Positions 1 through 64,000 of a stretch of 64,000 bases of DNA are shown one piece after another (position 1 is the first letter of the stretch; the number at the start of each line of letters is the position of its first letter). The stretch lies in the NCBI GenBank assembly GCA_964517395.1, contig CAZFEE010000003.1, forward strand, positions 259,287 through 323,286. The letters run 5' to 3'. Source of the DNA: an uncultured Nocardioides sp. GTDB lineage: Bacteria; Actinomycetota; Actinomycetes; Propionibacteriales; Nocardioidaceae. The translations under genes were made by a program, and so were the position numbers. Below the pieces are notes generated by a model. That model saw nothing but the letters and a program-made list of their open reading frames with translations, made no database searches and was not told the origin of the DNA.

Positions 1-1054
1 AGGGCACGGGCCAGACGCTGAGCTTGAGCGGCACGGCCACGGTGCCGTGCAACGGGATCATCCAGAGGGCCAGCCCGGCGACCGGCAGGTCCACCTTGCC
101 GCCGGGCGGCACCGTCTCGTTGGTCCCGAGGCTGTTGTGGTTGGTGATCGGCTGGTAGTCGGCACCCGTCGCCGGCGAGTTCGTCGTGTAGCCCTGGGCT
201 CGCACCATCAGGTGCACCGGCTTCGTGCTGGTGTTCTTGAACGTCACCCGTCCGTCTGCCGGCAGCTTGACGACCGCCAACTCGGTCCGGGTGCCGGCCG
301 TGCCCCAGAACGTCATGACGGGGTACGCCGTCGCCGGGTCCACCGGCGCCGGCACGGCGACGAGCGTCCCGGCAGCGGTGATCGAGCTCGCCGCCACGTT
401 GAGGTACGCCGCGGTGGAGCCCTCCGGGATGATCCCGCCGGTCAGCTTGCGGGTGATCACCCCTCCGGCCGGCACGATGACCTCCGGCGCCGTACGGGTG
501 TCGAGCACCGTCGTCTGGCGGGTGGGCACGAATCCGCCGCCCGTGGCCGTGGAGGTGTAGTACCCCGCCACGTCGACGGTGACCGTCGCGGCCTTGTTCG
601 TGGTCCGCAGCCGCACCTGGTTGGTGGTCTTCGAGGCGTCGACCGGCATCGTGAGCACGCCGCTGACGTTCCCGACGGCCCCGTCGGTCTGCGAGACGTA
701 GTTCTGCCGGCACGAGCCGTCGGAGAGGAAGACCGAGCAGATCCACAGGTAGGAGTTGGGGTCGGTCGTCTTGAGGCTGGCGATCAGCACCAGCGCGGTC
801 GTCCCCGTCCGCGGGATGCCCTGGACACCGAGCGCGGTGAAGCTGACGCTGTTCTCGGCCGCGGTCGTCGCGGTGAACGTCTTGCTCAGCACCCGCGCCG
901 GCTTCGTCAGCGGCACGTAGTTCCCCTGCACCGCCGCGCCACTCTCTCCCGCCTCGGCGGGCGGCGCGGTCGTCGGAGCGGCCACGGCCAGCAGTCCCGC
1001 GAGCAGCAGGACGACCAGCAGGACCGCAGGGCGACGCCTCAGCTCACGACGCAT
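1..1054 (-). CDS. Secreted protein, paralog of 1044..3341 (actinobacterial beta-sandwich repeats); 3' end runs off the window
   Basis: Not in the ORF track. ATG at 1054 overlaps the upstream stop. My translation MRRELRRRPAVLLVVLLLAGLLAVAAPTTAPPAEAGESAAVQGNYVPLTKPARVLSK... has a signal peptide and aligns colinearly with the 765-aa neighbour (VDVAGYYT, GGGFVPTR, VTFKNTSTKPVHL, GYTTNSPATGAD). Confidence 0.85.
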   Translation of the reverse strand, partial: MRRELRRRPAVLLVVLLLAGLLAVAAPTTAPPAEAGESGAAVQGNYVPLTKPARVLSKTFTATTAAENSVSFTALGVQGIPRTGTTALVLIASLKTTDPNSYLWICSVFLSDGSCRQNYVSQTDGAVGNVSGVLTMPVDASKTTNQVRLRTTNKAATVTVDVAGYYTSTATGGGFVPTRQTTVLDTRTAPEVIVPAGGVITRKLTGGIIPEGSTAAYLNVAASSITAAGTLVAVPAPVDPATAYPVMTFWGTAGTRTELAVVKLPADGRVTFKNTSTKPVHLMVRAQGYTTNSPATGADYQPITNHNSLGTNETVPPGGKVDLPVAGLALWMIPLHGTVAVPLKLSVWPVP

Positions 1055-3341
1055 AGCTGGTCGCGAGCTTCCGGGAGTAGTTCGCGTCGAGGTAGAGGAA
1101 GCTGTACCGGCGGTACAACGGCTCCTCGGTGCGGTAGTCCCAGGCGGTGACGTCGGAGGCGATGCCGCCGGTCTCCAGCGAGATCCCGCCCGCCGGGCCG
1201 GCGAAGTCGCCCGAGTTCGGCGAGGTCTCCCACACCCGGTACAGCGCACCGGTGCCCACCGAGCCCGACCACACCAGGATCCCGTTGAGCTGGGTCTGCG
1301 GGTCGTAGATCACCGTCGGCGAGCCCGACGGCTCGATCGGGGTGCCGTTGTACGTCGTGCCGACCTGGTGCCAACCGTCGGCCGTCTGGCCGTCGGCGGT
1401 CAGGTTCGCGCTCCACGTCGTACCGTCGTCGTGGCGCACGGCGAGCCGCGGCTCGCCGGACTGCGACAGCGCCACCGCGACCCGGTTGACCACCCCGGAC
1501 GTGCCGAGGCTCTGCCAGCCCAGGGTCGTCGACGTCGCCGACGCGTAGAGGCCGGTCACCACGTCACCGGTGCTGGTCACCCCGAACAGGCGGATGCCCG
1601 CGGGCGTGCTCAGCGCGGTCAGCTCGCTGCCCGCCGCCGGGCCGACGGCCGGGATGTCGAGCGCCTTCCAGCGCGGCTGCTCAGGCGCGGCGATGCTCAG
1701 GTCGATCGCCCAGAACCGGCCCTGGGCGTCGCTGGTGAAGCCCACCGGCGCACCCGTCGACGGAAGGGTGGCGGTCGCGACCGGCGTGCGCGAGTAGCGG
1801 TAGGTGCGGACGGCAGTGGTCACCGGCGGCGCACCGGGCGAGTACGGCAGGTCCCAGGTCCAGATCTCACCGTCGGGCGCGTGGAGCGCCGTCACGACGT
1901 ACCGTCCGCCGGGGCGCGCCACCATCGAGAACGGGCCGCGGAAGGTGTGGCCCGGCGGGGAGATGAGCGCGTAGATCGGCTCGGTGCCGTCCTGCGGGTC
2001 GCAGCCGACCCGGACGTTCGAGGCCGACGGGTCGAGGTAGCCGTAGCAGTCGCCCAGGCTGGTGTGGACGACCGAGAACGCCGGCGTGCCGCCCGCGGTC
2101 GCATAGGCGGGCGGCGCCGCGAAGTAGGCCTGCGTCTGCAGGCTCATCCAGAAGTCGCCGTTGGCAGCGCCTTCGACCGTGATCCTGCCCCCCTCGCCGG
2201 GCACCACGATGGCTCCGCTGCTGCGGTCGTAGGTGCCGTCGGAGGTGAAGTTGATGTACGACGCCGTCGACGCCGCCTGCCCGCTCGGGTAGATGCGGAT
2301 GCTGCCGCCGCCCTTGGGCGCGAAGATCTCCAGGTTCACGAAGACACCGGCCGCGTTCGCCGGGATGCTGCTGCCGGCGTACCCCGCGATCTGGATCTCG
2401 ATCTTCTTGGTCGCCGTCATGCTCTTCTGCCACAGCTCGCTCGTCACGGGCCGCAGGTCCGCGCCCGTCGCGGGCGAGCTGGTCGTGTAGCCCTCCGACC
2501 GCGCCACGAGGTGCACCGGCTTGCTGCTGGTGTTCTTGAACGTCACCTGTCCGGCGGCGCTCAGCTTCACGGCCACCAGGCCCGACCTGCTCGACGCGGC
2601 GGCCCAGAAGGTCAGCGCCGGGTAGCCGGTCGTCGCCGTGCCGGTCGGCACCGCCACCACCGTGCCGGCCGCGGTGATCCCGGTCGCGATGAGGTCGATG
2701 TACGCCGTGGTGGCGCCCGCCGGGATCGACGACCCGGTCAGGGTGCGGGTCGTCGAACCACCGGCGGGGATGGCGGCACCGCCGTTGGCCCGGGTGTCGA
2801 ACAGCGTCACCGGCCGGGTCGCGACGAACCCGCCGCCGGTGCTGGTCGTCGTGTAGTAGCCGACCACGTCGACCTGCACCGACATCGTCGTCGAGGTGTA
2901 GGTGAACGCCCGTGCCGTGAGGTGGCCGGTCGCCTTCGCGGGGTCGATCTCGGCCACGACCGTGTTCGACATCGGGCCCTTGCCGCCCTCCATCGAACCG
3001 GCCTTCACCGTGTTGCCGTTGCAGCCCGTGCCGCAATTGCTCTCGATGTAGACCTCGCCCCAGTTGGCACCGGAGTTCGTCAACGTCACGTTGAGCACTA
3101 CGGCCGTCGTACCGGCGCGCGGGACGTTGGTGACCCCGACCGCGGTGAAGGCCGCGGAGACGTTCGTACCGAGCGCCTTGTTGAGGACCCGGGTCGGCGT
3201 GGCCAGGGCGACGTAGTTGCCCTTGGTCGTCGCCGTCTCTCCCGCGCTCGCCGGCGGGGCCGGCTGGGCGAGGGCGACCAGGAACCCGGCCAGGAGGGCC
3301 AGGGCGAGGGCGATCAGGGGTGTACGGCGGAGGGCGGTCAT
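1044..3341 (-). CDS. Secreted protein: three beta-sandwich repeats plus a C-terminal putative beta-propeller/lectin-like region
   Basis: 765-aa ORF, GGAG RBS, signal peptide ending PASA. Repeated TP.R../AVVLNVT/VDVVGYY motifs. C-terminal half has W-x-x-L/V-G type repeats. Confidence 0.8.
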   Translation of the reverse strand: MTALRRTPLIALALALLAGFLVALAQPAPPASAGETATTKGNYVALATPTRVLNKALGTNVSAAFTAVGVTNVPRAGTTAVVLNVTLTNSGANWGEVYIESNCGTGCNGNTVKAGSMEGGKGPMSNTVVAEIDPAKATGHLTARAFTYTSTTMSVQVDVVGYYTTTSTGGGFVATRPVTLFDTRANGGAAIPAGGSTTRTLTGSSIPAGATTAYIDLIATGITAAGTVVAVPTGTATTGYPALTFWAAASSRSGLVAVKLSAAGQVTFKNTSSKPVHLVARSEGYTTSSPATGADLRPVTSELWQKSMTATKKIEIQIAGYAGSSIPANAAGVFVNLEIFAPKGGGSIRIYPSGQAASTASYINFTSDGTYDRSSGAIVVPGEGGRITVEGAANGDFWMSLQTQAYFAAPPAYATAGGTPAFSVVHTSLGDCYGYLDPSASNVRVGCDPQDGTEPIYALISPPGHTFRGPFSMVARPGGRYVVTALHAPDGEIWTWDLPYSPGAPPVTTAVRTYRYSRTPVATATLPSTGAPVGFTSDAQGRFWAIDLSIAAPEQPRWKALDIPAVGPAAGSELTALSTPAGIRLFGVTSTGDVVTGLYASATSTTLGWQSLGTSGVVNRVAVALSQSGEPRLAVRHDDGTTWSANLTADGQTADGWHQVGTTYNGTPIEPSGSPTVIYDPQTQLNGILVWSGSVGTGALYRVWETSPNSGDFAGPAGGISLETGGIASDVTAWDYRTEEPLYRRYSFLYLDANYSRKLATSYAS

Positions 3342-3389
3342 GGGGTGCTCCGAGCTGAGGTTGCGGTGAGTCAGGGGTGTTGCCGACGG

Positions 3390-4019
3390 TCAGTCGCGTC
3401 GGATTTCGTTGATCGAGGCTCCAGGCGGGAGCTGCCGGGTCCCGCTCCGCAGCTGCCCGCAGATCGACCAGTAGACCTCGACATCGCTGACCTCGAGGTT
3501 CTCCAGCTCGTCGTCACCGCCGAGGAAGAGCGGGACGCGATAGCCCACGCACTCGTCCCGCCCCAGCGGGAGGCTCGCTCCCGGCTCAGCCGTCCATGCC
3601 TCGTAGAAGCCGGAGGCAAGCGCGGCATCGGTCTGCTCGATCAGCACCTCGTCGTGGAAGGCTGCGAACGTCGCCGGGATCTGTAGCGCCTCTCCCGTCC
3701 CGGGCTCGAGGAGGAGGACCTCCGGCTGGTCGCCCTGGAGGCGGCCGTAGTCGACGGCGAGCTGACGTCCCAGCCAGTCGTAGCCGAAGGGCACGACTCG
3801 CTTCGCGAACTCCGGGAACGCCTCCAGCACGAAGGCCAGCGCCCGCGGACCCGACTGCGCGTCGTGGATCCGGTAGAGACCGCGGCCGAAGGTGACGCCG
3901 GCGTACTCACCCGCAAGTTCGGCGTAGCCCTGCACATCGCTCAGCCGGCCGTCCTGCCAGGGCGCCCCGACCCGACCGTCGCCGATCGGGCCGAAGGCGG
4001 CGCGGAAGCTTTCGAACAT
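3390..4019 (-). CDS. Immunity protein, Tdi1/DUF1851 (GAD-like) type
   Basis: Starts 13 nt after the toxin stop. Motifs FGYDWLGR and ECVGYRVPLFLGGDDELENLEVSDVEVYW. Confidence 0.8.
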   Translation of the reverse strand: MFESFRAAFGPIGDGRVGAPWQDGRLSDVQGYAELAGEYAGVTFGRGLYRIHDAQSGPRALAFVLEAFPEFAKRVVPFGYDWLGRQLAVDYGRLQGDQPEVLLLEPGTGEALQIPATFAAFHDEVLIEQTDAALASGFYEAWTAEPGASLPLGRDECVGYRVPLFLGGDDELENLEVSDVEVYWSICGQLRSGTRQLPPGASINEIRRD

Positions 4020-4032
4020 CAGAGGGGTCCTC

Positions 4033-7000
4033 TCAACAGATCCGTACGGAGATCACACATGTACCAGGTTGCAGACCACGGATCTGATGCCCGATCTGGG
4101 AGCCGAGACTTCGGTTGACCGAGAAGTTCAGCGGCAACATGTTGCTGATGTCATCGATCCCGCCGAGCTGGAGGTCGATCACGTGGTCGATGTCGGCATC
4201 GGCCGGGACCGTCCCGCCCTCCTTCTTGAACACACTCGACGCGGAGGTGCCGGAGCGCTTGACCGGTGTCACCCGGAGGAGACCGGCCTCGGCAGCATCG
4301 TTCAGAGCCTGGACCTTGTCGTCGGCCGCAGCCTTCTGCGCATCGGTCCAGCCCTCCTTGTACTTCAAGCTGATCGAGACGCCACCCGGGTCGGCTGCCT
4401 TCGCCTGCGACCCCGGGCCCGGCAGGTCGCACGCCGAGTTGTGGACGAGCACTCCCGCGGCGGTGACCGCGTAGTTGTGGTCGCCCTCGACCTCGAAGTT
4501 GTAGACCCGGGTGGGCTTGGAGTCGTAGGTGATCGAGGTGATCGCGGCGGTGCCGCCGTCGATCAGGGTGACCTTGTCGCCGACCTCCAGGTCACCGGAG
4601 CTGACCCAGCCCTGGTCGGTGTGGAAGGGGTGCTCGGTGGTGACCCGGATCTTCTCGCCGGCGACGACCAGGGTCATCATCCGGGTGTCGACGTGGCTGG
4701 AGACGGCCTTGACGGTCCGCAGGCGCTTCTTGCCCGTGACCATGTCCCGAGCCACGACCTTGTCGCCGACCTTGACCTTCTCGATCGGCTTGTCGCCCTT
4801 GGCCGTGGTGACCTTCGTGCCGGCGGCGAAGCAGCTGCAACCCCCGTCGAGCTTCTTCAGGTACTTCTCGGCGAACTTCCCGCCGACCTTGCTGCCCGCG
4901 GCGGGCAGCACGGACAGGGCGGTCGAGACGCAGCCGGAGATCGTCGGGTCGGTGACGCAGCCGACGGCGTCCTTGACGGGCGCGACGACGGCGTCGACCG
5001 CACCCTTGGCCATGCACGCGGCCATCGACTTGCCGCCCGAGCAGTCGAGCGCGCCACCGACGGCGCCGGTGACGGCGGTGCCGAGCATGGCGCAGGCGAC
5101 GCTGCCGGCGCCCGCGGTGAGGGCGGTGCAGGCGGCGCCGACGGCGATGCCGGCGGCCACCGACGCGATGGTCTTCCAGTTGTCCTTGACCCAGTCGCCG
5201 GCCGCGGAGACCGCGGTGGAGACGGACTCGACGACCTTGCCGACGGCCTTGACGGTGGTCTCGTAGATCGCCTGGACCTGCTTGGCGGTCGTCTTGACCA
5301 CGTCCACGGTGGCCTGCACGATCCGCGCGGGGGCGTTGGCGACCGCGGAGACCACGGTCTTCAGGCCGGCGTAGACCGGGGCGACCGCGGCCTTGATGGC
5401 CGGCAGCGGGTTGTACTTCGCGGCGTGCTCGATGACCGCCTTGGTCTTCTCCGTCAGGGCGACGGCGGCGCGGTGTGCCGCCGCGGCTGCCTCCGCGGCC
5501 TTCTTCTTGGCCCACTCGATGCCGTCGGAGATCTTGTCCTTGGCCCAGTTGACGGTTGCGTTGAAGGCGTTCTTGACGGCGTTCAGGCCTGCCTTGGCCT
5601 TGTCGTAGATCCAGCGGCCGGCGTCGGCGATCGCGTTGACCGCGGCCTTGCCGTAGCCGTAGACCTTCGAGGCGGCCGAGGAGGCGTACTTGTAGGCGCT
5701 GCTGGCGTAGTGCTTGACCGACGACGCGGCCGAGGACACCGTGCTGGAGACCTTGTCCTTGACCTTGTTGCAGATGCCGCAGCTGGGCCAGTTGCCGTCG
5801 GGGTCGTTGAGGGTGACCGGGTCGCCGGCGGCGTAGGTGTACTTGTTGGCCAGGATCGAGGGTCCCGAGCTGTACGACGCGGTGTCGCGGGAGTCGAACG
5901 TCCCGCTCGTCGCGCTGTACCAACGGGCCTTCATGTTGATCTCGCCGGTGGTGGGGTCGGTCCACGAGCCCTGGAAACCGGCCGCGGAGTCCACACCCTG
6001 GGTGGCGGTCTTCTTGCCCCAGGGGTCGAAGGTCCGCGAGTCCGGCAGTGCGCTCAGCGTGGTGTCGGCCGGGTCGAAGCCGCCCGTGACGTCACCGTGC
6101 TGGTCGGAGAGCAGCATCCGGTTGCGGGTGCCGGACTTCTCCGAGATGACACCTCCACCGGGACCACGACCGAAGGTCGAGGTGCCGTCGCCGACGACGT
6201 CGTCGTCGAGACCCGCGTAGGCGAAGGTCTTTCCGCCCGCTTGCGCGACCCGGTCGAAGGCGTCGTAGGAGTAGTTCTTCGCGCCCTGGCTGATCATCCG
6301 GTCGAAGGCGTCGAAGGTGAACGCCTCGGTGGTGGAGCCGTTGGTCCGCGACTTCAGCGAGCCCCGCGGGCTGTAGCTGTAGTCGGTGCCGTTGTCGGAG
6401 ACCAGCCGGTTGCGCTGGTCGTACGTCGCGGTCGCGCCGTTGACCTTCGTCCGGTTGCCCGAGGCGTCCCAGGCGTACGTCGTGGTCGCGCCACCGGCCA
6501 CCGACCACGACGTCAGCCGGGCCGCGTCGTCGTAGGTGTAGGTGTTGTCGGCCGCGCCGGAGACCCCGGTCGTGGTCTTGCGGCTGACGTTGCCCTTGGC
6601 GTTGTACTCGTAGGCGGTGGAGGCGACCGTCTGCCCGCCGTTGTTCCTCAGCACGTCGCTGGCCTGGCGGCCGAACGCGTCGTAGCCGAAGGTCCGTACC
6701 CGGCCCGCGCCGTAGTTGATCGTGGCCGGGGCACCCGTGGTGTCGTAGGTCAGCGCGACCTGGGCACCCGAGCTGCCGTCGGTGACCGAGGTCAGCTGGC
6801 CCTGGGTGTAGCCGAAGATCGACGTGCCCGAGGAGTCGGTGCGCTTGGCGAGCTGGCCGTCACGGTCGTAGGAGAACGTCGCCGCCCCCGAGGGACCCGC
6901 CGCCTCCAGCAGCTGGCCGCGCTGGTCGTAGGCGTAGGTGTTCGTGCCTGCCGGCGTCGAGGCCGAGGTCAGCCGGCCGAGCAGGTCGTAGGTCAGCGTC

Positions 7001-10000
7001 CGCGACGCGGTCGCCGCCTCCGCACCCGACCCGGTCTCGCTGACCAGACGGCCCGCGGCGTCGAACGCCCGCTGCCGGGTCACCCCGCCCGGTGCGGTCA
7101 GCTGCACCGGCAGACCGGTCGGGTCGTAACGGGTCTGCCACCGCCGGTCCGCCAGCGCGGGGTGCGCCAGCGTCGCCGGCTCGATGACGGACTCCAGGCC
7201 GAAGGTGCCGTACTGGTACCAGGTCTCGTTGCCGCGACCGTCGGTGAACCGGGTCCGGTTGCCGGCGGCGTCGTAGCCGAAGCTGGTGGTGATCGTCGAA
7301 CCCGCACCGGCCGGCTCGACCTGCTTCTTCAGCCGGCTCGCCGCGTCCCACTCGTACGTCGAGGCAGGCGAGCCCGCCGGCGTCGAGGTCGTCAGGTTGC
7401 CCTCGACGTCGTAGCCGTAGGTCTGCTTCGGCCCCTCCGTGCCGGAGGCGCTGAGCTGCGTGCTGGCCGTCATCCGGCCCGCGACGTCGTAGTCGGTGCG
7501 CGAGACCCGGCCCAGGGCGTCCTTGACCGAGACCTGCCGCCCCGCACCGTCGTAGCCGAACGCCGACTGCACGCCCGCCGGGTCCTTCACCGTGAGCAGC
7601 TGACCCAGGGCGTCGTACGTCGAGGTGGTCTTGTTCAGCTGCGGCGAGGTGATCTCGGTGACGTTGCTCGCGTCGTCGTAGGTGTAGGCGGTGGTGAAGG
7701 TGTCGGCCACCGGCGTCGTCTCGAACACCGTCGAGGTGACCGGCCGGTCGAGGTCGTCGTAGGTGCTCTCCACCTTGGTGCCCAGCGGACCCTCGACCCG
7801 CCGCACCTGACCGGTGCGGGTGTAGTCGTAGGTCGTGACCGCCCGGTCGTCGTTGTCGTGCGCGGGCGCGTCGACGCGCACCACCCGACCCAGCCGGTCG
7901 TAGTCGAAGCGCGTCTCGGAACCACGCGGGTCGGTGACCTTCGTCTGGTTGCCGTTGGCGTCGTAGTCGATCGTGGTCACCGGCACGACCGGGGTCGAGG
8001 TCCCCGGCGCGGTGTACGACGGCGCGACCTGCTTCACCGGCAGGCCACGCTTGTCGTACTCCACCGAGCTGACCCGGCCCAGCGCGTCCCGCGAGGCCAC
8101 CGGCGAGCCGAAGGTGTCGTAGCCGATCTCCTCCGTCGCGCTCACCGTCGCCGCGGCCGTGCCGTACTCCTCGCGCAGCGTCGGCGGCGCGGTCACCTTC
8201 GTCCGGTTGCCCGCGTCGTCGTAGGAGAACGTCGTGGCGTAGTCGTCCGGGTTCGCACCCGCGACGTTGCCGCGCGGGGAGACGACCTTCGTGATATGCC
8301 CCAGCGCGTCGTACGCCGTCGTGGTGGTCGCCGTGCCCGACGGCAGCGTCACCGTCTCGCTCGTCTGCCGCCCGGCGGCGTCGTAGCCGTAGGCCACGCT
8401 CGAGGTGTCCGTGGTCGCCCACGACACGTTCGACTTGTCACCCGTCGTGTCGACCTGGCTGACGTTGCCCGCGAGGTCGTAGGTGTAGGTCGTCTTGCGG
8501 GTCAGCGGCGCGACACCGACCGTCTGGGTCTTGACCCGGCCGAGCTCGTCACGGGTGTAGGTCACCTGCCGCGAGCCGTTGCCGGTCTTCTCGGTGATGA
8601 CGCTGCCGGCCTTGTCGTAGGTGTAGGCCTCCAGGACGTACGGCGTCTCCTGGGTCTCCCCCGGCCGCTTGAACGTCGTCAGCGTCTTCTTCGCCACGAG
8701 GTCGTCGTGGAAGTAGTCGATGGTGACCTTGCGGCCCATCGCGTCGTACGTCGCGACCAGGCGACCCGCCGCGTCGTACGCATAGGCCATCGTCACCAGG
8801 AAGCCCGAGGACTCCGTGCTGTCCGGGTCCCGCAACCGCACCTCGGCGATCTTGTTGCGCGCGGTGTAGGCGAACTCGGTGCGCGTCCCGCCCGCATCGA
8901 CCATCGAGGTCTGGTTGCCGAACTGGTCGTACTCGTAGGCCACCTCGTTGCCCGACGGGTCGGTGACCCGGGTCATCCGGTTGTGGTCGTCGTACTCGTA
9001 GCTCGTCAACCGCGCCGCGTCGTTGCCGAGCGCGTCGGCGACCTCGGTCGTGGCGACATTGCCGTCCACGTCGTAGGTCTGCACGACCTGCTGCTGGTGG
9101 TCGACCCCCGACACCGCGTCTCGGTGCCCCGGCATCAGCGTCTTGATCACCCGCGACTGCTCGTCGTAGGTGTAGGTCGTCGTGGTCTCCCGACCACCCC
9201 ACACCTCGGTCTTCGTCACGGTCCGGCCCAGCCGGTCGTAGCCGAACTTCGTCACCAGGCCGCTCGGCTCGGTCACCCGCGCCAGGTCCCCGGACTTGAA
9301 GTAGGCGAAGCTCGTCGTCTTCGACGCCGCGTCCTTCGTCGACAGCGGCAGCCCCGACGGGATGGTCCCACCGTCCACACCGGGCTCGGAGTCACCGGAG
9401 TAGGTGTTGGTCACCTTGCCCAGCTCGGGCGCCGGAGCCGTCTGCGTGAGCAGCTGGCCGGCCTCGTTGTAGGTGTACTCCGTGATGTAGCTCGGCGCCC
9501 AGTACAGGCCCGCCCGCGGGTCGACCTTCGTCAGCGGCTTGTCCCAGCGCGGGTCGAGCGCGGTGTAGCCGGAGGTCGACGTCGGGTAGGTGGTGTACGA
9601 CGTGGCGCAGTCCGAGGGGCTGGCGCCGGGCGCCGTGCGGCAGGTGGTCCGCTCGGTCACGTTGCCGCGCGCGTCGTATTTCATGGTGACGACGTCGCCG
9701 ATCTCGTTGTAGACCGCCGTCATCCGGCCTTGCGCGTCGTAGTCCATCGAGCGGATGTCGGAGCCGGAGATGTCCCAGAGCTGGATGTTGTCCGGGTCCT
9801 CGGGTGCGGGGGCGCAGAAGCGCGGATCCTCCGCGGACGGCGCCGCGCAGCGTTCGGCGTCCTGCGGGCGCACACCGTTGCCGTTGGGCATCGCGGAGCG
9901 CAGCAGGTAACCCGCGAGGGCGTCGTACTCGTAGAGGTAGATGCGGTCGGCCGGGTCCTTCACGACGACGGTACGACGCATGTCGGTCGTCGTGCCGGAC

Positions 10001-13000
10001 ACGAGCGGCTCGCCGAGGGTCCAGGTGCCACCGTGCTGGTCGGTGTACTCCTTGACCCGGTCGGTCTCGACGTCGTAGCCGATCTCGGAGACGACCTTGC
10101 CGCTCGGCAGGGTCACCTTGGTGAGCTGCTTGGTGCCGGCGGCCGCCTTGAAGTGGTCGGTCACCTCGCCCGCGCTGATGCCGTGGGAGTAGACCGCGAC
10201 CTCGTCGATCGAGCCCTTGAAGTAGCGCTTGGACACCGTGCCGTACGACGGCCAGGAGCCCGGCGTGGTCGCGTACGCCGCGCCCAGCTGGTTGAACGTC
10301 AGCGCGACGTGGTTGATCGTCGAGGTCTTCTGGTTCTGCTTGACGCCGTCGACGTAGAGCGTGGTCGTCGTGCCGACCGAGGTCAGCACGGCGTGGTGCC
10401 AGGAGTCGTTGGTGACCGTGGCGAGCGAGGTGACCGGCGCGAAGGTGCCGTCGGCGAACTGCCCGCGCAGCTTGCCGTCCGCGCCGATGTAGAGGAGCGG
10501 GACACCTGTGGTGGGCGCGGTCGCACCGTCGAACACCTTGTTCTGGTAGCCCACCAGCGGCATCGCCGTCGTCGACGGCGCCGCCTTGAACCACAGCTCG
10601 ACGGACATGTCGCGGCTCTTCTTCGACGTGCCGCCCGGCAGCCGGACCGCCTGCGCACCGGCCAGGGTGGCGGCGGTGTCGGTCGAGTTGGTCACGACGC
10701 CGCCCGCGCCGAGGGTGACCCCGGCGTCGTACGTCGCCTCGTCCTTGCCGAGGTTGACCGCGACCTCGCTGACGGCCTTGGTGTCGCCGGTGGACTCGCC
10801 GAGGCGCCAGTAGGAGTCGGGCTTCGTGTCGAGCACGGCCGTGCGGTAGTGCGAGCCGTCGGCGTAGTCGTAGGCCGTGCAGCTGTTGGTCGGCGAGCAG
10901 ACCTTGGTCAGCAGGTTGCCGGAGTAGGTGTAGGTCCACGTCGTGACCACGGCACCGGTGGCGTCGAGGGTGGCGACGGTGTCGACCTTGCCGGCGGCGT
11001 TCCAGGTGAACTTCAGGCCGCGGCCGCTGTTGCCGCTGACGACCTTGTCGAGCTTGCCCGCGGCGTCGTAGGAGAAGGTCTCCGCCCGCCCGGTGACGGC
11101 CTTGACGGACTGCAGGCGGCCGGTGGCCTGGTCGAAGACGTAGACCGAGCCGCTCTGGTCGGTCATCGTCCACGTGGTGGTGCCGTTGGCGACGAACGAG
11201 ACGTTGCGCCCGCGCGGCGCGGCATAGGTCGCGTTGGAGTTCTTGCCGAAGCGGACCTGCTGACCGTCGGGCATGGTGACCAGCGCGCTGCCGGTGGCGT
11301 TCTCGGCGCGGACGTCGAACTTCGTGGACCAGCCGGCACCGAAGATGCCGTCGGCGCGCGGGTCGATGCTGTTGTAGGTCCGCGCGACCGTCAGGTCCGG
11401 GCCGGTGGTCGCGACCGCGGCGTCGATGGCCGCGGTCGAGTAGTTGCCCAGCGACGGGTCGAACTCGCGCTCCTGCGCGCCGTAGGCCGAACCGGCCAGG
11501 TGCGAGGTCAGCGTCGGCTGCGGAGCGTCGGTGAAGAACGTCAGCGTCGGCGACGTCGTCGGCCCGGAGGTGAAGTTCCAGTAGTACTGCGTGCTCCAGC
11601 TGAGCTTCGCCGCCGGCACCACCCAGCCCGAGGCCGTGGTCGCCGTACCCGAGGTGAAACAGCCGGTGCTCATCGCACTGTTGGTGCAGACCTTGAAGCT
11701 GTACGTCGTGGTCCCCGGCGTCGCGTCGACGTCGATCGCCTTCGCGAACAGCTCGGGCTGCAGCGTCGGCGCGGAGTACCCGTTCTGCGGGTACATCTGG
11801 GTGACCACCGGCGGCACGTCGAAGACCTGCAGCGCCAGCCGCACGGGAGCGACCTGCTGGTCGGTGAACCAGATCAGCGGACTGTTGCGCACGACCGAGA
11901 AGTCGAGGAAGTACATCCCCGCCGGCATCGCCTTCAGCGTCGCGCTGACCGTGGTGGTCGCACCCCGGGCCAGCGCCGGCATCGAGGCGGCGTTGAAGCT
12001 CGGCAGCGCCGAGTAGGCCTTCCCCTTGCTGTCGAAGACGCGGTAGCGCAGCGAGTAGTCCCCGGAGGCCCACGCGAACGCGCTCTTGTTGGTCACGGTG
12101 ACCTTGATCGCGCCGTTCGCGTTCTGCATCACGATCGGGTTCGGCGTGGGGTTCGAGATCTTGTACGCCGCGTTGTACGGGCTGTGCGTGACGTAGAGCG
12201 TCGGCCGGTTGGCGCTGGCGCCGGGGCCGACGAACTGCTTCCAGCCGGTGCCGGTGACCGCCAGGCCCCGGTTGGTGCCGCCGTTGGCCCAGCCCTGGAC
12301 GATGTCGCGGCCCTTGACGCCGAGCTCGAAGAGCGAACCCTGCACCGGGCAGGGCGAGGAGGAGGAGCCGAAGGGCACGTAGCCGTAGGCGAAGGAGGTC
12401 GCGTCCAGGCGCTTGCCCAGGTTCGGGGCGTTGCCGAGGCTGTAGGCGTCGGGGTTCAGCGACCAGTTCTCGGTGACCTCGTTGACCGCCACCTCACGCG
12501 CGACGCAGCTGTTCGACTTGTAGTTGACCAGGCTGAGGTTCGCGCCGTAGATCGTGTGGTTCGCCAACGCCGAGAGATCCCAGCGCAGGTAGGTCCGCGC
12601 GTTCTTCGAGCCGCCGACCTCGAAGTCGGCCGAGGCGTTGTAGGCCCCGCCGCTCTGCACGGTCATCGCGCTGGACGCCTTGAGCTGCTTCGGCGTCAGC
12701 ACGCTCGGGTCCACCCGGACCGGGAAGGTCCGCGCGGGGTCACGCAGCCAGGCGGCGTCGACCTCGACCTGGAGCCGGTCACCACCGACGAGCCGGTAGC
12801 TCACCCCCGTGGTGCTCTCCCCCGTCGCGTCGGTCGCGTAGCCGCTCGGGATCGTCGCGTGCAGCTCGCCGTCGGCGTCCTCGAGACGGACCTGGCCGTC
12901 GACCAGGCGGGCGGTCAGCCCGTCGAGGCGCAGGTCGAAGTCGAAGCGGGTCGGCGCCTTCGCCGAGCGCAGCACCACCGTCTCCTTCGCCGCCGCCGGC

Positions 13001-13686
13001 TGCGCCTGGATCTCGATGTCGGTGTCGCGGAGCACCTCGCGGTAGGTCGCCAGGTCGCCCTCGACCTGCGGCTGGACGCGCGCCGCACCCGCCAGCGTCC
13101 AGGAGATCGACCGGTCCTCGTCCAGCGCGACCTCGGCCAGCCGGTCCCCGCCGACCTCGACCTCCAAGCCGCCCCCGGTGGACTGCCACGACCCCGCGGC
13201 GTCCTTCTCGAACTCCGGGTCGATCGGCTTCCAGTCACCCTTGTCGTCGAGGTAGTTCACCGGACCCGGCGCGATCGCCGTGGTCTCGGAGCCGTCGGCG
13301 TTCGCGAACGTCTTCGTCGTCTCGGTACGACGCGACGCGATCTCCTTGCTCGTCTTCGCGTCGAACCGCCCGGACCCCGGGGTTGAGGTCGCCGGCGCCT
13401 TCTCGACCTTGCCGACGTTGCTCGCCTTGGCGTTCTTCGCGACCGGGAAGTAGGACCGCAGCGACCGCGGGACGTGCGTGTTCTGCTTGCCGCCCACACG
13501 ATGGGACTTGCCCGCCGCCGTACCCCGGTCGGACTGCTTCGGCGCCGGCTTCGGCTTGGCTGCCGCGACGCCGGAGCCGACGACCGGCTCACTCAGCGCG
13601 GGAGCCTGCTGGAGGACCAGCGCGACCAGCACCGCGAGGACGACGACGAAGAGCGCGCGCGACGAACGCACCGACCGAGAAGACAT
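4033..13686 (-). CDS. Secreted Rhs/YD-repeat polymorphic toxin (WapA-like): signal peptide, Ig-like N-terminal domains, LamG insert (~10140-10830), Rhs core, Hint (4438-4833), C-terminal HNH-like nuclease (4033-4437)
   Basis: Many YD repeats. Core end NKYTYAAGDPVTLNDPDG. Hint CFAAGT...EHPF...VYNFEVEGDHNY...LVHN. Tip DIDHVIDLQLGG...N...SVNRSLGSQI. Start placed at ATG 13686 before the hydrophobic signal segment; the frame is open to 13785. Confidence 0.92.
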   Translation of the reverse strand: MSSRSVRSSRALFVVVLAVLVALVLQQAPALSEPVVGSGVAAAKPKPAPKQSDRGTAAGKSHRVGGKQNTHVPRSLRSYFPVAKNAKASNVGKVEKAPATSTPGSGRFDAKTSKEIASRRTETTKTFANADGSETTAIAPGPVNYLDDKGDWKPIDPEFEKDAAGSWQSTGGGLEVEVGGDRLAEVALDEDRSISWTLAGAARVQPQVEGDLATYREVLRDTDIEIQAQPAAAKETVVLRSAKAPTRFDFDLRLDGLTARLVDGQVRLEDADGELHATIPSGYATDATGESTTGVSYRLVGGDRLQVEVDAAWLRDPARTFPVRVDPSVLTPKQLKASSAMTVQSGGAYNASADFEVGGSKNARTYLRWDLSALANHTIYGANLSLVNYKSNSCVAREVAVNEVTENWSLNPDAYSLGNAPNLGKRLDATSFAYGYVPFGSSSSPCPVQGSLFELGVKGRDIVQGWANGGTNRGLAVTGTGWKQFVGPGASANRPTLYVTHSPYNAAYKISNPTPNPIVMQNANGAIKVTVTNKSAFAWASGDYSLRYRVFDSKGKAYSALPSFNAASMPALARGATTTVSATLKAMPAGMYFLDFSVVRNSPLIWFTDQQVAPVRLALQVFDVPPVVTQMYPQNGYSAPTLQPELFAKAIDVDATPGTTTYSFKVCTNSAMSTGCFTSGTATTASGWVVPAAKLSWSTQYYWNFTSGPTTSPTLTFFTDAPQPTLTSHLAGSAYGAQEREFDPSLGNYSTAAIDAAVATTGPDLTVARTYNSIDPRADGIFGAGWSTKFDVRAENATGSALVTMPDGQQVRFGKNSNATYAAPRGRNVSFVANGTTTWTMTDQSGSVYVFDQATGRLQSVKAVTGRAETFSYDAAGKLDKVVSGNSGRGLKFTWNAAGKVDTVATLDATGAVVTTWTYTYSGNLLTKVCSPTNSCTAYDYADGSHYRTAVLDTKPDSYWRLGESTGDTKAVSEVAVNLGKDEATYDAGVTLGAGGVVTNSTDTAATLAGAQAVRLPGGTSKKSRDMSVELWFKAAPSTTAMPLVGYQNKVFDGATAPTTGVPLLYIGADGKLRGQFADGTFAPVTSLATVTNDSWHHAVLTSVGTTTTLYVDGVKQNQKTSTINHVALTFNQLGAAYATTPGSWPSYGTVSKRYFKGSIDEVAVYSHGISAGEVTDHFKAAAGTKQLTKVTLPSGKVVSEIGYDVETDRVKEYTDQHGGTWTLGEPLVSGTTTDMRRTVVVKDPADRIYLYEYDALAGYLLRSAMPNGNGVRPQDAERCAAPSAEDPRFCAPAPEDPDNIQLWDISGSDIRSMDYDAQGRMTAVYNEIGDVVTMKYDARGNVTERTTCRTAPGASPSDCATSYTTYPTSTSGYTALDPRWDKPLTKVDPRAGLYWAPSYITEYTYNEAGQLLTQTAPAPELGKVTNTYSGDSEPGVDGGTIPSGLPLSTKDAASKTTSFAYFKSGDLARVTEPSGLVTKFGYDRLGRTVTKTEVWGGRETTTTYTYDEQSRVIKTLMPGHRDAVSGVDHQQQVVQTYDVDGNVATTEVADALGNDAARLTSYEYDDHNRMTRVTDPSGNEVAYEYDQFGNQTSMVDAGGTRTEFAYTARNKIAEVRLRDPDSTESSGFLVTMAYAYDAAGRLVATYDAMGRKVTIDYFHDDLVAKKTLTTFKRPGETQETPYVLEAYTYDKAGSVITEKTGNGSRQVTYTRDELGRVKTQTVGVAPLTRKTTYTYDLAGNVSQVDTTGDKSNVSWATTDTSSVAYGYDAAGRQTSETVTLPSGTATTTTAYDALGHITKVVSPRGNVAGANPDDYATTFSYDDAGNRTKVTAPPTLREEYGTAAATVSATEEIGYDTFGSPVASRDALGRVSSVEYDKRGLPVKQVAPSYTAPGTSTPVVPVTTIDYDANGNQTKVTDPRGSETRFDYDRLGRVVRVDAPAHDNDDRAVTTYDYTRTGQVRRVEGPLGTKVESTYDDLDRPVTSTVFETTPVADTFTTAYTYDDASNVTEITSPQLNKTTSTYDALGQLLTVKDPAGVQSAFGYDGAGRQVSVKDALGRVSRTDYDVAGRMTASTQLSASGTEGPKQTYGYDVEGNLTTSTPAGSPASTYEWDAASRLKKQVEPAGAGSTITTSFGYDAAGNRTRFTDGRGNETWYQYGTFGLESVIEPATLAHPALADRRWQTRYDPTGLPVQLTAPGGVTRQRAFDAAGRLVSETGSGAEAATASRTLTYDLLGRLTSASTPAGTNTYAYDQRGQLLEAAGPSGAATFSYDRDGQLAKRTDSSGTSIFGYTQGQLTSVTDGSSGAQVALTYDTTGAPATINYGAGRVRTFGYDAFGRQASDVLRNNGGQTVASTAYEYNAKGNVSRKTTTGVSGAADNTYTYDDAARLTSWSVAGGATTTYAWDASGNRTKVNGATATYDQRNRLVSDNGTDYSYSPRGSLKSRTNGSTTEAFTFDAFDRMISQGAKNYSYDAFDRVAQAGGKTFAYAGLDDDVVGDGTSTFGRGPGGGVISEKSGTRNRMLLSDQHGDVTGGFDPADTTLSALPDSRTFDPWGKKTATQGVDSAAGFQGSWTDPTTGEINMKARWYSATSGTFDSRDTASYSSGPSILANKYTYAAGDPVTLNDPDGNWPSCGICNKVKDKVSSTVSSAASSVKHYASSAYKYASSAASKVYGYGKAAVNAIADAGRWIYDKAKAGLNAVKNAFNATVNWAKDKISDGIEWAKKKAAEAAAAAHRAAVALTEKTKAVIEHAAKYNPLPAIKAAVAPVYAGLKTVVSAVANAPARIVQATVDVVKTTAKQVQAIYETTVKAVGKVVESVSTAVSAAGDWVKDNWKTIASVAAGIAVGAACTALTAGAGSVACAMLGTAVTGAVGGALDCSGGKSMAACMAKGAVDAVVAPVKDAVGCVTDPTISGCVSTALSVLPAAGSKVGGKFAEKYLKKLDGGCSCFAAGTKVTTAKGDKPIEKVKVGDKVVARDMVTGKKRLRTVKAVSSHVDTRMMTLVVAGEKIRVTTEHPFHTDQGWVSSGDLEVGDKVTLIDGGTAAITSITYDSKPTRVYNFEVEGDHNYAVTAAGVLVHNSACDLPGPGSQAKAADPGGVSISLKYKEGWTDAQKAAADDKVQALNDAAEAGLLRVTPVKRSGTSASSVFKKEGGTVPADADIDHVIDLQLGGIDDISNMLPLNFSVNRSLGSQIGHQIRGLQPGTCVISVRIC

Positions 13687-13792
13687 GCCCGAGACCCCCC
13701 AGGGCGCGCGCCGGGACCCGATGTCCGGCCGTCCGCGACCCCACTTGACCAGCGAACGATGCCACGACGTACCAGGGTTCGTCACTCGAATG

Positions 13793-13830
13793 AACGTAAA
13801 ACCTTGGAGAAACCTGAGAATTTCCTGGGA
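13793..13830 (-). promoter_or_regulatory. Triple direct hexamer repeat (OmpR/MprA-type response regulator box) plus -10 element upstream of the Rhs gene
   Basis: Minus strand reads TCCCAG-N5-TCTCAG-N5-TCCAAG (11-bp period), followed by TACGTT. Confidence 0.55.
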
Positions 13831-13888
13831 GCAGGGTGTGAGGCAAGGTTTCCACCGCGCTCACCGCCCCCTCCGTAGATTGGAGGAC

Positions 13889-14557
13889 ATGCTCGTCGCC
13901 ATCGTCGGAGGCAACGGCCAGATCGCCCGGCTGCTGCACCCTCTCGTCGTCGCCCAGGGGCACACGCCCGTCGCCCTCGTCCGGCGGGAGGACCAGCGCG
14001 CCGCCCTCGAGGAGCTCGGCGCGGAGGTGCGCCTGCTCGACATCGAGAGCGCCGGGGTCGAGGAGTTCGAGACCGCCTTCGCGGACTGCTCCGCGGTCGT
14101 GTTCGCCGCCGGCGGCGGACCCGACGGCAACATCGAGCGCAAGCGCACCGTCGACCTCGGCGGTTCGGTGAAGTCGATCGAGGCCGCCACCCGGGCCGGC
14201 ATCCGCCGGTTCGTCCAGGTCTCCGCCATCAACGTCGACGAGCCCGTCGACCCCGAGGCGAGCGAGGTGTGGGCGGCGTACGTCGCCGCGAAGCGCGACG
14301 CCGACCTCGCCCTGCGCGAGAGCCAGCTGGCCTGGACGATCCTGCGCCCCGGGCGGCTCACCGACGACCCCGCCACCGGTCACGTCGCCCTCGGCCCGGA
14401 CGTCGCCCGCGGCGACGTGACCCGTGCCGACGTCGCGGCCGTGCTGGCCGCGGTGCTGGACCGCCCGGACACGGTCGGCCAGCAGTGGAACCTCGTCGGC
14501 GGCGACGTACCGCTCGACGAGGCGGTGGACCGGGCGGCGGCTGCCGCCCGGCCCTAG
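13889..14557 (+). CDS. NAD(P)-binding oxidoreductase (atypical SDR)
   Basis: GGAGG RBS. Rossmann motif IVGGNGQIA; VVFAAG, Y..AK, ILRPGRLTD, R.DVA motifs. Confidence 0.9.
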   Translation: MLVAIVGGNGQIARLLHPLVVAQGHTPVALVRREDQRAALEELGAEVRLLDIESAGVEEFETAFADCSAVVFAAGGGPDGNIERKRTVDLGGSVKSIEAATRAGIRRFVQVSAINVDEPVDPEASEVWAAYVAAKRDADLALRESQLAWTILRPGRLTDDPATGHVALGPDVARGDVTRADVAAVLAAVLDRPDTVGQQWNLVGGDVPLDEAVDRAAAAARP

Positions 14558-14578
14558 TCCGTCCCCCCGCTCAGCGGG

Positions 14579-14746
14579 TCAGACGGCGCGCCGACCGCCG
14601 CGACCGTTGAAGATCGAGACGCCTCCCGGACCGACCAGCAGGCCGACCACGATCAGCACGATGCCCAGCAGGATGCTCCCCTGGACGAGGGTCACGATGC
14701 CTGCGATGACCAGCACCACCGCGGCGATCCACAAAAGCGTGCCCAT
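14579..14746 (-). CDS. GPGG-motif small membrane protein (55 aa)
   Basis: My translation: MGTLLWIAAVVLVIAGIVTLVQGSILLGIVLIVVGLLVGPGGVSIFNGRGGRRAV. RBS AAGGGAG. A GGGTAC stress-sigma-like -10 lies ~45 nt upstream. Confidence 0.85.
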   Translation of the reverse strand: MGTLLWIAAVVLVIAGIVTLVQGSILLGIVLIVVGLLVGPGGVSIFNGRGGRRAV

Positions 14747-14850
14747 GACAATCTCCCTTCACTGACCCACCTCGTGTGGGGACCGGGTGGTACCCGCCAC
14801 CAGCCGGATCAGACGTCGGGCACCGCACGGTCGCGGCGTCGGAGGTCGGT

Positions 14851-15348
14851 TCAGTAGCCCTCGTTGACACCCGCCACGGGAGCGGCGCCCTGGACGTCGA
14901 AGGCCCACTTGATGCCCCAACCGCAGCGGCGGACGCCCTCGGAGTCGAGGCACAAGACGAGCAGGGAGCGGCTGTTGTCGTCCGTGTAGACGTAGGTCGG
15001 CCGCTCGGTCCCGCAGCCGTAGGCGACCCTGGCCCAGCTCCCGTTGTTCTGCACCCACAGCGAGAAGCAGTTGTCGGTGGAGCCGTCGGTCCCCGTCAGC
15101 TCCAGATGCCCACGGTAGAGGCCGTTCCCGTTGCAGGTCCCCGCCTGCGGAACCTCCTTCACGACGAAGGTCCCCAGGATGAACTCGCTGACGACGGCAT
15201 GTCCGGTGCTGACGCAACGCGCCTCGGCGGGCGGCGCACCGCCGAGGACCGAGAGCGCCAGCAACGGCGCCGTCACCGCGGCCACCACCGTCGCCCGAGA
15301 CGCCGTGGACCTTCGCGAGAAGCCGAACCTGCGCAGCAGATGAAGCAC
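14851..15348 (-). CDS. Small secreted cysteine-containing hypothetical protein
   Basis: GTG start with GAAGGGGG RBS. Signal peptide ending AEA. Six Cys in the mature part. Confidence 0.7.
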   Translation of the reverse strand: MLHLLRRFGFSRRSTASRATVVAAVTAPLLALSVLGGAPPAEARCVSTGHAVVSEFILGTFVVKEVPQAGTCNGNGLYRGHLELTGTDGSTDNCFSLWVQNNGSWARVAYGCGTERPTYVYTDDNSRSLLVLCLDSEGVRRCGWGIKWAFDVQGAAPVAGVNEGY

Positions 15349-15427
15349 GACCCGTCCCCCTTCGACGGAGCGCCCCGAAGCGCTCCCACCCGTGGCAGCC
15401 ACTATCGCTTAACAGGACTTGCCCCTG

Positions 15428-15658
15428 TCAATCCCCCGCGAGCGGCTCCACGGACCCGACCCGCAGCACCGTGACCTCGAGCTCCTCGATCACCAGCTTC
15501 TTGATCGTGCCCTCCCCCACCGCCAGGCGGCCGACGGCCACAGCACCCACGGCGAGCGCGCCGATCGCGAACGCACCGAGGGCGACGGCGCCGTAAGCCG
15601 AGGCGCCCAGCGCGAGGGCGCCACGCAGACGCGGGGTCAGGTCGAGGGAGGGCTCCAT
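15428..15658 (-). CDS. Small Gly/Ala-rich membrane hypothetical protein
   Basis: MEPSLDL...GA(F/L/V)A(I/V/L) pentad repeats, then IKKLVIEELEV. Confidence 0.7.
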   Translation of the reverse strand: MEPSLDLTPRLRGALALGASAYGAVALGAFAIGALAVGAVAVGRLAVGEGTIKKLVIEELEVTVLRVGSVEPLAGD

Positions 15659-15714
15659 AGAGCGATCCTGGCACGCTCGGGCGGTCGTCCGCCTGGAACC
15701 GGAAGCGGCCCGTC

Positions 15715-16224
15715 TCAGCCCATTCGTCGAGAGGCGCGCGGCCACGTCGTGGAATGACGTGCTCCGTCGACGTCGAGGAACTCGACCGACGCCCGCATCG
15801 TGTGGAGCTTCGCGCGCTCGGCGTAGTTCATCTGGAGCCGCCTTGACCACTCCCGCGACCCCCCGCCCGGTAGGACCGGGTGATGGAGGTCGATGGATCG
15901 CGTGATCCCGGTCGGAATCCCACCGTGCTCGATCCGCTCGACGTCGAGGTCGAAATGGACGTGCACGTTCACGTCGGAGATCGGGAACCGCCCGGGGTTG
16001 TCGACGCGGAAGACGAACTGCCACACAGCCTGGCCGCCGGGGTCACGGTCGGACTCGTTCGGTCGCACCTTCGGGTGCCACGACGCGCTGACCCCGTCGA
16101 CCCCAAGCCGACGCTCCTCCTGCCGGTCGGCGAGCAACAACCGCATCTGCCACCCGGAGAAGCCCAGACCGCCGGCCGCCGCAACTGCGGAGACTACAGA
16201 AACGGTCGTACTCAGATCACTCAC
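15715..16224 (-). CDS. Hypothetical protein with N-terminal membrane anchor
   Basis: GTG with GAGAGGAG RBS. N-terminal hydrophobic segment, then beta-rich domain. Lies immediately downstream of the tmRNA terminator. Confidence 0.65.
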   Translation of the reverse strand: MSDLSTTVSVVSAVAAAGGLGFSGWQMRLLLADRQEERRLGVDGVSASWHPKVRPNESDRDPGGQAVWQFVFRVDNPGRFPISDVNVHVHFDLDVERIEHGGIPTGITRSIDLHHPVLPGGGSREWSRRLQMNYAERAKLHTMRASVEFLDVDGARHSTTWPRASRRMG

Positions 16225-16332
16225 CCGAACTCCTCTCTCGAGCCGACCGTACGCCCTCGCGGTCGACGGGGCCGACACCCGGCCGGCTCGGACCTGGAGC
16301 CCGGCCGCGCGGCGCCCGCGACGAGAAACACA

Positions 16333-16363
16333 CAGAGGCTCCCGGCACGGCCGGGAGCCTCTG
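16333..16363 (-). terminator. Intrinsic terminator of ssrA
   Basis: Perfect 14-bp inverted repeat CAGAGGCTCCCGGC/GCCGGGAGCCTCTG, followed on the minus strand by TGTGTTTCT. Confidence 0.85.
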
Positions 16364-16370
16364 CGAAGAG

Positions 16371-16737
16371 TGGAGCTGCGGGGAATCGAACCCCGGTCCT
16401 CGAGCGTCGAGCCAGGTCTTCTCCGGGTGCAGTCAGTGCTGGCGTTTTCTCGGCCCCGGCGCTCGCACTGACACGTCGCCGACAGGCCCAGCCGGGTTTG
16501 AGTCCCGCGCCACCCTCCCGGCGAGAGTGACGCGGCAAGTCTCCTAGATGACGCCTGGGTCCGGGACGGAGACGGATGCCCGGTCAGACGCTTCGATCAC
16601 TGCTCAGGCAGCGAGAGCGAAGGAACTGCGCTTAGCGTTGGCAGTTATTGGTTTCCAGCGATCGTTTACGAGATGACGCTGGCTTCTCGACCCGCTTCCC
16701 CTGGGACAAACGTCCCAAGTCGAAACCGATCAGCCCC
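16371..16737 (-). ncRNA. ssrA: tmRNA; tag peptide (A)ANAKRSSFALAA
   Basis: 5' GGGGCTGATCGGTTTCGAC; 3' GGTTCGATTCCCCGCAGCTCCA (tRNA-Ala-like acceptor and T arm). Internal frame GCC AAC GCT AAG CGC AGT TCC TTC GCT CTC GCT GCC TGA. smpB is nearby. TAGAGT -10 at 16758-16763. CCA is not fully encoded. Confidence 0.97.
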
Positions 16738-16777
16738 TCTTGAGTTGTGAAGTGACCACTCTACCGGGCACCAACAC

Positions 16778-16811
16778 CGCAGGCCCACCGGATAGTCCCG
16801 GTGGGCCTGCG
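16778..16811 (-). terminator. Stem-loop after the serine protease gene
   Basis: Inverted repeat CGCAGGCCCACCGG/CCGGTGGGCCTGCG. Confidence 0.7.
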
Positions 16812-16823
16812 GCTGAGGGAGCC

Positions 16824-17657
16824 TCAGAGGCCGAAGCCCGCGAGCCAGGTGCGGACGACGGGGATGTCGACGCGCTGGTAGCCGTCGAGGTAGCGGCAGT
16901 TGTCGGTGTAGCCGTACGACGTCACGCCGACCACCCCACCGTTGAGCCACAGCGAGCCGCCGGAGTCGCCGAAGCAGGTGCCTCCGGTGCCGAACGGGTC
17001 CTTCTCGTTGCCGTTGGTCTGGATGATCTGCGGGGTGATCTTCTGGCCGGGCATCTGCACGTAGCGGCGCAGCAGCGGGTAGCTCATCGGGACGGGCTTC
17101 TGCGGGCCGGAGTCGGGCTGGCGGACCTCGGTGCCGTAGCCCACGGCGGTGAAGAGCGTCTTGCGCGGCTGCTTGACCGCGTCGGCGGCGTCGAGCGGGG
17201 CCAGCGGCGCCGGGGCGATGTCGGTGACGGGGGTGTCGAGGACGATGACGCCCACGTCGTTCCAGTTGTCCAGGTCGGTGAAGTCGCTGTACTGCGGGTG
17301 CGTGTACGCCGTGCCGGAGAGGTAGCCGGCGGCGGCGAGCTCGGCGGACGTGTAGCCGGCGGCGGGGTTCGCGGCGACGGGCAGCGGCGAGGGCGGCGCC
17401 TCGGCGATGACGCTGTCGAAGGTCACCAGGGTCTTGCCGAGGGTGCCGGACGTGCAGTGCGCGGCGGTGAGGACGACGGTGGGGCTGACCAGGGTGGCCG
17501 AGCAGCGGAACCGGCCGGTGGCGTCGTAGAACGCGATGAGGCCGACGTTGGGGTGCAGGTCGCCGTCGGGCGTCCCGCCGGTGCTGGCGGACGCAGGGGC
17601 GACGAGGCCGACGGCGGCGAGGACGACGCCGGCGAGGACCATCAGACGAGCACGCAT
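16824..17657 (-). CDS. Secreted trypsin-like (S1) serine protease
   Basis: Signal peptide. Catalytic triad motifs TAAHC, NDVGV and GDSGG. GGAGGAG RBS. Confidence 0.92.
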   Translation of the reverse strand: MRARLMVLAGVVLAAVGLVAPASASTGGTPDGDLHPNVGLIAFYDATGRFRCSATLVSPTVVLTAAHCTSGTLGKTLVTFDSVIAEAPPSPLPVAANPAAGYTSAELAAAGYLSGTAYTHPQYSDFTDLDNWNDVGVIVLDTPVTDIAPAPLAPLDAADAVKQPRKTLFTAVGYGTEVRQPDSGPQKPVPMSYPLLRRYVQMPGQKITPQIIQTNGNEKDPFGTGGTCFGDSGGSLWLNGGVVGVTSYGYTDNCRYLDGYQRVDIPVVRTWLAGFGL

Positions 17658-17728
17658 GGATCTCCTCCGAGAGAGGGGGCAGGGCTGTCCAGTCCAGCAC
17701 GCCCGTCCCGCGTTGGGAACCATCGCTT

Positions 17729-18628
17729 TCAAGATCTTGCGGTGAGAGGCCCGATCAGCCGCAAGGCGTTGTGCCAGCACACGTCACGCAGCCAGTCGTC
17801 GCCGAGATCGAGCCGGGCGAGGCCTTCGAGCTGGTGGTGGTAGGGGTACGGGATGGTCGGGAAGTCCGTGCCCAGCAGCACCTTGGGCTGCAGGTCCTTC
17901 AACCGCGGCAGCAGGGCGGCGGGATAGGCGCCGTCGGCGTCGAAGAACTCGGTGAAGACCATCGTGGTGTCGAGGTGGACGTTCTCGTAGCGCTCGGCGA
18001 GGACGAGGAAGTCGTCGTACTCCGGGGCACCCATGTGCGCGATCACCAGCCGCAGCCGCGGGAACCGCCGCAACAGCCGGGCCACCGAGTCCGGGCCGGT
18101 GAAGGCGTTGCCGACGGGCCCGGAGCCGGCGTGCACGGTGACAGGCGTCCCACTGTCCTCCAGCACGCCCCACACCGGGTCGAGCACCGGGTCGTCGGCG
18201 ACGAACTCGCCGACCTGGAGGTGGATCTTGAACATCCGTACGCCGTCCTCGACCAGCTCCGCGACGTACCGTCCCGCCTCGGGCTCGGGGTAGAACGTGG
18301 CCGAGCGCAGGATCTCCGGCGCGGTCGCGGCGAACTCCCCCGACCACCCGTTGAGGTACGACGCCACGCCCGGCTTGTGCGCATAGGGATGTGTCGGGAA
18401 GGCACGGACGCCGAAGTCCCGCAGCAGCGCGACCCGCTCCTCCAGCGACTGCCGGTAGCGGATCGGCCAGGGCCGGCCGATCTTCGGGCCCGCCTCGTCG
18501 AACACCGCCCACACCGCGCGCTGGATGTTCGGCGGCAGGAAGTGGGTGTGCAGGTCGACCAGCCCGGGCAGGCCGAGCGGCTCCCAGAACGCCCGGACGG
18601 CGGGCGCGTCGGCGGCGACGTCAGTCAC
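17729..18628 (-). CDS. Amidohydrolase family protein
   Basis: DLHTH, KIH, VHAG, IAHMG and GTDFP metal-binding motifs. Overlaps the smpB stop. Confidence 0.9.
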
Positions 18629-19133
18629 GCATGCCCTTGAGCCGGCGCCCGATCGCCTCTTCCTTCTCCCGGTCGGCGGTGCGCTCGGCGATGGCCTGGC
18701 GCTTGTCCCACGACTTCTTGCCCTTGGCGAGGCCGATCTCGATCTTGGCGCGGCCCTTGACGAAGTAGAGCGCCAGCGGGACCACGGTGTGTCCCTTCTC
18801 GCTGACCTTGCGCTCGATCTTGTCGATCTCCTCGCGGTGCAGCAGCAGCTTGCGCTTGCGCCGCGCGGCGTGGTTGGTCCAGGTGCCCTGGGCGTACTCC
18901 GGGATGTGCACGGCGTGCAGCCAGGCCTCGCCGCGGTCGATGTCGACGAAGCCGTCGACGAGGCTCGCGCGGCCCAGCCGCAGGGACTTCACCTCGGTGC
19001 CCTGGAGCACCAGGCCGGCCTCGAAGGTGTCCTCGATGTGGTAGTCGTGGCGCGCCTTCTTGTTGGACGCGACGAGCTTGCGCGCCCCGTCGTCGCCCTT
19101 GCCGGCGGACGCTCCGGACTTCCCCTTGGCCAT
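18621..19133 (-). CDS. smpB: SsrA-binding protein
   Basis: [40 protein letters not shown]. Confidence 0.98.
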
Positions 19134-19189
19134 GTCCCCATTCTCTCAGGAGGGGGCAACGGGTTTGCCCGGGGTGGTCCGGCGGCGGG

Positions 19190-20488
19190 TCAGAGGTACG
19201 GCGCCGGGTCGACCGGGGTGCCGTTGCGCATCACGATGAAGTGCAGGTGGCAGCCGGTGGACCAGCCGGTGGCACCGGAGTACCCGACGGTCTGGCCGCG
19301 CTTGACGCGCTGGCCCTGGCCGACGGCGTACCCGCTCATGTGGTTGTAGACCAGCACGATCGAGGCGCCGTTGACGCGGCCGATGGCGAGGTACAGACGG
19401 TTGCCGTAGACCTCGTCGTAGTAGCGGTTGATGACCGTGCCGGACTCGCCCGCGACCAGGCGCGCCCCGCAGCCGGTGCCGAAGTCGATGCCGTTGTGCA
19501 GGCCGTAGTAGCCGTAGATCGGGTGGATCCGGTAGCCGTACGGCGAGGTGACCGGACCGGGGCCCGGCTTTGCGAGCAGGCCGCCGGTGTCGCCGTTGTA
19601 GCTGCCGCCCTGCTTGCGCGACAGCGCCAGGATCGTGCGGCGGATCTTGGCCTCGCGGGCCTCCAGCCGGCGCAGCGCGGCCCGGTCGGCGGCCCGTGCG
19701 GCGACGACCGCGGAGCGGGCGCTGGCGGTGCTGCGGACCAGGCTGGCGACCTTGGCCTCCGCGGACGTGGCGCGGGTGACCAGGGCGGTCACCTCGGCCA
19801 CGTTGTCGTCGGCGGCCTTCTTGGCCGTGGCGACGTTGTTGCGCGCGTCGCGCACCGCGGCCTCGTGGGTGGTCAGCTGGTCCTGGACGACGACGAGCTG
19901 GTCGAGGGTCTGCTGCTGGCGCCCCGTGATGACGCCGTTGGCCGTGAGGCTGATCAGCACCTCGTCCATCGACTCCCCGTCGGCGTACGCCGAGAGCAGG
20001 GCCAGGTCCGGGTTGGACTCCGTCGCCATCGCGATGACGGTGTCGCGGCCCTCCTGGCGCTGCCCGGCGACCTCGGCCTTGGCCTGCTTCAGCTCGGCCT
20101 TGGCGGTGGCCAGCTTCGTCTCCGCCTCGGCCAGCTTCGTCCTCAGCGCCGTGGCACGCGCCCGCGCGGTGGTGAGCTCGGCACGCACCGACGTCAGCGT
20201 GGTGCGGGCCGCGGTGAGCTTCGCCTCCGCGGTGCGCAGCTTCCCGGTGAACGAGGCCACCTTGGCGCTGGCCTCGTTGATCTCGCCCTTGACGTCCTTG
20301 ATCTGGCCCTTGACCTGGTTCTGCTTGTCCTTCAGGTCGTCGCGGTCGTCGGCGTTGGCGAGCGGGACGGCCAGGCCGAGGACCGCGACCAGGGCGGCGA
20401 GGATCGTGACGAGCCACTGGGGATGAGCCCATGCCGGCATCCGGTCGAGGGTACGGCGGAGCCAGGGGGCGCTGGGGAAGGAGCGCAC
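19190..20488 (-). CDS. Coiled-coil M23 family peptidoglycan endopeptidase (FtsEX-associated)
   Basis: Signal peptide and long coiled coil. HNGIDF, YNHM and TGCHLHF M23 motifs. Start uncertain. Confidence 0.9.
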   Translation of the reverse strand: MRSFPSAPWLRRTLDRMPAWAHPQWLVTILAALVAVLGLAVPLANADDRDDLKDKQNQVKGQIKDVKGEINEASAKVASFTGKLRTAEAKLTAARTTLTSVRAELTTARARATALRTKLAEAETKLATAKAELKQAKAEVAGQRQEGRDTVIAMATESNPDLALLSAYADGESMDEVLISLTANGVITGRQQQTLDQLVVVQDQLTTHEAAVRDARNNVATAKKAADDNVAEVTALVTRATSAEAKVASLVRSTASARSAVVAARAADRAALRRLEAREAKIRRTILALSRKQGGSYNGDTGGLLAKPGPGPVTSPYGYRIHPIYGYYGLHNGIDFGTGCGARLVAGESGTVINRYYDEVYGNRLYLAIGRVNGASIVLVYNHMSGYAVGQGQRVKRGQTVGYSGATGWSTGCHLHFIVMRNGTPVDPAPYL

Positions 20489-20543
20489 GGTACGACCAAT
20501 CAGTGTTCGGGGAAGTGAACGGATCGACGGTAACTGCCGCTGA

Positions 20544-21500
20544 TCAGACTTTGACGTATTTGCGGGTCAGCAGGAGTGTCGGGATCAGCGTCAGCGCCGG
20601 CCCGAGGATCACGATGCCCGGCGGGAACACGCCGATCAGCGCCTCGCCGTAGTCGGACCAGTCGATCCAGGGCAGGAAGGTGACCCGTTCGGCGATGCCC
20701 TGCTCCACGCCCCAGTACTGGAACGCGGCCAGCGCACCGGCCGCCAGGCCCACGCCGATGATCGCGGTGACGAGCGCCTCCAGGAGGAAGGGCAGCGCGA
20801 TGTAGAGCGTCGAGGCGCCCACCAGGCGCATGATGCCGATCTCGCGTCGGCGGGCCAGCGCGGCCAGCCGGATGGTGTTCGCGACCTGGAGGAGCGCGGC
20901 GAAGAGCAGGAAGCCCGAGCCGATCCAGGAGCCGTACTTCAGCACGGTCATGATCCCGAAGATCTGCTTCAGCGCCTGGCGCTGGTCGAGGATGCTGGAC
21001 ACGCCGTCCAGACCCTCCAGCGCGCTGATCACGCCGTCGGCCTGGTCGGGCGTCTTCAGCGTCACCCAGTACGCCGCGGGCCACTTCTCCGGCGTCACGA
21101 CCGGGTCGTCGCCCTCGAAGGCAGCCTCGGAGTGCTTGCGCTTGGCCTGCTCGTAGGCGAGCCGGAAGCCCTCCTCCTTGGTCTGGAAGTCGAAGGAGTC
21201 GACCTCGGAGCTGGCCTTCAGCTCCTCCTCGATCCGCTCCTTCTGGGCGTCGGTGACCTCGCCGCTGGAGCAGTTCTCGATGCCCCGGCGCTCGGCCGGG
21301 TCGTCCTGGGTGCACAGGTTGACCCGGATCTGGAGCTCGCTGCCGAGGTCGTCGACGGTGATCTCGGCCTCGCGCTGGACCAGGATGCCGATGCCGGCCA
21401 GGGTCAGCGACACGAAGAGCGTGACGATGACGGCCAGGTGCATGGACAGGTTCCGGCGCAGGCCGGTGCGGAGCTCGGTGGAGACATGGCGCAGCTGCAT
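20544..21500 (-). CDS. ftsX: Cell division permease FtsX
   Basis: TM-extracellular loop-3TM layout. NTIRLAALARRREIGIMRLVGAS...PFLLE. Confidence 0.95.
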   Translation of the reverse strand: MQLRHVSTELRTGLRRNLSMHLAVIVTLFVSLTLAGIGILVQREAEITVDDLGSELQIRVNLCTQDDPAERRGIENCSSGEVTDAQKERIEEELKASSEVDSFDFQTKEEGFRLAYEQAKRKHSEAAFEGDDPVVTPEKWPAAYWVTLKTPDQADGVISALEGLDGVSSILDQRQALKQIFGIMTVLKYGSWIGSGFLLFAALLQVANTIRLAALARRREIGIMRLVGASTLYIALPFLLEALVTAIIGVGLAAGALAAFQYWGVEQGIAERVTFLPWIDWSDYGEALIGVFPPGIVILGPALTLIPTLLLTRKYVKV

Positions 21501-21504
21501 CCGC

Positions 21505-22215
21505 TCAGCCCTCCTGCTGGTTGTCGAGGTGCTGGAAGCCGTAGCTCCCGGCGGCCTCGTCACGCACGACCTTGCCGTTGGTCAGCTCGATCACGCGCTT
21601 GGTGAACTGGTCGACGATCCCGTGGTCGTGGGTGGCCATGACCACCGTCGTACCGGCCTCGTTGATGTCGCCGAGCAGGTTCATGATCCCGACCGAGGTC
21701 TGCGGGTCGAGGTTGCCGGTGGGCTCGTCGGCGATGAGGATCATCGGCCGGTTGACGTAGGCCCGGGCCACGGCGACGCGCTGCTGCTCGCCGCCGGAGA
21801 GCTCGTCGGGCATGCGGTCGGCCTTGTCCTTGAGGCCGACCAGCTCGAGGGTCGCCGGGACGACCTTGTTGATGTCGCGCTGGGACTTGCCGATCACCTG
21901 CTGGGCGAAGGCGACGTTCTCGGCGACGGTCTTGTTGGGGAGCAGGCGGAAGTCCTGGAACACGGTGCCGATCTGGCGGCGCAGCCGGGGCACCTTCCAC
22001 CCGGCCATCCGGTTGATCTCCTTGCCGGCGACGTAGACCCGGCCCGTCGTCGGACGCAGCTCGCGCAGGACCAGCCGCAGGGCGGTCGACTTCCCGGAGC
22101 CGGACTGTCCGACGAGGTAGACGAACTCCCCCTTGTCGATGTCCAGGGTGACCTGGTCGAGCGCAGGCCTGCCGGGACCGGCATAGCGTTTGGTGACCTT
22201 TTCGAAGCGAATCAC
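21505..22215 (-). CDS. ftsE: Cell division ATP-binding protein FtsE
   Basis: [39 protein letters not shown] start 7 nt after a TACCGT -10 (probably leaderless). Confidence 0.97.
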
Positions 22216-22307
22216 TGGCATGACGGTACGCGACGGACCTGGGCGTCCCGGGGACCGCCCGGCCTCCGGTGCGTCGGCCTGGGAGCGATGACCTAGGCTG
22301 CATCGAC

Positions 22308-22937
22308 GTGTCGACCGTCCTGCGCGCGCTGGGTCTCTCAGCGCTCCTCACGCTGGTGCCGGTCGGCATCGGGGTGGGCGTGTCCGAGGACCGTACGCCG
22401 GCCCCGGAGGCCGCGACCTATGTCGGCACCGACCTCGCCGACTTCGACAGCACGGCCGCGGTGGTCCAACGCGCGCCGTTCTGCGAGCTGGTGCCCGCGG
22501 ACGGCGTCCGGGAGGCGCTCGGCGCGAAGGGCGAGCTGACGGCCTACGGCAACGGCGAGCAGGCCGAGTCGCTGCCGGACGGCGACGTGGCGCACGAGTA
22601 CGGCTGTGTCTTCACCGCTGCCGACGGCGGCGAGGCGCGCGCCTGGGTGTTCGCTCCCCCGGTCACCGCCGCGCGGGCGGCGGCGCTGGCGAAGGCCGCC
22701 GTGACCGACGGCTGCAGGGCGAGCGCCGGAGCACCGCCCTTCGGCAGCCCGACCGCGGCCGTGGTGTGCGTCGCGGGCGCGACCCGCACGGCGTCGTACC
22801 GCGGGCTGTTCGGGGACGCCTGGCTGAGCTGCTCCCTCACCCAGCCTGCCGGGGTGACCGCGTCCGACCTCCTCGCCCGGGCAGGGCGCTGGTGCGTGGC
22901 GGTGGCGCAGGCCGCCTCGGTGACCTCCTCCTCCTGA
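22308..22937 (+). CDS. Secreted/membrane-anchored hypothetical protein
   Basis: N-terminal hydrophobic segment and several Cys. TAGGCT -10 is 8 nt before the GTG. Confidence 0.7.
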
Positions 22938-22992
22938 AGTCAGGACCCAGGTCCCGCGTCAACCGGGACCGTGCGGCGCCGATGGAAGGGAC

Positions 22993-24696
22993 ATGCTGCG
23001 TCCTGGTCTCCTTGCTCTGACGGTCCTGGCCGTCTCGGCGGCCGGTCTCGCAATGCCGGCGACGGCTGACGAGCAGGCCCCCGAGCCCCGTTCCTCCGAC
23101 GACCCCGCCCTCGTGGTCTCCGACGACGGCACCACGTTCGCCGTCGACGAATGGCCCGCGCCCCCGGACGGGCCGGTGCTCACCGCCCGGACGGCGACGG
23201 TGCGCGGCGCGGCCCAGGCGTCGTACGACGCCGCGGACGCCTTCACCCTGCACAGCCGCCGAGGGGCGAGCCGCACGATCTACCTCGACTTCGACGGCGG
23301 CTCGCTGCTGTCCACCAACTCCTGGCTCGACAACGGCCTGAGCCAGCTCGTCTTCCCCGGCTGGTCGCTGGACGGCTCGAGCGCCTTCTCCGCCACCGAG
23401 CGGGCCGTCGTCATCGAGGTCTGGGAGCGGATGGCCGAGGACTTCGCGCCCTTCGACATCGACGTCACCACCCAGGAGCCCGCCTCCGGCGGGCTCTTCC
23501 GGAGCTCGTCCGGCGACACGACCTTCGGCGCACGGGTGGCGTTCACCTCGGGCAGCGCCGTGCAGAACGCCCTCTGCGGCGGTGGCTGCGGCGGGATCGC
23601 GTGGATCGGGACCTTCGACTCGATCACCAGCGGCGAGACCCGCAGCCCGGCGTGGGTCTTCCCCAGCTCGCTCGGCAACCGCGCCAAGAACCTCGCCGAG
23701 GCCGGCAGCCACGAGGCCGGGCACACCCTCGGTCTCAACCACGACGGGACCGGGTCGAGCGGCTACTACGGCGGCACGTCGCTGTGGGGTCCGCTCATGG
23801 GTGCGCCCTACTCGGCGGGAGTGACCCAGTGGTCGCGCGGGGACTACCCCGGCGCCAACAACCGCGAGGACGACCTCGCGAAGATGCAGACCAACGGCGT
23901 CGCGCTGCGTCCCGACGAGGCCGGCGCGAGCGCCGGCTCCGCCACCCCGCTCGCCGACCTGCCCGGCGGCCGCGGGGTCATCAGCAGCCGCTCCGACGCC
24001 GACTGGCTGGCCGTCACGGCGTGCAGCGGCAGCGTCGCCGTCCAGGCCCAGCCCACCGCCGTCGGTGCGAACCTCGACGTCGGCCTGCAGGTCCGCGACG
24101 CCTCCGGCACCGTGCTCGCCTCCGCCGCCCCCGACACCTCCCGCACCTCCAGCGGGGTCACCGGCCAGGCCGCGAGCCTCTCGGTGCCGCTGAGCGGCGG
24201 CCCGTACTACGTGGTCGTCTCGGGCACCGGCTCGGGACGCACCTGGTCCGGAGGCGGGTACGACGACTACGGCAGCCTCGGGAGCTACCGGGTCACCGTC
24301 GCCGGCTGCTCCGGCAGCGGCACCCCGTCCGTGGACGAGCCGCCGGTCGTCGTACCGCCGGTGGTCGGCTCTCCCCCGCCGCTGAGCCGGCCGGGCCGTC
24401 CCGCGCGACCGGCCGCGGCCTCGGGCCCGCGCGGCGGGCGGCGGACCGTGCTCGCGGCCTGGCGCGCCCCGCGGGCGACCGGGGGGACGCCGGTGACGCG
24501 GTACCTCGTCTCGGCGTACCGGGTGGGGACGTCGGCGCGGACCCTCCCCCGCACCTACGCCCGGCAGTACGGCGCCAGCGTCCACCGGGTCTCGCTGAGC
24601 CTGCCCCGCGGGACGTGGGTGGTCAGGGTGCGCGCCCGCAACAAGGTCGGCTGGGGTGCGTACAGCTCCGCCTCGGTGCGGGTGGTGTCCCGCTAG
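22993..24696 (+). CDS. Secreted zinc metalloprotease (metzincin) with PPC-like and C-terminal fibronectin type III domains
   Basis: Signal peptide. TIYLDFDG, HEAGHTLGLNHDG zinc motif, PLMG Met-turn. C-terminal W.AP..TGG.PVT.Y...VRARN..GWG. Confidence 0.88.
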   Translation: MLRPGLLALTVLAVSAAGLAMPATADEQAPEPRSSDDPALVVSDDGTTFAVDEWPAPPDGPVLTARTATVRGAAQASYDAADAFTLHSRRGASRTIYLDFDGGSLLSTNSWLDNGLSQLVFPGWSLDGSSAFSATERAVVIEVWERMAEDFAPFDIDVTTQEPASGGLFRSSSGDTTFGARVAFTSGSAVQNALCGGGCGGIAWIGTFDSITSGETRSPAWVFPSSLGNRAKNLAEAGSHEAGHTLGLNHDGTGSSGYYGGTSLWGPLMGAPYSAGVTQWSRGDYPGANNREDDLAKMQTNGVALRPDEAGASAGSATPLADLPGGRGVISSRSDADWLAVTACSGSVAVQAQPTAVGANLDVGLQVRDASGTVLASAAPDTSRTSSGVTGQAASLSVPLSGGPYYVVVSGTGSGRTWSGGGYDDYGSLGSYRVTVAGCSGSGTPSVDEPPVVVPPVVGSPPPLSRPGRPARPAAASGPRGGRRTVLAAWRAPRATGGTPVTRYLVSAYRVGTSARTLPRTYARQYGASVHRVSLSLPRGTWVVRVRARNKVGWGAYSSASVRVVSR

Positions 24697-24711
24697 GCGG
24701 CAGGGGCCGGA

Positions 24712-25830
24712 TCAGGCGTCGGCGGACTGCTCGGCGCCCCGGCGCCAGCGGATGCCGGCCTCCAGGAAGCCGTCGATCTCCCCGTCGAAGACCGGCTGGG
24801 GGTTGCCGGTCTCGTAGCCGGTGCGCAGGTCCTTGACGATCTGGTACGGGTTGAGGACGTAGTTGCGCATCTGGTCGCCCCAGCTCGCGGCGACGTCGCC
24901 CTTGAGGTCCTTCTTGAGCGCGGCCTCCTCGGCCTTCTTCTTCGCGAGGAGCTTGGCCTTGAGGACGATCATCGCGGCGGCCTTGTTCTGCAGCTGCGAC
25001 TTCTCGTTCTGGCAGGTCACCACGATGCCGGTGGGGATGTGGGTGAGCCGGACCGCGGAGTCGGTGGTGTTGACCGACTGGCCGCCGGGACCTCCGGAGC
25101 GGTAGACGTCGACCTTCACGTCGTTCTCGTCGACCTCGATCTCGTCGGTCTCCTCCAGCTGCGGCACGACCTCGACAGCGGCGAAGGAGGTCTGGCGCCG
25201 GCCCTGGTTGTCGAACGGGCTGATCCGCACCAGGCGGTGGGTGCCGACCTCGACGGAGAGGGTGCCGTAGGCGTAGGGGGCGTGGATCGCGAACTCGGCG
25301 GACTTGATGCCCGCCTCCTCGGCGTAGGAGACGTCGAAGACCTCGACGGGGTACTTGTTGCGCTCGGCCCAGCGGGTGTACATCCGCATGAGCATCTCGG
25401 CGAAGTCCGCGGCGTCGACGCCACCGGCGCCGGAGCGGATGGTGACGATGGCCTCGCGCTCGTCGTAGTCGCCCGACAGCAGGGTGCGCACCTCGAGGCC
25501 CTCGACGGCCTTCTTGATGCGCTCCAGCTCGCCCTCGGCCTCGGCCAGGGAGTCGGCGTCGCCCTCCTCCTGGGCGAGCTCGGCGAGCACCGCGAGGTCG
25601 TCGATCCGCGCCTGCAGGGCGCGGAACCGGTCGACCTGGCCCTGCAGGCCCGACAGCCGGCCGGTCACCCGGGTGGCGTTGGCCTGGTCGTCCCACAGGT
25701 CGGGGGCGGCCACCTGCTCACCGAGGTCCGCGATCTCCGCCTCCATCTTGGGCAGGTCGAGGACCTGCTCGATGGTGTGCATCGTCGCAGTCAGCTGCTT
25801 GATCTCGGCGTCGTAATCGGGTCCGGCCAC
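24712..25830 (-). CDS. prfB: Peptide chain release factor 2 (continuous frame, no programmed frameshift)
   Basis: [12 protein letters not shown] (SPF) and [15 protein letters not shown] (GGQ). TAACCT -10 shortly before the GTG. Confidence 0.97.
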
Positions 25831-25887
25831 AAGGAGCAAGGTTACGGGCCCGCCGGGGACGAGGCGAACTGATGACCCTCGGAGGCG

Positions 25888-28800
25888 TCAGCGGCGCACC
25901 GTCACCACCGCGGTGTTGCGGACGGCGGTGACGTAGCCCGTGCGGGTGTAGGTCACCTTGACCGCCACCCGCGCGCCCGCCCAGCGCGCGGCGAGCCGCA
26001 GCGTGGGCGCCGTCGAGACCCGCTTCCCCGCGACGTACCAGGCGTAGGTCACCTTCGCCGACGGGCTCACCACGCCCGGCTGGACGGACAGCGTCCGGCC
26101 GACCTTCGGGGTGCCGGTGATCCGCGGGCCCCTGGTGACCGCGAGCGCGGCGCGGACCACCGCGGCGGTGGCGGCGGAGGTGCGCGTCGCGGCGGCGTAC
26201 CCGGGTGCGGTGACGGCGACGCGCAGGCTGATCCGCTTGCCGACCAGGCTCGGGCCGACCTTCAGCGTCGTGCTCGTCGCGCCGGCGACCGGCTTGCCGT
26301 CGGCCAGCCACTGGTACGACGTCGTCGCCGGCACCGGCGTCCACGCCCCCGCCGTGCCGGCGAGCGTCCGGCCGACCTTCGCGGTGCCGGTGACCTTGGG
26401 CGCCGTGGTGCTGGTGATCGTGCCGGCGGCGACCGGCGCGGTGGCCGTCGAGATCGCGACCCCGTCGGTGTGGCCGTCGGCGGTCGCGGTCACCCGCAGG
26501 CTGATCGCCTTGCCGAGCTCCGCCGCCGTCAGTGTGTACGACGCCGCGGTGGCGCCGCTGATCTCCGCCCCGTCCGCCAGCCACTGGTACGACGTCGCGC
26601 TCGGTGCCGGCGTCCAGGAGCCGCTCGTGCCGATGAGCTCCTGGCCCACCTTCGCCGTACCGCTCACGACGGGCAGGGCGTCGTTGACCACGGCCGGGTC
26701 CGGGAGCACGGTGCACGGGAAGGTGCCGACGCGCAGGGAGTAGCCGCCGGTGTCGCCGTCGTCGCTCCACAGCACGGCCTTGGCGCCGTCGGCGCAGGTC
26801 GACTGCGGGGCGAGCGCGAAGCCCTCGTTGTTGAGGTTCGGCATGCCGGCGGGGCGGCCGTAGGCCGCGGTGATGTCCCAGCTGCCGGAGGCCAGCGCCA
26901 GGGTGACGGTGGTGCCGTCGCAGGAGTCGTCGCACACGGCCCACAGCTGCGTGGTCTCCGGGTCCCACACCACGTCCATCACGCCGGGCGGGCCGGCGTT
27001 CGTGCGCAGCTGCGGGTCGATCGTGGCGATCAGGTGGGCGCTCTCCTGCACGGCGGCGGTCTGGTCGAGCGCGAGGACGTAGAGCAGGCCGGTGCCCTCG
27101 ACGGCGACGACGTAGAGGCCGGTGCCATGCGCGGGGTAGTCCGCCGGGTCGTAGGCCTCGGTGGTGGACCGGTCGACGAGCCCGCCGTTCACGAGGGCGG
27201 CGTCGGGGATCCAGGTGACGCCCTCGAGGCCGAGGTTCGCGCCCAGGCTGGGCAGGAGGCCGTTCAGCGCCCACTCGTCGGTGGCGTTCATCGACGTCCC
27301 GGGCTCGTAGCGCAGCACGGTGTTCCGGCTGACGCCGCTGGCCTCGTTGTTGCGCTCGGCGGCGAGGTAGATCGCGCCGTCCGGCCCGAAGGTGATGCCC
27401 TCGGTGTCGGGGGACCCGGTGCCGTCGGCGTACTTCGGGTTGCGGCCGGTCGGCCAGTCCGCCGCCCGCACGTACCCGTCGCCGTCGCGGACGAGCTTGT
27501 TCAGCGTGCCCGCCTTGTTCTGCGCCACCCACAGGGTGTCGGGGTCGGCCGGGTCGAGGACCAGGCCGCTGGCGTCCTGGTTGAACGTCTCCGCGAGGTC
27601 CGCCGTCCGCACCGTCTGCGAGCCCGGCCAGGCCCGGGTGTCCAGCCCCGGGCAGCTGTTGACCGCGCCGGGCGTCGGCGCGACGTTGTCGACGAAGGCA
27701 CCGACGCCGTCCTTGCAGCGCCCGTAGGTCTGGCTCGCGTGGGCCGTCCAGGCGTAGGAGTCGACCAGCTTGCCGCTCGGGTCGAACAGCCGCACCGCGT
27801 CGGTGCCGCCGAGCCCGGCGGCGGTGTTCACGACGAGGTGCCCGCCGGCCGGTACGACGCTCGGCGCCGGCAGCGTCGTCGGGTCCGTGTCGGTGCTGTC
27901 CTTGACGACCCAGCCCGCGACGTCGACGGCGCTGCCGGAGAGGTTGACCAGCTCGACCCAGTCCGGGCCGGCGGCCGCGTCGCTGGACTCGACCTCGTTG
28001 ACCCGGACCGGGCTGCAGGCGTTGGCCGCGCCGCGGGTCGCGACCGTGGTGACCTGCCAGGGGCCGGTGCCGTCGGGGCAGCGGCCGTAGGTCGTCGCGG
28101 CATGGCCGCCGGACCACGCGTAGGTGTCGACGACGCTCGTGCCGTCGGCCGTGAAGAGGGTGACGCTGTCGTCCACGCCGAGCCCGAAGCCGGGCGGCGG
28201 GAACTCGGTGTAGAGCGCGAAGAAGGCGCCCGGGGCGAGCGTCGTACCGGCCGGGACGACCGCGAACGGGTGCCCGGCGTCGGCGTCGCGCACCTTCCAG
28301 CCGGAGATGTCGACCGTCGTACCGCCCGCGTTGGTCAGCTCCACCCAGTCACCGACGGTGTCGCCGTTGGACTCGACCTCGTTGAGCCGCACGTCCCCGG
28401 GCGCGGCCGGGTCGGCGCAGGCGTTCGCGGCCGCGCGCGTCGAGGCGCTGGTCGTGGTGAACGCGCCGGTGCCGTCGGGGCAGCGGCCGTACGTCGTGCT
28501 CGCGTGCGCGGCCCACTCGTAGGAGTCGACCAGCGTCACGCCGTCGGCCAGGAACAGCCGCGCCTTGTCGGCGCCGCCGAGGCCGAAGGAGGTGTCGACC
28601 GCCAGGTGGCCGCCGGCGGCGAGCGTCGTGCCCGCCGGGATCGCGGTGCTGCTGGTGTCGTCGTTGTCGCGCAGGATCCAGCCGGACACGTCGATCGGCG
28701 CGGCGCCGGTGTTGACGACCTCGATCCAGTCGGTGGTGTCGCCGTTGGACTCGACCTCGTTGACGTTCACCGCGTCGACCGCCGCCGGTAGCGGGCAGGT

Positions 28801-29688
28801 GTTCGCGGTGCCGAAGCTCGGCGCGCCCGTCGTGGTCAGCGCCCCCTTGAGGTCGGGGCAGCGTCCGTAGGTCGTGGTGGCGTGCGCCGTCCAGGAGTAG
28901 GACGCGATGAGTGTCGTGCCGTCCGCCCGGAAGATCCGCGCCGAGTCCGCGCCGCCCAGCCCGAAGTGGCCGGCCGGCGCGGTGCCGGCCGGGTTCTCGA
29001 CGACGACCGCGGCCCGGCCGCCCGCTGCGATGGTGGTGCCCGCCGGGACCGTCACCGCGTGGGTGTCGTCGTTGTCCTTGAGCACCAGCCCCGACGCGTC
29101 GAGCGGCAGCGTCGTCGGGTTGCCGATCTCGATCCAGTCGCCGTTGGTCGCATCCCCGCTGGACTCCACCTCGTTGACGACCAGGTTGTCCACGCTCGGG
29201 CAGTCGTTGGCCGCGCCGAGGGTCTCGGCGTTGGCCTGGACGAACGCGCCCGTGCCGTCCGGGCAGCGCGACCACGACGGGGCGCTGTGGCTGGCGAAGG
29301 TGTGGCCGTCGACCAGCGTCGTGCCGTCCGGCAGGAAGATCCGGGCCGCGTCGCCGTTGCCGAGACCGAAGCCCGCCGGCGAGCCGTCGTCGACGGTGAC
29401 CGTGACGAAGGCGCCCGGCGCGATCGTCGTACCGGGGGCGAGGGTGAGGGTCCGCGCGTCGTTGTTGTCCTTGACGACCCAGCCGGACACGTCGACCGGC
29501 TCGGCGCCGATGTTGGTCAGCTCGATCGCGTCGGCCTTGGTCGGGCTGTTCGTGATGATCTCGTTGATCCGGACGTCCGTCGGCGCGGCAGCGGCGGCCT
29601 GGGCGGGCGCCGCGACGGCGAGCGAGAGCGGGACGAGGCCGACGACAGCGGCCAGGGCGGCGGACAGGCCGCGGGGCGGGGTGCGCAC
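25888..29688 (-). CDS. Secreted lamin-tail-domain protein (5 LTD repeats), beta-propeller (phytase/SdiA-regulated-like) region and 3 C-terminal Ig-like repeats
   Basis: Five xNEV/I...DWIEL.N...D.SGW...D repeats, each with GRCPDG. SGL/EGIT/EGVT/NEG propeller motifs. P.V.GTAKVG..L repeats. Start chosen before the signal peptide. Confidence 0.85.
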   Translation of the reverse strand: MRTPPRGLSAALAAVVGLVPLSLAVAAPAQAAAAAPTDVRINEIITNSPTKADAIELTNIGAEPVDVSGWVVKDNNDARTLTLAPGTTIAPGAFVTVTVDDGSPAGFGLGNGDAARIFLPDGTTLVDGHTFASHSAPSWSRCPDGTGAFVQANAETLGAANDCPSVDNLVVNEVESSGDATNGDWIEIGNPTTLPLDASGLVLKDNDDTHAVTVPAGTTIAAGGRAAVVVENPAGTAPAGHFGLGGADSARIFRADGTTLIASYSWTAHATTTYGRCPDLKGALTTTGAPSFGTANTCPLPAAVDAVNVNEVESNGDTTDWIEVVNTGAAPIDVSGWILRDNDDTSSTAIPAGTTLAAGGHLAVDTSFGLGGADKARLFLADGVTLVDSYEWAAHASTTYGRCPDGTGAFTTTSASTRAAANACADPAAPGDVRLNEVESNGDTVGDWVELTNAGGTTVDISGWKVRDADAGHPFAVVPAGTTLAPGAFFALYTEFPPPGFGLGVDDSVTLFTADGTSVVDTYAWSGGHAATTYGRCPDGTGPWQVTTVATRGAANACSPVRVNEVESSDAAAGPDWVELVNLSGSAVDVAGWVVKDSTDTDPTTLPAPSVVPAGGHLVVNTAAGLGGTDAVRLFDPSGKLVDSYAWTAHASQTYGRCKDGVGAFVDNVAPTPGAVNSCPGLDTRAWPGSQTVRTADLAETFNQDASGLVLDPADPDTLWVAQNKAGTLNKLVRDGDGYVRAADWPTGRNPKYADGTGSPDTEGITFGPDGAIYLAAERNNEASGVSRNTVLRYEPGTSMNATDEWALNGLLPSLGANLGLEGVTWIPDAALVNGGLVDRSTTEAYDPADYPAHGTGLYVVAVEGTGLLYVLALDQTAAVQESAHLIATIDPQLRTNAGPPGVMDVVWDPETTQLWAVCDDSCDGTTVTLALASGSWDITAAYGRPAGMPNLNNEGFALAPQSTCADGAKAVLWSDDGDTGGYSLRVGTFPCTVLPDPAVVNDALPVVSGTAKVGQELIGTSGSWTPAPSATSYQWLADGAEISGATAASYTLTAAELGKAISLRVTATADGHTDGVAISTATAPVAAGTITSTTAPKVTGTAKVGRTLAGTAGAWTPVPATTSYQWLADGKPVAGATSTTLKVGPSLVGKRISLRVAVTAPGYAAATRTSAATAAVVRAALAVTRGPRITGTPKVGRTLSVQPGVVSPSAKVTYAWYVAGKRVSTAPTLRLAARWAGARVAVKVTYTRTGYVTAVRNTAVVTVRR

Positions 29689-29858
29689 GGGGGCGATCCT
29701 CAGGGGTGCGGCCGGGCCCGAGCGCCGGCGAGGCGAGCAGTTCGCCTGCACCCTCACGAGCGTGGGCCAACGGGTGGTGAACCCGCGGGCAACGGCGTAC
29801 GACCGCCAGGCGAGCCTTGGTCGCTTCTGATCGCCGAAGCGCCGGGTACCCCTCCCCC

Positions 29859-30827
29859 ATGACCACGCAGACCGTCCGCGACCGCGTCCCGGGCTCCCAC
29901 GCCGAGAAGCCGACCGAGATCCCGCGGCGCGGGTGGTTCCAAGTGGTCCGCCGGGCGTGGAAGGAGGCGAAGTCCGACCAGGTGCCACTGCTGGCCGCCG
30001 GCGTCGCGTTCTACTCGTTCCTCGCCCTGTTCCCGGCGATGATCGCGGCGGTCATGCTCTACGGGCTGCTGCGCGACCCCGACGACGTACGACGCCAGGT
30101 CGCGTCGCTGTCCGACACCCTGCCCTCGGACGCCGCCAGCCTGCTCACCGGGCAGCTCGAGGCGATCACCACCACCTCCAGCGGCGGCCTCGGGCTCGGC
30201 CTGGTGATCAGCCTCGTGCTCGCGCTGTGGAGCGCGTCGGGCGGCGTCGGCAACGTGATGACGGCCGTCAACCTCGCCTACGACGAGGAGGAGACCCGTG
30301 GCTTCGTCAAGCGCCGCGCCCTCGCCCTCGGCCTGACGCTGGCCGCCATCGTCTTCGTCGTCGTCGCCGTCTCCCTGGTCGCCGTCGCCCCCGCCGTCCT
30401 CGACAACGTCATCGGTGACGGCCCCGCCCGCTGGGGCCTGGAGGCCGCCCGCTGGCTCGGCCTGCTCGTCGCCATGGCCGTCGCCCTCGCCGTGCTCTAC
30501 AAGGTCGCCCCCGACCGCGACGCCCCGCGCTTCCGGTGGGTCTCCATCGGCTCCGTCGTCGCCACCGTCATCTGGCTGCTCGCCAGCCTCGGCTTCTCCC
30601 TCTACGTCGACAACTTCGGCTCCTACAACAAGACCTACGGCGCCCTCGCCGGCGTCGTCGTCCTGCTGCTGTGGCTCTGGCTCACCATGTACGTCGTGCT
30701 CCTCGGCGCCGAGATCAACGCCGAGGCCGAGCAGCAGACCGCCGAGGACACCACCGTCGGGCCGGAGGAGCCGCTCGGGCAGCGGGGCGCGGTGAAGGCG
30801 GACAGCCTGCCCGGCGACCCGGGGTGA
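29859..30827 (+). CDS. YihY/virulence factor BrkB family membrane protein
   Basis: LLAAGVAFY.FLALFP and YNKTYGALAGVVVLLLWLW...LLGAEINAE. GGGTAC stress-sigma-like -10 just upstream. Confidence 0.93.
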   Translation: MTTQTVRDRVPGSHAEKPTEIPRRGWFQVVRRAWKEAKSDQVPLLAAGVAFYSFLALFPAMIAAVMLYGLLRDPDDVRRQVASLSDTLPSDAASLLTGQLEAITTTSSGGLGLGLVISLVLALWSASGGVGNVMTAVNLAYDEEETRGFVKRRALALGLTLAAIVFVVVAVSLVAVAPAVLDNVIGDGPARWGLEAARWLGLLVAMAVALAVLYKVAPDRDAPRFRWVSIGSVVATVIWLLASLGFSLYVDNFGSYNKTYGALAGVVVLLLWLWLTMYVVLLGAEINAEAEQQTAEDTTVGPEEPLGQRGAVKADSLPGDPG

Positions 30828-30854
30828 GCCGCCGGAACGCCTGCTTCACAGCCC

Positions 30855-31050
30855 TCAGAGGAAGAAGTCCGTCGGCGCACGATCGACGGCGACGCGCATC
30901 TGTTCCTCGGTCGCCGACGGGACGACGAGGACCCTCCGGAGCTCCCAGGTGGCACGGCTGGCCAACTCGTCGGTCACATCCTGTGAGAGACGGGCTGGGT
31001 CGTAGAACGTGACCGCAACTTCGACGTCCCAAACTGGTTGAGAAAAGATC
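30855..31050 (-). pseudogene. 5'-truncated orphan immunity gene fragment
   Basis: My translation ...VWDVEVAVTFYDPARLSQDVTDELASRATWELRRVLVVPSATEEQMRVAVDRAPTDFFL* has no clear start. VTFYDP.RL.QD recalls a polymorphic-toxin immunity family. Confidence 0.55.
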
Positions 31051-31092
31051 GATCATGCGCCCCCCTGCGCACAGATTCGAGCAGACCCTCTT

Positions 31093-31121
31093 ACCAGGCG
31101 AGGATCCGCGGATTCTTGCGT
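31093..31121. repeat. Copy 1 of a ~29-bp direct repeat with palindromic core (copy 2 at 35404-35432)
   Basis: Exact 20-mer GGCGAGGATCCGCGGATTCT at 31097-31116 and 35408-35427. Confidence 0.8.
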
Positions 31122-31190
31122 TGGACGCTTGACCACGAGGTGGTCCGCAGCGTCATCTGCGCGGCTCGGTTTCATAGAGCCAGCGAGCAG

Positions 31191-31442
31191 TCATTGATCA
31201 TCTCCGTCTTGACGTCCTAATCGAGCGCTCGGAGCGCACCACCCCACAAGTAGGTCCATGGCGTCCAGGACGACCTCCTCCTCGTCGTCCGTGAGGCTGT
31301 CGCGGATGGCACCCATGTCGGCGAGCAACTCCTGCGGCTTTACGCCTGAGTCGAGAAGCCCTTGAAGCAACTCACGGAGTTGCGTGAGATCCGCACCCGA
31401 TACCACCAGTGCCGTCACCGCACTCCTCGTCTCCGCGCTCAT
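31191..31442 (-). CDS. Orphan immunity protein (83 aa)
   Basis: ATGA overlap with the upstream toxin-tip ORF. Small acidic helical protein with EEE.VLDAMDLLVGWCAP motif. Confidence 0.75.
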   Translation of the reverse strand: MSAETRSAVTALVVSGADLTQLRELLQGLLDSGVKPQELLADMGAIRDSLTDDEEEVVLDAMDLLVGWCAPSARLGRQDGDDQ

Positions 31443-32197
31443 CGTGAAACCACCGCCCACGAACGAGGCGTGTCGTGCAGTACCTGCTGGTAGTCGTCGA
31501 ATGACATCTCGCGGGCGGGCTCTATGAATCCGTGGCCGTTGGCGTCTGGGACGAACTGTAGGTCGGGTCCGAGATCACAGGAGTCGATGCAGTACATGTC
31601 CGAATCCTCACCCGAGCCACCGAACTCTGGCGGACGGCGGAACTCCGGCATGCCGACCGGCGAATCGTTCACCGACATCAACACCAAGGTACTTGCGCCG
31701 AACGACCGAGCCAGCGAACACAAACCATCCGCGCCACCCTTGTCACGACCCTTGCGGGTCGTCTTGGACCCGCCCCCACCGACCTTCGCCGGCTTGGCCC
31801 GCGCGGCCTTCTTCTCCGCATCCGCGGCCTTCTTCAGACCCTTCAGGCTGCTGTTCAGCTCGTCCAGGCCACCACGCAGCTTCGACAACGACGCCTTCGC
31901 CAGATCCTGCGCCTTGCGGAACGACTTGTACGCATCGATCGCCTTGCCCACACCCTTGGTGAGCTTCTTGATCTTCGCCGCCATCCCGAACCCGAACCCG
32001 ACGACACTGAGGATCGTCATCGCACACGCCCCGATGTCCTTGTCGAAGATGCACCGCTCGATGTCCGCGATCCCCGAGAGCTCCTTCGCGACATCGATCA
32101 CATCGCTCGCCACGTCATTCGTCGCCATCGTGTGGCTGATAAGGAACGAGAGCGTCAGCCCGACGAGCAACAAACACCGCACAACGCGTGTTGTCAT
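31439..32197 (-). CDS. Orphan Rhs C-terminal cassette: signal-like leader, duplicated pre-toxin region, first 15 aa around the Hint start, then a truncated toxin tip (Tse2/ART-like, tentative)
   Basis: 31740-32100 duplicates 37376-37736. CSLARSFGASTLVLM jumps directly into SV..SP..MPEFRRPPEFGGSGED...HGFIEP..EM....YQ. Confidence 0.7.
   Translation of the reverse strand: MTTRVVRCLLLVGLTLSFLISHTMATNDVASDVIDVAKELSGIADIERCIFDKDIGACAMTILSVVGFGFGMAAKIKKLTKGVGKAIDAYKSFRKAQDLAKASLSKLRGGLDELNSSLKGLKKAADAEKKAARAKPAKVGGGGSKTTRKGRDKGGADGLCSLARSFGASTLVLMSVNDSPVGMPEFRRPPEFGGSGEDSDMYCIDSCDLGPDLQFVPDANGHGFIEPAREMSFDDYQQVLHDTPRSWAVVSR
31740..32100 (-). repeat. 361-bp near-identical copy of the Rhs pre-Hint region (37376-37736)
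   Basis: Compared by eye; only one mismatch seen, near the 32093 end. Confidence 0.9.
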
Positions 32198-32469
32198 CCC
32201 GGTGGGTCTGGGACTGCGTAGTCGTCGAGGTTGGACGGCATTGACTCGTCGTCGATGAGCTCAGCCGTGTACTCCCGGATTGCGATGATCAGGCTCATAG
32301 GGACCTGAACCCGATCGCTGACGATGACCCAAGCGAGCGAGCACAAGCCCTCAGCCGGCTCACCATGCTCGATGAGCCTGTCGACGTTCGCCAGCCGTTC
32401 AGCCGGAAGATGGTCCGCTGCTCGCCACGCGACCGCACGAACTGCGCCGAGGTACTCCTCGGGAGTCAC
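32194..32469 (-). CDS. Immunity protein for the EndoU tip (MafI-like)
   Basis: GTGA overlap with the EndoU stop. LIEHGEPAEGLCSLAW motif. Confidence 0.72.
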   Translation of the reverse strand: MTPEEYLGAVRAVAWRAADHLPAERLANVDRLIEHGEPAEGLCSLAWVIVSDRVQVPMSLIIAIREYTAELIDDESMPSNLDDYAVPDPPG

Positions 32470-33115
32470 GGCGCATTCCGGATGACGTTGGTCGGGTACC
32501 CGGTCCATATCTGGTTGTTCCGGGTCAGGACTTCGATGTCGATCCCGCCCCTCGTGCCGTTGACGAAGAAGTCGCCCGTCTTGTCGCCCGCCCGCCAGAT
32601 CAGCGATGGGTCGGTCGCCACATCCGAGATCTCGTGCATGATCCGTTCGTCCGACCAGCCCACTGGGAACTCCGACTTGTTCGGGACGCCAGTGCCAGGA
32701 CGATGTCCGCCGCCGAAGGAGCCGTTTGGTCGCACCTCACCCGTCAAGAATATGCGTGGTCCGCGCCTCGCTTGCAAGGTTGACGAACTCATCGCCGCTC
32801 TTTGCGGCGCCGGTTCCGCAATCACGTCCCGTGTTGTGGACCAGGATGTCGGCTGCGCCGACGTGGTACGTGTGGATCCCCTCGACCGTGAGGTTGTTAA
32901 GCCAGATCCCGACGAGTCGTGCCGGGGTCCAGACCCGTGGCCTCGATCCGGTTCCACTGCCCATCAACAACCTCATCACCAGCAGTGAACTCCTCCGGGC
33001 CCTCCCACGCCTGATCAGCGGCGTTCCAGAAGGGTGGTCGTCCGTCGTCACCAACCGGTCCGGCACACCATCGCCATCAGCGTCGACGTTCAGCACCAGC
33101 TTGGTCAGGTCGTCG
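32466..33115 (-). pseudogene. Orphan partial Hint plus bacterial EndoU nuclease toxin tip, frameshifted
   Basis: Degenerate Hint copy ending LVHN. HILDG|EVRPNGSFGGGHRPGTG..KSEFP..WSD...IWTGYP needs a 1-nt frame change at ~32740. Confidence 0.82.
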
Positions 33116-33236
33116 CTCGAGAGAGTCACCACTCTGCTCATCGAGCATTACCAGCACCTCCTACCCATCGTCCACCGACAGGACGTGCGCCACACGGGCC
33201 GTCACTGGCCAAGCCTTCCTACGATGCGCCGCGGTT

Positions 33237-33527
33237 CTATGGTTCGACATCCCAGTCTTCGTAAACCGACCGCCCTGCGGACAAGAGGTCTGCCAGTAGC
33301 CTCCATGACGGCGGCTCCGGGGCAGGCGTCCCTCGCCAGTTTCGGTGAAAGGCGTCCACGTCATCGACGGCATAGTGCGAAATCACCTCAAGGAATGTCG
33401 CCACGTCGGTCCGCTGCCATGTTTCTGGCCGAGTTCGAGCATCGTTGGCGAGTGCGCGGAGGAACGCGGCGAATGCGCGACGATCGGGGATCGCCGCATC
33501 CGGCGACAGGAGTTCGTCAGATGGCAC
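33237..33527 (-). CDS. Orphan immunity protein (DUF7660-like)
   Basis: R.AF..FL..L..D.....E.W...D...FLE.....D...N.....P..PSW..LA.LL.A...YE pattern. GTG after GGAAGAGG. Confidence 0.7.
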   Translation of the reverse strand: MPSDELLSPDAAIPDRRAFAAFLRALANDARTRPETWQRTDVATFLEVISHYAVDDVDAFHRNWRGTPAPEPPSWRLLADLLSAGRSVYEDWDVEP

Positions 33528-33653
33528 TCGGTTTAGCCTCTTCCTTGCTTCAGGCCGAACAGGGCATATTGCACGGTCCGTCCCTCGTTCGTTGTTGTGA
33601 ATTTCCACGCCTCGTCAGCGCCCAGACCCAGAATTCCGGTTCATAAAGAGCGT

Positions 33654-33947
33654 TCACGATGAGAGAGCCAGGAGAATCCACTCCAAGACTTCCGCTGCCA
33701 AATTTTCGATCTTTTCGCGCTCGTCGGCGGAGTACAGCCCAAGGGATCCAACCACCGCCGGATAGATTTCGATCAACACGGCCGCCAGTTCCGTCGGCAC
33801 CGATTTAGATTGGCTCCAATCAGGCTTGGCTGTCTCAACGGCAGCCTTGAATCTGTCCGTCAAGGATTCATTGGTCCCGTCCCCGAATCGGATTGCGGTC
33901 GCGAGGTCAACGGCGACCTCGAAGACTTCACGATCTGCTGGGCTCAT
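33654..33947 (-). CDS. Immunity protein for the orphan ART tip
   Basis: ATG 1 nt after the toxin-tip stop. 97-aa acidic helical protein. Confidence 0.75.
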   Translation of the reverse strand: MSPADREVFEVAVDLATAIRFGDGTNESLTDRFKAAVETAKPDWSQSKSVPTELAAVLIEIYPAVVGSLGLYSADEREKIENLAAEVLEWILLALSS

Positions 33948-33948
33948 A

Positions 33949-34631
33949 TCAGCGCAACCTTACCGCCGATGCGGGAATCGGACCAGCGACCAGAACCTCG
34001 CGGGAAGCATTAGCAAAGTTCTGAGCGATCACGTGGCCGGGCAGATGGCTCTCCCGACCCACTGCCGTGCTGAGATCAACAATAGGACTCTCGACTAGCA
34101 AAAGGTCGATCTCGACAATCCTGTTGCCAGTCTTCGCTGCCCACTTCTCGGCAACGGCAAGGTCACGAGTTGTCCAGATGAACTGGGTGTCTAAGCGCGA
34201 GCCGCTGCGAACGTGTGCCGCCACTGAGTAGCTCGCGTCGGGGTTCTTCGCGCTCAGGCCGGCCGTGACATCCTCATCAGACCGGATGACTCGGTACACG
34301 GTTCCGCAGCTGTCACCCGTGTTGTGAACCAGGACGTCGGCTGCACCGAGGTGGTAGGTGTGGATCCCCTCGACCGTGAGGTTGTAAGCCAGGTCCCGAC
34401 GCGTCGTGCCCGGGTCCAGACCCGTGACCTCGATCCGGTTCCACTGCTCATCAACAACCTCATCACCAGCAGTGAACTCCTCCGGGCCCTCCCACGCCCC
34501 CTCGGTAGCGTTCCAGAACGGGTGATCCTCCGTCGTCACCAACCGATCCGGCACACCATCACGATCCGCATCGACGTTCAGCACCAGCTCGGTCAGGTCG
34601 TCGTGGTGCACCCACAGGTGCGTGACCCGCT
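33949..34631 (-). pseudogene. Orphan cassette: partial Hint repeat plus R-S-E type ADP-ribosyltransferase-like toxin tip
   Basis: ~34320-34631 repeats the Hint of the main gene (~36925-37235). Tip VYRVIR...HVRSGS..TQFIWTT...SREVLV.GPIP. No N-terminal delivery part. Confidence 0.78.
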
Positions 34632-35174
34632 TGAGAGCGAAGGCGGACCCTGAGCTTCCGCATACCCTAGGTAGTCCAGCTCTCGACGTGCGCCCTCAGC
34701 GAGAGGGCCTCCGCGTTTGCTCGCACACTGCTCAAGGAAGTAGATCACTCGCGGCTTTACATCAGGAGCGATCGCCACCGTGAGCGACAGAAGATCTATC
34801 AGCGTCGAAGCTTCACCCAGCGTTCCTGACTCAAGCAGGTTTCCGAGCATCCCGATGTCAGCCGTCATTGACTTCGCAACCCTCGTCCTAACCGGTTCGT
34901 CCGAGTGATGAGCGGCCCCGACTATGACCAGCATGAGATCTAGTGCATGGACACGAACACTTCAGTCCATCGAATAGAGATGGCTCCGCAGAACGTCCAG
35001 CACGACCGTCGCTGAGCCGGTCATTCCTTGTGATGTGGGTGCCACCAGCTCTTCTACGGTCGCTGCGCAACTGGTCGCGTCGGTGCGATCGAGCGTTGTC
35101 AGCAAACGATTCAGCGTCTCGCCCATGTTCCGCCCCAGCACTCCTGTCTGGACCAGGTAGTCAAGATCCCACAT
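34593..35174 (-). pseudogene. Orphan immunity gene with an internal nonsense codon
   Basis: ATG 35174 with GGGGAG RBS. After TGA at 34962-34964 the same frame continues (LYSMD*SVRVHALDLMLVIVG...). Confidence 0.65.
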
Positions 35175-35390
35175 CGGGTGCTCCCCTAGTCGCCGAGAAG
35201 GAAATCGGTTTGAACTCGACCGTCGGGTCAACGAATGCCTCTCGGCCATGTGCGCCTTCGCAGATCGGACACACCCTGACTGGGTCCGGGGCGCGCCCCG
35301 AACCGCGAGGTCGAAGGGCATTGCCGAGCACTACCTCCGATGGATCGCCTCCAAGCATTCGCAAGGTGCAAGCTTCTGCAGGCTCTCGCA
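35161..35390 (-). pseudogene. Truncated toxin tip remnant, possibly deaminase-like
   Basis: AEAC....LGGDPSEV.LGNALRPR......VRVCPICE. Its stop overlaps the start of the next immunity gene. Confidence 0.45.
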
Positions 35391-35403
35391 GGCAGGCGCT
35401 ATG

Positions 35404-35432
35404 ACCGGGCGAGGATCCGCGGATTCTGCCGC
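35404..35432. repeat. Copy 2 of the palindromic-core direct repeat
   Basis: GGCGAGGATCCGCGGATTCT at 35408-35427. Confidence 0.8.
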
Positions 35433-35514
35433 TCAAGCACGGCGGGCGGGAACCACGGAGAGCTGCACGCCCTCGGCAACGATCTTGTTCGAACTAGCCC
35501 GTGAATGCCGAGAG

Positions 35515-35906
35515 TCACTCAGCCGAGTCGGTCGAGGAAACCTTTCGGGAAATTTCGCGCAGTCTCGCGTCGCTGATCACAAAAGGGCGAATAAAGTCTC
35601 GAATCACATCGGGCCTCTCCGACACCATACTCCGCAACACCGCGTTGGCCAATATCCTGCGTTCGAGAATCCGATTTGTAATTGAGCGCTCATCCCAATT
35701 CAGCCAACCTTCCAACGAGGTCAGCCCCTTCTCATCGCCCGCTTCGATGAGCGTCGCCGTTGCTCATCTACGACAGCAACGTGCAGTTCAATCACGAACG
35801 GAGACAGCCATACGTCCTGATCATTTTCAACTTCCGGAAAGCGTGCCTCCAATAGTGCGCGCTGGATCGCGGTCAACTCGGCTGGCCGTAAGGTCGAAAG
35901 GTCCAC
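35515..35906 (-). pseudogene. Orphan immunity gene split by a 1-nt frameshift
   Basis: ORFs 35721..35906 and 35515..35715 join into one ~130-aa protein (VDEQRRR|LIEAGDEKGLTSLEGWLNW) if one base is restored near 35752. Confidence 0.6.
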
Positions 35907-36152
35907 GTCGATTCCACTCAGAAGGGACTTTCCCCAGCATAGAGGATCTCAGGGCGAATGCTGCCTTGGTGTATCAACTCGTTCGGCATAGTGCCGGGTT
36001 CCGATCTTGCCCTTGCCGATAGACGAATAACGACGATGCGTGTGATCTCCTGGGGAACGCCTTCGGCATGATTCACATCCTTCCAGCGCCGACACAAATC
36101 GACGCAGATCAGATCTCACCTCTCCGCCAAGCAAACCCGCCTAGGCCAAGGA

Positions 36153-36566
36153 CTACGCGATACCCAGGGCGATTGCGCGACGGGTGGACGCCCTTAGGGG
36201 ACCTTCAGGAAGATCTTGTCCTTTGAGCAACTGCCACCGCCCGGATTCCGACTCCCAAGTAGCAACGCGTCGCTCGAACACGATGGTGGCTGCCACCAAG
36301 CTGGCCGTATTCGGCCCAAGTTGTGGGAGCGGTGCGAGTGTCTCGAACGGGTGATTGCGGACCGCGAGCCAATCGACTTCAGATTGCAGGCACAGCCAGC
36401 TGCCCATCCACCCGACCGATACTGTGCCGTTGGTGAGCCTGAGGCACTCTTCCGCGATCGACAGCATCAACGAGACCGGTTCGTATCCTCCAGGAAGGAG
36501 ACGACCGATGTTCGCGCGAAGCCATGCCTCAATGTCCGCGGGCGTGAGATCTTCAGGGCGATACAC
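36153..36566 (-). CDS. Cognate immunity protein of the giant Rhs toxin
   Basis: GTG with GGGAGG RBS, overlapping the toxin stop by 14 nt. Lower-GC codon usage. Confidence 0.75.
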   Translation of the reverse strand: MYRPEDLTPADIEAWLRANIGRLLPGGYEPVSLMLSIAEECLRLTNGTVSVGWMGSWLCLQSEVDWLAVRNHPFETLAPLPQLGPNTASLVAATIVFERRVATWESESGRWQLLKGQDLPEGPLRASTRRAIALGIA

Positions 36567-39500
36567 GGATACCTCCCTGTCGGCGCAGATCGTTGAAGAG
36601 TTCAAAGGCCGAGTCAGGAATGTGCATCTCGTCTCCCGAAAATCTTGGCGACTTGGGACCCAACGGAATTGGCCCCAGCCTAGCGCCCGCGGCTTGGAGA
36701 GCCTCGAAGGCGTCATCTGTAAATTCGATCTTGAGAACGGCGCCTGGTTCACGACGAAGGGCGAAGAATTCGGCGTCTGTGTACTTCGTCGCCGCGTGGA
36801 ATCCCCCTGGGCCGTCGATGTGGCGGGCCCCCGATCGCGCAGAGTCTAGGCCGTTGTTGAGAATGTCGAGCGCGGACTCGACATCAGTGCCGTGATAGAG
36901 CGTCCTGCCGCAATCATGTCCCGTGTTGTGAACCAGGACGTCTGCTGCGCCGACGTGGTAGGTGTGGATCCCCTCGACCGTGAGGTTGTAAGCCAGGTCC
37001 CGACGCGTCGTGCCCGGGTCCAGACCCGCGACCTCGATCCGGTTCCACTGCTCATCGATCACCTCGTCACCAGCAGTGAACTCCTCCGGGCCCTCCCACG
37101 CCTGGTCAGTGGCGTTCCAGAACGGGTGGTCCTCGGTGGTCACCAACCGGTCCGGCACACCATCACCATCAGCGTCGACGTTCAGGACCAGCTCGGTCAG
37201 GTCGTCGTGGTGCACCCACAGGTGCGTGACCCGCTTCGCGACCTGCTCGCCCGTCACCGGATCGGTCGCCAACACCAAGTCACCGATCTGAACGTCCTTG
37301 ATCGGCTTGCGCGTCCCGTCCGCCATCAACACCAAGGTGCTTGCACCGAACGAACGGGCCAGCGAACACGTACCGTTGTCACGACCCTTGCGGGTCGTCT
37401 TGGACCCGCCCCCACCGACCTTCGCCGGCTTGGCCCGCGCGGCCTTCTTCTCCGCATCCGCGGCCTTCTTCAGACCCTTCAGGCTGCTGTTCAGCTCGTC
37501 CAGGCCACCACGCAGCTTCGACAACGACGCCTTCGCCAGATCCTGCGCCTTGCGGAACGACTTGTACGCATCGATCGCCTTGCCCACACCCTTGGTGAGC
37601 TTCTTGATCTTCGCCGCCATCCCGAACCCGAACCCGACGACACTGAGGATCGTCATCGCACACGCCCCGATGTCCTTGTCGAAGATGCACCGCTCGATGT
37701 CCGCGATCCCCGAGAGCTCCTTCGCGACGTCGATCAGCACCGCCTTGACGTCGAACTCCTTGGCCTGCATCGCCTCGGCGTCCTTGATCGCCTTCTTCGT
37801 CGCGTCGCGCTTCGAGACCGCGTCGGCGTACTTCTCCTGCGCGGTCGACGCACGCGGGACCGCACCAGCACTGGTGACGTCGTACTTGCACGTCCCCTCC
37901 CGCACACACATCGGTGCGTGGCCGTCGGAGTCGAGGAGGTTGACCGGGTTGCCGTTCACGTACGAGTACGTGTTCATCGTCAACGGGTCCGTCCCCACGC
38001 CCAGGTCGGTCGCCGAGTTCGACACCCGGTACGAGTCCGGCGTCGTGAACGTCCCCGTTCCCGGGTTGTAGGTGCGGGTGCCGAGCTGGTAGTTCCCCGT
38101 CGACCCGTCCCGGACCTGCCCGCGGTACCACGCGGCGTTGCCGGTCGCCCTCGACGCCGCACCGCTGTTGTGGCACACGCCGTTCGTCTCGGTGCCCGTG
38201 GCCGCCTCGACCGGCGTCCCGAACGGGTCGTACCTCGCGCCGCACACCAGGCTGTGGCCGGTCGAGACGACCGACGTGACGTTCCCGTTGCCGTCGTGGT
38301 CGAGGAACGCCTTCCCGGCTCCGGCTCCCGTCTGCTCGTACCCGACGGCGGTCCCGCCGGAGTCGAGCTGGTAGAGCACCGTCGGGCCCGAACGGTCGCC
38401 GTTGACGGCCTCGGTCTGGCCCACCATCTCCGTGCCCAGGCCGTCGTAGATGCTGCGCGTGGTCCGGTTCGCACCCGCCTTGCTCGACCCGGTCACCTGC
38501 ATGCTGCGCTGACGGTCGAGACCGTCGTAGGTGTACCTCGTCGTACGACTGTCGTTGCCGCACGAGGCCGACCCGGAGGTGACCTGCTTCTCGGTCCGGT
38601 CGAAGGCGTCGTAGGTGTAGGTGCTGCAGCCGTCGTCGGTGAGCAGGCCCGCCCGGTTGTAGGTGTAGGTCCGGTCGTTGGCGGTGCCGGGTGCGTCGAC
38701 CGACGTGATCGAGTTGTCCTGGTTGTAGCCGGTCGTCACGACGTTCGACGTGCCACCGACGTTGACGTCGACCCGGGTGCGGTTGCTGTTCTTGTCCCAC
38801 CCGTACGTCGTGGTCTGCTGGGTCCCGCCCGCGGGGGTGTAGGTCCACCCCTTGACCTGCTGGCCAGGGGTGTACGAGTACTCGTTGGTGTAGTTGCCGT
38901 CGGTGCCCGTGACGGTCTGCTTCGTGATGTTGCGGTTGGTGTCGTACTCGTAGCGGAACTCCGCGATCGTGGTGCCGCTGGCGACCGTCTTCGACCGGGC
39001 GACCCCGTCGTTCGGGTACCACGTCCACTCAGCGAGGTGCGCACCCGTCTGCGCGGTCAGGATCCGGCCCGCGTCGTCCCACGTGTAGCTCGTGGCGACG
39101 TCGAGGACGTCGGAGTACATCGAGGTCGCCAGCCCTGCGTGGTTGTACCGGTACGACGACGTGATGGTCGCGTCAGCCGTCGCACCGCTCGCACCGGTCT
39201 TGTCGGTGCGGACCGTGACCGCGCCGGCTGCGTCGTAGGCGTAGGTGTTCGTGCTCCCCGTGCCCGACAGGCCGGCCCCGGACTCGCTGACCCGGCGCGT
39301 CATGCCGTCGAGGTAGTAGCCGACGTCCGTCGTGATCCCACTCGTCGGGTCGATGACCTTCGCCGGCCCGCCGTTCTGGGCGTACGTCGTGGTGATCGAC
39401 GTCGTCGGACCCTCGAGCGGGTCGCGATCGCGCCCGACCTGGGACGCCGTGCGCCCGTTCGCGCCGTAGGTGAGCTTCACGACGCCCGCCGTCAGGAACG

Positions 39501-42500
39501 CGGTGTTGCCGGGTGTGCAGTCGGCGTAGGAGGCCGACGTGCAGCGAGCCGTCTCCGTGGCGACCTTCATGCCGGCCGGCGAGTAGGCGTAGCGGACCGA
39601 GCGGTAGCTGCTGTCGGTGATCGGCGTGTGCGTGGCCGAGAGCAGGTTGTCGAAGGTGAACTCGTTGCGCACCGGCCGCTTGCCGTTCTCCACCGCCTCC
39701 GGCATCCACGTCTGCGTCACGTTCCCGACGGCGTCGTAGCCGTACCTGGTCACCGCGGTCGTCCTGCCCGCCGTCGTGTCCGGGCCGGGGGCGGTGATCT
39801 GCGCGACGAGGTCGTCGCTGGTCCAGGTCTGCGAGGTCACGTCGAGCGGCTGCGAGCTGTCGGCGTTGTCGCGCTTGGTCTGGTTGCCGTTGGCGTCGTA
39901 GCTGAAGTCGACGACCTCGTTGACGGTCGGCAACGGACCGTTCGTGCCGCCGGTGGCGGTGTTGTCGTCCGGGTCGTATGCCTGCTGGACGGTCCGGCGG
40001 ACGAGGCCGTCCCCGGTGTACGCCGTCTGCGTCAGGTTGTCGTTGGCGTCCTGGTTCCAGATCTCGCGACCGACGCCGTCGTAGCGCATCCGGGCGGCCG
40101 TGACGCGCCCACCCGAGTTCGGGTCGGGTGCGGTGATCGTCGCGGTGAGCCGGTCGCCGGTGTAGCTGTACTCGAGGTAGCCGTTGTCGGTGCCGCTCGC
40201 TCCCCCGTCCGAGGTGGGCAGCCAGGACCGCTTGACGTTGCCGACCGCGTCGTAGGACGTGCGGGTGACGCACACCCCGACCTGGCTGCCGTAGGTGAGC
40301 GGCAGGACCGAGTAGTTGGACGGGTAGCCGTTCTGGTTCGTCGCGGCCTTGTTGGTCGCGCCGGCGGCCTGGTCGACGACGCGGCCCGTCGTGCACTGGG
40401 CGGCCTGCTGGTCGACCGTGCCACCGCCGTCGTTGCCGGACCCCACCGACGTGGTGGTGCTGCCGGAGCTGTTGTCGTAGCGGGGCGCGTAGGAGGCCGA
40501 CGCGAGCCCGTCGAGGTCGTAGTCGACGCGGCGCACCGTGCTGTTGTTCGGCGCGGTCAGCGACGCCGCGTTGCTGAACGCCTGCGGAGGCAGCGTCGCC
40601 ACCACGCGCCCGTCGGCGTCGTAGACCGCGCGGGTGCGGGTGTTGGCCATCCCGTTCGGGTCCGGCACGGCGAACTCGCCCGCGTCGACCGTCGGGTCGG
40701 CCTGCAGGGTCTGCGCCCCCTCGATCGTGTCGAGAGGCCGGTTGGCCGCGTCGTACGAGACCGAGGTGATCATCGCGGCGCGGGTCCGGTCCGCTCCCGC
40801 GGGCTCGTTGGTGACCGCGTCGGCGTCGATCCGGATGTAGCCCGCTGCACCGTTGCCGCCCTCGCGGTTGCCGGCGCCGGCACCGCCGGTGCCACCGGTG
40901 ACGTCGAGGCTCGTGGCCGCCGCCAGGTCGACGTCGGGCGCGGCGAGCCAGATGCCGCCCCCGGCGCCACCGCCACCGCCACCCGAGCTTCCGCTGCCCA
41001 CGCCGCCGTCGGCGCCGGAGGCGTCGACGGAGCCGTTGACGACGATCCTGTTGGCGGTGATCCGGACGAACCCGCCACCGTTGCCGCCGGCACCCGCGAC
41101 GCCGAGGAGGTTCTTGCCGCCTCCACCGCCGCCGCCGCCGGAACCGCGCAGGTAGTCGGTGCCGACGGTGGCGAAGTCGGACGTGCCGGATGCCTTGCCG
41201 GGCAGGCCGGGCCCGCTGCCGGCGGTTCCGGCGTTGCCTCCGTCGGTCTTGTGGCCGCCGCCGCCACCTCCGGACGGGTCGAGGCCGAGCAGGCCGCCGG
41301 AGCCACCCTTGCCGCCGTTGCCGGGGTTCGGGTTGGCGGCGTCGGAGCCGTTGCCGTTGTTGGCGCCCGTGCCCGCAGGTCCGCCGAGCGAGCCCTTGCC
41401 GGTCATGGTGACGACGCAGGTCGAGCAGACGGTGACCGTGCCGGTCGCGTGCAGCACGAGCCCGTTGGGAACCGCCGAGGTGATGTGCGCGCCGTTCTGG
41501 AGCGTGACGTTGCGGTACTGCGCGCCGTCGGGGACCTGGAACGGGTTGCCGGCCCCGTGGGCGATCCCGTCGGAGGAGTTCGCGGCGACCGAACCGTCGA
41601 CGACGAGGTGCCCGTCGGCGCCGGATCCCGTGTTGATCGACCCCGGTGCGCGCACCGCCGTGATGTTGCCGCTCGGGTCGTAGTCCCAGCGGGTCGTGAA
41701 CGACCGGCTCGCCGTACGGGGGACGGTCTGCTTCTCGCGACGGTCGAGGAGGTCGTACGTCGCCGTGGTCTCGTGGCCGTTGGCGTCGGTGACCGAGACC
41801 GTGTTGCGGTCCGCGTCGTAGCCGTAGGCGGTGACGAGCGGTTCCGGCTGTCCGGAGCCCGCCCGATACCGCGTCTCGGACCGCACGTTGCCGGCCGCGT
41901 CGTAGTCGAGGTGACGGGAGTACACGCCGCTGCTGGTGCAGCCGGCCGCGCTGTCGGCCGTGTGGCCCGGCTCGTTGGCGGCGAACTGGCGCGGCGAGCA
42001 GGCGTCGAGCACCCGTCCCTCCCGGTCGTAGTTCCACCGGGCGGACAGGGTCGTGACGCCGTCGTGGTTGCGCGGAGAGTCGAGGCGCACCTTGCGGTCG
42101 GCGGCGTCGAAGTGCGCGGTGGTGACCTGGCCGTCCGCGTCGGTGAGCGTGATCTGCCGGCCGACGCCGTCGTACGTCGCCTGCGAGGTGCAGATCCTGT
42201 GCCCGTCCTGACCGGCGGTCCACTGCGCCGCGGTCGCCGTCCCCGAGCAGCTCGCCGGCGCGTCGGCGGCGACGCCGCGGGTCACCTGCGAGGTGACCTG
42301 CCGGTTGAGGGCGTCGTAGGTGGCCCGTGACGCGACGCCCCGGGCATCGACCGTCTTGACGGGGTTGCCGAAGGGATCGTAGGTGGTGCGGGCCGTGCTG
42401 CCGGGCGAACGGTGCTGGGCTCCCGCCGACCACAGCGGCCGGCCGGCCGCGTCGTAGCCGACCATGCGGTCGTAGGCGGAGGAGGTGATGTCGTGGCCGC

Positions 42501-45500
42501 GTCCGGTGCGGGTACGACGCGCCTGGCCGAGGCGGTCACGCGTGACGGTCGTCAGGTTGCCCGTGGCGTCGCGCGTCCCCTGCGTGCCCCACAAGGCCGT
42601 CCGGTAGGGCGAGATGTCGATGCCGGCGAGGGTGGGCGTGCCCGTGGTGGTGGGGTTGCTCCCGTTGGCCAGCTGGTTGTTCGAGGTCGCGCCCCACACC
42701 CGGATCCGGCCGCCCTGGTCGGCCGTGGCGTAGGTGGCCCAGCCGCCAGCGATGGCGACCTGACCCGTCAGGTCGGGCACCGTGGTCGGTGCGGGCATCG
42801 CCCCGGCACTCGACCCGCCTCCGGACTGGCCGGTGTTGTTGAGCCCCCAGACCCGGACCGTGCCGTCGGCCATGAGCGAGGCGGCGCCGTAGGCGCTTCC
42901 GACGACCTGACGGACCGGACCGGCGGTCGTCCCCGGGCCGAGCGTGGTGACCTTGACGGGGGTGGTGCGCTGGGTCGTGGTGCCGTCGGCGAGCTCGCCG
43001 TAGGCGTTGTACCCCCACGACCACACGGTGCCGTCGCGGCCCACGGCGTACGACGAGGCGAACCCGCCGGAGAGCTGGCGGATGCCGGCGTCCTTCAGCG
43101 CGGTGACCTCTCCCGGGGTGGAGCGGTTGGTGGTCGTCCCCAGCCCGAGCTGACCGGTGTTGTTGGATCCCCACGCCCACGTCTTGCCGTCGGTGGTGAC
43201 CGCCATCGAGTGGACGTAGCCCGCCGCCATGGTGGAGACGTTGTCGAGGACCTTGACGGGTGCCGGCACCGCTGCCGTGGTGCCGTTGCCGACCTGTCCG
43301 ACGTTGTTGGCGCCCCAGCCCCACAGGCCGCCCTCGGCGTCGAGGGCGAGGGCGTGGCAGCCGCCGGCCACGACGGAGATGATGTTGGTCGGCAGTCCGC
43401 TGACCTTGTACGGCGTCGAGACCCCCGCCCCCGTGGCCCACACCTGACCGCTTCCGGTCAGGAAGACGGTGAAGGCGCAGCCCGAGAACGCACCGGTGGC
43501 GGACTGGGCGACCTGGACGGCGTTCGCGATCGGGTCGGCGCGGACCGGGTTCGCTCGCGCGGTGGTGCTGCCGTCGCCCAGCTCGCCGGAGGCGTTGCCG
43601 CCGGCGCCGGTCACCGTGCCGTCCGGGCCGACCGCGATGAGGGCGGTGTTCGACACGCTCAGCGAGTCGGAGGTGACGGGGGTCGAGGAGACCGTGTCGG
43701 TGTACCGGACGGAGGGCGGCGCGTTCGCGTCCGCCCAGGCCGCCGCCAGGTCCTTGCCGTGGCTGGCGTTGCGGTCCCAGGTCCGTGCGACGTTCCCGGC
43801 CGCGTCGTAGGCGTAGACGACCTTCTCCCCCGCCGGGTCGACGACGGCCTTGAGCCAACCGCCGGCCGACACCGAGCCCGACAGGTCGCAGGACGACCGG
43901 TTCTCGCCCGTGCAGCTCTGGACGATCGGGTAGTAGCGGTACTCGTAGGCGGAGGTGCTCGACGCGGCGTTCGCCTTGGGCGTGCGCATGAGCGTGCGCT
44001 GGCCCCTGCCGTTGTACTCGTACGTGGTGCACGACGACGCGTAGGAGGCCGAGGGGGTCGGCGCGACGGTGCTGCCCGCGGGCAGGTTGCCGGTGGGACG
44101 CCGACAGCTGCCGAGGGAGACGTTCTTGGCCGCGGGAGTGTCGACCTCGCACAACAGGCCGGTGTTGCCGCGCGGAGCGGTACCGCAGACCGTGGCTCCC
44201 GCGGTCTTGTTGGTGGAGGCCAGCTCACCGTCGGCCGGGATGTCGCGACGGAAGGACGTCAGGTACTCCCCCCAGGTGCCGGTGTTGCCGGGCGCATTGC
44301 CCCGCGGGGAGAGCTCCTGGATCTCGTCGACGACGGCGTAGAGCGTCTCCGGCTTGATGCGGGTCGCACCGCGAGCAGCGGTGTAGTGGGCCTGGATCCG
44401 GGCCGGGGGCAGGGCGGAGGTGTAGATGGCGAGCTCGTCGAGGCTCGACGCTCCCGCCGAGAGCGCGGACAGGGCGAGCGCGCTGGTCGAGGCGAACGGA
44501 CCGGAGAGGGTGTTCGAGTAGACCGCGGTCGGCGCCTGCTGGCCGTCGATCCAGATCTGGATCCCGGAGGCGTCGCCGACGCCGGTGTAGCGGAAGACGA
44601 CGTGGTGCCACTCGTTGTCCGCGACCGAGGTCGTCGAGTAGACGACCGCGCCCTGGGCGCTGGCGGCGTTGGAGTAGAGCGCGACGAACGGGAGGCCACC
44701 GTTGAGGCGTCCCGTCGACGCGTAGGCCGCGGCGCCGCCCCACTGGAAGGAGTACTCGGCGCCCGTGCCCGCGGCCTTCATCCAGGTCTCGACGGTGAAG
44801 TCGGAGTCGGCAGCACTCGTCCCTTGCGCGAATCCGGTGAGCGGGCTCACCGCACTGCCCCACCCGGTCGTCGACTCACCGAGCGCCGGGTTGCCGGACA
44901 CGATGCCCGGCTCGCCGAGCGTCACGCCCGCGCCGTAGCCGCCGTTGTTCGTGCCGGTGACGCTGCTCATGGTGGTGCCCGCCGTCTCGTCGAGACGCCA
45001 GTACGACAGCGGAGCGTCCTGCAGCACGGACTGCCGGTAGGTGCCGCCGGCCGCGGTGGCCTTGACGACGCCGTTGCCGCGGACGTGGTTGTTGAAGAAG
45101 CGCTGGTTCTTGTTCGCGTCGAAGTACTGCTCGTGGCTGCCCCACGTCGTGACCGACGAGTTGGCGTCGGTCCACTGCTGGGTCGCGTCGAGGAGGACCC
45201 GCTGGCGCAGGCGCTGCCCGAAGTCGCCGTAGAGGTAGTCGACGGCCTGGTCGTGGGCCGTCGTACCCGAGACGGTCGCGGTGCTCACGGATCCGGGCGT
45301 GAACGCGAGGTTCGAGGGCACCGCGCGACGGATCACCTGGCACAGGTTGTGGTTCATCGTCAGCGTCGGCTGCGAGCACGACGCGATGCCGCCGCTGGCG
45401 CCCATGCCGTCCCAGAAGTAGCCGGCCTGCGCGTAGTAGGTGCCCGAACCCGGGTCGTTCGCGTGGGACCCGGCGGTGGTTCCCTGCGCGATCTGCCCGA

Positions 45501-48500
45501 CGCGCCCCCAGGTGTCGATGGCGCTGTAGCGCACCCGGTGACAGTCGGCGCCGCACGAGGCGAGGGTGTCGAGCGCGGCCATGTCCGCCGTCGTGGAGAA
45601 GATGCCGCCGTTGGGGCTGGTCGCGGGGTCGGACCACGTGTACTTCGTCGCGAGGCCGTTCGCGCTGCCGCCCGGGGCGTTCGTCCGACGGTCCTTCACC
45701 AGGTCGATCCGGTCGGGGCCGAGCGGTGCCTCGACGTAGGAGAACGTGGTCCTCTCCCCGTTCGCGTCGGTCACCGAGCAGAGCTGGCCCGACGTGATCG
45801 TGCCGTTGACCGAGCCGGGACAGGGGTTGCCCGCGGTCGCGTAGGTGTAGGACGCGGTCGGGCTCGCCCCCGCGGTGGCGGAGAGCGGGTTGCCGGGCTC
45901 CCAGACCTGCAGGAGCAGCGGAAGCGTGAGGTCGCGCGACACGACGTACGACGTGACGCGGCCCGCCGTGTCGGTCACCTTGACGTGGCGGTTGTCGCCG
46001 GCGCCGCCGGCGTCGTAGTCGATGGTGGTCTTCGGGCACGCCGCACCCGAGGTGCAGGACGAGGACCGGATCTGGGTCGGGCCGTACTGGACGCCCGGGG
46101 TGTAGATGAGCTGCTCCCCCGCCGGGTCCGTGACCCGGAGCAGGTTGCCGAGGAGGTCGAAGTCGTACCGGACCCGGTCGGGCCGGACGAGCGACCAGCC
46201 GATCGAGAGGAGCTTGTTCTCCTCGGTGGCGCTCGCGCAGCCGCTGGCGCCCGTGCCGATGTAGCGGAAGAGGAACATGTTCGATCCGGGCGGACCGGCG
46301 TACGCCTGGTCGATGCAGAGCTTTCCGTAGACGAGACCCTCCACCGTCGACGTCAGCGTGAACGGCAGCGTCGCCGGGTTGAGCAGGTCCAGGATCGGCC
46401 CGGCGTCCGGGCTGTTGAGGTCGACCGGCAGGCTCGTCCCGCCGACGGTCGCCGCGACGGAGCGCAGCTTGAAGACGTGCCGGGTGCCGTCGCGGTCGAC
46501 GTACGGCATCGAGAGCGGCTGGAGCACCGTCTGGAGGTTCGGCAGGCTCAGCCCGAACAGCCCGAATCCCCCTGCGAACTCGCCGGTGTCCCCGATGTCG
46601 AACTGCCAGCCGGCGCCGATCGGGCCGCCAGCGGTCATGTGGTCCTGGGAGTTGTAGATGCGGCCCAGACCCATCGCCAGGCGACCCGGCATCTGGACCG
46701 GATCCGTGTCGTACTGCTTCACGACGAGGTTGCCGTTGGCGACGTTGACGCTGGCGCTGCCCCCGCCCCCGAGGTCGGTCGAGTCGAAGGTCCACCAGTC
46801 CTCGAGGCCGAGGCCGCCCCCGCAGACGGTGATGCGGGAGGAGACGGGTCCCGAGCTGCCGAGCAGCGAGGAGGCGACGGCGGGGACGTCGACCAGCTCG
46901 CAGCCCTTCTGGGTGCCGGCGACGGTGGCGAGGAACTCACCGACCCGGGTCTGTCCGGCGGGGATGGCGACGTTCCCGATGGTCGCCGTCAGGTCCTGCA
47001 CGATGCCGCACACGAGGCTTCCGCCGGTCTGACAGAGGTCGAGACCGGAGAGGCTCCCGCTGGCACCCCACGCGAACCCGGTCCCGGCGGCGAGCAGGGT
47101 GTCCTGCAGCGCGGAGACGATCGAGACGTGGTCGGCCGAGGCGATGTCGTTGACGCCGGCGTTGACCGCGGTCAGCGTCACCTTGATGGACTCACCGACC
47201 CAGACGGGGTCGCCCTGGCTCCACTCGTCGTCGCTGGCGTTGTCGATGCCGATCCCGATGACGGGCACGGCAGTGCTGTAGGTCCAGGTGTCGCCGAGGA
47301 AGGCGACCGCATCGGTCGTGCCCCCGAAGAGGACGACCTGCCCGTTGGGGGCGGGCGCCATGGCGCCGGACGCGCGGCCGGACGGGCTCGCGTTGCCGAC
47401 GGCCCGGGACCAGTCGTTGCCCGTCCAGGCCCACGTGTCGTTGCGGAGGGTGATGTTGGTGCCGTCCGTGTCGAGTCCGCCCGTGACGACGACGGCGCCG
47501 AGGCCCGGGTCGTACGTCATCATGTGCTCGCCCCGCTTGGGCGGCACGTGGGCCGGGGACTGGGAGGACCACGACGTCGCCGTCGCCGGCAGGATCCAGG
47601 TGTCGCTCAGGGTCCCGCAGTTGGGACAGGTCCCGCCGGAGCCGCCGAACAGCACCATCTGGCTCGTCGACTGCGAGTAGGCCAACCGGTGGTCGTAGCG
47701 CGCCGTGGGCGCACCGCTGACGCCGGTGGCCTGGACCTGCGTCCAGGCGTTGCTCTTCAGCTGCCACGTGTCGTTGCGGCCGCCGGAGGCGGTCTGCCCG
47801 CCGAAGAGGATCATCGCCGCGCGGTTCGGGTCGTAGGCCATGGCAGCCCCGGTGCGGGCGGTGGGGAGGGTGCCGGTCGGCGCGTCCTGGGCCCAGGTCG
47901 TCCCGTTCCAGGTCCACACGTCGTTGAGCGCGGTCGTCCCCGAGGACTGTCCGCCGAACATGACGAGCACTCCGCGCACCGGGTCCCAGGCGATCGCCGC
48001 CCGGCGCCGGGCTGACGGGCTCACGGTGGGGTACACGCGCGTCCAGCTGGACCCGTTCCACACCCAGGTCTCCGCGTTGAGGACGCCGCCCGCGCCACGG
48101 CCGCCGAAGAGCACGGTCTGTTGCCGGACGGGGTCGTAGGCCATCGCCGCACCGTCACGGTTGGACGGCTTCGACGCGGGGGTCGCCTGCACCCAGTTCG
48201 GGGCGAGGTACTCGCCTGCGGGCGGGGCCGCGGGGGGCGCATGCAGAACCGGCGCCGTCCGTGCACGCGACACGGTCGACGCCGGCGGCGCGACATCGGT
48301 GAGGACCCGGTCGCCGCGCGGCGAGCCGCGAGCGCTCACGGTCCTCGCGCGGACGCTGCCCGAGGAGGCGGCCACGTCGCTGCGGTGCGCGGCGCTCGAG
48401 GGCTGCGCCGAGGGCGCGGCGGCGGATCCATCACCGGGAGCGCCACCCGTACCGTCGTCGGCAGGGTCGTCGGAGGAGCCGGTGGCGGCGTCGGACGGCG

Positions 48501-49116
48501 CGCTGGACGGGTCGCTGCTCGGGTCGCCCGAGGGCTCGTCGGTCGGCCCGTCCGACGCGTCCTCCGACGGGGTCGTCGTCTCGTCGTCCGGCTGGGGAGC
48601 GGGCTTCGGGTCGGGTGCCGGGCGGAACCCGTCGGCGGTGCTGAAGAGCGGCGCGTCGAGGAGGTCGGCGGACTGCCCCGTGGGGTCGGCGACACAGATC
48701 TCGTCCGCGTCGACCCGGTCCCCCACGCCGGCCAGCTCGCCGCGAGCCGGCGCCTCGCCCTCGGGCTCGTCGCAGGACTTCCCGGGCTTGGTCCCCAGCG
48801 GGCCCTCCGGCTCCGTGGTGGGGGCGTCGGGTCCGTCGAGCGCGACGCCCTTCCCACCGCGGGGACGGTCCATCGCGTCGATGGGATCGACCTCGGTGTC
48901 GATCGCCTTGCCGGTGGCGGCCAGGGGCACGTAGGGCTCCTCGCGCTCGCTCGTGACGGCGATGACCGCGACGACCGAGGTGACGAGTGCCAGGCTGATG
49001 CCGGCGGCGATCGCGAGACCGCCCACCCGTCGGGGCCGTGGGCGCCGGCGGTTCCCGCCCTCGCCCGACCTGCCCTTGCCCGCCCCACGCTGCTGCGCCG
49101 CACCGCCAGAGAACAT
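36553..49116 (-). CDS. Giant Rhs/YD polymorphic toxin (~4190 aa): TM/signal anchor, low-complexity spacer, Kelch propeller, LamG, RCC1 propeller, Gly-rich domain, Rhs core, Hint (36925-37353), ADP-ribosyltransferase-like tip
   Basis: Kelch repeats P.AR...AMAYD....VLFGG...DTW.W. LSYWRLDE...WHHV...DELAIY (LamG). WGWG.N..GQ.G.GTT (RCC1). YD repeats. NTYSYVNGNPVNLLDSDG. SF...VLMADG..KPI...EDHPF...AYNLTVEGIHTY.V....LVHN. Tip LYHGT....A..I...G...GPGGFH.A....A..FA...E. ATG 49116 has a GGGAGG RBS. Confidence 0.93.
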   Translation of the reverse strand: MFSGGAAQQRGAGKGRSGEGGNRRRPRPRRVGGLAIAAGISLALVTSVVAVIAVTSEREEPYVPLAATGKAIDTEVDPIDAMDRPRGGKGVALDGPDAPTTEPEGPLGTKPGKSCDEPEGEAPARGELAGVGDRVDADEICVADPTGQSADLLDAPLFSTADGFRPAPDPKPAPQPDDETTTPSEDASDGPTDEPSGDPSSDPSSAPSDAATGSSDDPADDGTGGAPGDGSAAAPSAQPSSAAHRSDVAASSGSVRARTVSARGSPRGDRVLTDVAPPASTVSRARTAPVLHAPPAAPPAGEYLAPNWVQATPASKPSNRDGAAMAYDPVRQQTVLFGGRGAGGVLNAETWVWNGSSWTRVYPTVSPSARRRAAIAWDPVRGVLVMFGGQSSGTTALNDVWTWNGTTWAQDAPTGTLPTARTGAAMAYDPNRAAMILFGGQTASGGRNDTWQLKSNAWTQVQATGVSGAPTARYDHRLAYSQSTSQMVLFGGSGGTCPNCGTLSDTWILPATATSWSSQSPAHVPPKRGEHMMTYDPGLGAVVVTGGLDTDGTNITLRNDTWAWTGNDWSRAVGNASPSGRASGAMAPAPNGQVVLFGGTTDAVAFLGDTWTYSTAVPVIGIGIDNASDDEWSQGDPVWVGESIKVTLTAVNAGVNDIASADHVSIVSALQDTLLAAGTGFAWGASGSLSGLDLCQTGGSLVCGIVQDLTATIGNVAIPAGQTRVGEFLATVAGTQKGCELVDVPAVASSLLGSSGPVSSRITVCGGGLGLEDWWTFDSTDLGGGGSASVNVANGNLVVKQYDTDPVQMPGRLAMGLGRIYNSQDHMTAGGPIGAGWQFDIGDTGEFAGGFGLFGLSLPNLQTVLQPLSMPYVDRDGTRHVFKLRSVAATVGGTSLPVDLNSPDAGPILDLLNPATLPFTLTSTVEGLVYGKLCIDQAYAGPPGSNMFLFRYIGTGASGCASATEENKLLSIGWSLVRPDRVRYDFDLLGNLLRVTDPAGEQLIYTPGVQYGPTQIRSSSCTSGAACPKTTIDYDAGGAGDNRHVKVTDTAGRVTSYVVSRDLTLPLLLQVWEPGNPLSATAGASPTASYTYATAGNPCPGSVNGTITSGQLCSVTDANGERTTFSYVEAPLGPDRIDLVKDRRTNAPGGSANGLATKYTWSDPATSPNGGIFSTTADMAALDTLASCGADCHRVRYSAIDTWGRVGQIAQGTTAGSHANDPGSGTYYAQAGYFWDGMGASGGIASCSQPTLTMNHNLCQVIRRAVPSNLAFTPGSVSTATVSGTTAHDQAVDYLYGDFGQRLRQRVLLDATQQWTDANSSVTTWGSHEQYFDANKNQRFFNNHVRGNGVVKATAAGGTYRQSVLQDAPLSYWRLDETAGTTMSSVTGTNNGGYGAGVTLGEPGIVSGNPALGESTTGWGSAVSPLTGFAQGTSAADSDFTVETWMKAAGTGAEYSFQWGGAAAYASTGRLNGGLPFVALYSNAASAQGAVVYSTTSVADNEWHHVVFRYTGVGDASGIQIWIDGQQAPTAVYSNTLSGPFASTSALALSALSAGASSLDELAIYTSALPPARIQAHYTAARGATRIKPETLYAVVDEIQELSPRGNAPGNTGTWGEYLTSFRRDIPADGELASTNKTAGATVCGTAPRGNTGLLCEVDTPAAKNVSLGSCRRPTGNLPAGSTVAPTPSASYASSCTTYEYNGRGQRTLMRTPKANAASSTSAYEYRYYPIVQSCTGENRSSCDLSGSVSAGGWLKAVVDPAGEKVVYAYDAAGNVARTWDRNASHGKDLAAAWADANAPPSVRYTDTVSSTPVTSDSLSVSNTALIAVGPDGTVTGAGGNASGELGDGSTTARANPVRADPIANAVQVAQSATGAFSGCAFTVFLTGSGQVWATGAGVSTPYKVSGLPTNIISVVAGGCHALALDAEGGLWGWGANNVGQVGNGTTAAVPAPVKVLDNVSTMAAGYVHSMAVTTDGKTWAWGSNNTGQLGLGTTTNRSTPGEVTALKDAGIRQLSGGFASSYAVGRDGTVWSWGYNAYGELADGTTTQRTTPVKVTTLGPGTTAGPVRQVVGSAYGAASLMADGTVRVWGLNNTGQSGGGSSAGAMPAPTTVPDLTGQVAIAGGWATYATADQGGRIRVWGATSNNQLANGSNPTTTGTPTLAGIDISPYRTALWGTQGTRDATGNLTTVTRDRLGQARRTRTGRGHDITSSAYDRMVGYDAAGRPLWSAGAQHRSPGSTARTTYDPFGNPVKTVDARGVASRATYDALNRQVTSQVTRGVAADAPASCSGTATAAQWTAGQDGHRICTSQATYDGVGRQITLTDADGQVTTAHFDAADRKVRLDSPRNHDGVTTLSARWNYDREGRVLDACSPRQFAANEPGHTADSAAGCTSSGVYSRHLDYDAAGNVRSETRYRAGSGQPEPLVTAYGYDADRNTVSVTDANGHETTATYDLLDRREKQTVPRTASRSFTTRWDYDPSGNITAVRAPGSINTGSGADGHLVVDGSVAANSSDGIAHGAGNPFQVPDGAQYRNVTLQNGAHITSAVPNGLVLHATGTVTVCSTCVVTMTGKGSLGGPAGTGANNGNGSDAANPNPGNGGKGGSGGLLGLDPSGGGGGGHKTDGGNAGTAGSGPGLPGKASGTSDFATVGTDYLRGSGGGGGGGGKNLLGVAGAGGNGGGFVRITANRIVVNGSVDASGADGGVGSGSSGGGGGGAGGGIWLAAPDVDLAAATSLDVTGGTGGAGAGNREGGNGAAGYIRIDADAVTNEPAGADRTRAAMITSVSYDAANRPLDTIEGAQTLQADPTVDAGEFAVPDPNGMANTRTRAVYDADGRVVATLPPQAFSNAASLTAPNNSTVRRVDYDLDGLASASYAPRYDNSSGSTTTSVGSGNDGGGTVDQQAAQCTTGRVVDQAAGATNKAATNQNGYPSNYSVLPLTYGSQVGVCVTRTSYDAVGNVKRSWLPTSDGGASGTDNGYLEYSYTGDRLTATITAPDPNSGGRVTAARMRYDGVGREIWNQDANDNLTQTAYTGDGLVRRTVQQAYDPDDNTATGGTNGPLPTVNEVVDFSYDANGNQTKRDNADSSQPLDVTSQTWTSDDLVAQITAPGPDTTAGRTTAVTRYGYDAVGNVTQTWMPEAVENGKRPVRNEFTFDNLLSATHTPITDSSYRSVRYAYSPAGMKVATETARCTSASYADCTPGNTAFLTAGVVKLTYGANGRTASQVGRDRDPLEGPTTSITTTYAQNGGPAKVIDPTSGITTDVGYYLDGMTRRVSESGAGLSGTGSTNTYAYDAAGAVTVRTDKTGASGATADATITSSYRYNHAGLATSMYSDVLDVATSYTWDDAGRILTAQTGAHLAEWTWYPNDGVARSKTVASGTTIAEFRYEYDTNRNITKQTVTGTDGNYTNEYSYTPGQQVKGWTYTPAGGTQQTTTYGWDKNSNRTRVDVNVGGTSNVVTTGYNQDNSITSVDAPGTANDRTYTYNRAGLLTDDGCSTYTYDAFDRTEKQVTSGSASCGNDSRTTRYTYDGLDRQRSMQVTGSSKAGANRTTRSIYDGLGTEMVGQTEAVNGDRSGPTVLYQLDSGGTAVGYEQTGAGAGKAFLDHDGNGNVTSVVSTGHSLVCGARYDPFGTPVEAATGTETNGVCHNSGAASRATGNAAWYRGQVRDGSTGNYQLGTRTYNPGTGTFTTPDSYRVSNSATDLGVGTDPLTMNTYSYVNGNPVNLLDSDGHAPMCVREGTCKYDVTSAGAVPRASTAQEKYADAVSKRDATKKAIKDAEAMQAKEFDVKAVLIDVAKELSGIADIERCIFDKDIGACAMTILSVVGFGFGMAAKIKKLTKGVGKAIDAYKSFRKAQDLAKASLSKLRGGLDELNSSLKGLKKAADAEKKAARAKPAKVGGGGSKTTRKGRDNGTCSLARSFGASTLVLMADGTRKPIKDVQIGDLVLATDPVTGEQVAKRVTHLWVHHDDLTELVLNVDADGDGVPDRLVTTEDHPFWNATDQAWEGPEEFTAGDEVIDEQWNRIEVAGLDPGTTRRDLAYNLTVEGIHTYHVGAADVLVHNTGHDCGRTLYHGTDVESALDILNNGLDSARSGARHIDGPGGFHAATKYTDAEFFALRREPGAVLKIEFTDDAFEALQAAGARLGPIPLGPKSPRFSGDEMHIPDSAFELFNDLRRQGGIRVSP

Positions 49117-49293
49117 GCTCGCCTCCCGAAGGTCACCGATCGACCGTGGTCGGCATCTAACGCGGACCGAGCGCTCCGCACCATGGCCACAATTGACTAT
49201 TGCTGTCACCCCGACGCGTCCTCATGCTTGCCCGTGTTTGACAGCCGCGACGCGCGGGACGGTGCGGCGAAGGCGACCACGCGAGGAGCTGCC

Positions 49294-49665
49294 ATGACGC
49301 CGCGATCACGCCGACAACCACGGAGAATGCCGCTCTGGAGCGGGAACGACGTCTCCGCTCTGACCGGACCCCTCGCCCTGGTGGTCGCGGCCGGCATGGC
49401 CCTGGGCGGGTGCACGGGGGCCGACCCGGCCGAGGTCTCCGCCGTGGCTGACAAGTACACGGGGTCCGCCAATCCGTTGTCAGTACCGATAACGGACACC
49501 CAGGCGCGGTGTCGGGCCGAGGCCTATCTCGAGTCGGACCTGTCGGACGGAGCGCTCGACGACGTGCGGGCCGGCAAGCCGCCCACACCGCGCAACGATC
49601 GCGACGTCGAGGTCCTGGCCGAGCTGGCCACCGTGCTGGCGGAGTGCTTCGCGGACGGGGACTAG
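49294..49665 (+). CDS. Putative lipoprotein
   Basis: GAGGAG RBS. Basic N-terminus, hydrophobic stretch and LGGC lipobox. Divergent from the Rhs gene. Confidence 0.7.
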   Translation: MTPRSRRQPRRMPLWSGNDVSALTGPLALVVAAGMALGGCTGADPAEVSAVADKYTGSANPLSVPITDTQARCRAEAYLESDLSDGALDDVRAGKPPTPRNDRDVEVLAELATVLAECFADGD

Positions 49666-50099
49666 CGCCGAGGATCGACCACGGCCGCTCCCCTCGCCCG
49701 CACCGTCGACGTCGTCGCCGCACCGGGCAGTCCCAGCGGCAGGTCCAGCGGGGCGCTGAGCTCGACCACCACCCGGTCGTCCTCGACCGTGACGCCCGCC
49801 CGCAGCCCCGGATGGTCCCGCAGTGCACCGGTGTCGCGCAGGTACGCCAGCACCGCCCGCTCGGCCGCGCCGCGCGAGACCGTCAACGGGCCGCGGGCGA
49901 GTCCGTCGCCGTACACGTCCTCACCCTGCGCCCCGAGATCCGCGCCCTGGAGGGCGGCACCGTCGGCGAGCTCGTCGAGCCGCTGCCGGGTGAGGTACGC
50001 CGCGCTCGCGTCCACCACCACCGCGACGAGCAGCAGCACCACCGCCACGAACGCGATGAGCATCGGCGCAGCACTGCCGCGGAGGTCCGTCGCGGTCAC
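49662..50099 (-). CDS. Tad pilus assembly protein, TadG-like pseudopilin
   Basis: RG|SAAPMLIAF hydrophobic helix and L..LADGAAL.GA. GTGA coupling. Confidence 0.8.
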   Translation of the reverse strand: MTATDLRGSAAPMLIAFVAVVLLLVAVVVDASAAYLTRQRLDELADGAALQGADLGAQGEDVYGDGLARGPLTVSRGAAERAVLAYLRDTGALRDHPGLRAGVTVEDDRVVVELSAPLDLPLGLPGAATTSTVRARGAAVVDPRR

Positions 50100-50542
50100 G
50101 GGCCGGCCTCGCGGTAGCGGCCGATCGGCACCGTCTGCTCCGCCGTGAGCCGGAAGGTCGGGGCCCCCGCCCCGAGCACGTCCGGCAGCAACGGCAGGGC
50201 GACCGCGGACTCGACCCGCACCGTGATGACGGAGGTGCCGCGGTGGCACGCACGGGGGTACGGCGTGCAGGTCACCTCCACCCGGACCGGCACCTCGTCC
50301 AGGCCCTGGTCGGCGAGCGCCTGGCGAGCGACGGCCACGGCCCGCCGCTCGCCCGCGGCGTCGTCGGGCGCCAAGGCGTAGGCACGCGCCGCCGCCCGCG
50401 CCGCACCACTGACCCCGAAGGACCCGCGCTGGACCTCGAAGACCGACAGCACCACCCACAGCAGGGGCAGCAGCAGGAGGACGCCGAGCCACACGATCTC
50501 GACGAGACCGCTGCCGCGCTCGTCGCGGCGCGCGCGGCTCAC
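50096..50542 (-). CDS. TadE-like pseudopilin
   Basis: DERG|SGLVE prepilin site, TM helix, AARAAARA. Confidence 0.85.
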   Translation of the reverse strand: MSRARRDERGSGLVEIVWLGVLLLLPLLWVVLSVFEVQRGSFGVSGAARAAARAYALAPDDAAGERRAVAVARQALADQGLDEVPVRVEVTCTPYPRACHRGTSVITVRVESAVALPLLPDVLGAGAPTFRLTAEQTVPIGRYREAGP

Positions 50543-50940
50543 GGTGGATCCTCCTCGACCGCGCGCCCGGTGACGGTGAGCTCGACGGCCGGGCCACCGA
50601 GACCGAGCGCCGGCACCGCGGCATGAACGGTGATCTCGACCGCCGGCGCACCGGCCAGGGTGACCCGGCGGACGGCGACGTCGGTGGCGTAGCGGGCGCC
50701 GATCCCCTCGGCCACCTGCTCCCGCGTCCGCGCGACCCCGTCGGCCGGGCCCGCTCCCGCCGTCGCGGCCAGGCGGGCGCCCTCCGAGGCGGCCGCGGCG
50801 AGCGTCGTACGGACGTGGAGGACGAGGGCGACCTGGACGATGCCGAGCACGGCCGGCAGCAGGACCAGGGTGACCAGGGCGAAGTCGACCAGGGCTGAGC
50901 CGCGCTCGTCAGGCCCGCGCCGACCGGGCCGTCGGGTCAC
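50539..50940 (-). CDS. tadE: TadE family pseudopilin
   Basis: DERG|SALVDFALV and AAASEGARLAA. Confidence 0.85.
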   Translation of the reverse strand: MTRRPGRRGPDERGSALVDFALVTLVLLPAVLGIVQVALVLHVRTTLAAAASEGARLAATAGAGPADGVARTREQVAEGIGARYATDVAVRRVTLAGAPAVEITVHAAVPALGLGGPAVELTVTGRAVEEDPP

Positions 50941-51131
50941 TTCACCGAGCTCAGCGCGGACTCGAGCATGCCGACCAGCTGCGGGCGGGCCATGGTCCAG
51001 ATCGCCATCCCGATCGAGATCGTCATGATCGTGATGAGCACCCAGCCGGGCACGTCGCCGCGCTCGTCGGGCCGTCGGCGGCGACGGCGTCGACGGGACA
51101 CGTGGGCAAGGCTGTCGAACGGGCGGGGCAT
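50937..51131 (-). CDS. Flp-type major pilin (actinobacterial DVPGWV type)
   Basis: DERG|DVPGWVLITIMT; 64 aa; GGAAGGAA RBS. Confidence 0.85.
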   Translation of the reverse strand: MPRPFDSLAHVSRRRRRRRRPDERGDVPGWVLITIMTISIGMAIWTMARPQLVGMLESALSSVK

Positions 51132-51151
51132 AGGGGTTCCTTCCGAGAGGG

Positions 51152-51241
51152 TCAACCGGTGAGCGTGAGCCCGACGAAGCCGGGCCAGAAGGCGAACACG
51201 ACGGTCACGGGGAGCACGAGGAACACCACCGGGACCATCAT
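51152..51241 (-). pseudogene. tadC: 3' fragment of tadC (type II secretion F family), cut off by prophage integration
   Basis: My translation MMVPVVFLVLPVTVVFAFWPGFVGLTLTG* matches the last TM helix of actinobacterial TadC and sits directly before the pilin. An in-frame TAA precedes it, and the integrase begins 21 nt further on. Confidence 0.8.
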
Positions 51242-51262
51242 TTAGTTGGTACCCTCCCCGCC

Positions 51263-52744
51263 ATGACGGACAGCCCCCTCATCGCGGCGATCTACGCCCG
51301 CCAGTCCCACGGCAAGACGGCGTCGATCACCCAGCAGATCGACGAGAGTAGAGCTGCGGCCGAGGAAGAGGGGTGGCCGGTAGTCACTGTGTTTCAGGAC
51401 GGCTCCTCAGCCTCGCGGTTCAGCACCAAGAGCCGAGCCGGCTGGGAGCAACTACTGACCGACCTGGACGCGCGGAGGTTCGGCGTCCTCGTGCTCTGGG
51501 AGTCCTCCCGCGGGGATCGCAGGCTCTCCACCTGGGCGGCGATGTTGGAACTCGCCCGTGACCGTGACGTACGCATCTACGTCGTCACCCACGAGCGGCT
51601 GTACGACCTGAACAACGCACGCGACTGGAAGGCCCTGGCGGAGGATGGCACCGACTCGGCCTACGAGAGCGAGAAGACGTCGCTTCGGTCTAGGCGCAAC
51701 ACTGCGGCGCTGGCCAAGTCCGGACGCCCGCACGGCATGGTGGCGTACGGTTACAAGCGAGTGCGTCAGTTCGACGACCGAGGCCGAATGGTCGACAGCC
51801 GGGACGAACTCGTCGAGGAGGAGGCCGCTCTGATTCGAGATGCGGCGCGGCGACTCCTCCGCGGAGAGTCGATGCGCTCGATCGTCAAATCCTTCAATGA
51901 GCAGGGGCGACCGTCACCGAAAGGCAAGGAGTGGAGCAGCACCCAGTTGCGCCAGGTGATGCTTCGCGACCGGAACGCCGGTCTTCGCACACACCGAGGC
52001 GTCGTGGTCGGGAAGGCTGCATGGGACCCGATCTACGACCAAGGCACACATGACCGAGTAGTGGCGACGCTCACCGATCCGACTCGGCTGGTTGGACAGA
52101 GCGATAAGGGTGCGACCCGAAAGCATCTCCTTTCCGGGCTCGCGCTGTGCGGCCGATGCGGCGGCCCGATGCGGGCCACCCCCGGCACGGTGCATCGGGG
52201 CAAGACGATCGCGCCGCGCTACCAATGCAAGGGGTGCATGAAGGTCGCCCGCAAGCAGGATCTCGTCGACGAGCTGGTCGAAGGTGCCGCGGTTCTCCGC
52301 CTCCAGGAGCCTGACACTCTCCGAGCCCTGGCCAGCGGCCAGCCCGAGCGTGCAGCCGAACTCACCAAACTCATCGCAGACGCAGCGGCCCAGTTGGACC
52401 GAGCCGTCGACAAGCTGGCCGATGGCGTATGGACCGAAGCGCAAGTGGACCGTCTCAACGCCCGGCTTCTTCCGCAGATCGAGACCTGGCGAACCGAGCG
52501 CGCGGGGTGCGCACCCCATGACGGCCTGCTCGACCTGATCGGCGAGGACGCGCGCTCGCGCTGGGACGATGCTCCGCTCGACATGAAGCGGGTGGCCTTG
52601 AGTCTGCTGATGCGCGTGACGGTGCTCCCCGCCGGCCCCGGCAAGCGCTTCGACCCTGACGCCGTAGTAGACAGCGGGGCCGGCATCGAGTGGGCGGACA
52701 TGTTGCGCATCGAGTGGCAGGTCGGGGCGATCACCCCGCGGTGA
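51263..52744 (+). CDS. Large serine recombinase (integrase)
   Basis: IYARQS catalytic Ser, D.SSAS...RAGW, recombinase domain (AYGY), zinc ribbon CGRCGGPM...YQC..C, coiled coil. TACCCT -10 is 7 nt before the ATG. Confidence 0.95.
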   Translation: MTDSPLIAAIYARQSHGKTASITQQIDESRAAAEEEGWPVVTVFQDGSSASRFSTKSRAGWEQLLTDLDARRFGVLVLWESSRGDRRLSTWAAMLELARDRDVRIYVVTHERLYDLNNARDWKALAEDGTDSAYESEKTSLRSRRNTAALAKSGRPHGMVAYGYKRVRQFDDRGRMVDSRDELVEEEAALIRDAARRLLRGESMRSIVKSFNEQGRPSPKGKEWSSTQLRQVMLRDRNAGLRTHRGVVVGKAAWDPIYDQGTHDRVVATLTDPTRLVGQSDKGATRKHLLSGLALCGRCGGPMRATPGTVHRGKTIAPRYQCKGCMKVARKQDLVDELVEGAAVLRLQEPDTLRALASGQPERAAELTKLIADAAAQLDRAVDKLADGVWTEAQVDRLNARLLPQIETWRTERAGCAPHDGLLDLIGEDARSRWDDAPLDMKRVALSLLMRVTVLPAGPGKRFDPDAVVDSGAGIEWADMLRIEWQVGAITPR

Positions 52745-53171
52745 CGTCGCCGTCCGTCAACGTCAACTCGGCGTACTCGGGGAGGTGGCGCCCGCGCGTC
52801 TCCCACCACCGCCGCCACGCCTCGATCAGCTTCGGAGTGACTCCGAGCTCGATGGCCAGTGCGGAGACGTGGTGCCCGACCAACTGCTCGGCCTTCCTGT
52901 AGTCCTGCGGCGTGATTAGCAGCGCGGCTCCGTACTCCCAAGCCCTCTTCTCCGCAGCCGGATTGGAGCAGCGGTCACCGAATCTGCGGTGGCCAAGTTC
53001 GTGAGCCAGAGTCGAGGTCGACTGACGACGGTCGAGCCGAGGGTTCAAGGCGACGCCGTCGGTCCACCAGCGGTATTCGCCGCGGCGCTTAGAGCCGAGG
53101 TCGTCGTAGGAAACCTCGATGCCCAAGTCCGCGCAGTGCTGCATGACCAGGTCGTAGCGGTCGCGGGTCAA
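52731..53171 (-). CDS. ImmA/IrrE family metallopeptidase (anti-repressor)
   Basis: STLAHELGH, E..A...AALLI, LA.ELGVT. Start uncertain. Confidence 0.88.
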   Translation of the reverse strand: MTRDRYDLVMQHCADLGIEVSYDDLGSKRRGEYRWWTDGVALNPRLDRRQSTSTLAHELGHRRFGDRCSNPAAEKRAWEYGAALLITPQDYRKAEQLVGHHVSALAIELGVTPKLIEAWRRWWETRGRHLPEYAELTLTDGDVTAG

Positions 53172-53273
53172 CGCGGCTTCATGGCCTCGAGCACTTCCCC
53201 TGTTCTCCGCTGGCCGACGGGCTTCCTCTTACCGTCGTCGCCAGGTGCACGAGGCTGCCACAGGGGTCCGACG

Positions 53274-53753
53274 CTATGGGGTGTCGTCGTGGCCCTGCTC
53301 GTCCTCAATGTCGTGCTCCTCGTCGTGCGCGGCCACGCTCAATGCTTCTAGCGCTTCCAGCTCGCGATAGACCCGGTCGCGGGTTTCATTCATGACGCTC
53401 ATTTGCGTGACGACCGGCAGCAGCGGCAGCAAGGCGCGCATCTCGGTCGAGAACCGCCGGATCTCCAGGCGGCCCACGTCTTCGATGGTGATCTCCACCT
53501 CGCCGCTCGGAGTGGGGACGGCACTGAGCTTCGTGCGCACCACCGCCTGCGCCGCTGCGAGGTCAGCAGGAAGGCCGAGCGCTTCGCGGACTCGGCGCCA
53601 AGTCGAAGGCCGTGGGTTTAGCCCCCCGGTCTCGAGGTTGTAGATCGTCTTCTCGGACACGGCAGCAGCCTCGGCGAGCTGTCGCTGGCTCATGCCGAGC
53701 CGCTCCCGTCGCTCAGCGACGAGCTCGCGCCACTCCATCTCCAAGTCTGTCAT
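53274..53753 (-). CDS. XRE-family HTH phage repressor
   Basis: RRERLGMSQRQLAEAAAVSEKTIYNLETG. Promoter TTGCGT-N18-CAGGCT ends 7 nt before the ATG. Confidence 0.88.
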   Translation of the reverse strand: MTDLEMEWRELVAERRERLGMSQRQLAEAAAVSEKTIYNLETGGLNPRPSTWRRVREALGLPADLAAAQAVVRTKLSAVPTPSGEVEITIEDVGRLEIRRFSTEMRALLPLLPVVTQMSVMNETRDRVYRELEALEALSVAAHDEEHDIEDEQGHDDTP

Positions 53754-53853
53754 GAGAGGCAGCCTGCCCGATCTTACTGCTTTTACGCAAGAGTCCAGTA
53801 AATCAACGCAAGAGACCTTGCACACATCAGTAGTTACGCCTACGTTCTTACGC
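53754..53853. promoter_or_regulatory. Divergent lysis/lysogeny promoter-operator region
   Basis: AT-rich. Rightward TTGCAC-N17-TACGTT (53818-53846); leftward TTGCGT-N18-CAGGCT. Repeats: ACGCAAGAG x2, TTACGC x3, several CAGTA. Confidence 0.75.
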
Positions 53854-54063
53854 ATGGCAGTAACTCGCAGTAGGAGCGGCGTAGGTTCCGCTCTTCGGTC
53901 GGTCCGGAAGGCCGCCGAGATGACGCTCGATGACGTCGCCCAGGCGGCCGGGATCAGCGCTCCGTACCTCTCCAACGTCGAGAACGGCAACGCGACTCCG
54001 TCGGCGAAGTGGGTGCACATGGTCCTCGAGGTCATCGGCGAGCGACTTGAGGACGTGGCATGA
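53854..54063 (+). CDS. Cro-like XRE HTH regulator
   Basis: LRSVRKAAEMTLDDVAQAAGISAPYLSNVENG. Confidence 0.88.
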   Translation: MAVTRSRSGVGSALRSVRKAAEMTLDDVAQAAGISAPYLSNVENGNATPSAKWVHMVLEVIGERLEDVA

Positions 54064-54206
54064 CCGGCGAAGACCGGCGCCCGGCCACCGGCCTCAGCGA
54101 CGAATACTTCGCCGCCTTGGTCAAGTCCGCCCCGCCGCTGACGCCCGAACAGGCCGCTCAGCTCGCCGAGATCTTGGCACCGATCAATGTCAGGGCCGTC
54201 GCGTGA
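54060..54206 (+). CDS. Putative recombination directionality factor (phiRv1 Rv1584c-like), 48 aa
   Basis: Not in the ORF track. MTGEDRRPATGLSDEYFAALVKSAPPLTPEQAAQLAEILAPINVRAVA, coupled by ATGA/GTGA overlaps. The APPLT.EQ...LAE.L.P motif recalls the phiRv1 RDF. Confidence 0.6.
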   Translation: MTGEDRRPATGLSDEYFAALVKSAPPLTPEQAAQLAEILAPINVRAVA

Positions 54207-54433
54207 GCCCCCAGAGGATCCGTCTGACTCGGACACACCTCGCCCAGCTGTCGACCGGGCGTGGCGTTCAGACAAGCCTCGACGCTGCGGCGTACGAAAG
54301 CACCGACAGCGGCTGGGACGACTGGCGCCGACCGGCCTCCCTCGCGGAGTGCTGGCCGCTCGTGCTCCTCGGCGCGGCCCCCCTGCTCGGTCTCGCGTTC
54401 GTGGTGTTCGTCGCGACGCGCGCCTCCACCTGA
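54203..54433 (+). CDS. Phage hypothetical membrane protein
   Basis: GTGA overlap; C-terminal hydrophobic helix. Confidence 0.6.
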   Translation: MSPQRIRLTRTHLAQLSTGRGVQTSLDAAAYESTDSGWDDWRRPASLAECWPLVLLGAAPLLGLAFVVFVATRAST

Positions 54434-54519
54434 GCCCCCTGCATCACCACCCACACGGCAAGCGGGGCCCGGCACATCGCTCGGCAGCGACCGGACCCCA
54501 CCTACGAACGGAGCATCCC

Positions 54520-54849
54520 ATGCACGCGATCACCCGGCTGCGCGCCGCGCGGCACCGCCGCACCATCACGAGCGGCCCCCTCGTCGGGCTCCCCGTGGCC
54601 GCACGCAAGACTCCGTACCCGAACGCCTTCCAGCCGCGGCACTGCGCCGGCGCGCAGGACCCGAGTCTGGGCTGCCTGCACACCCACCCCGGTGAGCAGA
54701 CCTGCGGGTGTGGCCAGGCCGTGCTCCCGCCGGACGGCGATGCGGTCGTGCTGCAGGTCCGCCCGGACGACACCCGCGGCGTGGCGCCGGCGCCGTTCAT
54801 CCGGCACAGCAGCGAGGGCTGCCACCAGACGAGCCCGGTGCCGGCATGA
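54520..54849 (+). CDS. Phage hypothetical protein (Cys/His-containing)
   Basis: GGAG RBS; stop overlaps the next ATG. Confidence 0.6.
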   Translation: MHAITRLRAARHRRTITSGPLVGLPVAARKTPYPNAFQPRHCAGAQDPSLGCLHTHPGEQTCGCGQAVLPPDGDAVVLQVRPDDTRGVAPAPFIRHSSEGCHQTSPVPA

Positions 54850-55481
54850 GCGCCCGGCCCGAGTACGTCTACGTCGCGAGCTCCTGGCGCAACCCGATGC
54901 AGCCCGCCGTGATCGAGGTCCTCCGGGCCGCCGGCATCGACTGCTACGACTTCCGCAACCCCGGCGGCGGCACCGGCTTCTCCTGGGCCGAGGTCAAGGG
55001 CCCGGGCCCCGAGCCGAGCTCCCCGCACTGCGAGCACTGCGGGCTCCCGATCATCCGGTCCACGTTCGCCGCCTTGGGCCGGTGGGAGCCCGACTACGAC
55101 CCCGCCAAGGACCCGGAGATCTGGCGGCACACCAGCACCGGCTACGGCTCCTGCCTCCAGGGAACCGACCGTTTCGCGATCCCGAAGAAGGGCAGCGACT
55201 GGGAGACCAAGGCCGAGTACCTCCGCATGATCGACCACCCCCGCGCGATCGAGGGCTTCGAAGCCGACTTCGCGGCCATGCAGAAGGCCGACACCTTCGT
55301 GATGGTCCTGCCCTGCGGCAAGTCTGCGCACCTCGAGCTCGGCTGGGCCGTCGGCGCCGGCAAGCGGACCGCGATCCTCCTCGAGGACCCCGTCGAGCCC
55401 GAGCTGGTGTACCGGATGGTCGACCACCTAGCGACCTCTGTGGTCGACCTCCTCGGCTGGATGGGGGTCGAGGACGCGTGA
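54846..55481 (+). CDS. Nucleoside 2-deoxyribosyltransferase-like protein with a Cys/His insertion
   Basis: VYVASSWRN, YDFRNP, DF.AM..AD..VMVLPCGKSAHLELGWAVGAGK. Confidence 0.72.
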   Translation: MSARPEYVYVASSWRNPMQPAVIEVLRAAGIDCYDFRNPGGGTGFSWAEVKGPGPEPSSPHCEHCGLPIIRSTFAALGRWEPDYDPAKDPEIWRHTSTGYGSCLQGTDRFAIPKKGSDWETKAEYLRMIDHPRAIEGFEADFAAMQKADTFVMVLPCGKSAHLELGWAVGAGKRTAILLEDPVEPELVYRMVDHLATSVVDLLGWMGVEDA

Positions 55482-55582
55482 CCCCCGACCGCTGGGCCGG
55501 GCTCGGCGCCCTCGCCTACCTGCTGGCCATCGGCCTGACCCTCTTCCTCCTCTACCGCGAGATCACCCGGAAGGACTCCTGA
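55478..55582 (+). CDS. Small phage membrane protein (34 aa)
   Basis: GTGA overlap; single TM helix. Confidence 0.55.
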   Translation: MTPDRWAGLGALAYLLAIGLTLFLLYREITRKDS

Positions 55583-55585
55583 TCC

Positions 55586-56011
55586 ATGACCACCGCACCC
55601 ATCCCCCAGCCGGACGTCGGCAGCGTCCCGGCCCCCGAGGTCACCCCAGCGCCGCGCGTCGTGGTGGCCCCCGAGGGCACCCGCCTGGAGCAGCTGCACG
55701 CCCAGTACGAGGAGGCCAAGGCCGCCAAGGACGAGGCCGAGAAGCGGTTCAAGTCGGTCACCGACGGCATCAAGGCCGAGCTCTCCACCGCCGAGCCCGG
55801 CCAGGGCAAGGTCGAGCTCCGATCCCCCGTCGGGCCGCCGCTGCGCCTGACCTACGTCGAGTCGATGCGCTTCGAGTCCAAGCGCCTCAAGGCCGACGCC
55901 GTGGCCGCCGCCCAGCGCGGGGACCAGTCCCTCGCGCTGCTCTACGCGACCTACGCGACCCAGACCGGGTCCTGGCAGCTGCGCGCGGTCAGCGGATCGG
56001 ACGCCGAGTGA
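55586..56011 (+). CDS. Phage hypothetical coiled-coil protein
   Basis: AAGGA RBS; good codon usage. Confidence 0.75.
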   Translation: MTTAPIPQPDVGSVPAPEVTPAPRVVVAPEGTRLEQLHAQYEEAKAAKDEAEKRFKSVTDGIKAELSTAEPGQGKVELRSPVGPPLRLTYVESMRFESKRLKADAVAAAQRGDQSLALLYATYATQTGSWQLRAVSGSDAE

Positions 56012-56238
56012 TGCGCGCCAAGATCGTCACGACCATCACCACCGAGCTCGGCCTCGAGACGATGGAACCGACGCACGCCATCGAGGTCGAGGACTGCGAC
56101 GGCCTCTCCGAGATTCCCGACGTGCTCGGGTCGATCGTCCTGGGCGCGTTGCGCTCGGCGGAGCGCTCGGTGCGCGCCCAGTTCCCCCGTGTTGACGGGC
56201 TCGCCGAGCGTGTGGACGCCGAGGGCGGTGAGTCCTGA
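56008..56238 (+). CDS. Phage hypothetical protein
   Basis: Overlap-coupled at both ends. Confidence 0.6.
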   Translation: MMRAKIVTTITTELGLETMEPTHAIEVEDCDGLSEIPDVLGSIVLGALRSAERSVRAQFPRVDGLAERVDAEGGES

Positions 56239-56783
56239 TGAGCGGCCTCCGCGGGTACGTCCTGACGTTGACGGCCAAATCCGAGCTCATCACCGAGACC
56301 TGCTTCTCGTGCGGGGTCCTCTTTGCCCTGACTGAGGACTTCAGGAAGCAGCGGTTGCGGGACCGGAAGAACTTCTACTGCCCGAACGGGCACGACCAGC
56401 ACTACGTCGGTGAGACCGACGCCGACCGTCTGAGGAAGGCCCAGGCGCGAGAGACCGCGCTGCGGGACCAGCTCGACGCCTCGGTGCGTGATGCCGAACA
56501 GGTGCGGCAGGCGTTGCTCCGCGACCGTCAGCGCTTCGTCAACGGCGTGTGCCCGTGCTGCAACCGCTCCTTCGAGAACGTGCGGCGGCACATGTCGAGC
56601 CAGCACCCCGACTACGACGTGACGGCGATCAAGAACCCGATCGAGTTCGCGTGCTCCTGCGGGCGGTCCTTCGGCAGCCTCCACGGCCTGCGGATCCACC
56701 AGGGCCGCAGCCGCCCGGAGAACTGGACCGACCCGAAGCTGTCGGACTACCGCCGGCACCTCACGGCAGGGGCGAGCCGATGA
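56238..56783 (+). CDS. Phage zinc-finger protein
   Basis: CFSCG...FYCPNGH, coiled coil, CPCCNRSF..V.RHM...H, CSCGRSF.....L.IH. Confidence 0.75.
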   Translation: MSGLRGYVLTLTAKSELITETCFSCGVLFALTEDFRKQRLRDRKNFYCPNGHDQHYVGETDADRLRKAQARETALRDQLDASVRDAEQVRQALLRDRQRFVNGVCPCCNRSFENVRRHMSSQHPDYDVTAIKNPIEFACSCGRSFGSLHGLRIHQGRSRPENWTDPKLSDYRRHLTAGASR

Positions 56784-57100
56784 AGCAGCAGATCGTCACG
56801 TTGTCCGCCGAGGTCGTCATCACCGTGGCCGACGACGCTCCCGAGGACTGGATCAGCCGCGCCGACGTCCTGGTGCTGCTCACCGGCGCGGCCCTGGGCC
56901 TCACCCCGGACGAGTGCGGAAGCGGTGGGCGCCACGTCGAGACCGGCTACGCGCTGGCCAAGGACAAGTGGGTGGTGGTCGTCGGCGAGGCGGAGAACAT
57001 CTTCCACCGCGTCGGCGGCTACGGCTGCCTGGTCGAGGTCGTGCCCAACTGGCTGGCTGCGGTCGGCTTCCTCGTCGAGATCCAGGGCGAAGTGCTGTGA
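56780..57100 (+). CDS. Second, N-terminally shortened nucleoside deoxyribosyltransferase-like protein
   Basis: I.RADVLVLL...SGGRHVETGYALA..K.VVVVG..ENIFH. Confidence 0.6.
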   Translation: MKQQIVTLSAEVVITVADDAPEDWISRADVLVLLTGAALGLTPDECGSGGRHVETGYALAKDKWVVVVGEAENIFHRVGGYGCLVEVVPNWLAAVGFLVEIQGEVL

Positions 57101-57519
57101 GCGCGACCGCGACCGAGAAGGGCCCGACCCGCAGGGGCACCACGAACCAGAACGTGCGCGGCAACACCGAGGACCGTCGGCGCCGTCGGGAGTACTTGGT
57201 CGAGACCTTCCGCGCAGACGCTCTGCTCTGCACCCTCAGCTTTGACGGGGCGACCACCACCCGAGCAGTCGCGCGCGGTGACCTCGAGCGATTCACCCAG
57301 GTGCAGCGCAGCATCGGCATTGCGGTCACGTCTGCTGAGGCCTGCAGGTGCTACCGCTGCGGCTTCCTACTGACCGTAGACACCGTCACGGTCGACCGGA
57401 TCATCCCTGGGTGCAAGGGCGGTACGTACCGGCGCAGCAACATCCGGCCGGCGTGCGAGGACTGCAACTCGGAGACGGGCGGCGGGCTGTCCAAGGGCGG
57501 ACGGGGGCATGCGGCGTGA
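57097..57519 (+). CDS. HNH endonuclease family protein (actinophage type)
   Basis: CYRCG...VTVDRIIPG..GGTY...NIRPAC..CN. Confidence 0.8.
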   Translation: MSATATEKGPTRRGTTNQNVRGNTEDRRRRREYLVETFRADALLCTLSFDGATTTRAVARGDLERFTQVQRSIGIAVTSAEACRCYRCGFLLTVDTVTVDRIIPGCKGGTYRRSNIRPACEDCNSETGGGLSKGGRGHAA

Positions 57520-58346
57520 CCGCCCCGACCATGTCTCCGGACGAGTTCATGGCGACCGCGGCGAAGTCCTCGCCGAGCGGGTCGAGCACCTGGGCCAGCC
57601 TGTACGCCGGCGAGCTCAAGCGCGTCTTCCTCGACCACGCCGCCCGCGCGCCGCGCACGCTGCAGCAGCACCTCGGCCCGTCCGAGATCGGTGTGGAGTG
57701 CGACCGGCAGGTCGTTGGGAAGATGGCCGCCCTGCCCGCCACGAACCACGTCAGCGACCCGTGGCCGAGCCTCGTCGGCACCGCGCTGCACGCCTGGGCC
57801 GAGGGCGCCTTCCAGGCCGACAACGTGCGCCGCGGCGTGCTGCGGTGGCTGACCGAGACCAAGGTCAACCCGCACCCCGACCACCCCGGCACCGCCGACC
57901 TGTACGACGCCGTCGAGGTCGCGGTCGTCGACCACAAGTTCCTCGGCGAGTCGTCGATGGCGAAGGTGCGCAAGGACCCGCCGCGCAAGTACCGGCGCCA
58001 GCTCATGCTCTACGGCCTGGGCTACATCAAGCTCGGCCTGCCCGTGCGCCGCGTCGCGTTGGCGGCCTACCCGCGGACCGCGCCGAGCCTGGACGGGCTC
58101 TACGTGTGGGACCACGAGCTGACCAGCGACGGCTTCACCCTGCTCCCCGACGTGCTCGCCGAGCTCGAGGACACCTTCGCCGAGACCGCCCGCCGGCGTG
58201 CCATGGCCGACGAGCTGATCGCCGGGCGCCTGCCGTTTAACGCGGTGCCCAAGGACACCAGCGACTGCTACTTCTGCCCGTTCTACCGGCCCCAGGCCGC
58301 GGCCGACGGCGGCACCGGCTGCCCGGGCCCGAAGAACGGCCCGTAG
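57516..58346 (+). CDS. PD-(D/E)XK Cas4/RecB-like phage exonuclease
   Basis: LGPSEIG..CDR, GTALH, GTADLYD....VVDHK, Q...YG.G, CYFCPF...C. Confidence 0.85.
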   Translation: MTAPTMSPDEFMATAAKSSPSGSSTWASLYAGELKRVFLDHAARAPRTLQQHLGPSEIGVECDRQVVGKMAALPATNHVSDPWPSLVGTALHAWAEGAFQADNVRRGVLRWLTETKVNPHPDHPGTADLYDAVEVAVVDHKFLGESSMAKVRKDPPRKYRRQLMLYGLGYIKLGLPVRRVALAAYPRTAPSLDGLYVWDHELTSDGFTLLPDVLAELEDTFAETARRRAMADELIAGRLPFNAVPKDTSDCYFCPFYRPQAAADGGTGCPGPKNGP

Positions 58347-58448
58347 CGCTCCACCAGTCTCCCCGCGCCCAATCCCTGAGCGCGGGGTCTGCCGGCCCAA
58401 CCGCCTAACGCGGGTCGGTCCCTTCCATCACCAGCAGAAAGCACGCTC

Positions 58449-59453
58449 ATGACCCAGCAGCCGTTCTACCCCCAGCAGTTCCCGCAGCAGCCCTACCCCG
58501 TCGACTCCGGCCCGCAGGGGTATCCCCCGCAGCAGGGCTACGCCCAGCCGGGCTACCCCCCGCAGCAGGGCTACCCGCCCGCGTTCCCCCAGCAGGGGTA
58601 CGCGCCGCAGGTCGCTCCCCAGGCGCCGGCCCAGCCGCTCGCCAACGGGTCGCTCGACGACTTCTACGCGCAGCCGTCGAGCAGCAGCGGGCCGGGCATC
58701 AAGTGGACCAACCCCGACGGATCGCAGAAGCCCATCGGCACCTCGTACACGGGCACGGTCGCCCGGGACGTGACGCACGGTGACGTGCAGCAGATCACGA
58801 ACCCGCAGGGCGTGCCGCAGTTCTACCGCGACGGTCGTCCGAAGTTCCAGATGAAGGTTCCGCTCAAGCTGCAGCACCCCGAGTTCCCCGACGGTGAGGC
58901 CACCTTCTACGTGAAGGGCCAGGCCAAGGACGAGCTCACCCGGGCCATGACGGCCCTCGGGCTGGATGGCTCCCCGAAGGGTGGCGACGTCATCCGCGTC
59001 ACGCTGGTCCAGCGGCGTCCCAACCCCGGGATGCAGCCGACCAACGTCGTGCAGATCGACTACCACCGCCCCGACGGCGGCCAGTCCGCCCAGGGCCAGC
59101 CGGCCCAGCAGGTCCAGCAGCCGGTCCCGACGGAGGCACCTTCCCCGGTCGCCGTCGCCCAGCCGCAGGTCCAGCAGCCCCAGATCCAGCCGGGGCAGCC
59201 GCAGGTCAACCCGTACGCCCAGGGCGGCCAGGTCGTCCAGCAGGCGCCGGGCCAGCAGTTCCCGCAGCAGCCCCAGGGTGGCCAGGTCGTCCAGCAGCCG
59301 GTGCAGGGCCAGCAGCCCCAGCAGCCGACCTTCCCGCCGGCACAGCAGCCCCAGCAGCAGGCCCCGGGGCAGATCGCCTTGCCGGACACGCTGAACCCGG
59401 GCCAGCAGGCGCTGTTCGCCCAGCTCGCCGGCACCCAGCAGGCGCAGGGCTGA
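58449..59453 (+). CDS. Probable phage ssDNA-binding protein with Pro/Gln-rich termini
   Basis: Beta-rich core (G.V...Q...G.P..Y.DGRPK.Q) between exonuclease and helicase. Low-complexity GYPPQQ and QQP tails. Confidence 0.6.
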   Translation: MTQQPFYPQQFPQQPYPVDSGPQGYPPQQGYAQPGYPPQQGYPPAFPQQGYAPQVAPQAPAQPLANGSLDDFYAQPSSSSGPGIKWTNPDGSQKPIGTSYTGTVARDVTHGDVQQITNPQGVPQFYRDGRPKFQMKVPLKLQHPEFPDGEATFYVKGQAKDELTRAMTALGLDGSPKGGDVIRVTLVQRRPNPGMQPTNVVQIDYHRPDGGQSAQGQPAQQVQQPVPTEAPSPVAVAQPQVQQPQIQPGQPQVNPYAQGGQVVQQAPGQQFPQQPQGGQVVQQPVQGQQPQQPTFPPAQQPQQQAPGQIALPDTLNPGQQALFAQLAGTQQAQG

Positions 59454-59459
59454 TCCACC

Positions 59460-61247
59460 TTGATCGGCATCCACGCCGAGCTCCTGGCTGGCGGCGATCG
59501 GGAGATCTTCCTGATCGCCGCCGGTCCGGACCACGAGGTCGCTGACGCCGCGAAGCGCCTCGAGCTCATCACCCCGCACTTCAAGAAGTCCACCCCGCCC
59601 GGCGGCCTCGTCGGGCCCTTGACCTGGAGCGCCATCGTGCAGCTGGCTTCCGCCTTCGGGCCCGCCTGGGCGCCCGGCCCCCGCCTGCAGGCGTGGATCC
59701 GGGAGCAGCAGGTGGCACGCGCCGCGGCGCTCCCGGCGAGCCTGTCGTACGAGCCGCCGGCCGGGCTCGTGCCGCGCCCCTACCAGGTCGCCGGCGCGCT
59801 GGAGATCGCGCGAACCGGCAAGACCCTGATCTTCGACGAGCCGCGCACCGGCAAGACCATCACGACGATCCTCGGCCTGGTCGAGCGCGCCTCCATGACG
59901 CACGCCCAGGGTCCTGTGCTCGTCATCTGCCCGGCCTCCGTCGTCGACCCGTGGGTCGAGGCGTGGCAGGCCTGGGCGCCACACGTGCGCACGACGGCGT
60001 ACCGCGGCCCAAAGCGCAAGGCGCTCGTCGGGCCTGAGCGCCAGCACGACGTGTTCGTCACGTCCTACGAGACCGCGCGCGACGCCTCCGAGCTCACCAA
60101 GCTCGGCGCCTGGGCGCTGGTCGTCGACGAGTGCCACTACGTGAAGAACCCGCAGGCGGCCCGCACCAAGGCGGTCAAGCGGCTGGCGAAGAACGCCGAG
60201 GCCTTCGTCGCGCTGTCCGGGACGCCGATCACGCACCACCCCGCCGACCTATTCCCGACCCTGGCCTGTCTGGAGCCCGGCGCCTACCCGTCGCGCGAGC
60301 GCTGGGTCAACCGCTACTGCACGGTCGACCTCGACGCGTACGACGAGGGCATCCTCGGCCTCAACCCCTTCACCGAGCCTGAGTTCAGGCTCACGATCCT
60401 CGGCCAGCACCGCCGGGTCGCGCGCGCCGACGTCATGGCCGAGCTGCCGCCGAAGGTCTACAGCGTGCGCACGGTCGACCTGCCGAAGACCTGGCGCAAG
60501 GTCTACGACGACTTCGAGAGCCAGATGCTCGCCGAGCTCCCCGACGGGACCGAGCTCAGCGTCATGGACGCCATGAGCATGTTCGGCCACCTCTCCCGGC
60601 TCGCCAGTGCCGCCGCGGAGGTCGAGATCACAGAGGGTCCCGACCTCTACCCCGACAACCACCCGAACGCCGGTCAGCCGAAGCGCCACGTGCACCTCAA
60701 CCTCAAGGCCCCGTCGTGGAAGGTCGACGCGCTGCTGGGGATCCTCGGCGAGCGCTGCGGCGCCGACGTACCGCCCGCGAACCGCGAGGGAGTGGTGGCG
60801 TTCGCCCCGTCGAGCCAGCTCGTCCGGCTCGCCGGGGAGGCCGCGAGCAAGGCCGGATACCGCGTCGGCTACATCGTCGGCGGGCAGACCCAGGCCGAGC
60901 GCACCGCCGCCCGCACCGCCTTCCAGGCCGGCGAGCTGGACCTGATCTGCGCCACCACAGGCGCCGGCGGGACCGGCATCACCCTGAGCCGGGCGGGCAC
61001 GATCGTCTTCCTGGCCCGGCCCTGGTCGCTCGTCGAGTCGCTGCAGGCCGAGGACCGCGGCGAGGGCGACATGGAGGCCACCCGCGGGACCGAGATCATC
61101 GACATCGTCGCGCGCAACACCATCGACACCCGCGTGCGCACCGTGCTCCGCGAGCGCGCCGGCCAGCTGGCGGACCTCGTCCAAGACCCCCGCATCGTCG
61201 CCCAGCTCCTCGGCGGGGCCGCCCCCACCTCAACCTCCGCGGCCTGA
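59460..61247 (+). CDS. SNF2-family helicase
   Basis: RPYQ, DEPRTGKT, VICPAS, VVDECH, LSGTP, AGGTGITL, QAEDR. Confidence 0.92.
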   Translation: MIGIHAELLAGGDREIFLIAAGPDHEVADAAKRLELITPHFKKSTPPGGLVGPLTWSAIVQLASAFGPAWAPGPRLQAWIREQQVARAAALPASLSYEPPAGLVPRPYQVAGALEIARTGKTLIFDEPRTGKTITTILGLVERASMTHAQGPVLVICPASVVDPWVEAWQAWAPHVRTTAYRGPKRKALVGPERQHDVFVTSYETARDASELTKLGAWALVVDECHYVKNPQAARTKAVKRLAKNAEAFVALSGTPITHHPADLFPTLACLEPGAYPSRERWVNRYCTVDLDAYDEGILGLNPFTEPEFRLTILGQHRRVARADVMAELPPKVYSVRTVDLPKTWRKVYDDFESQMLAELPDGTELSVMDAMSMFGHLSRLASAAAEVEITEGPDLYPDNHPNAGQPKRHVHLNLKAPSWKVDALLGILGERCGADVPPANREGVVAFAPSSQLVRLAGEAASKAGYRVGYIVGGQTQAERTAARTAFQAGELDLICATTGAGGTGITLSRAGTIVFLARPWSLVESLQAEDRGEGDMEATRGTEIIDIVARNTIDTRVRTVLRERAGQLADLVQDPRIVAQLLGGAAPTSTSAA

Positions 61248-61284
61248 TTGCCGCGCCTACAACCCGACCTCGAAAGGCGATCTC

Positions 61285-61761
61285 ATGAGCGACCTCAAGC
61301 CCGGCGAGTTCCGCGGGCGCTGCAACCTGGCTAAGCCGCACGCCGTCAGTGAGCTGCCGCATTACCTACGGCGCGAGTACGAAGAGAAGGGATGGCGGAA
61401 GGGCGTTCGCACGGTCCGCGTTAGGCGTGACCTGCGCCGAGTGGAGTGCTTTCTCGAGCCGCTCTGCGACGGGTTCGAGACCACCGATAAGGAGGCCTTC
61501 GAAGCTCACATGCGCGACGTGCACGGCAAGAGCCAAATGCGCGGGGAGAACGCCGCGCTGGTCGCCCGCGCAACCGGCCGCTGGCGCACACCGAAGGCTA
61601 AGCCCGACGGCACGCCGTATGTCGCCACCAAGGCCTTCGTCGGCCAGACCACTACCTGCGAGGGCTGCGGGCTGGTGATGGAGAACGGCAGCACCTACGC
61701 AGACGAGTTGTTCGTACGCGAGCACCTCGATTTCTGCGCGGGACGGGCGGGTGCGGCATGA
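61285..61761 (+). CDS. Phage hypothetical protein with zinc-finger-like motifs
   Basis: GAAAGG RBS; C....C...HM..VH and CEGCG...H...C. Confidence 0.7.
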   Translation: MSDLKPGEFRGRCNLAKPHAVSELPHYLRREYEEKGWRKGVRTVRVRRDLRRVECFLEPLCDGFETTDKEAFEAHMRDVHGKSQMRGENAALVARATGRWRTPKAKPDGTPYVATKAFVGQTTTCEGCGLVMENGSTYADELFVREHLDFCAGRAGAA

Positions 61762-61904
61762 CGCGCACGGAGGCAATCGCTCAGACGTTGCTCGAGCACA
61801 CCTTCAGCGATGAGGGCGAGTGCGTGTGCGGATGGGTCGGTCACGGGCCGCGGACGGCGGCGATTCACGTCGCAGAGCAGGTCGAGGCGGTGCTCGATGA
61901 CTGA
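61758..61904 (+). CDS. Small phage protein (48 aa)
   Basis: My translation MTRTEAIAQTLLEHTFSDEGECVCGWVGHGPRTAAIHVAEQVEAVLDD; overlap-coupled at both ends. Confidence 0.6.
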   Translation: MTRTEAIAQTLLEHTFSDEGECVCGWVGHGPRTAAIHVAEQVEAVLDD

Positions 61905-62508
61905 CGTGCGAACCTGCACCATCTGCGGCGAGACCAAGCCGCTGGAGACGGGCTTCTACACCTCGAAGCTGGGGCGCGGCGGCTACGCGAACCGCTGCAC
62001 GACGTGCGCCAACAAGCGCCCGCCGACGGCCAGCCGACTTGTGCGCAACCGAGCTCGCAGCCGGGCGTACGCCAAGCTCGCCGAGCTTCACCCCGAGGAG
62101 TTCGCCGAGCTGCTCGAGGAGCAGACCGTCGTCGCGCAGGCCGAGCACGAGCAGCTGGCGGCCAAGGCGCGGGCGAAGGGCAACCCCGACTCCGGCGTGG
62201 CGCGGATCAAGCCCGGGCCGAAACGGCGCACCGAGTCCGGCGCTGTGGACCGGGTCGACGTCGCTCGGTGCCCGTCGTGCCACACCCACCACGACGCCGC
62301 TCACCAGTGCCCGACCTGCGGGGACGAGACGCCCGAGCAGCCTCAACAGCATTCGCTCGCCGGCCGCCCCGTTCAGCCCTGGCAGATCCGCGAATGGGCG
62401 TTCGTCCAGGGCGTCGACTGCCCGCCCCGCGGCCCGGTCCCCCGCCGCGTGGTCGAGGCGTTCGCCCGTGCCCACCAGATGATGCCGAACCGGGCAGGCG
62501 CCCGATGA
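61897..62508 (+). CDS. Zinc-finger protein with C-terminal Lsr2-like DNA-binding domain
   Basis: CTICGETKP...FY...C..C, CPSC.....H.CPTCG, and QIREWA..QG....PRGPVP..VVEAF. Confidence 0.75.
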   Translation: MTDVRTCTICGETKPLETGFYTSKLGRGGYANRCTTCANKRPPTASRLVRNRARSRAYAKLAELHPEEFAELLEEQTVVAQAEHEQLAAKARAKGNPDSGVARIKPGPKRRTESGAVDRVDVARCPSCHTHHDAAHQCPTCGDETPEQPQQHSLAGRPVQPWQIREWAFVQGVDCPPRGPVPRRVVEAFARAHQMMPNRAGAR

Positions 62509-62513
62509 GCCGC

Positions 62514-62759
62514 CTAGATGAAGGTCGCCGAGGCCTGGCCCGGCTTCTTCTCGGGGTCGCGGTAGAAGATCAGCTGGCTCGGCGTGATGCCGTCCCTCTC
62601 GCCTTCCTCATCCCAGCGCTGCGTATCGGGAAGCACGCTGTGCAGTCGCCAGCCCTGCTTCTCCATCTCGTTGAGGTGCTTGGTCAAGGTCTGTTCCACC
62701 GACTGGTCTGTCGGCGACTGGCTGAACAGGTTGTCGAGCTGCGTGACGGTGTAGGGCAC
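62514..62759 (-). CDS. Counter-oriented small phage protein (DUF4177-like)
   Basis: GGAGG RBS; LNEM.KQGWRL.SV.P...LIFYR. Confidence 0.7.
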   Translation of the reverse strand: MPYTVTQLDNLFSQSPTDQSVEQTLTKHLNEMEKQGWRLHSVLPDTQRWDEEGERDGITPSQLIFYRDPEKKPGQASATFI

Positions 62760-62842
62760 GGGGCCTCCAGGTCTCGTCGGTGTTGGTCGTCGCAGGATGC
62801 CACAGGCGTCCGACTCAATCCCCCGGCTCTCGGTGGTGCGGC

Positions 62843-63331
62843 ATGACGCGCGTGATCGGCATCGACCCCGGCCCTGTGCCCGGTTTCGTCGTGCTGTGGA
62901 CCGGCGAGGGCCGGGTGTCGTCGATCGATGTCATTCAGTGCACGCACGAGGTCGCGGCCATGGTCTTCAACGGCCTGCTGAAGGACCACGGTCCGATGAT
63001 CGTCCAGGTCGAGCGCTTCGTCGTCGGCCGCAGCTCCATGCGCTCGGCCGGCCCGGGCGAGGTCACGCGCAACCTGATCGGCAACTTCCAGCGCCTGGTC
63101 ACCGAGCACAACGCCGCGGCCCGCACAACCGGCTACGGCCCCGTGTCGCTTCTCGAGCGCAGCGCCTCGCAGGTGAAGCCCTGGGCCACCGACGTCCGCC
63201 TCGAAGCCGCCGGGCTCCTGGCCGTCACCAAGGGCATGCGCCACTCGCGAGACGCTGCTCGTCACGCCCTCTTCGCGGCGGTCAAGGACGGCGACCTGCC
63301 GGACCCGCTGAGTCGGGGGTGGCGGCGGTGA
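62843..63331 (+). CDS. RuvC-like Holliday junction resolvase
   Basis: VIGIDPG..G, VQVERF, ..VK, H..DAARHAL. Confidence 0.8.
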   Translation: MTRVIGIDPGPVPGFVVLWTGEGRVSSIDVIQCTHEVAAMVFNGLLKDHGPMIVQVERFVVGRSSMRSAGPGEVTRNLIGNFQRLVTEHNAAARTTGYGPVSLLERSASQVKPWATDVRLEAAGLLAVTKGMRHSRDAARHALFAAVKDGDLPDPLSRGWRR

Positions 63332-63828
63332 GGGTCTACACGCGGACACCGGTCATCGATCGGATCATGGCCAAGGTCGTCATGGAGGGTGACTGCTGGG
63401 TCTGGACCGGTGCCGTCGGCAGCTCCGGCTACGGCCACGTCGCTGCCGGCGGTCGGCGCGGGGGCATGGTCTCTGTGCACCGCACGGTCTGGGAGCACCA
63501 GAACGGCCCCATCCCGGACGGCCTCCAGCTCGATCACCTGTGTGGCGTCATCCGGTGCTGCAACCCCGAGCACCTCGAGCCCGTGACGCACAAGGAGAAC
63601 CAGCGCCGTCGCGCAGCTCGCATCGCCCACTGCAAGAACGGCCACGCCTTCACCGAGGCCAACACGCGGCACGGCAAAAACGGCCGCGAGTGCCGTGCCT
63701 GCCACGCCGACCGCGAGCGGAAGCGCCGAGCTCGGCGCAAGACCGCCCGGCACGCACTCTTCGCCGCCGTGAAGGACGGCGGTCTCCCCGACCCACTCAG
63801 CAACCGATTCAAGGAGCAGAACCGATGA
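63328..63828 (+). CDS. Free-standing HNH (homing-type) endonuclease
   Basis: CWVWTG....GYG, HR..WE...GPIP.GL.LDHLC....CCNPEHLEPVT..EN, HCKNGH...ECRAC. Confidence 0.88.
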   Translation: MRVYTRTPVIDRIMAKVVMEGDCWVWTGAVGSSGYGHVAAGGRRGGMVSVHRTVWEHQNGPIPDGLQLDHLCGVIRCCNPEHLEPVTHKENQRRRAARIAHCKNGHAFTEANTRHGKNGRECRACHADRERKRRARRKTARHALFAAVKDGGLPDPLSNRFKEQNR

Positions 63829-64000
63829 CCACCAAGACCGCCGCGCCCGCGGTGCCCACCCCGACCCTGAAGTACAGGCTCAGCGGCGCCGACGACCCGA
63901 GCCGCATCGTTCGTTGCGACGGGCCGCCGCTCTTCGCCGCCTTCCGGGCGACAGCCTCCATCTCCCACTTCGGTGCCCTTCGGTTCTACGTGGAGGGCCC
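63825..64000 (+). CDS. Phage hypothetical protein, partial
   Basis: AAGGAG RBS, ATGA overlap, open to the window end. Confidence 0.6.
   Translation, partial: MTTKTAAPAVPTPTLKYRLSGADDPSRIVRCDGPPLFAAFRATASISHFGALRFYVEG

Follow-up and report, generated by a model that had tools for sequence, protein, structure and literature searches.

The window analysed here, a stretch of 64,000 nucleotides from an uncultured Nocardioides sp., ends inside a prophage that interrupts tadC of a Tad/Flp pilus operon. Both the prophage and the operon continue beyond the right edge of the window, and positions there are given in an extended numbering of the same strand, with contig coordinates (C3) where useful. 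The operon genes and the prophage ends are as follows.

49662..50102, minus strand: tadG-like pseudopilin gene, end approximate (PF13400)
50096..50542, minus strand: tadE/F-like pseudopilin gene (ORF, position kept in relatives; no Pfam match)
50539..50940, minus strand: tadE pseudopilin gene (PF07811)
50937..51155, minus strand: small pilin-like ORF that lacks the Glu-Tyr motif of canonical Flp pilins (conserved in relatives)
51152..51241, minus strand: 3' remnant of tadC with the last membrane helix (TadC C-terminus HMM, hydropathy)
51228..51241, no strand: left copy of a 14-bp repeat (repeat match; empty site in a near-identical strain)
51231-51232, no strand: predicted crossover dinucleotide, covering bases 1 and 2 of the Pro282 codon
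51231..51254, no strand: imperfect inverted repeat, on the phage arm
51242..64000, no strand: left part of the prophage (entire prophage extended 51242-93205, C3 310528-352491)
Extended 93192-93205 (C3 352478-352491), outside the window: right copy of the 14-bp repeat, adjoining 5' tadC
Extended 93152-94039, minus strand, outside the window beyond the right end of the prophage: 5' tadC (PF00482)

The prophage, of the serine-integrase type, is 41,964 bp long and carries at both ends the 14-bp direct repeat, which occurs exactly twice in the whole genome. The first-pass annotation had described the left junction as the last 29 codons of a TadC-like gene, an in-frame TAA and a serine integrase starting 21 nt away, and this description holds: the 29-codon ORF (51152-51241, minus strand) adjoins a TAA at 51242-51244, and the integrase ATG lies at 51263, across a gap of 21 nt. 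The 29-aa peptide gave no Pfam match and matched a profile HMM made from the TadC C-termini of nine relatives (E 5e-16), as its proposed identity required. Only about 26 of the codons are strictly host, the first three lying on the phage side of the crossover, within the repeat. As had also been predicted, 5' tadC adjoins the other prophage end, and the two halves join in frame in silico to a TadC of 307 aa. An empty tadC site is present in a near-identical strain, where a contig runs from 51241 straight into the sequence found beyond the right repeat, and the free phage L111 carries a matching attP, with 33 of 56 bases in common with the predicted attP. The inverted repeat noted at the junction does exist at 51231-51254, but we reject it as the att dyad, which is centred on 51231/51232; the repeat starts at the crossover and belongs to the phage arm, and on visual inspection the attP of L111, a phage 75% identical, does not conserve it.

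In the lysogen, the tadC frame runs through 12 phage-coded residues to a stop and lacks the last membrane helix, so a replacement 3' end brought by the phage, which the first-pass annotation had listed as a competing outcome, is rejected. The truncated TadC is presumably dead. The prophage parts tadC from the pilin-like genes downstream, and its precise excision would bring the reading frame together again, both as proposed. Two of the three pseudopilin genes match PF07811 and PF13400, respectively. The supposed 72-aa pilin has neither a Pfam match nor the Glu-Tyr motif, which is found in three other ORFs of the host genome. A Shine-Dalgarno-like run lies 10 nt upstream of the remnant ATG, and in-frame ATG or TTG codons occur in the arms of relatives; since such codons are also expected from the likeness of attP and attB, a separately made C-terminal TadC helix is a lead only. 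A promoter scan of 49500-54500 returned no sigma-70-type site, a result that carries no information at this GC content.

Head, tail and replication modules were all found in the prophage by PHROG matches (terminase, portal, protease, capsid, tape measure, tail fibre, primase-polymerase), as in a tailed phage; the one candidate ORF for an endolysin gave no match. Its left end carries the following genes.

51263..52744, plus strand: large serine integrase, 493 aa (PF00239, PF07508, PF13408)
52731..53171, minus strand: IrrE/ImmA-like metalloprotease (PF06114; phrog_87)
53274..53753, minus strand: XRE repressor (Pfam and PHROG matches)
53854..54063, plus strand: Cro-like XRE regulator (Pfam and PHROG matches)
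54060..54206, plus strand: 48-aa candidate recombination directionality factor (RDF), corresponding to the C-terminal half of an integrase-linked family

Searching with the integrase as a single sequence returned nothing from viral contigs and a match in one of 400 genus genomes, and a profile was needed to find its relatives. As a single insertion, the prophage in tadC is by itself ordinary. Beyond its right end, however, the same operon is interrupted again, where the first-pass annotation, confined to the window, could not see it.

Extended 94036-94887, minus strand, outside the window: tadB
Extended 94889-95852, minus strand, outside the window: 3' tadA
Extended 95853-104153, no strand, outside the window: second element (satellite), 8,301 bp, within tadA
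Extended 95883-97352: satellite serine integrase
Extended 97784-98008: satellite RDF-like ORF (family HMM)
Extended 100321-101535: satellite capsid gene; no tail gene was seen in the element
Extended 104151-104440, minus strand, outside the window: 5' tadA

This 8.3-kb satellite splits tadA. Among the matches listed, the best from cultured phages reach no more than 34% identity to the prophage integrase and 36% to the satellite integrase. Satellites of the phiRv1 type carry a serine integrase and an RDF. Like them, the tadA element is small, with a serine integrase, a nearby protein of about 70 aa, a capsid gene and no visible tail gene; PMC5311408 and PMC12286644 mention satellites or RDFs of this type.

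The 48-aa ORF, absent from the original ORF track, is indeed present at 54060-54206. It matches the HMM of an integrase-linked small-protein family (E 3e-8 among 822 segments), and this HMM matched exactly one gene in each of the prophage and the satellite. The HMM also matches loci fetched for their integrases, a sample biased in that direction, and, in phage Collard, the gene that follows the integrase. A counterpart of the 48-aa ORF lies at the same position in L111; there, as here, it overlaps the cro-like gene that opens the early operon. The experimentally tested RDF of phiJoe, gp52, did not match the HMM. BLASTP of the 48-aa and satellite RDF-like ORFs returned no alignment, neither falls in a Pfam or PHROG family, the satellite ORF has no PDB match, and the Atlas matches for the small ORFs are without names. 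On family membership and position, the 48-aa protein is a plausible excision factor.

The first-pass annotation proposed a possible reversible pilus switch. Read as a regulated switch, the prophage would excise without lysis on a host signal and restore the pilus. Active-lysogeny switches of this kind are the Listeria comK prophage and the skin and SPbeta elements of Bacillus, in which, as here, a gene is interrupted by a serine-integrase element and would be made whole by its precise excision. In favor of a switch, the prophage has an RDF-like gene, tadC and tadA can each be joined in frame in silico and show no further lesion, and the integrase looks conserved by selection, as 22 of the 26 differences listed against a related prophage (40 of 91 rows listed) fall at third codon positions. 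Unlike those systems, however, this operon carries a second lesion: because the satellite splits tadA, excision of the prophage alone would rejoin tadC and leave the operon broken, and full restoration would take the joint excision of two independent elements. Moreover, the RDF-like gene belongs to the phage early operon as in free L111, a virion module is present, most relatives carry no element, and contigs from the possible source run, which drop rare variants, list no attB or attP branch. A regulated switch is improbable, and it is not supported in this strain, where tadA is separately cut.

We searched 401 genomes of the genus, 344 of which contain this tadC, with the satellite integrase. 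Thirty of the 70 matches lie in this operon, a share biased upward by the use of an integrase that itself targets the operon and counted with only three candidates scored per genome; eight are in comM, two in comEA and two in another tadA, and the remaining 28 have other targets or none assigned. Residue mapping places about ten insertion sites within this one operon of less than 5 kb: in tadA near codons 97, 152, 165, 214, 241, 275 and 300, in tadC near codons 281-282 and 297, and in the small ORF. In a FastTree phylogeny the operon-targeting integrases fall in several starred clades, mixed with users of comM and comEA, so that the operon has been targeted recurrently and independently. A survey of relatives for the prophage integrase at tadC had been suggested. 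Of 103 loci retrieved with the profile of this integrase, 21 use the tadC motif used here, in either orientation, in records named Promicromonosporaceae, Nakamurella, Geodermatophilaceae, Marmoricola, Aeromicrobium and Jatrophihabitans. Among 34 genus genomes that have this tadC and were drawn without an integrase as seed, four have a serine-integrase element in the operon, and in three more the operon is cut or ends at a recurrent codon. Two genomes (G009 and G034) have tadA cut at codon ~325, with no integrase or 5' part within 19.5 kb. Exact-repeat mapping of the junctions of the other elements gave chance words only.

This recurrence could reflect nothing more than a convenient landing pad, an operon hit for being conserved, near-universal and dispensable, whatever its role. 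This tadC, found in 344 of the 401 genomes, has full-length relatives in the genus that are 55-68% identical, the insertion sites coincide with motifs that do not vary, among them the Walker A box and Pro codons, and unrelated conserved genes, such as one for an MFS transporter, are likewise used by kin integrases. The next most used targets, however, are comM and comEA, which are no random set, and of the four other tadA loci that the host has besides a PilC-like gene, homologues of only one were seen hit, twice. We consider this explanation doubtful.

The suggestion that the pilus is the phage's own receptor, removed by lysogeny against superinfection, is weakened. Tad pili serve as phage receptors in Caulobacter, and the element in tadC is a tailed phage. 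Against this, nine of the ten other fully mapped operon elements have no virion gene among their scanned ORFs, most being islands of 8-16 kb, and whichever of the two elements here arrived later probably entered a cell whose operon was already broken. Kin integrases also use comM and comEA, which are not known to be phage receptors. Receptor removal has little probability.

We favor a reading in which a temperate phage has entered tadC and a satellite tadA of one operon, an operon used across the genus by many unrelated elements, likely because it helps build a DNA-uptake pilus, and give it a probability of roughly 0.55. The two insertions and their ends are shown; the operon, by analogy with tad-1 of Micrococcus luteus, would help to build the competence pilus; and loss of that pilus would shield an integrated element from removal by transformation, which may be the selective cause. 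Excision would accompany lytic induction, driven by the 48-aa protein. In this host the operon would then serve natural transformation, and comEC, dprA and comM matches without internal stops supply other parts of the uptake machinery. Several points weigh against the competence reading: all ten tested genomes without this tadC keep comEC, contrary to co-loss; the operon's share of the 70 matches is biased upward, and 28 of them lie at other or unassigned targets; and under this model a second insertion into an operon already broken gains nothing.

The targeting of competence genes is itself established, with prophages and islands in comYC, comFA, comK and comM (Croucher et al. 2016, PMC4774983). 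Those systems share with this one an integrase acting at a conserved position of a DNA-uptake gene, distinct integrases at distinct sites of one gene, and an empty site in relatives. They differ in that the target here is a Tad/Flp operon in Actinomycetota rather than a Com pilus or comM, with about ten sites in a single operon and a competence role drawn by analogy. In a survey of large serine recombinases, competence genes were the top enriched targets, with 15 target clusters for T2SSE (FDR 0.03) and nine for T2SSF (FDR 0.18; Durrant et al. 2022, PMC10083194). Supplementary Note 1 of that study names ComK and genes of the ComG operon, as against the Tad operon here; 'TadC' and 'Nocardioides' are absent by name from eight of its supplement files, where such sites may stand unnamed. 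In M. luteus, tad-1 comprises seven ORFs, none of them for a major pilin, and transformation depends on it (Angelov et al. 2015, PMC4322843). The operon described here has the same seven-gene order without a canonical Flp pilin, a likeness of gene order alone. For the reference locus (Mlut_07500-07560) the available text describes no insertion, compared with two here, and the Nocardioides host differs in its additional tadA loci and PilC-like gene. The best reading is a known habit, the disabling of competence genes by mobile elements, at a target that we found nowhere in print.

We advance more tentatively, as a conjecture that may well prove wrong, that integrative elements across Actinomycetota have their main competence target in the tad-1-type operon, which they would hit more often than comM. 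Their landing sites would then indicate that Nocardioides-like and many other actinobacteria share a widespread natural transformation system, so far unrecognised, which excisable elements turn off in about one-sixth of lineages. The lysogen and the near-identical empty-site strain are both in sequence data, which makes a practical test possible, and the mapped attB/attP pairs could serve as integration tools in these hosts. So far, the link between a Tad pilus and natural transformation in actinobacteria comes mainly from M. luteus (PMC4322843). If elements converge on this operon for the reason that also brings them to comM and comYC, the places where they land would be indirect, testable evidence for Tad-dependent competence, evidence that would, if the reading is true, extend to many more actinobacterial families and tell which Tad cluster is involved.

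The tadC gene of the host genome (G000; 4.9 Mb, 72% GC; probably Nocardioides, judging by the names its homologues bear) is split by a 41,964-bp prophage, whose left part lies in the window (C3:259287-323286). The first-pass annotation had recognized a TadC-like remnant beside a serine integrase at the prophage end in the window, an assignment borne out here: the remnant's 29-aa peptide found no match in a Pfam search, and scored E 5e-16 against a TadC C-terminus HMM from nine relatives. The features at this end are:

51152-51241, minus strand: 29-codon ORF with a TAA before it, the 3' remnant of tadC
51263 (start): serine integrase, 493 aa, 21 nt from the 29-codon ORF
54060-54206, plus strand: 48-aa ORF

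A 14-bp word occurs in exactly two copies genome-wide, at 51228-51241 and 93192-93205 (extended positions, continuing the window's numbering along the contig and equal to the C3 position less 259286), and the 5' part of tadC and tadB (PF00482) sit past the second copy. As the annotation had anticipated, the other prophage end thus adjoins 5' tadC, and in-silico removal of the DNA between the copies rejoins the gene in frame, giving a 307-aa TadC whose end agrees with intact relatives. In the lysogen the tadC frame spans 295 residues, of which the phage supplies the final 12, and it no longer encodes the last hydrophobic helix (274-306); a phage-borne replacement 3' end for tadC, the alternative raised in the same annotation, is absent. 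The phage arm (51242-51260, minus strand) has a Shine-Dalgarno-like run 10 nt ahead of the remnant's ATG, and, given a transcript extending that far, separate translation of the last TadC helix might be possible. Among 23 prophage proteins scanned were matches to a repressor, cro-like protein, helicase, primase-polymerase, terminase, portal, protease, capsid, tape-measure and tail-fibre. The product of one prophage gene (extended 66785-71401; 2785-7401 of locus L001) is a fused primase-helicase-DNA polymerase of 1,538 aa.

Four sequencing runs were compared over 50000-54300, with X1, which may be the source of this DNA, not counted as independent. In run X4 a contig aligns to 50000-51241, differing at 13 positions, and then passes directly into the 30 letters found after the right repeat, and so represents the empty site. 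Run X2, from a separate study, holds a related prophage end with the same junction and 88 differences in 4,183 bp; in its integrase, third codon positions account for 22 of 26 of the listed differences (40 of 91 rows). The viral contig L111, a free phage with no tad gene upstream of an integrase 75% identical to the prophage's, has 33 of 56 bases in common with the predicted attP. Dyad pairs number 17/28 in L111 versus 11/28 here, centred on the position equivalent to 51231/51232. Given this likeness and this centre, the predicted crossover falls within the Pro282 codon, on its first two bases. The inverted repeat earlier drawn across the junction starts at the predicted crossover and is confined to the phage arm.

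The same operon carries a second lesion, tadA being cut at codon 97 by an 8,301-bp satellite (extended 95853-104153) with a 3-bp core and a 50-bp dyad (15/25 pairs). Its genes comprise a 489-aa serine integrase (34% identical to that of the prophage), a small RDF-like ORF (RDF, recombination directionality factor), a replication protein, a capsid and, by eye, a portal-like ORF; no terminase or tail gene was seen. Without the satellite, the tadA halves rejoin in frame to encode 416 aa. Precise prophage excision had been proposed to restore the pilus, but because the satellite cuts tadA separately, the ATPase gene would still be interrupted if only the prophage were excised. We consider a regulated switch improbable. 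For both elements the predicted crossover (51231-51232; extended 95850-95852) falls in a proline codon, on the CC that all proline codons share. Three further recombinase-domain matches occur in G000 (C1:2397735, C2:117272, C2:101521).

The 48-aa ORF, which may resemble the phiRv1 RDF, was compared with a family HMM of homologues of the satellite small ORF, the prophage's own loci excluded. When 822 segments from the region with the two elements were searched, the 48-aa ORF scored E 3e-8 and the sole other scorer was the satellite ORF itself; the match of the 48-aa ORF is confined to its C-terminal half. Its L111 counterpart follows the cro-like gene, and the phage Collard gene after the serine integrase matches the HMM at E 2e-14; the experimentally tested phiJoe RDF does not match it. 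By these comparisons the ORF is just a reasonable RDF candidate.

A profile built from 19 integrases yielded 103 loci, of which 35 come from genomes, 61 from metagenomes and 7 from viral contigs. Beside the integrase, tadC is cut at the same motif in 21 loci (L015 and L050 being one contig, and two more pairs near-copies), 13 in the orientation of G000 and 8 in the opposite one. Named records at this site are Promicromonosporaceae, Nakamurella, Geodermatophilaceae, Marmoricola, Aeromicrobium and Jatrophihabitans, and in the tree one starred clade of 18 rows unites L111 with 17 tadC-site integrases, the prophage's included. This is an old and shared integration site. More distant profile members lie in tadA, a Microbacterium small pilin-like ORF or unrelated genes. 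Since this single clade uses one tadC crossover in both orientations with respect to the integrase gene (L016, L020, L021, L022, L051, L058, L060 and L061 versus L015, L017-L019, L052-L056 and L072), attP and int have probably changed their relative orientation on more than one occasion. At L079 and L083 (3203-3949), a related integrase adjoins a conserved ~250-aa ORF without a Pfam family, directly upstream of intact tadA.

The operon is an integration hotspot. With the satellite integrase as query, 70 matches at E <= 1e-40 were obtained in 57 of 401 genus genomes, and the flanks of all 70 were inspected. Thirty matches, in 29 genomes including G000, are in this operon, counting a second tadA copy in G017 and one in G266 placed by adjacent gene and tree only; the others target comM (8), comEA (2), another tadA (2) and other or unidentified loci (28, several at contig ends). 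The tadA sites lie near codons 97, 152, 165, 214, 241, 275 and 300, and the tadC sites near codons 281-282 and 297. G091 has two elements within tadA, and in G254 tadC is cut and tadA begins at codon 165. This count is biased by the seed integrase; in a second sample, the 34 of 36 drawn genus genomes having this tadC, four (G015, G023, G024, G025) had a serine-integrase element in the operon, two more had tadA cut at codon ~325, and one contig started at codon 242. Neither an integrase nor a 5' tadA part was found within 19.5 kb of the codon ~325 cut (L256 and L257, from G009 and G034, two species), which may be a target of large elements. Because 12-21% of genomes are hit, double hits would be expected by chance now and then. 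Among 10 genomes of other families, one had a serine-integrase element just after tadC and one had tadA cut near codon 291. In G047 (L259, 9400-19700), tadC is separated from the small ORF by an insert of 10 kb, at a site differing from tadA-97, with an integrase 62% identical to that of the tadA-97 satellite.

This tadC is present in 344 of the 401 genus genomes, and the operon might be merely a convenient conserved target, which we think rather unlikely. According to PMC10083194, competence genes are the top enriched targets of serine recombinases, and T2SSE is enriched (15 clusters, FDR 0.03), with T2SSF not significant (9, FDR 0.18). Titles and abstract openings, mostly not covering subscription papers, yielded no report of actinobacterial Tad operons as integration hotspots, although unnamed attB tables may hold such sites; nor did term searches of the accessible parts of PMC3218068, PMC6668835, PMC10654092, PMC8467076, PMC12884075 and the bioRxiv version of Durrant et al.

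A further ten elements, each mapped over its full length, span 7.9-16 kb; 65 of their 119 ORFs were scanned, leaving out integrases and mostly short ORFs. One element has a terminase, portal and capsid, and the other nine match restriction-modification, GmrSD, DndB, ArdA, resolvase or primase families, or nothing, with no virion gene among the ORFs scanned. Since nine of ten showed no such gene, the idea that an element targets the pilus as its own receptor is weakened, and receptor removal, proposed earlier for this lysogen, appears very doubtful. Defence-type cargo in operon islands L161, L166, L172, L156 and L160 includes type I and type II restriction-modification, GmrSD, DndB, ArdA, SocA/Panacea and RelA/SpoT matches.

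The operon reads tadA, tadB, tadC, small ORF, tadE, tadE/F, tadG, and by eye lies upstream of prfB in relatives and, here, past an RHS region. Between it and prfB is a very large RHS-repeat ORF (36553-49209, minus strand; 4,218 aa when read from its first start codon) that includes a Hint-like region and ends in a variable tip, then orphan tip fragments at 31400-36700 (domain names by eye); in several relatives prfB directly follows tadG with no RHS ORF between. Three ORFs at two other G000 tad loci carry the Glu-Tyr pilin motif, but the small ORF does not. In gene order the operon resembles M. luteus tad-1; according to PMC4322843, tad-1 has seven ORFs, the major pilin is encoded in tad-2, pili and transformation need both, and tad mutants have no adhesion defect. 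Matches to comEC, dprA and comM were found in the host, none interrupted by a stop. Counting against a role in DNA uptake, comEC showed no co-loss, being kept in 10/10 genomes without this tadC. We favour, at a probability of roughly 0.55, the explanation that the tad operon would support DNA uptake, that its inactivation would benefit the elements, as modelled for comYC, comFA, comK and comM (PMC4774983), and that excision would accompany induction.
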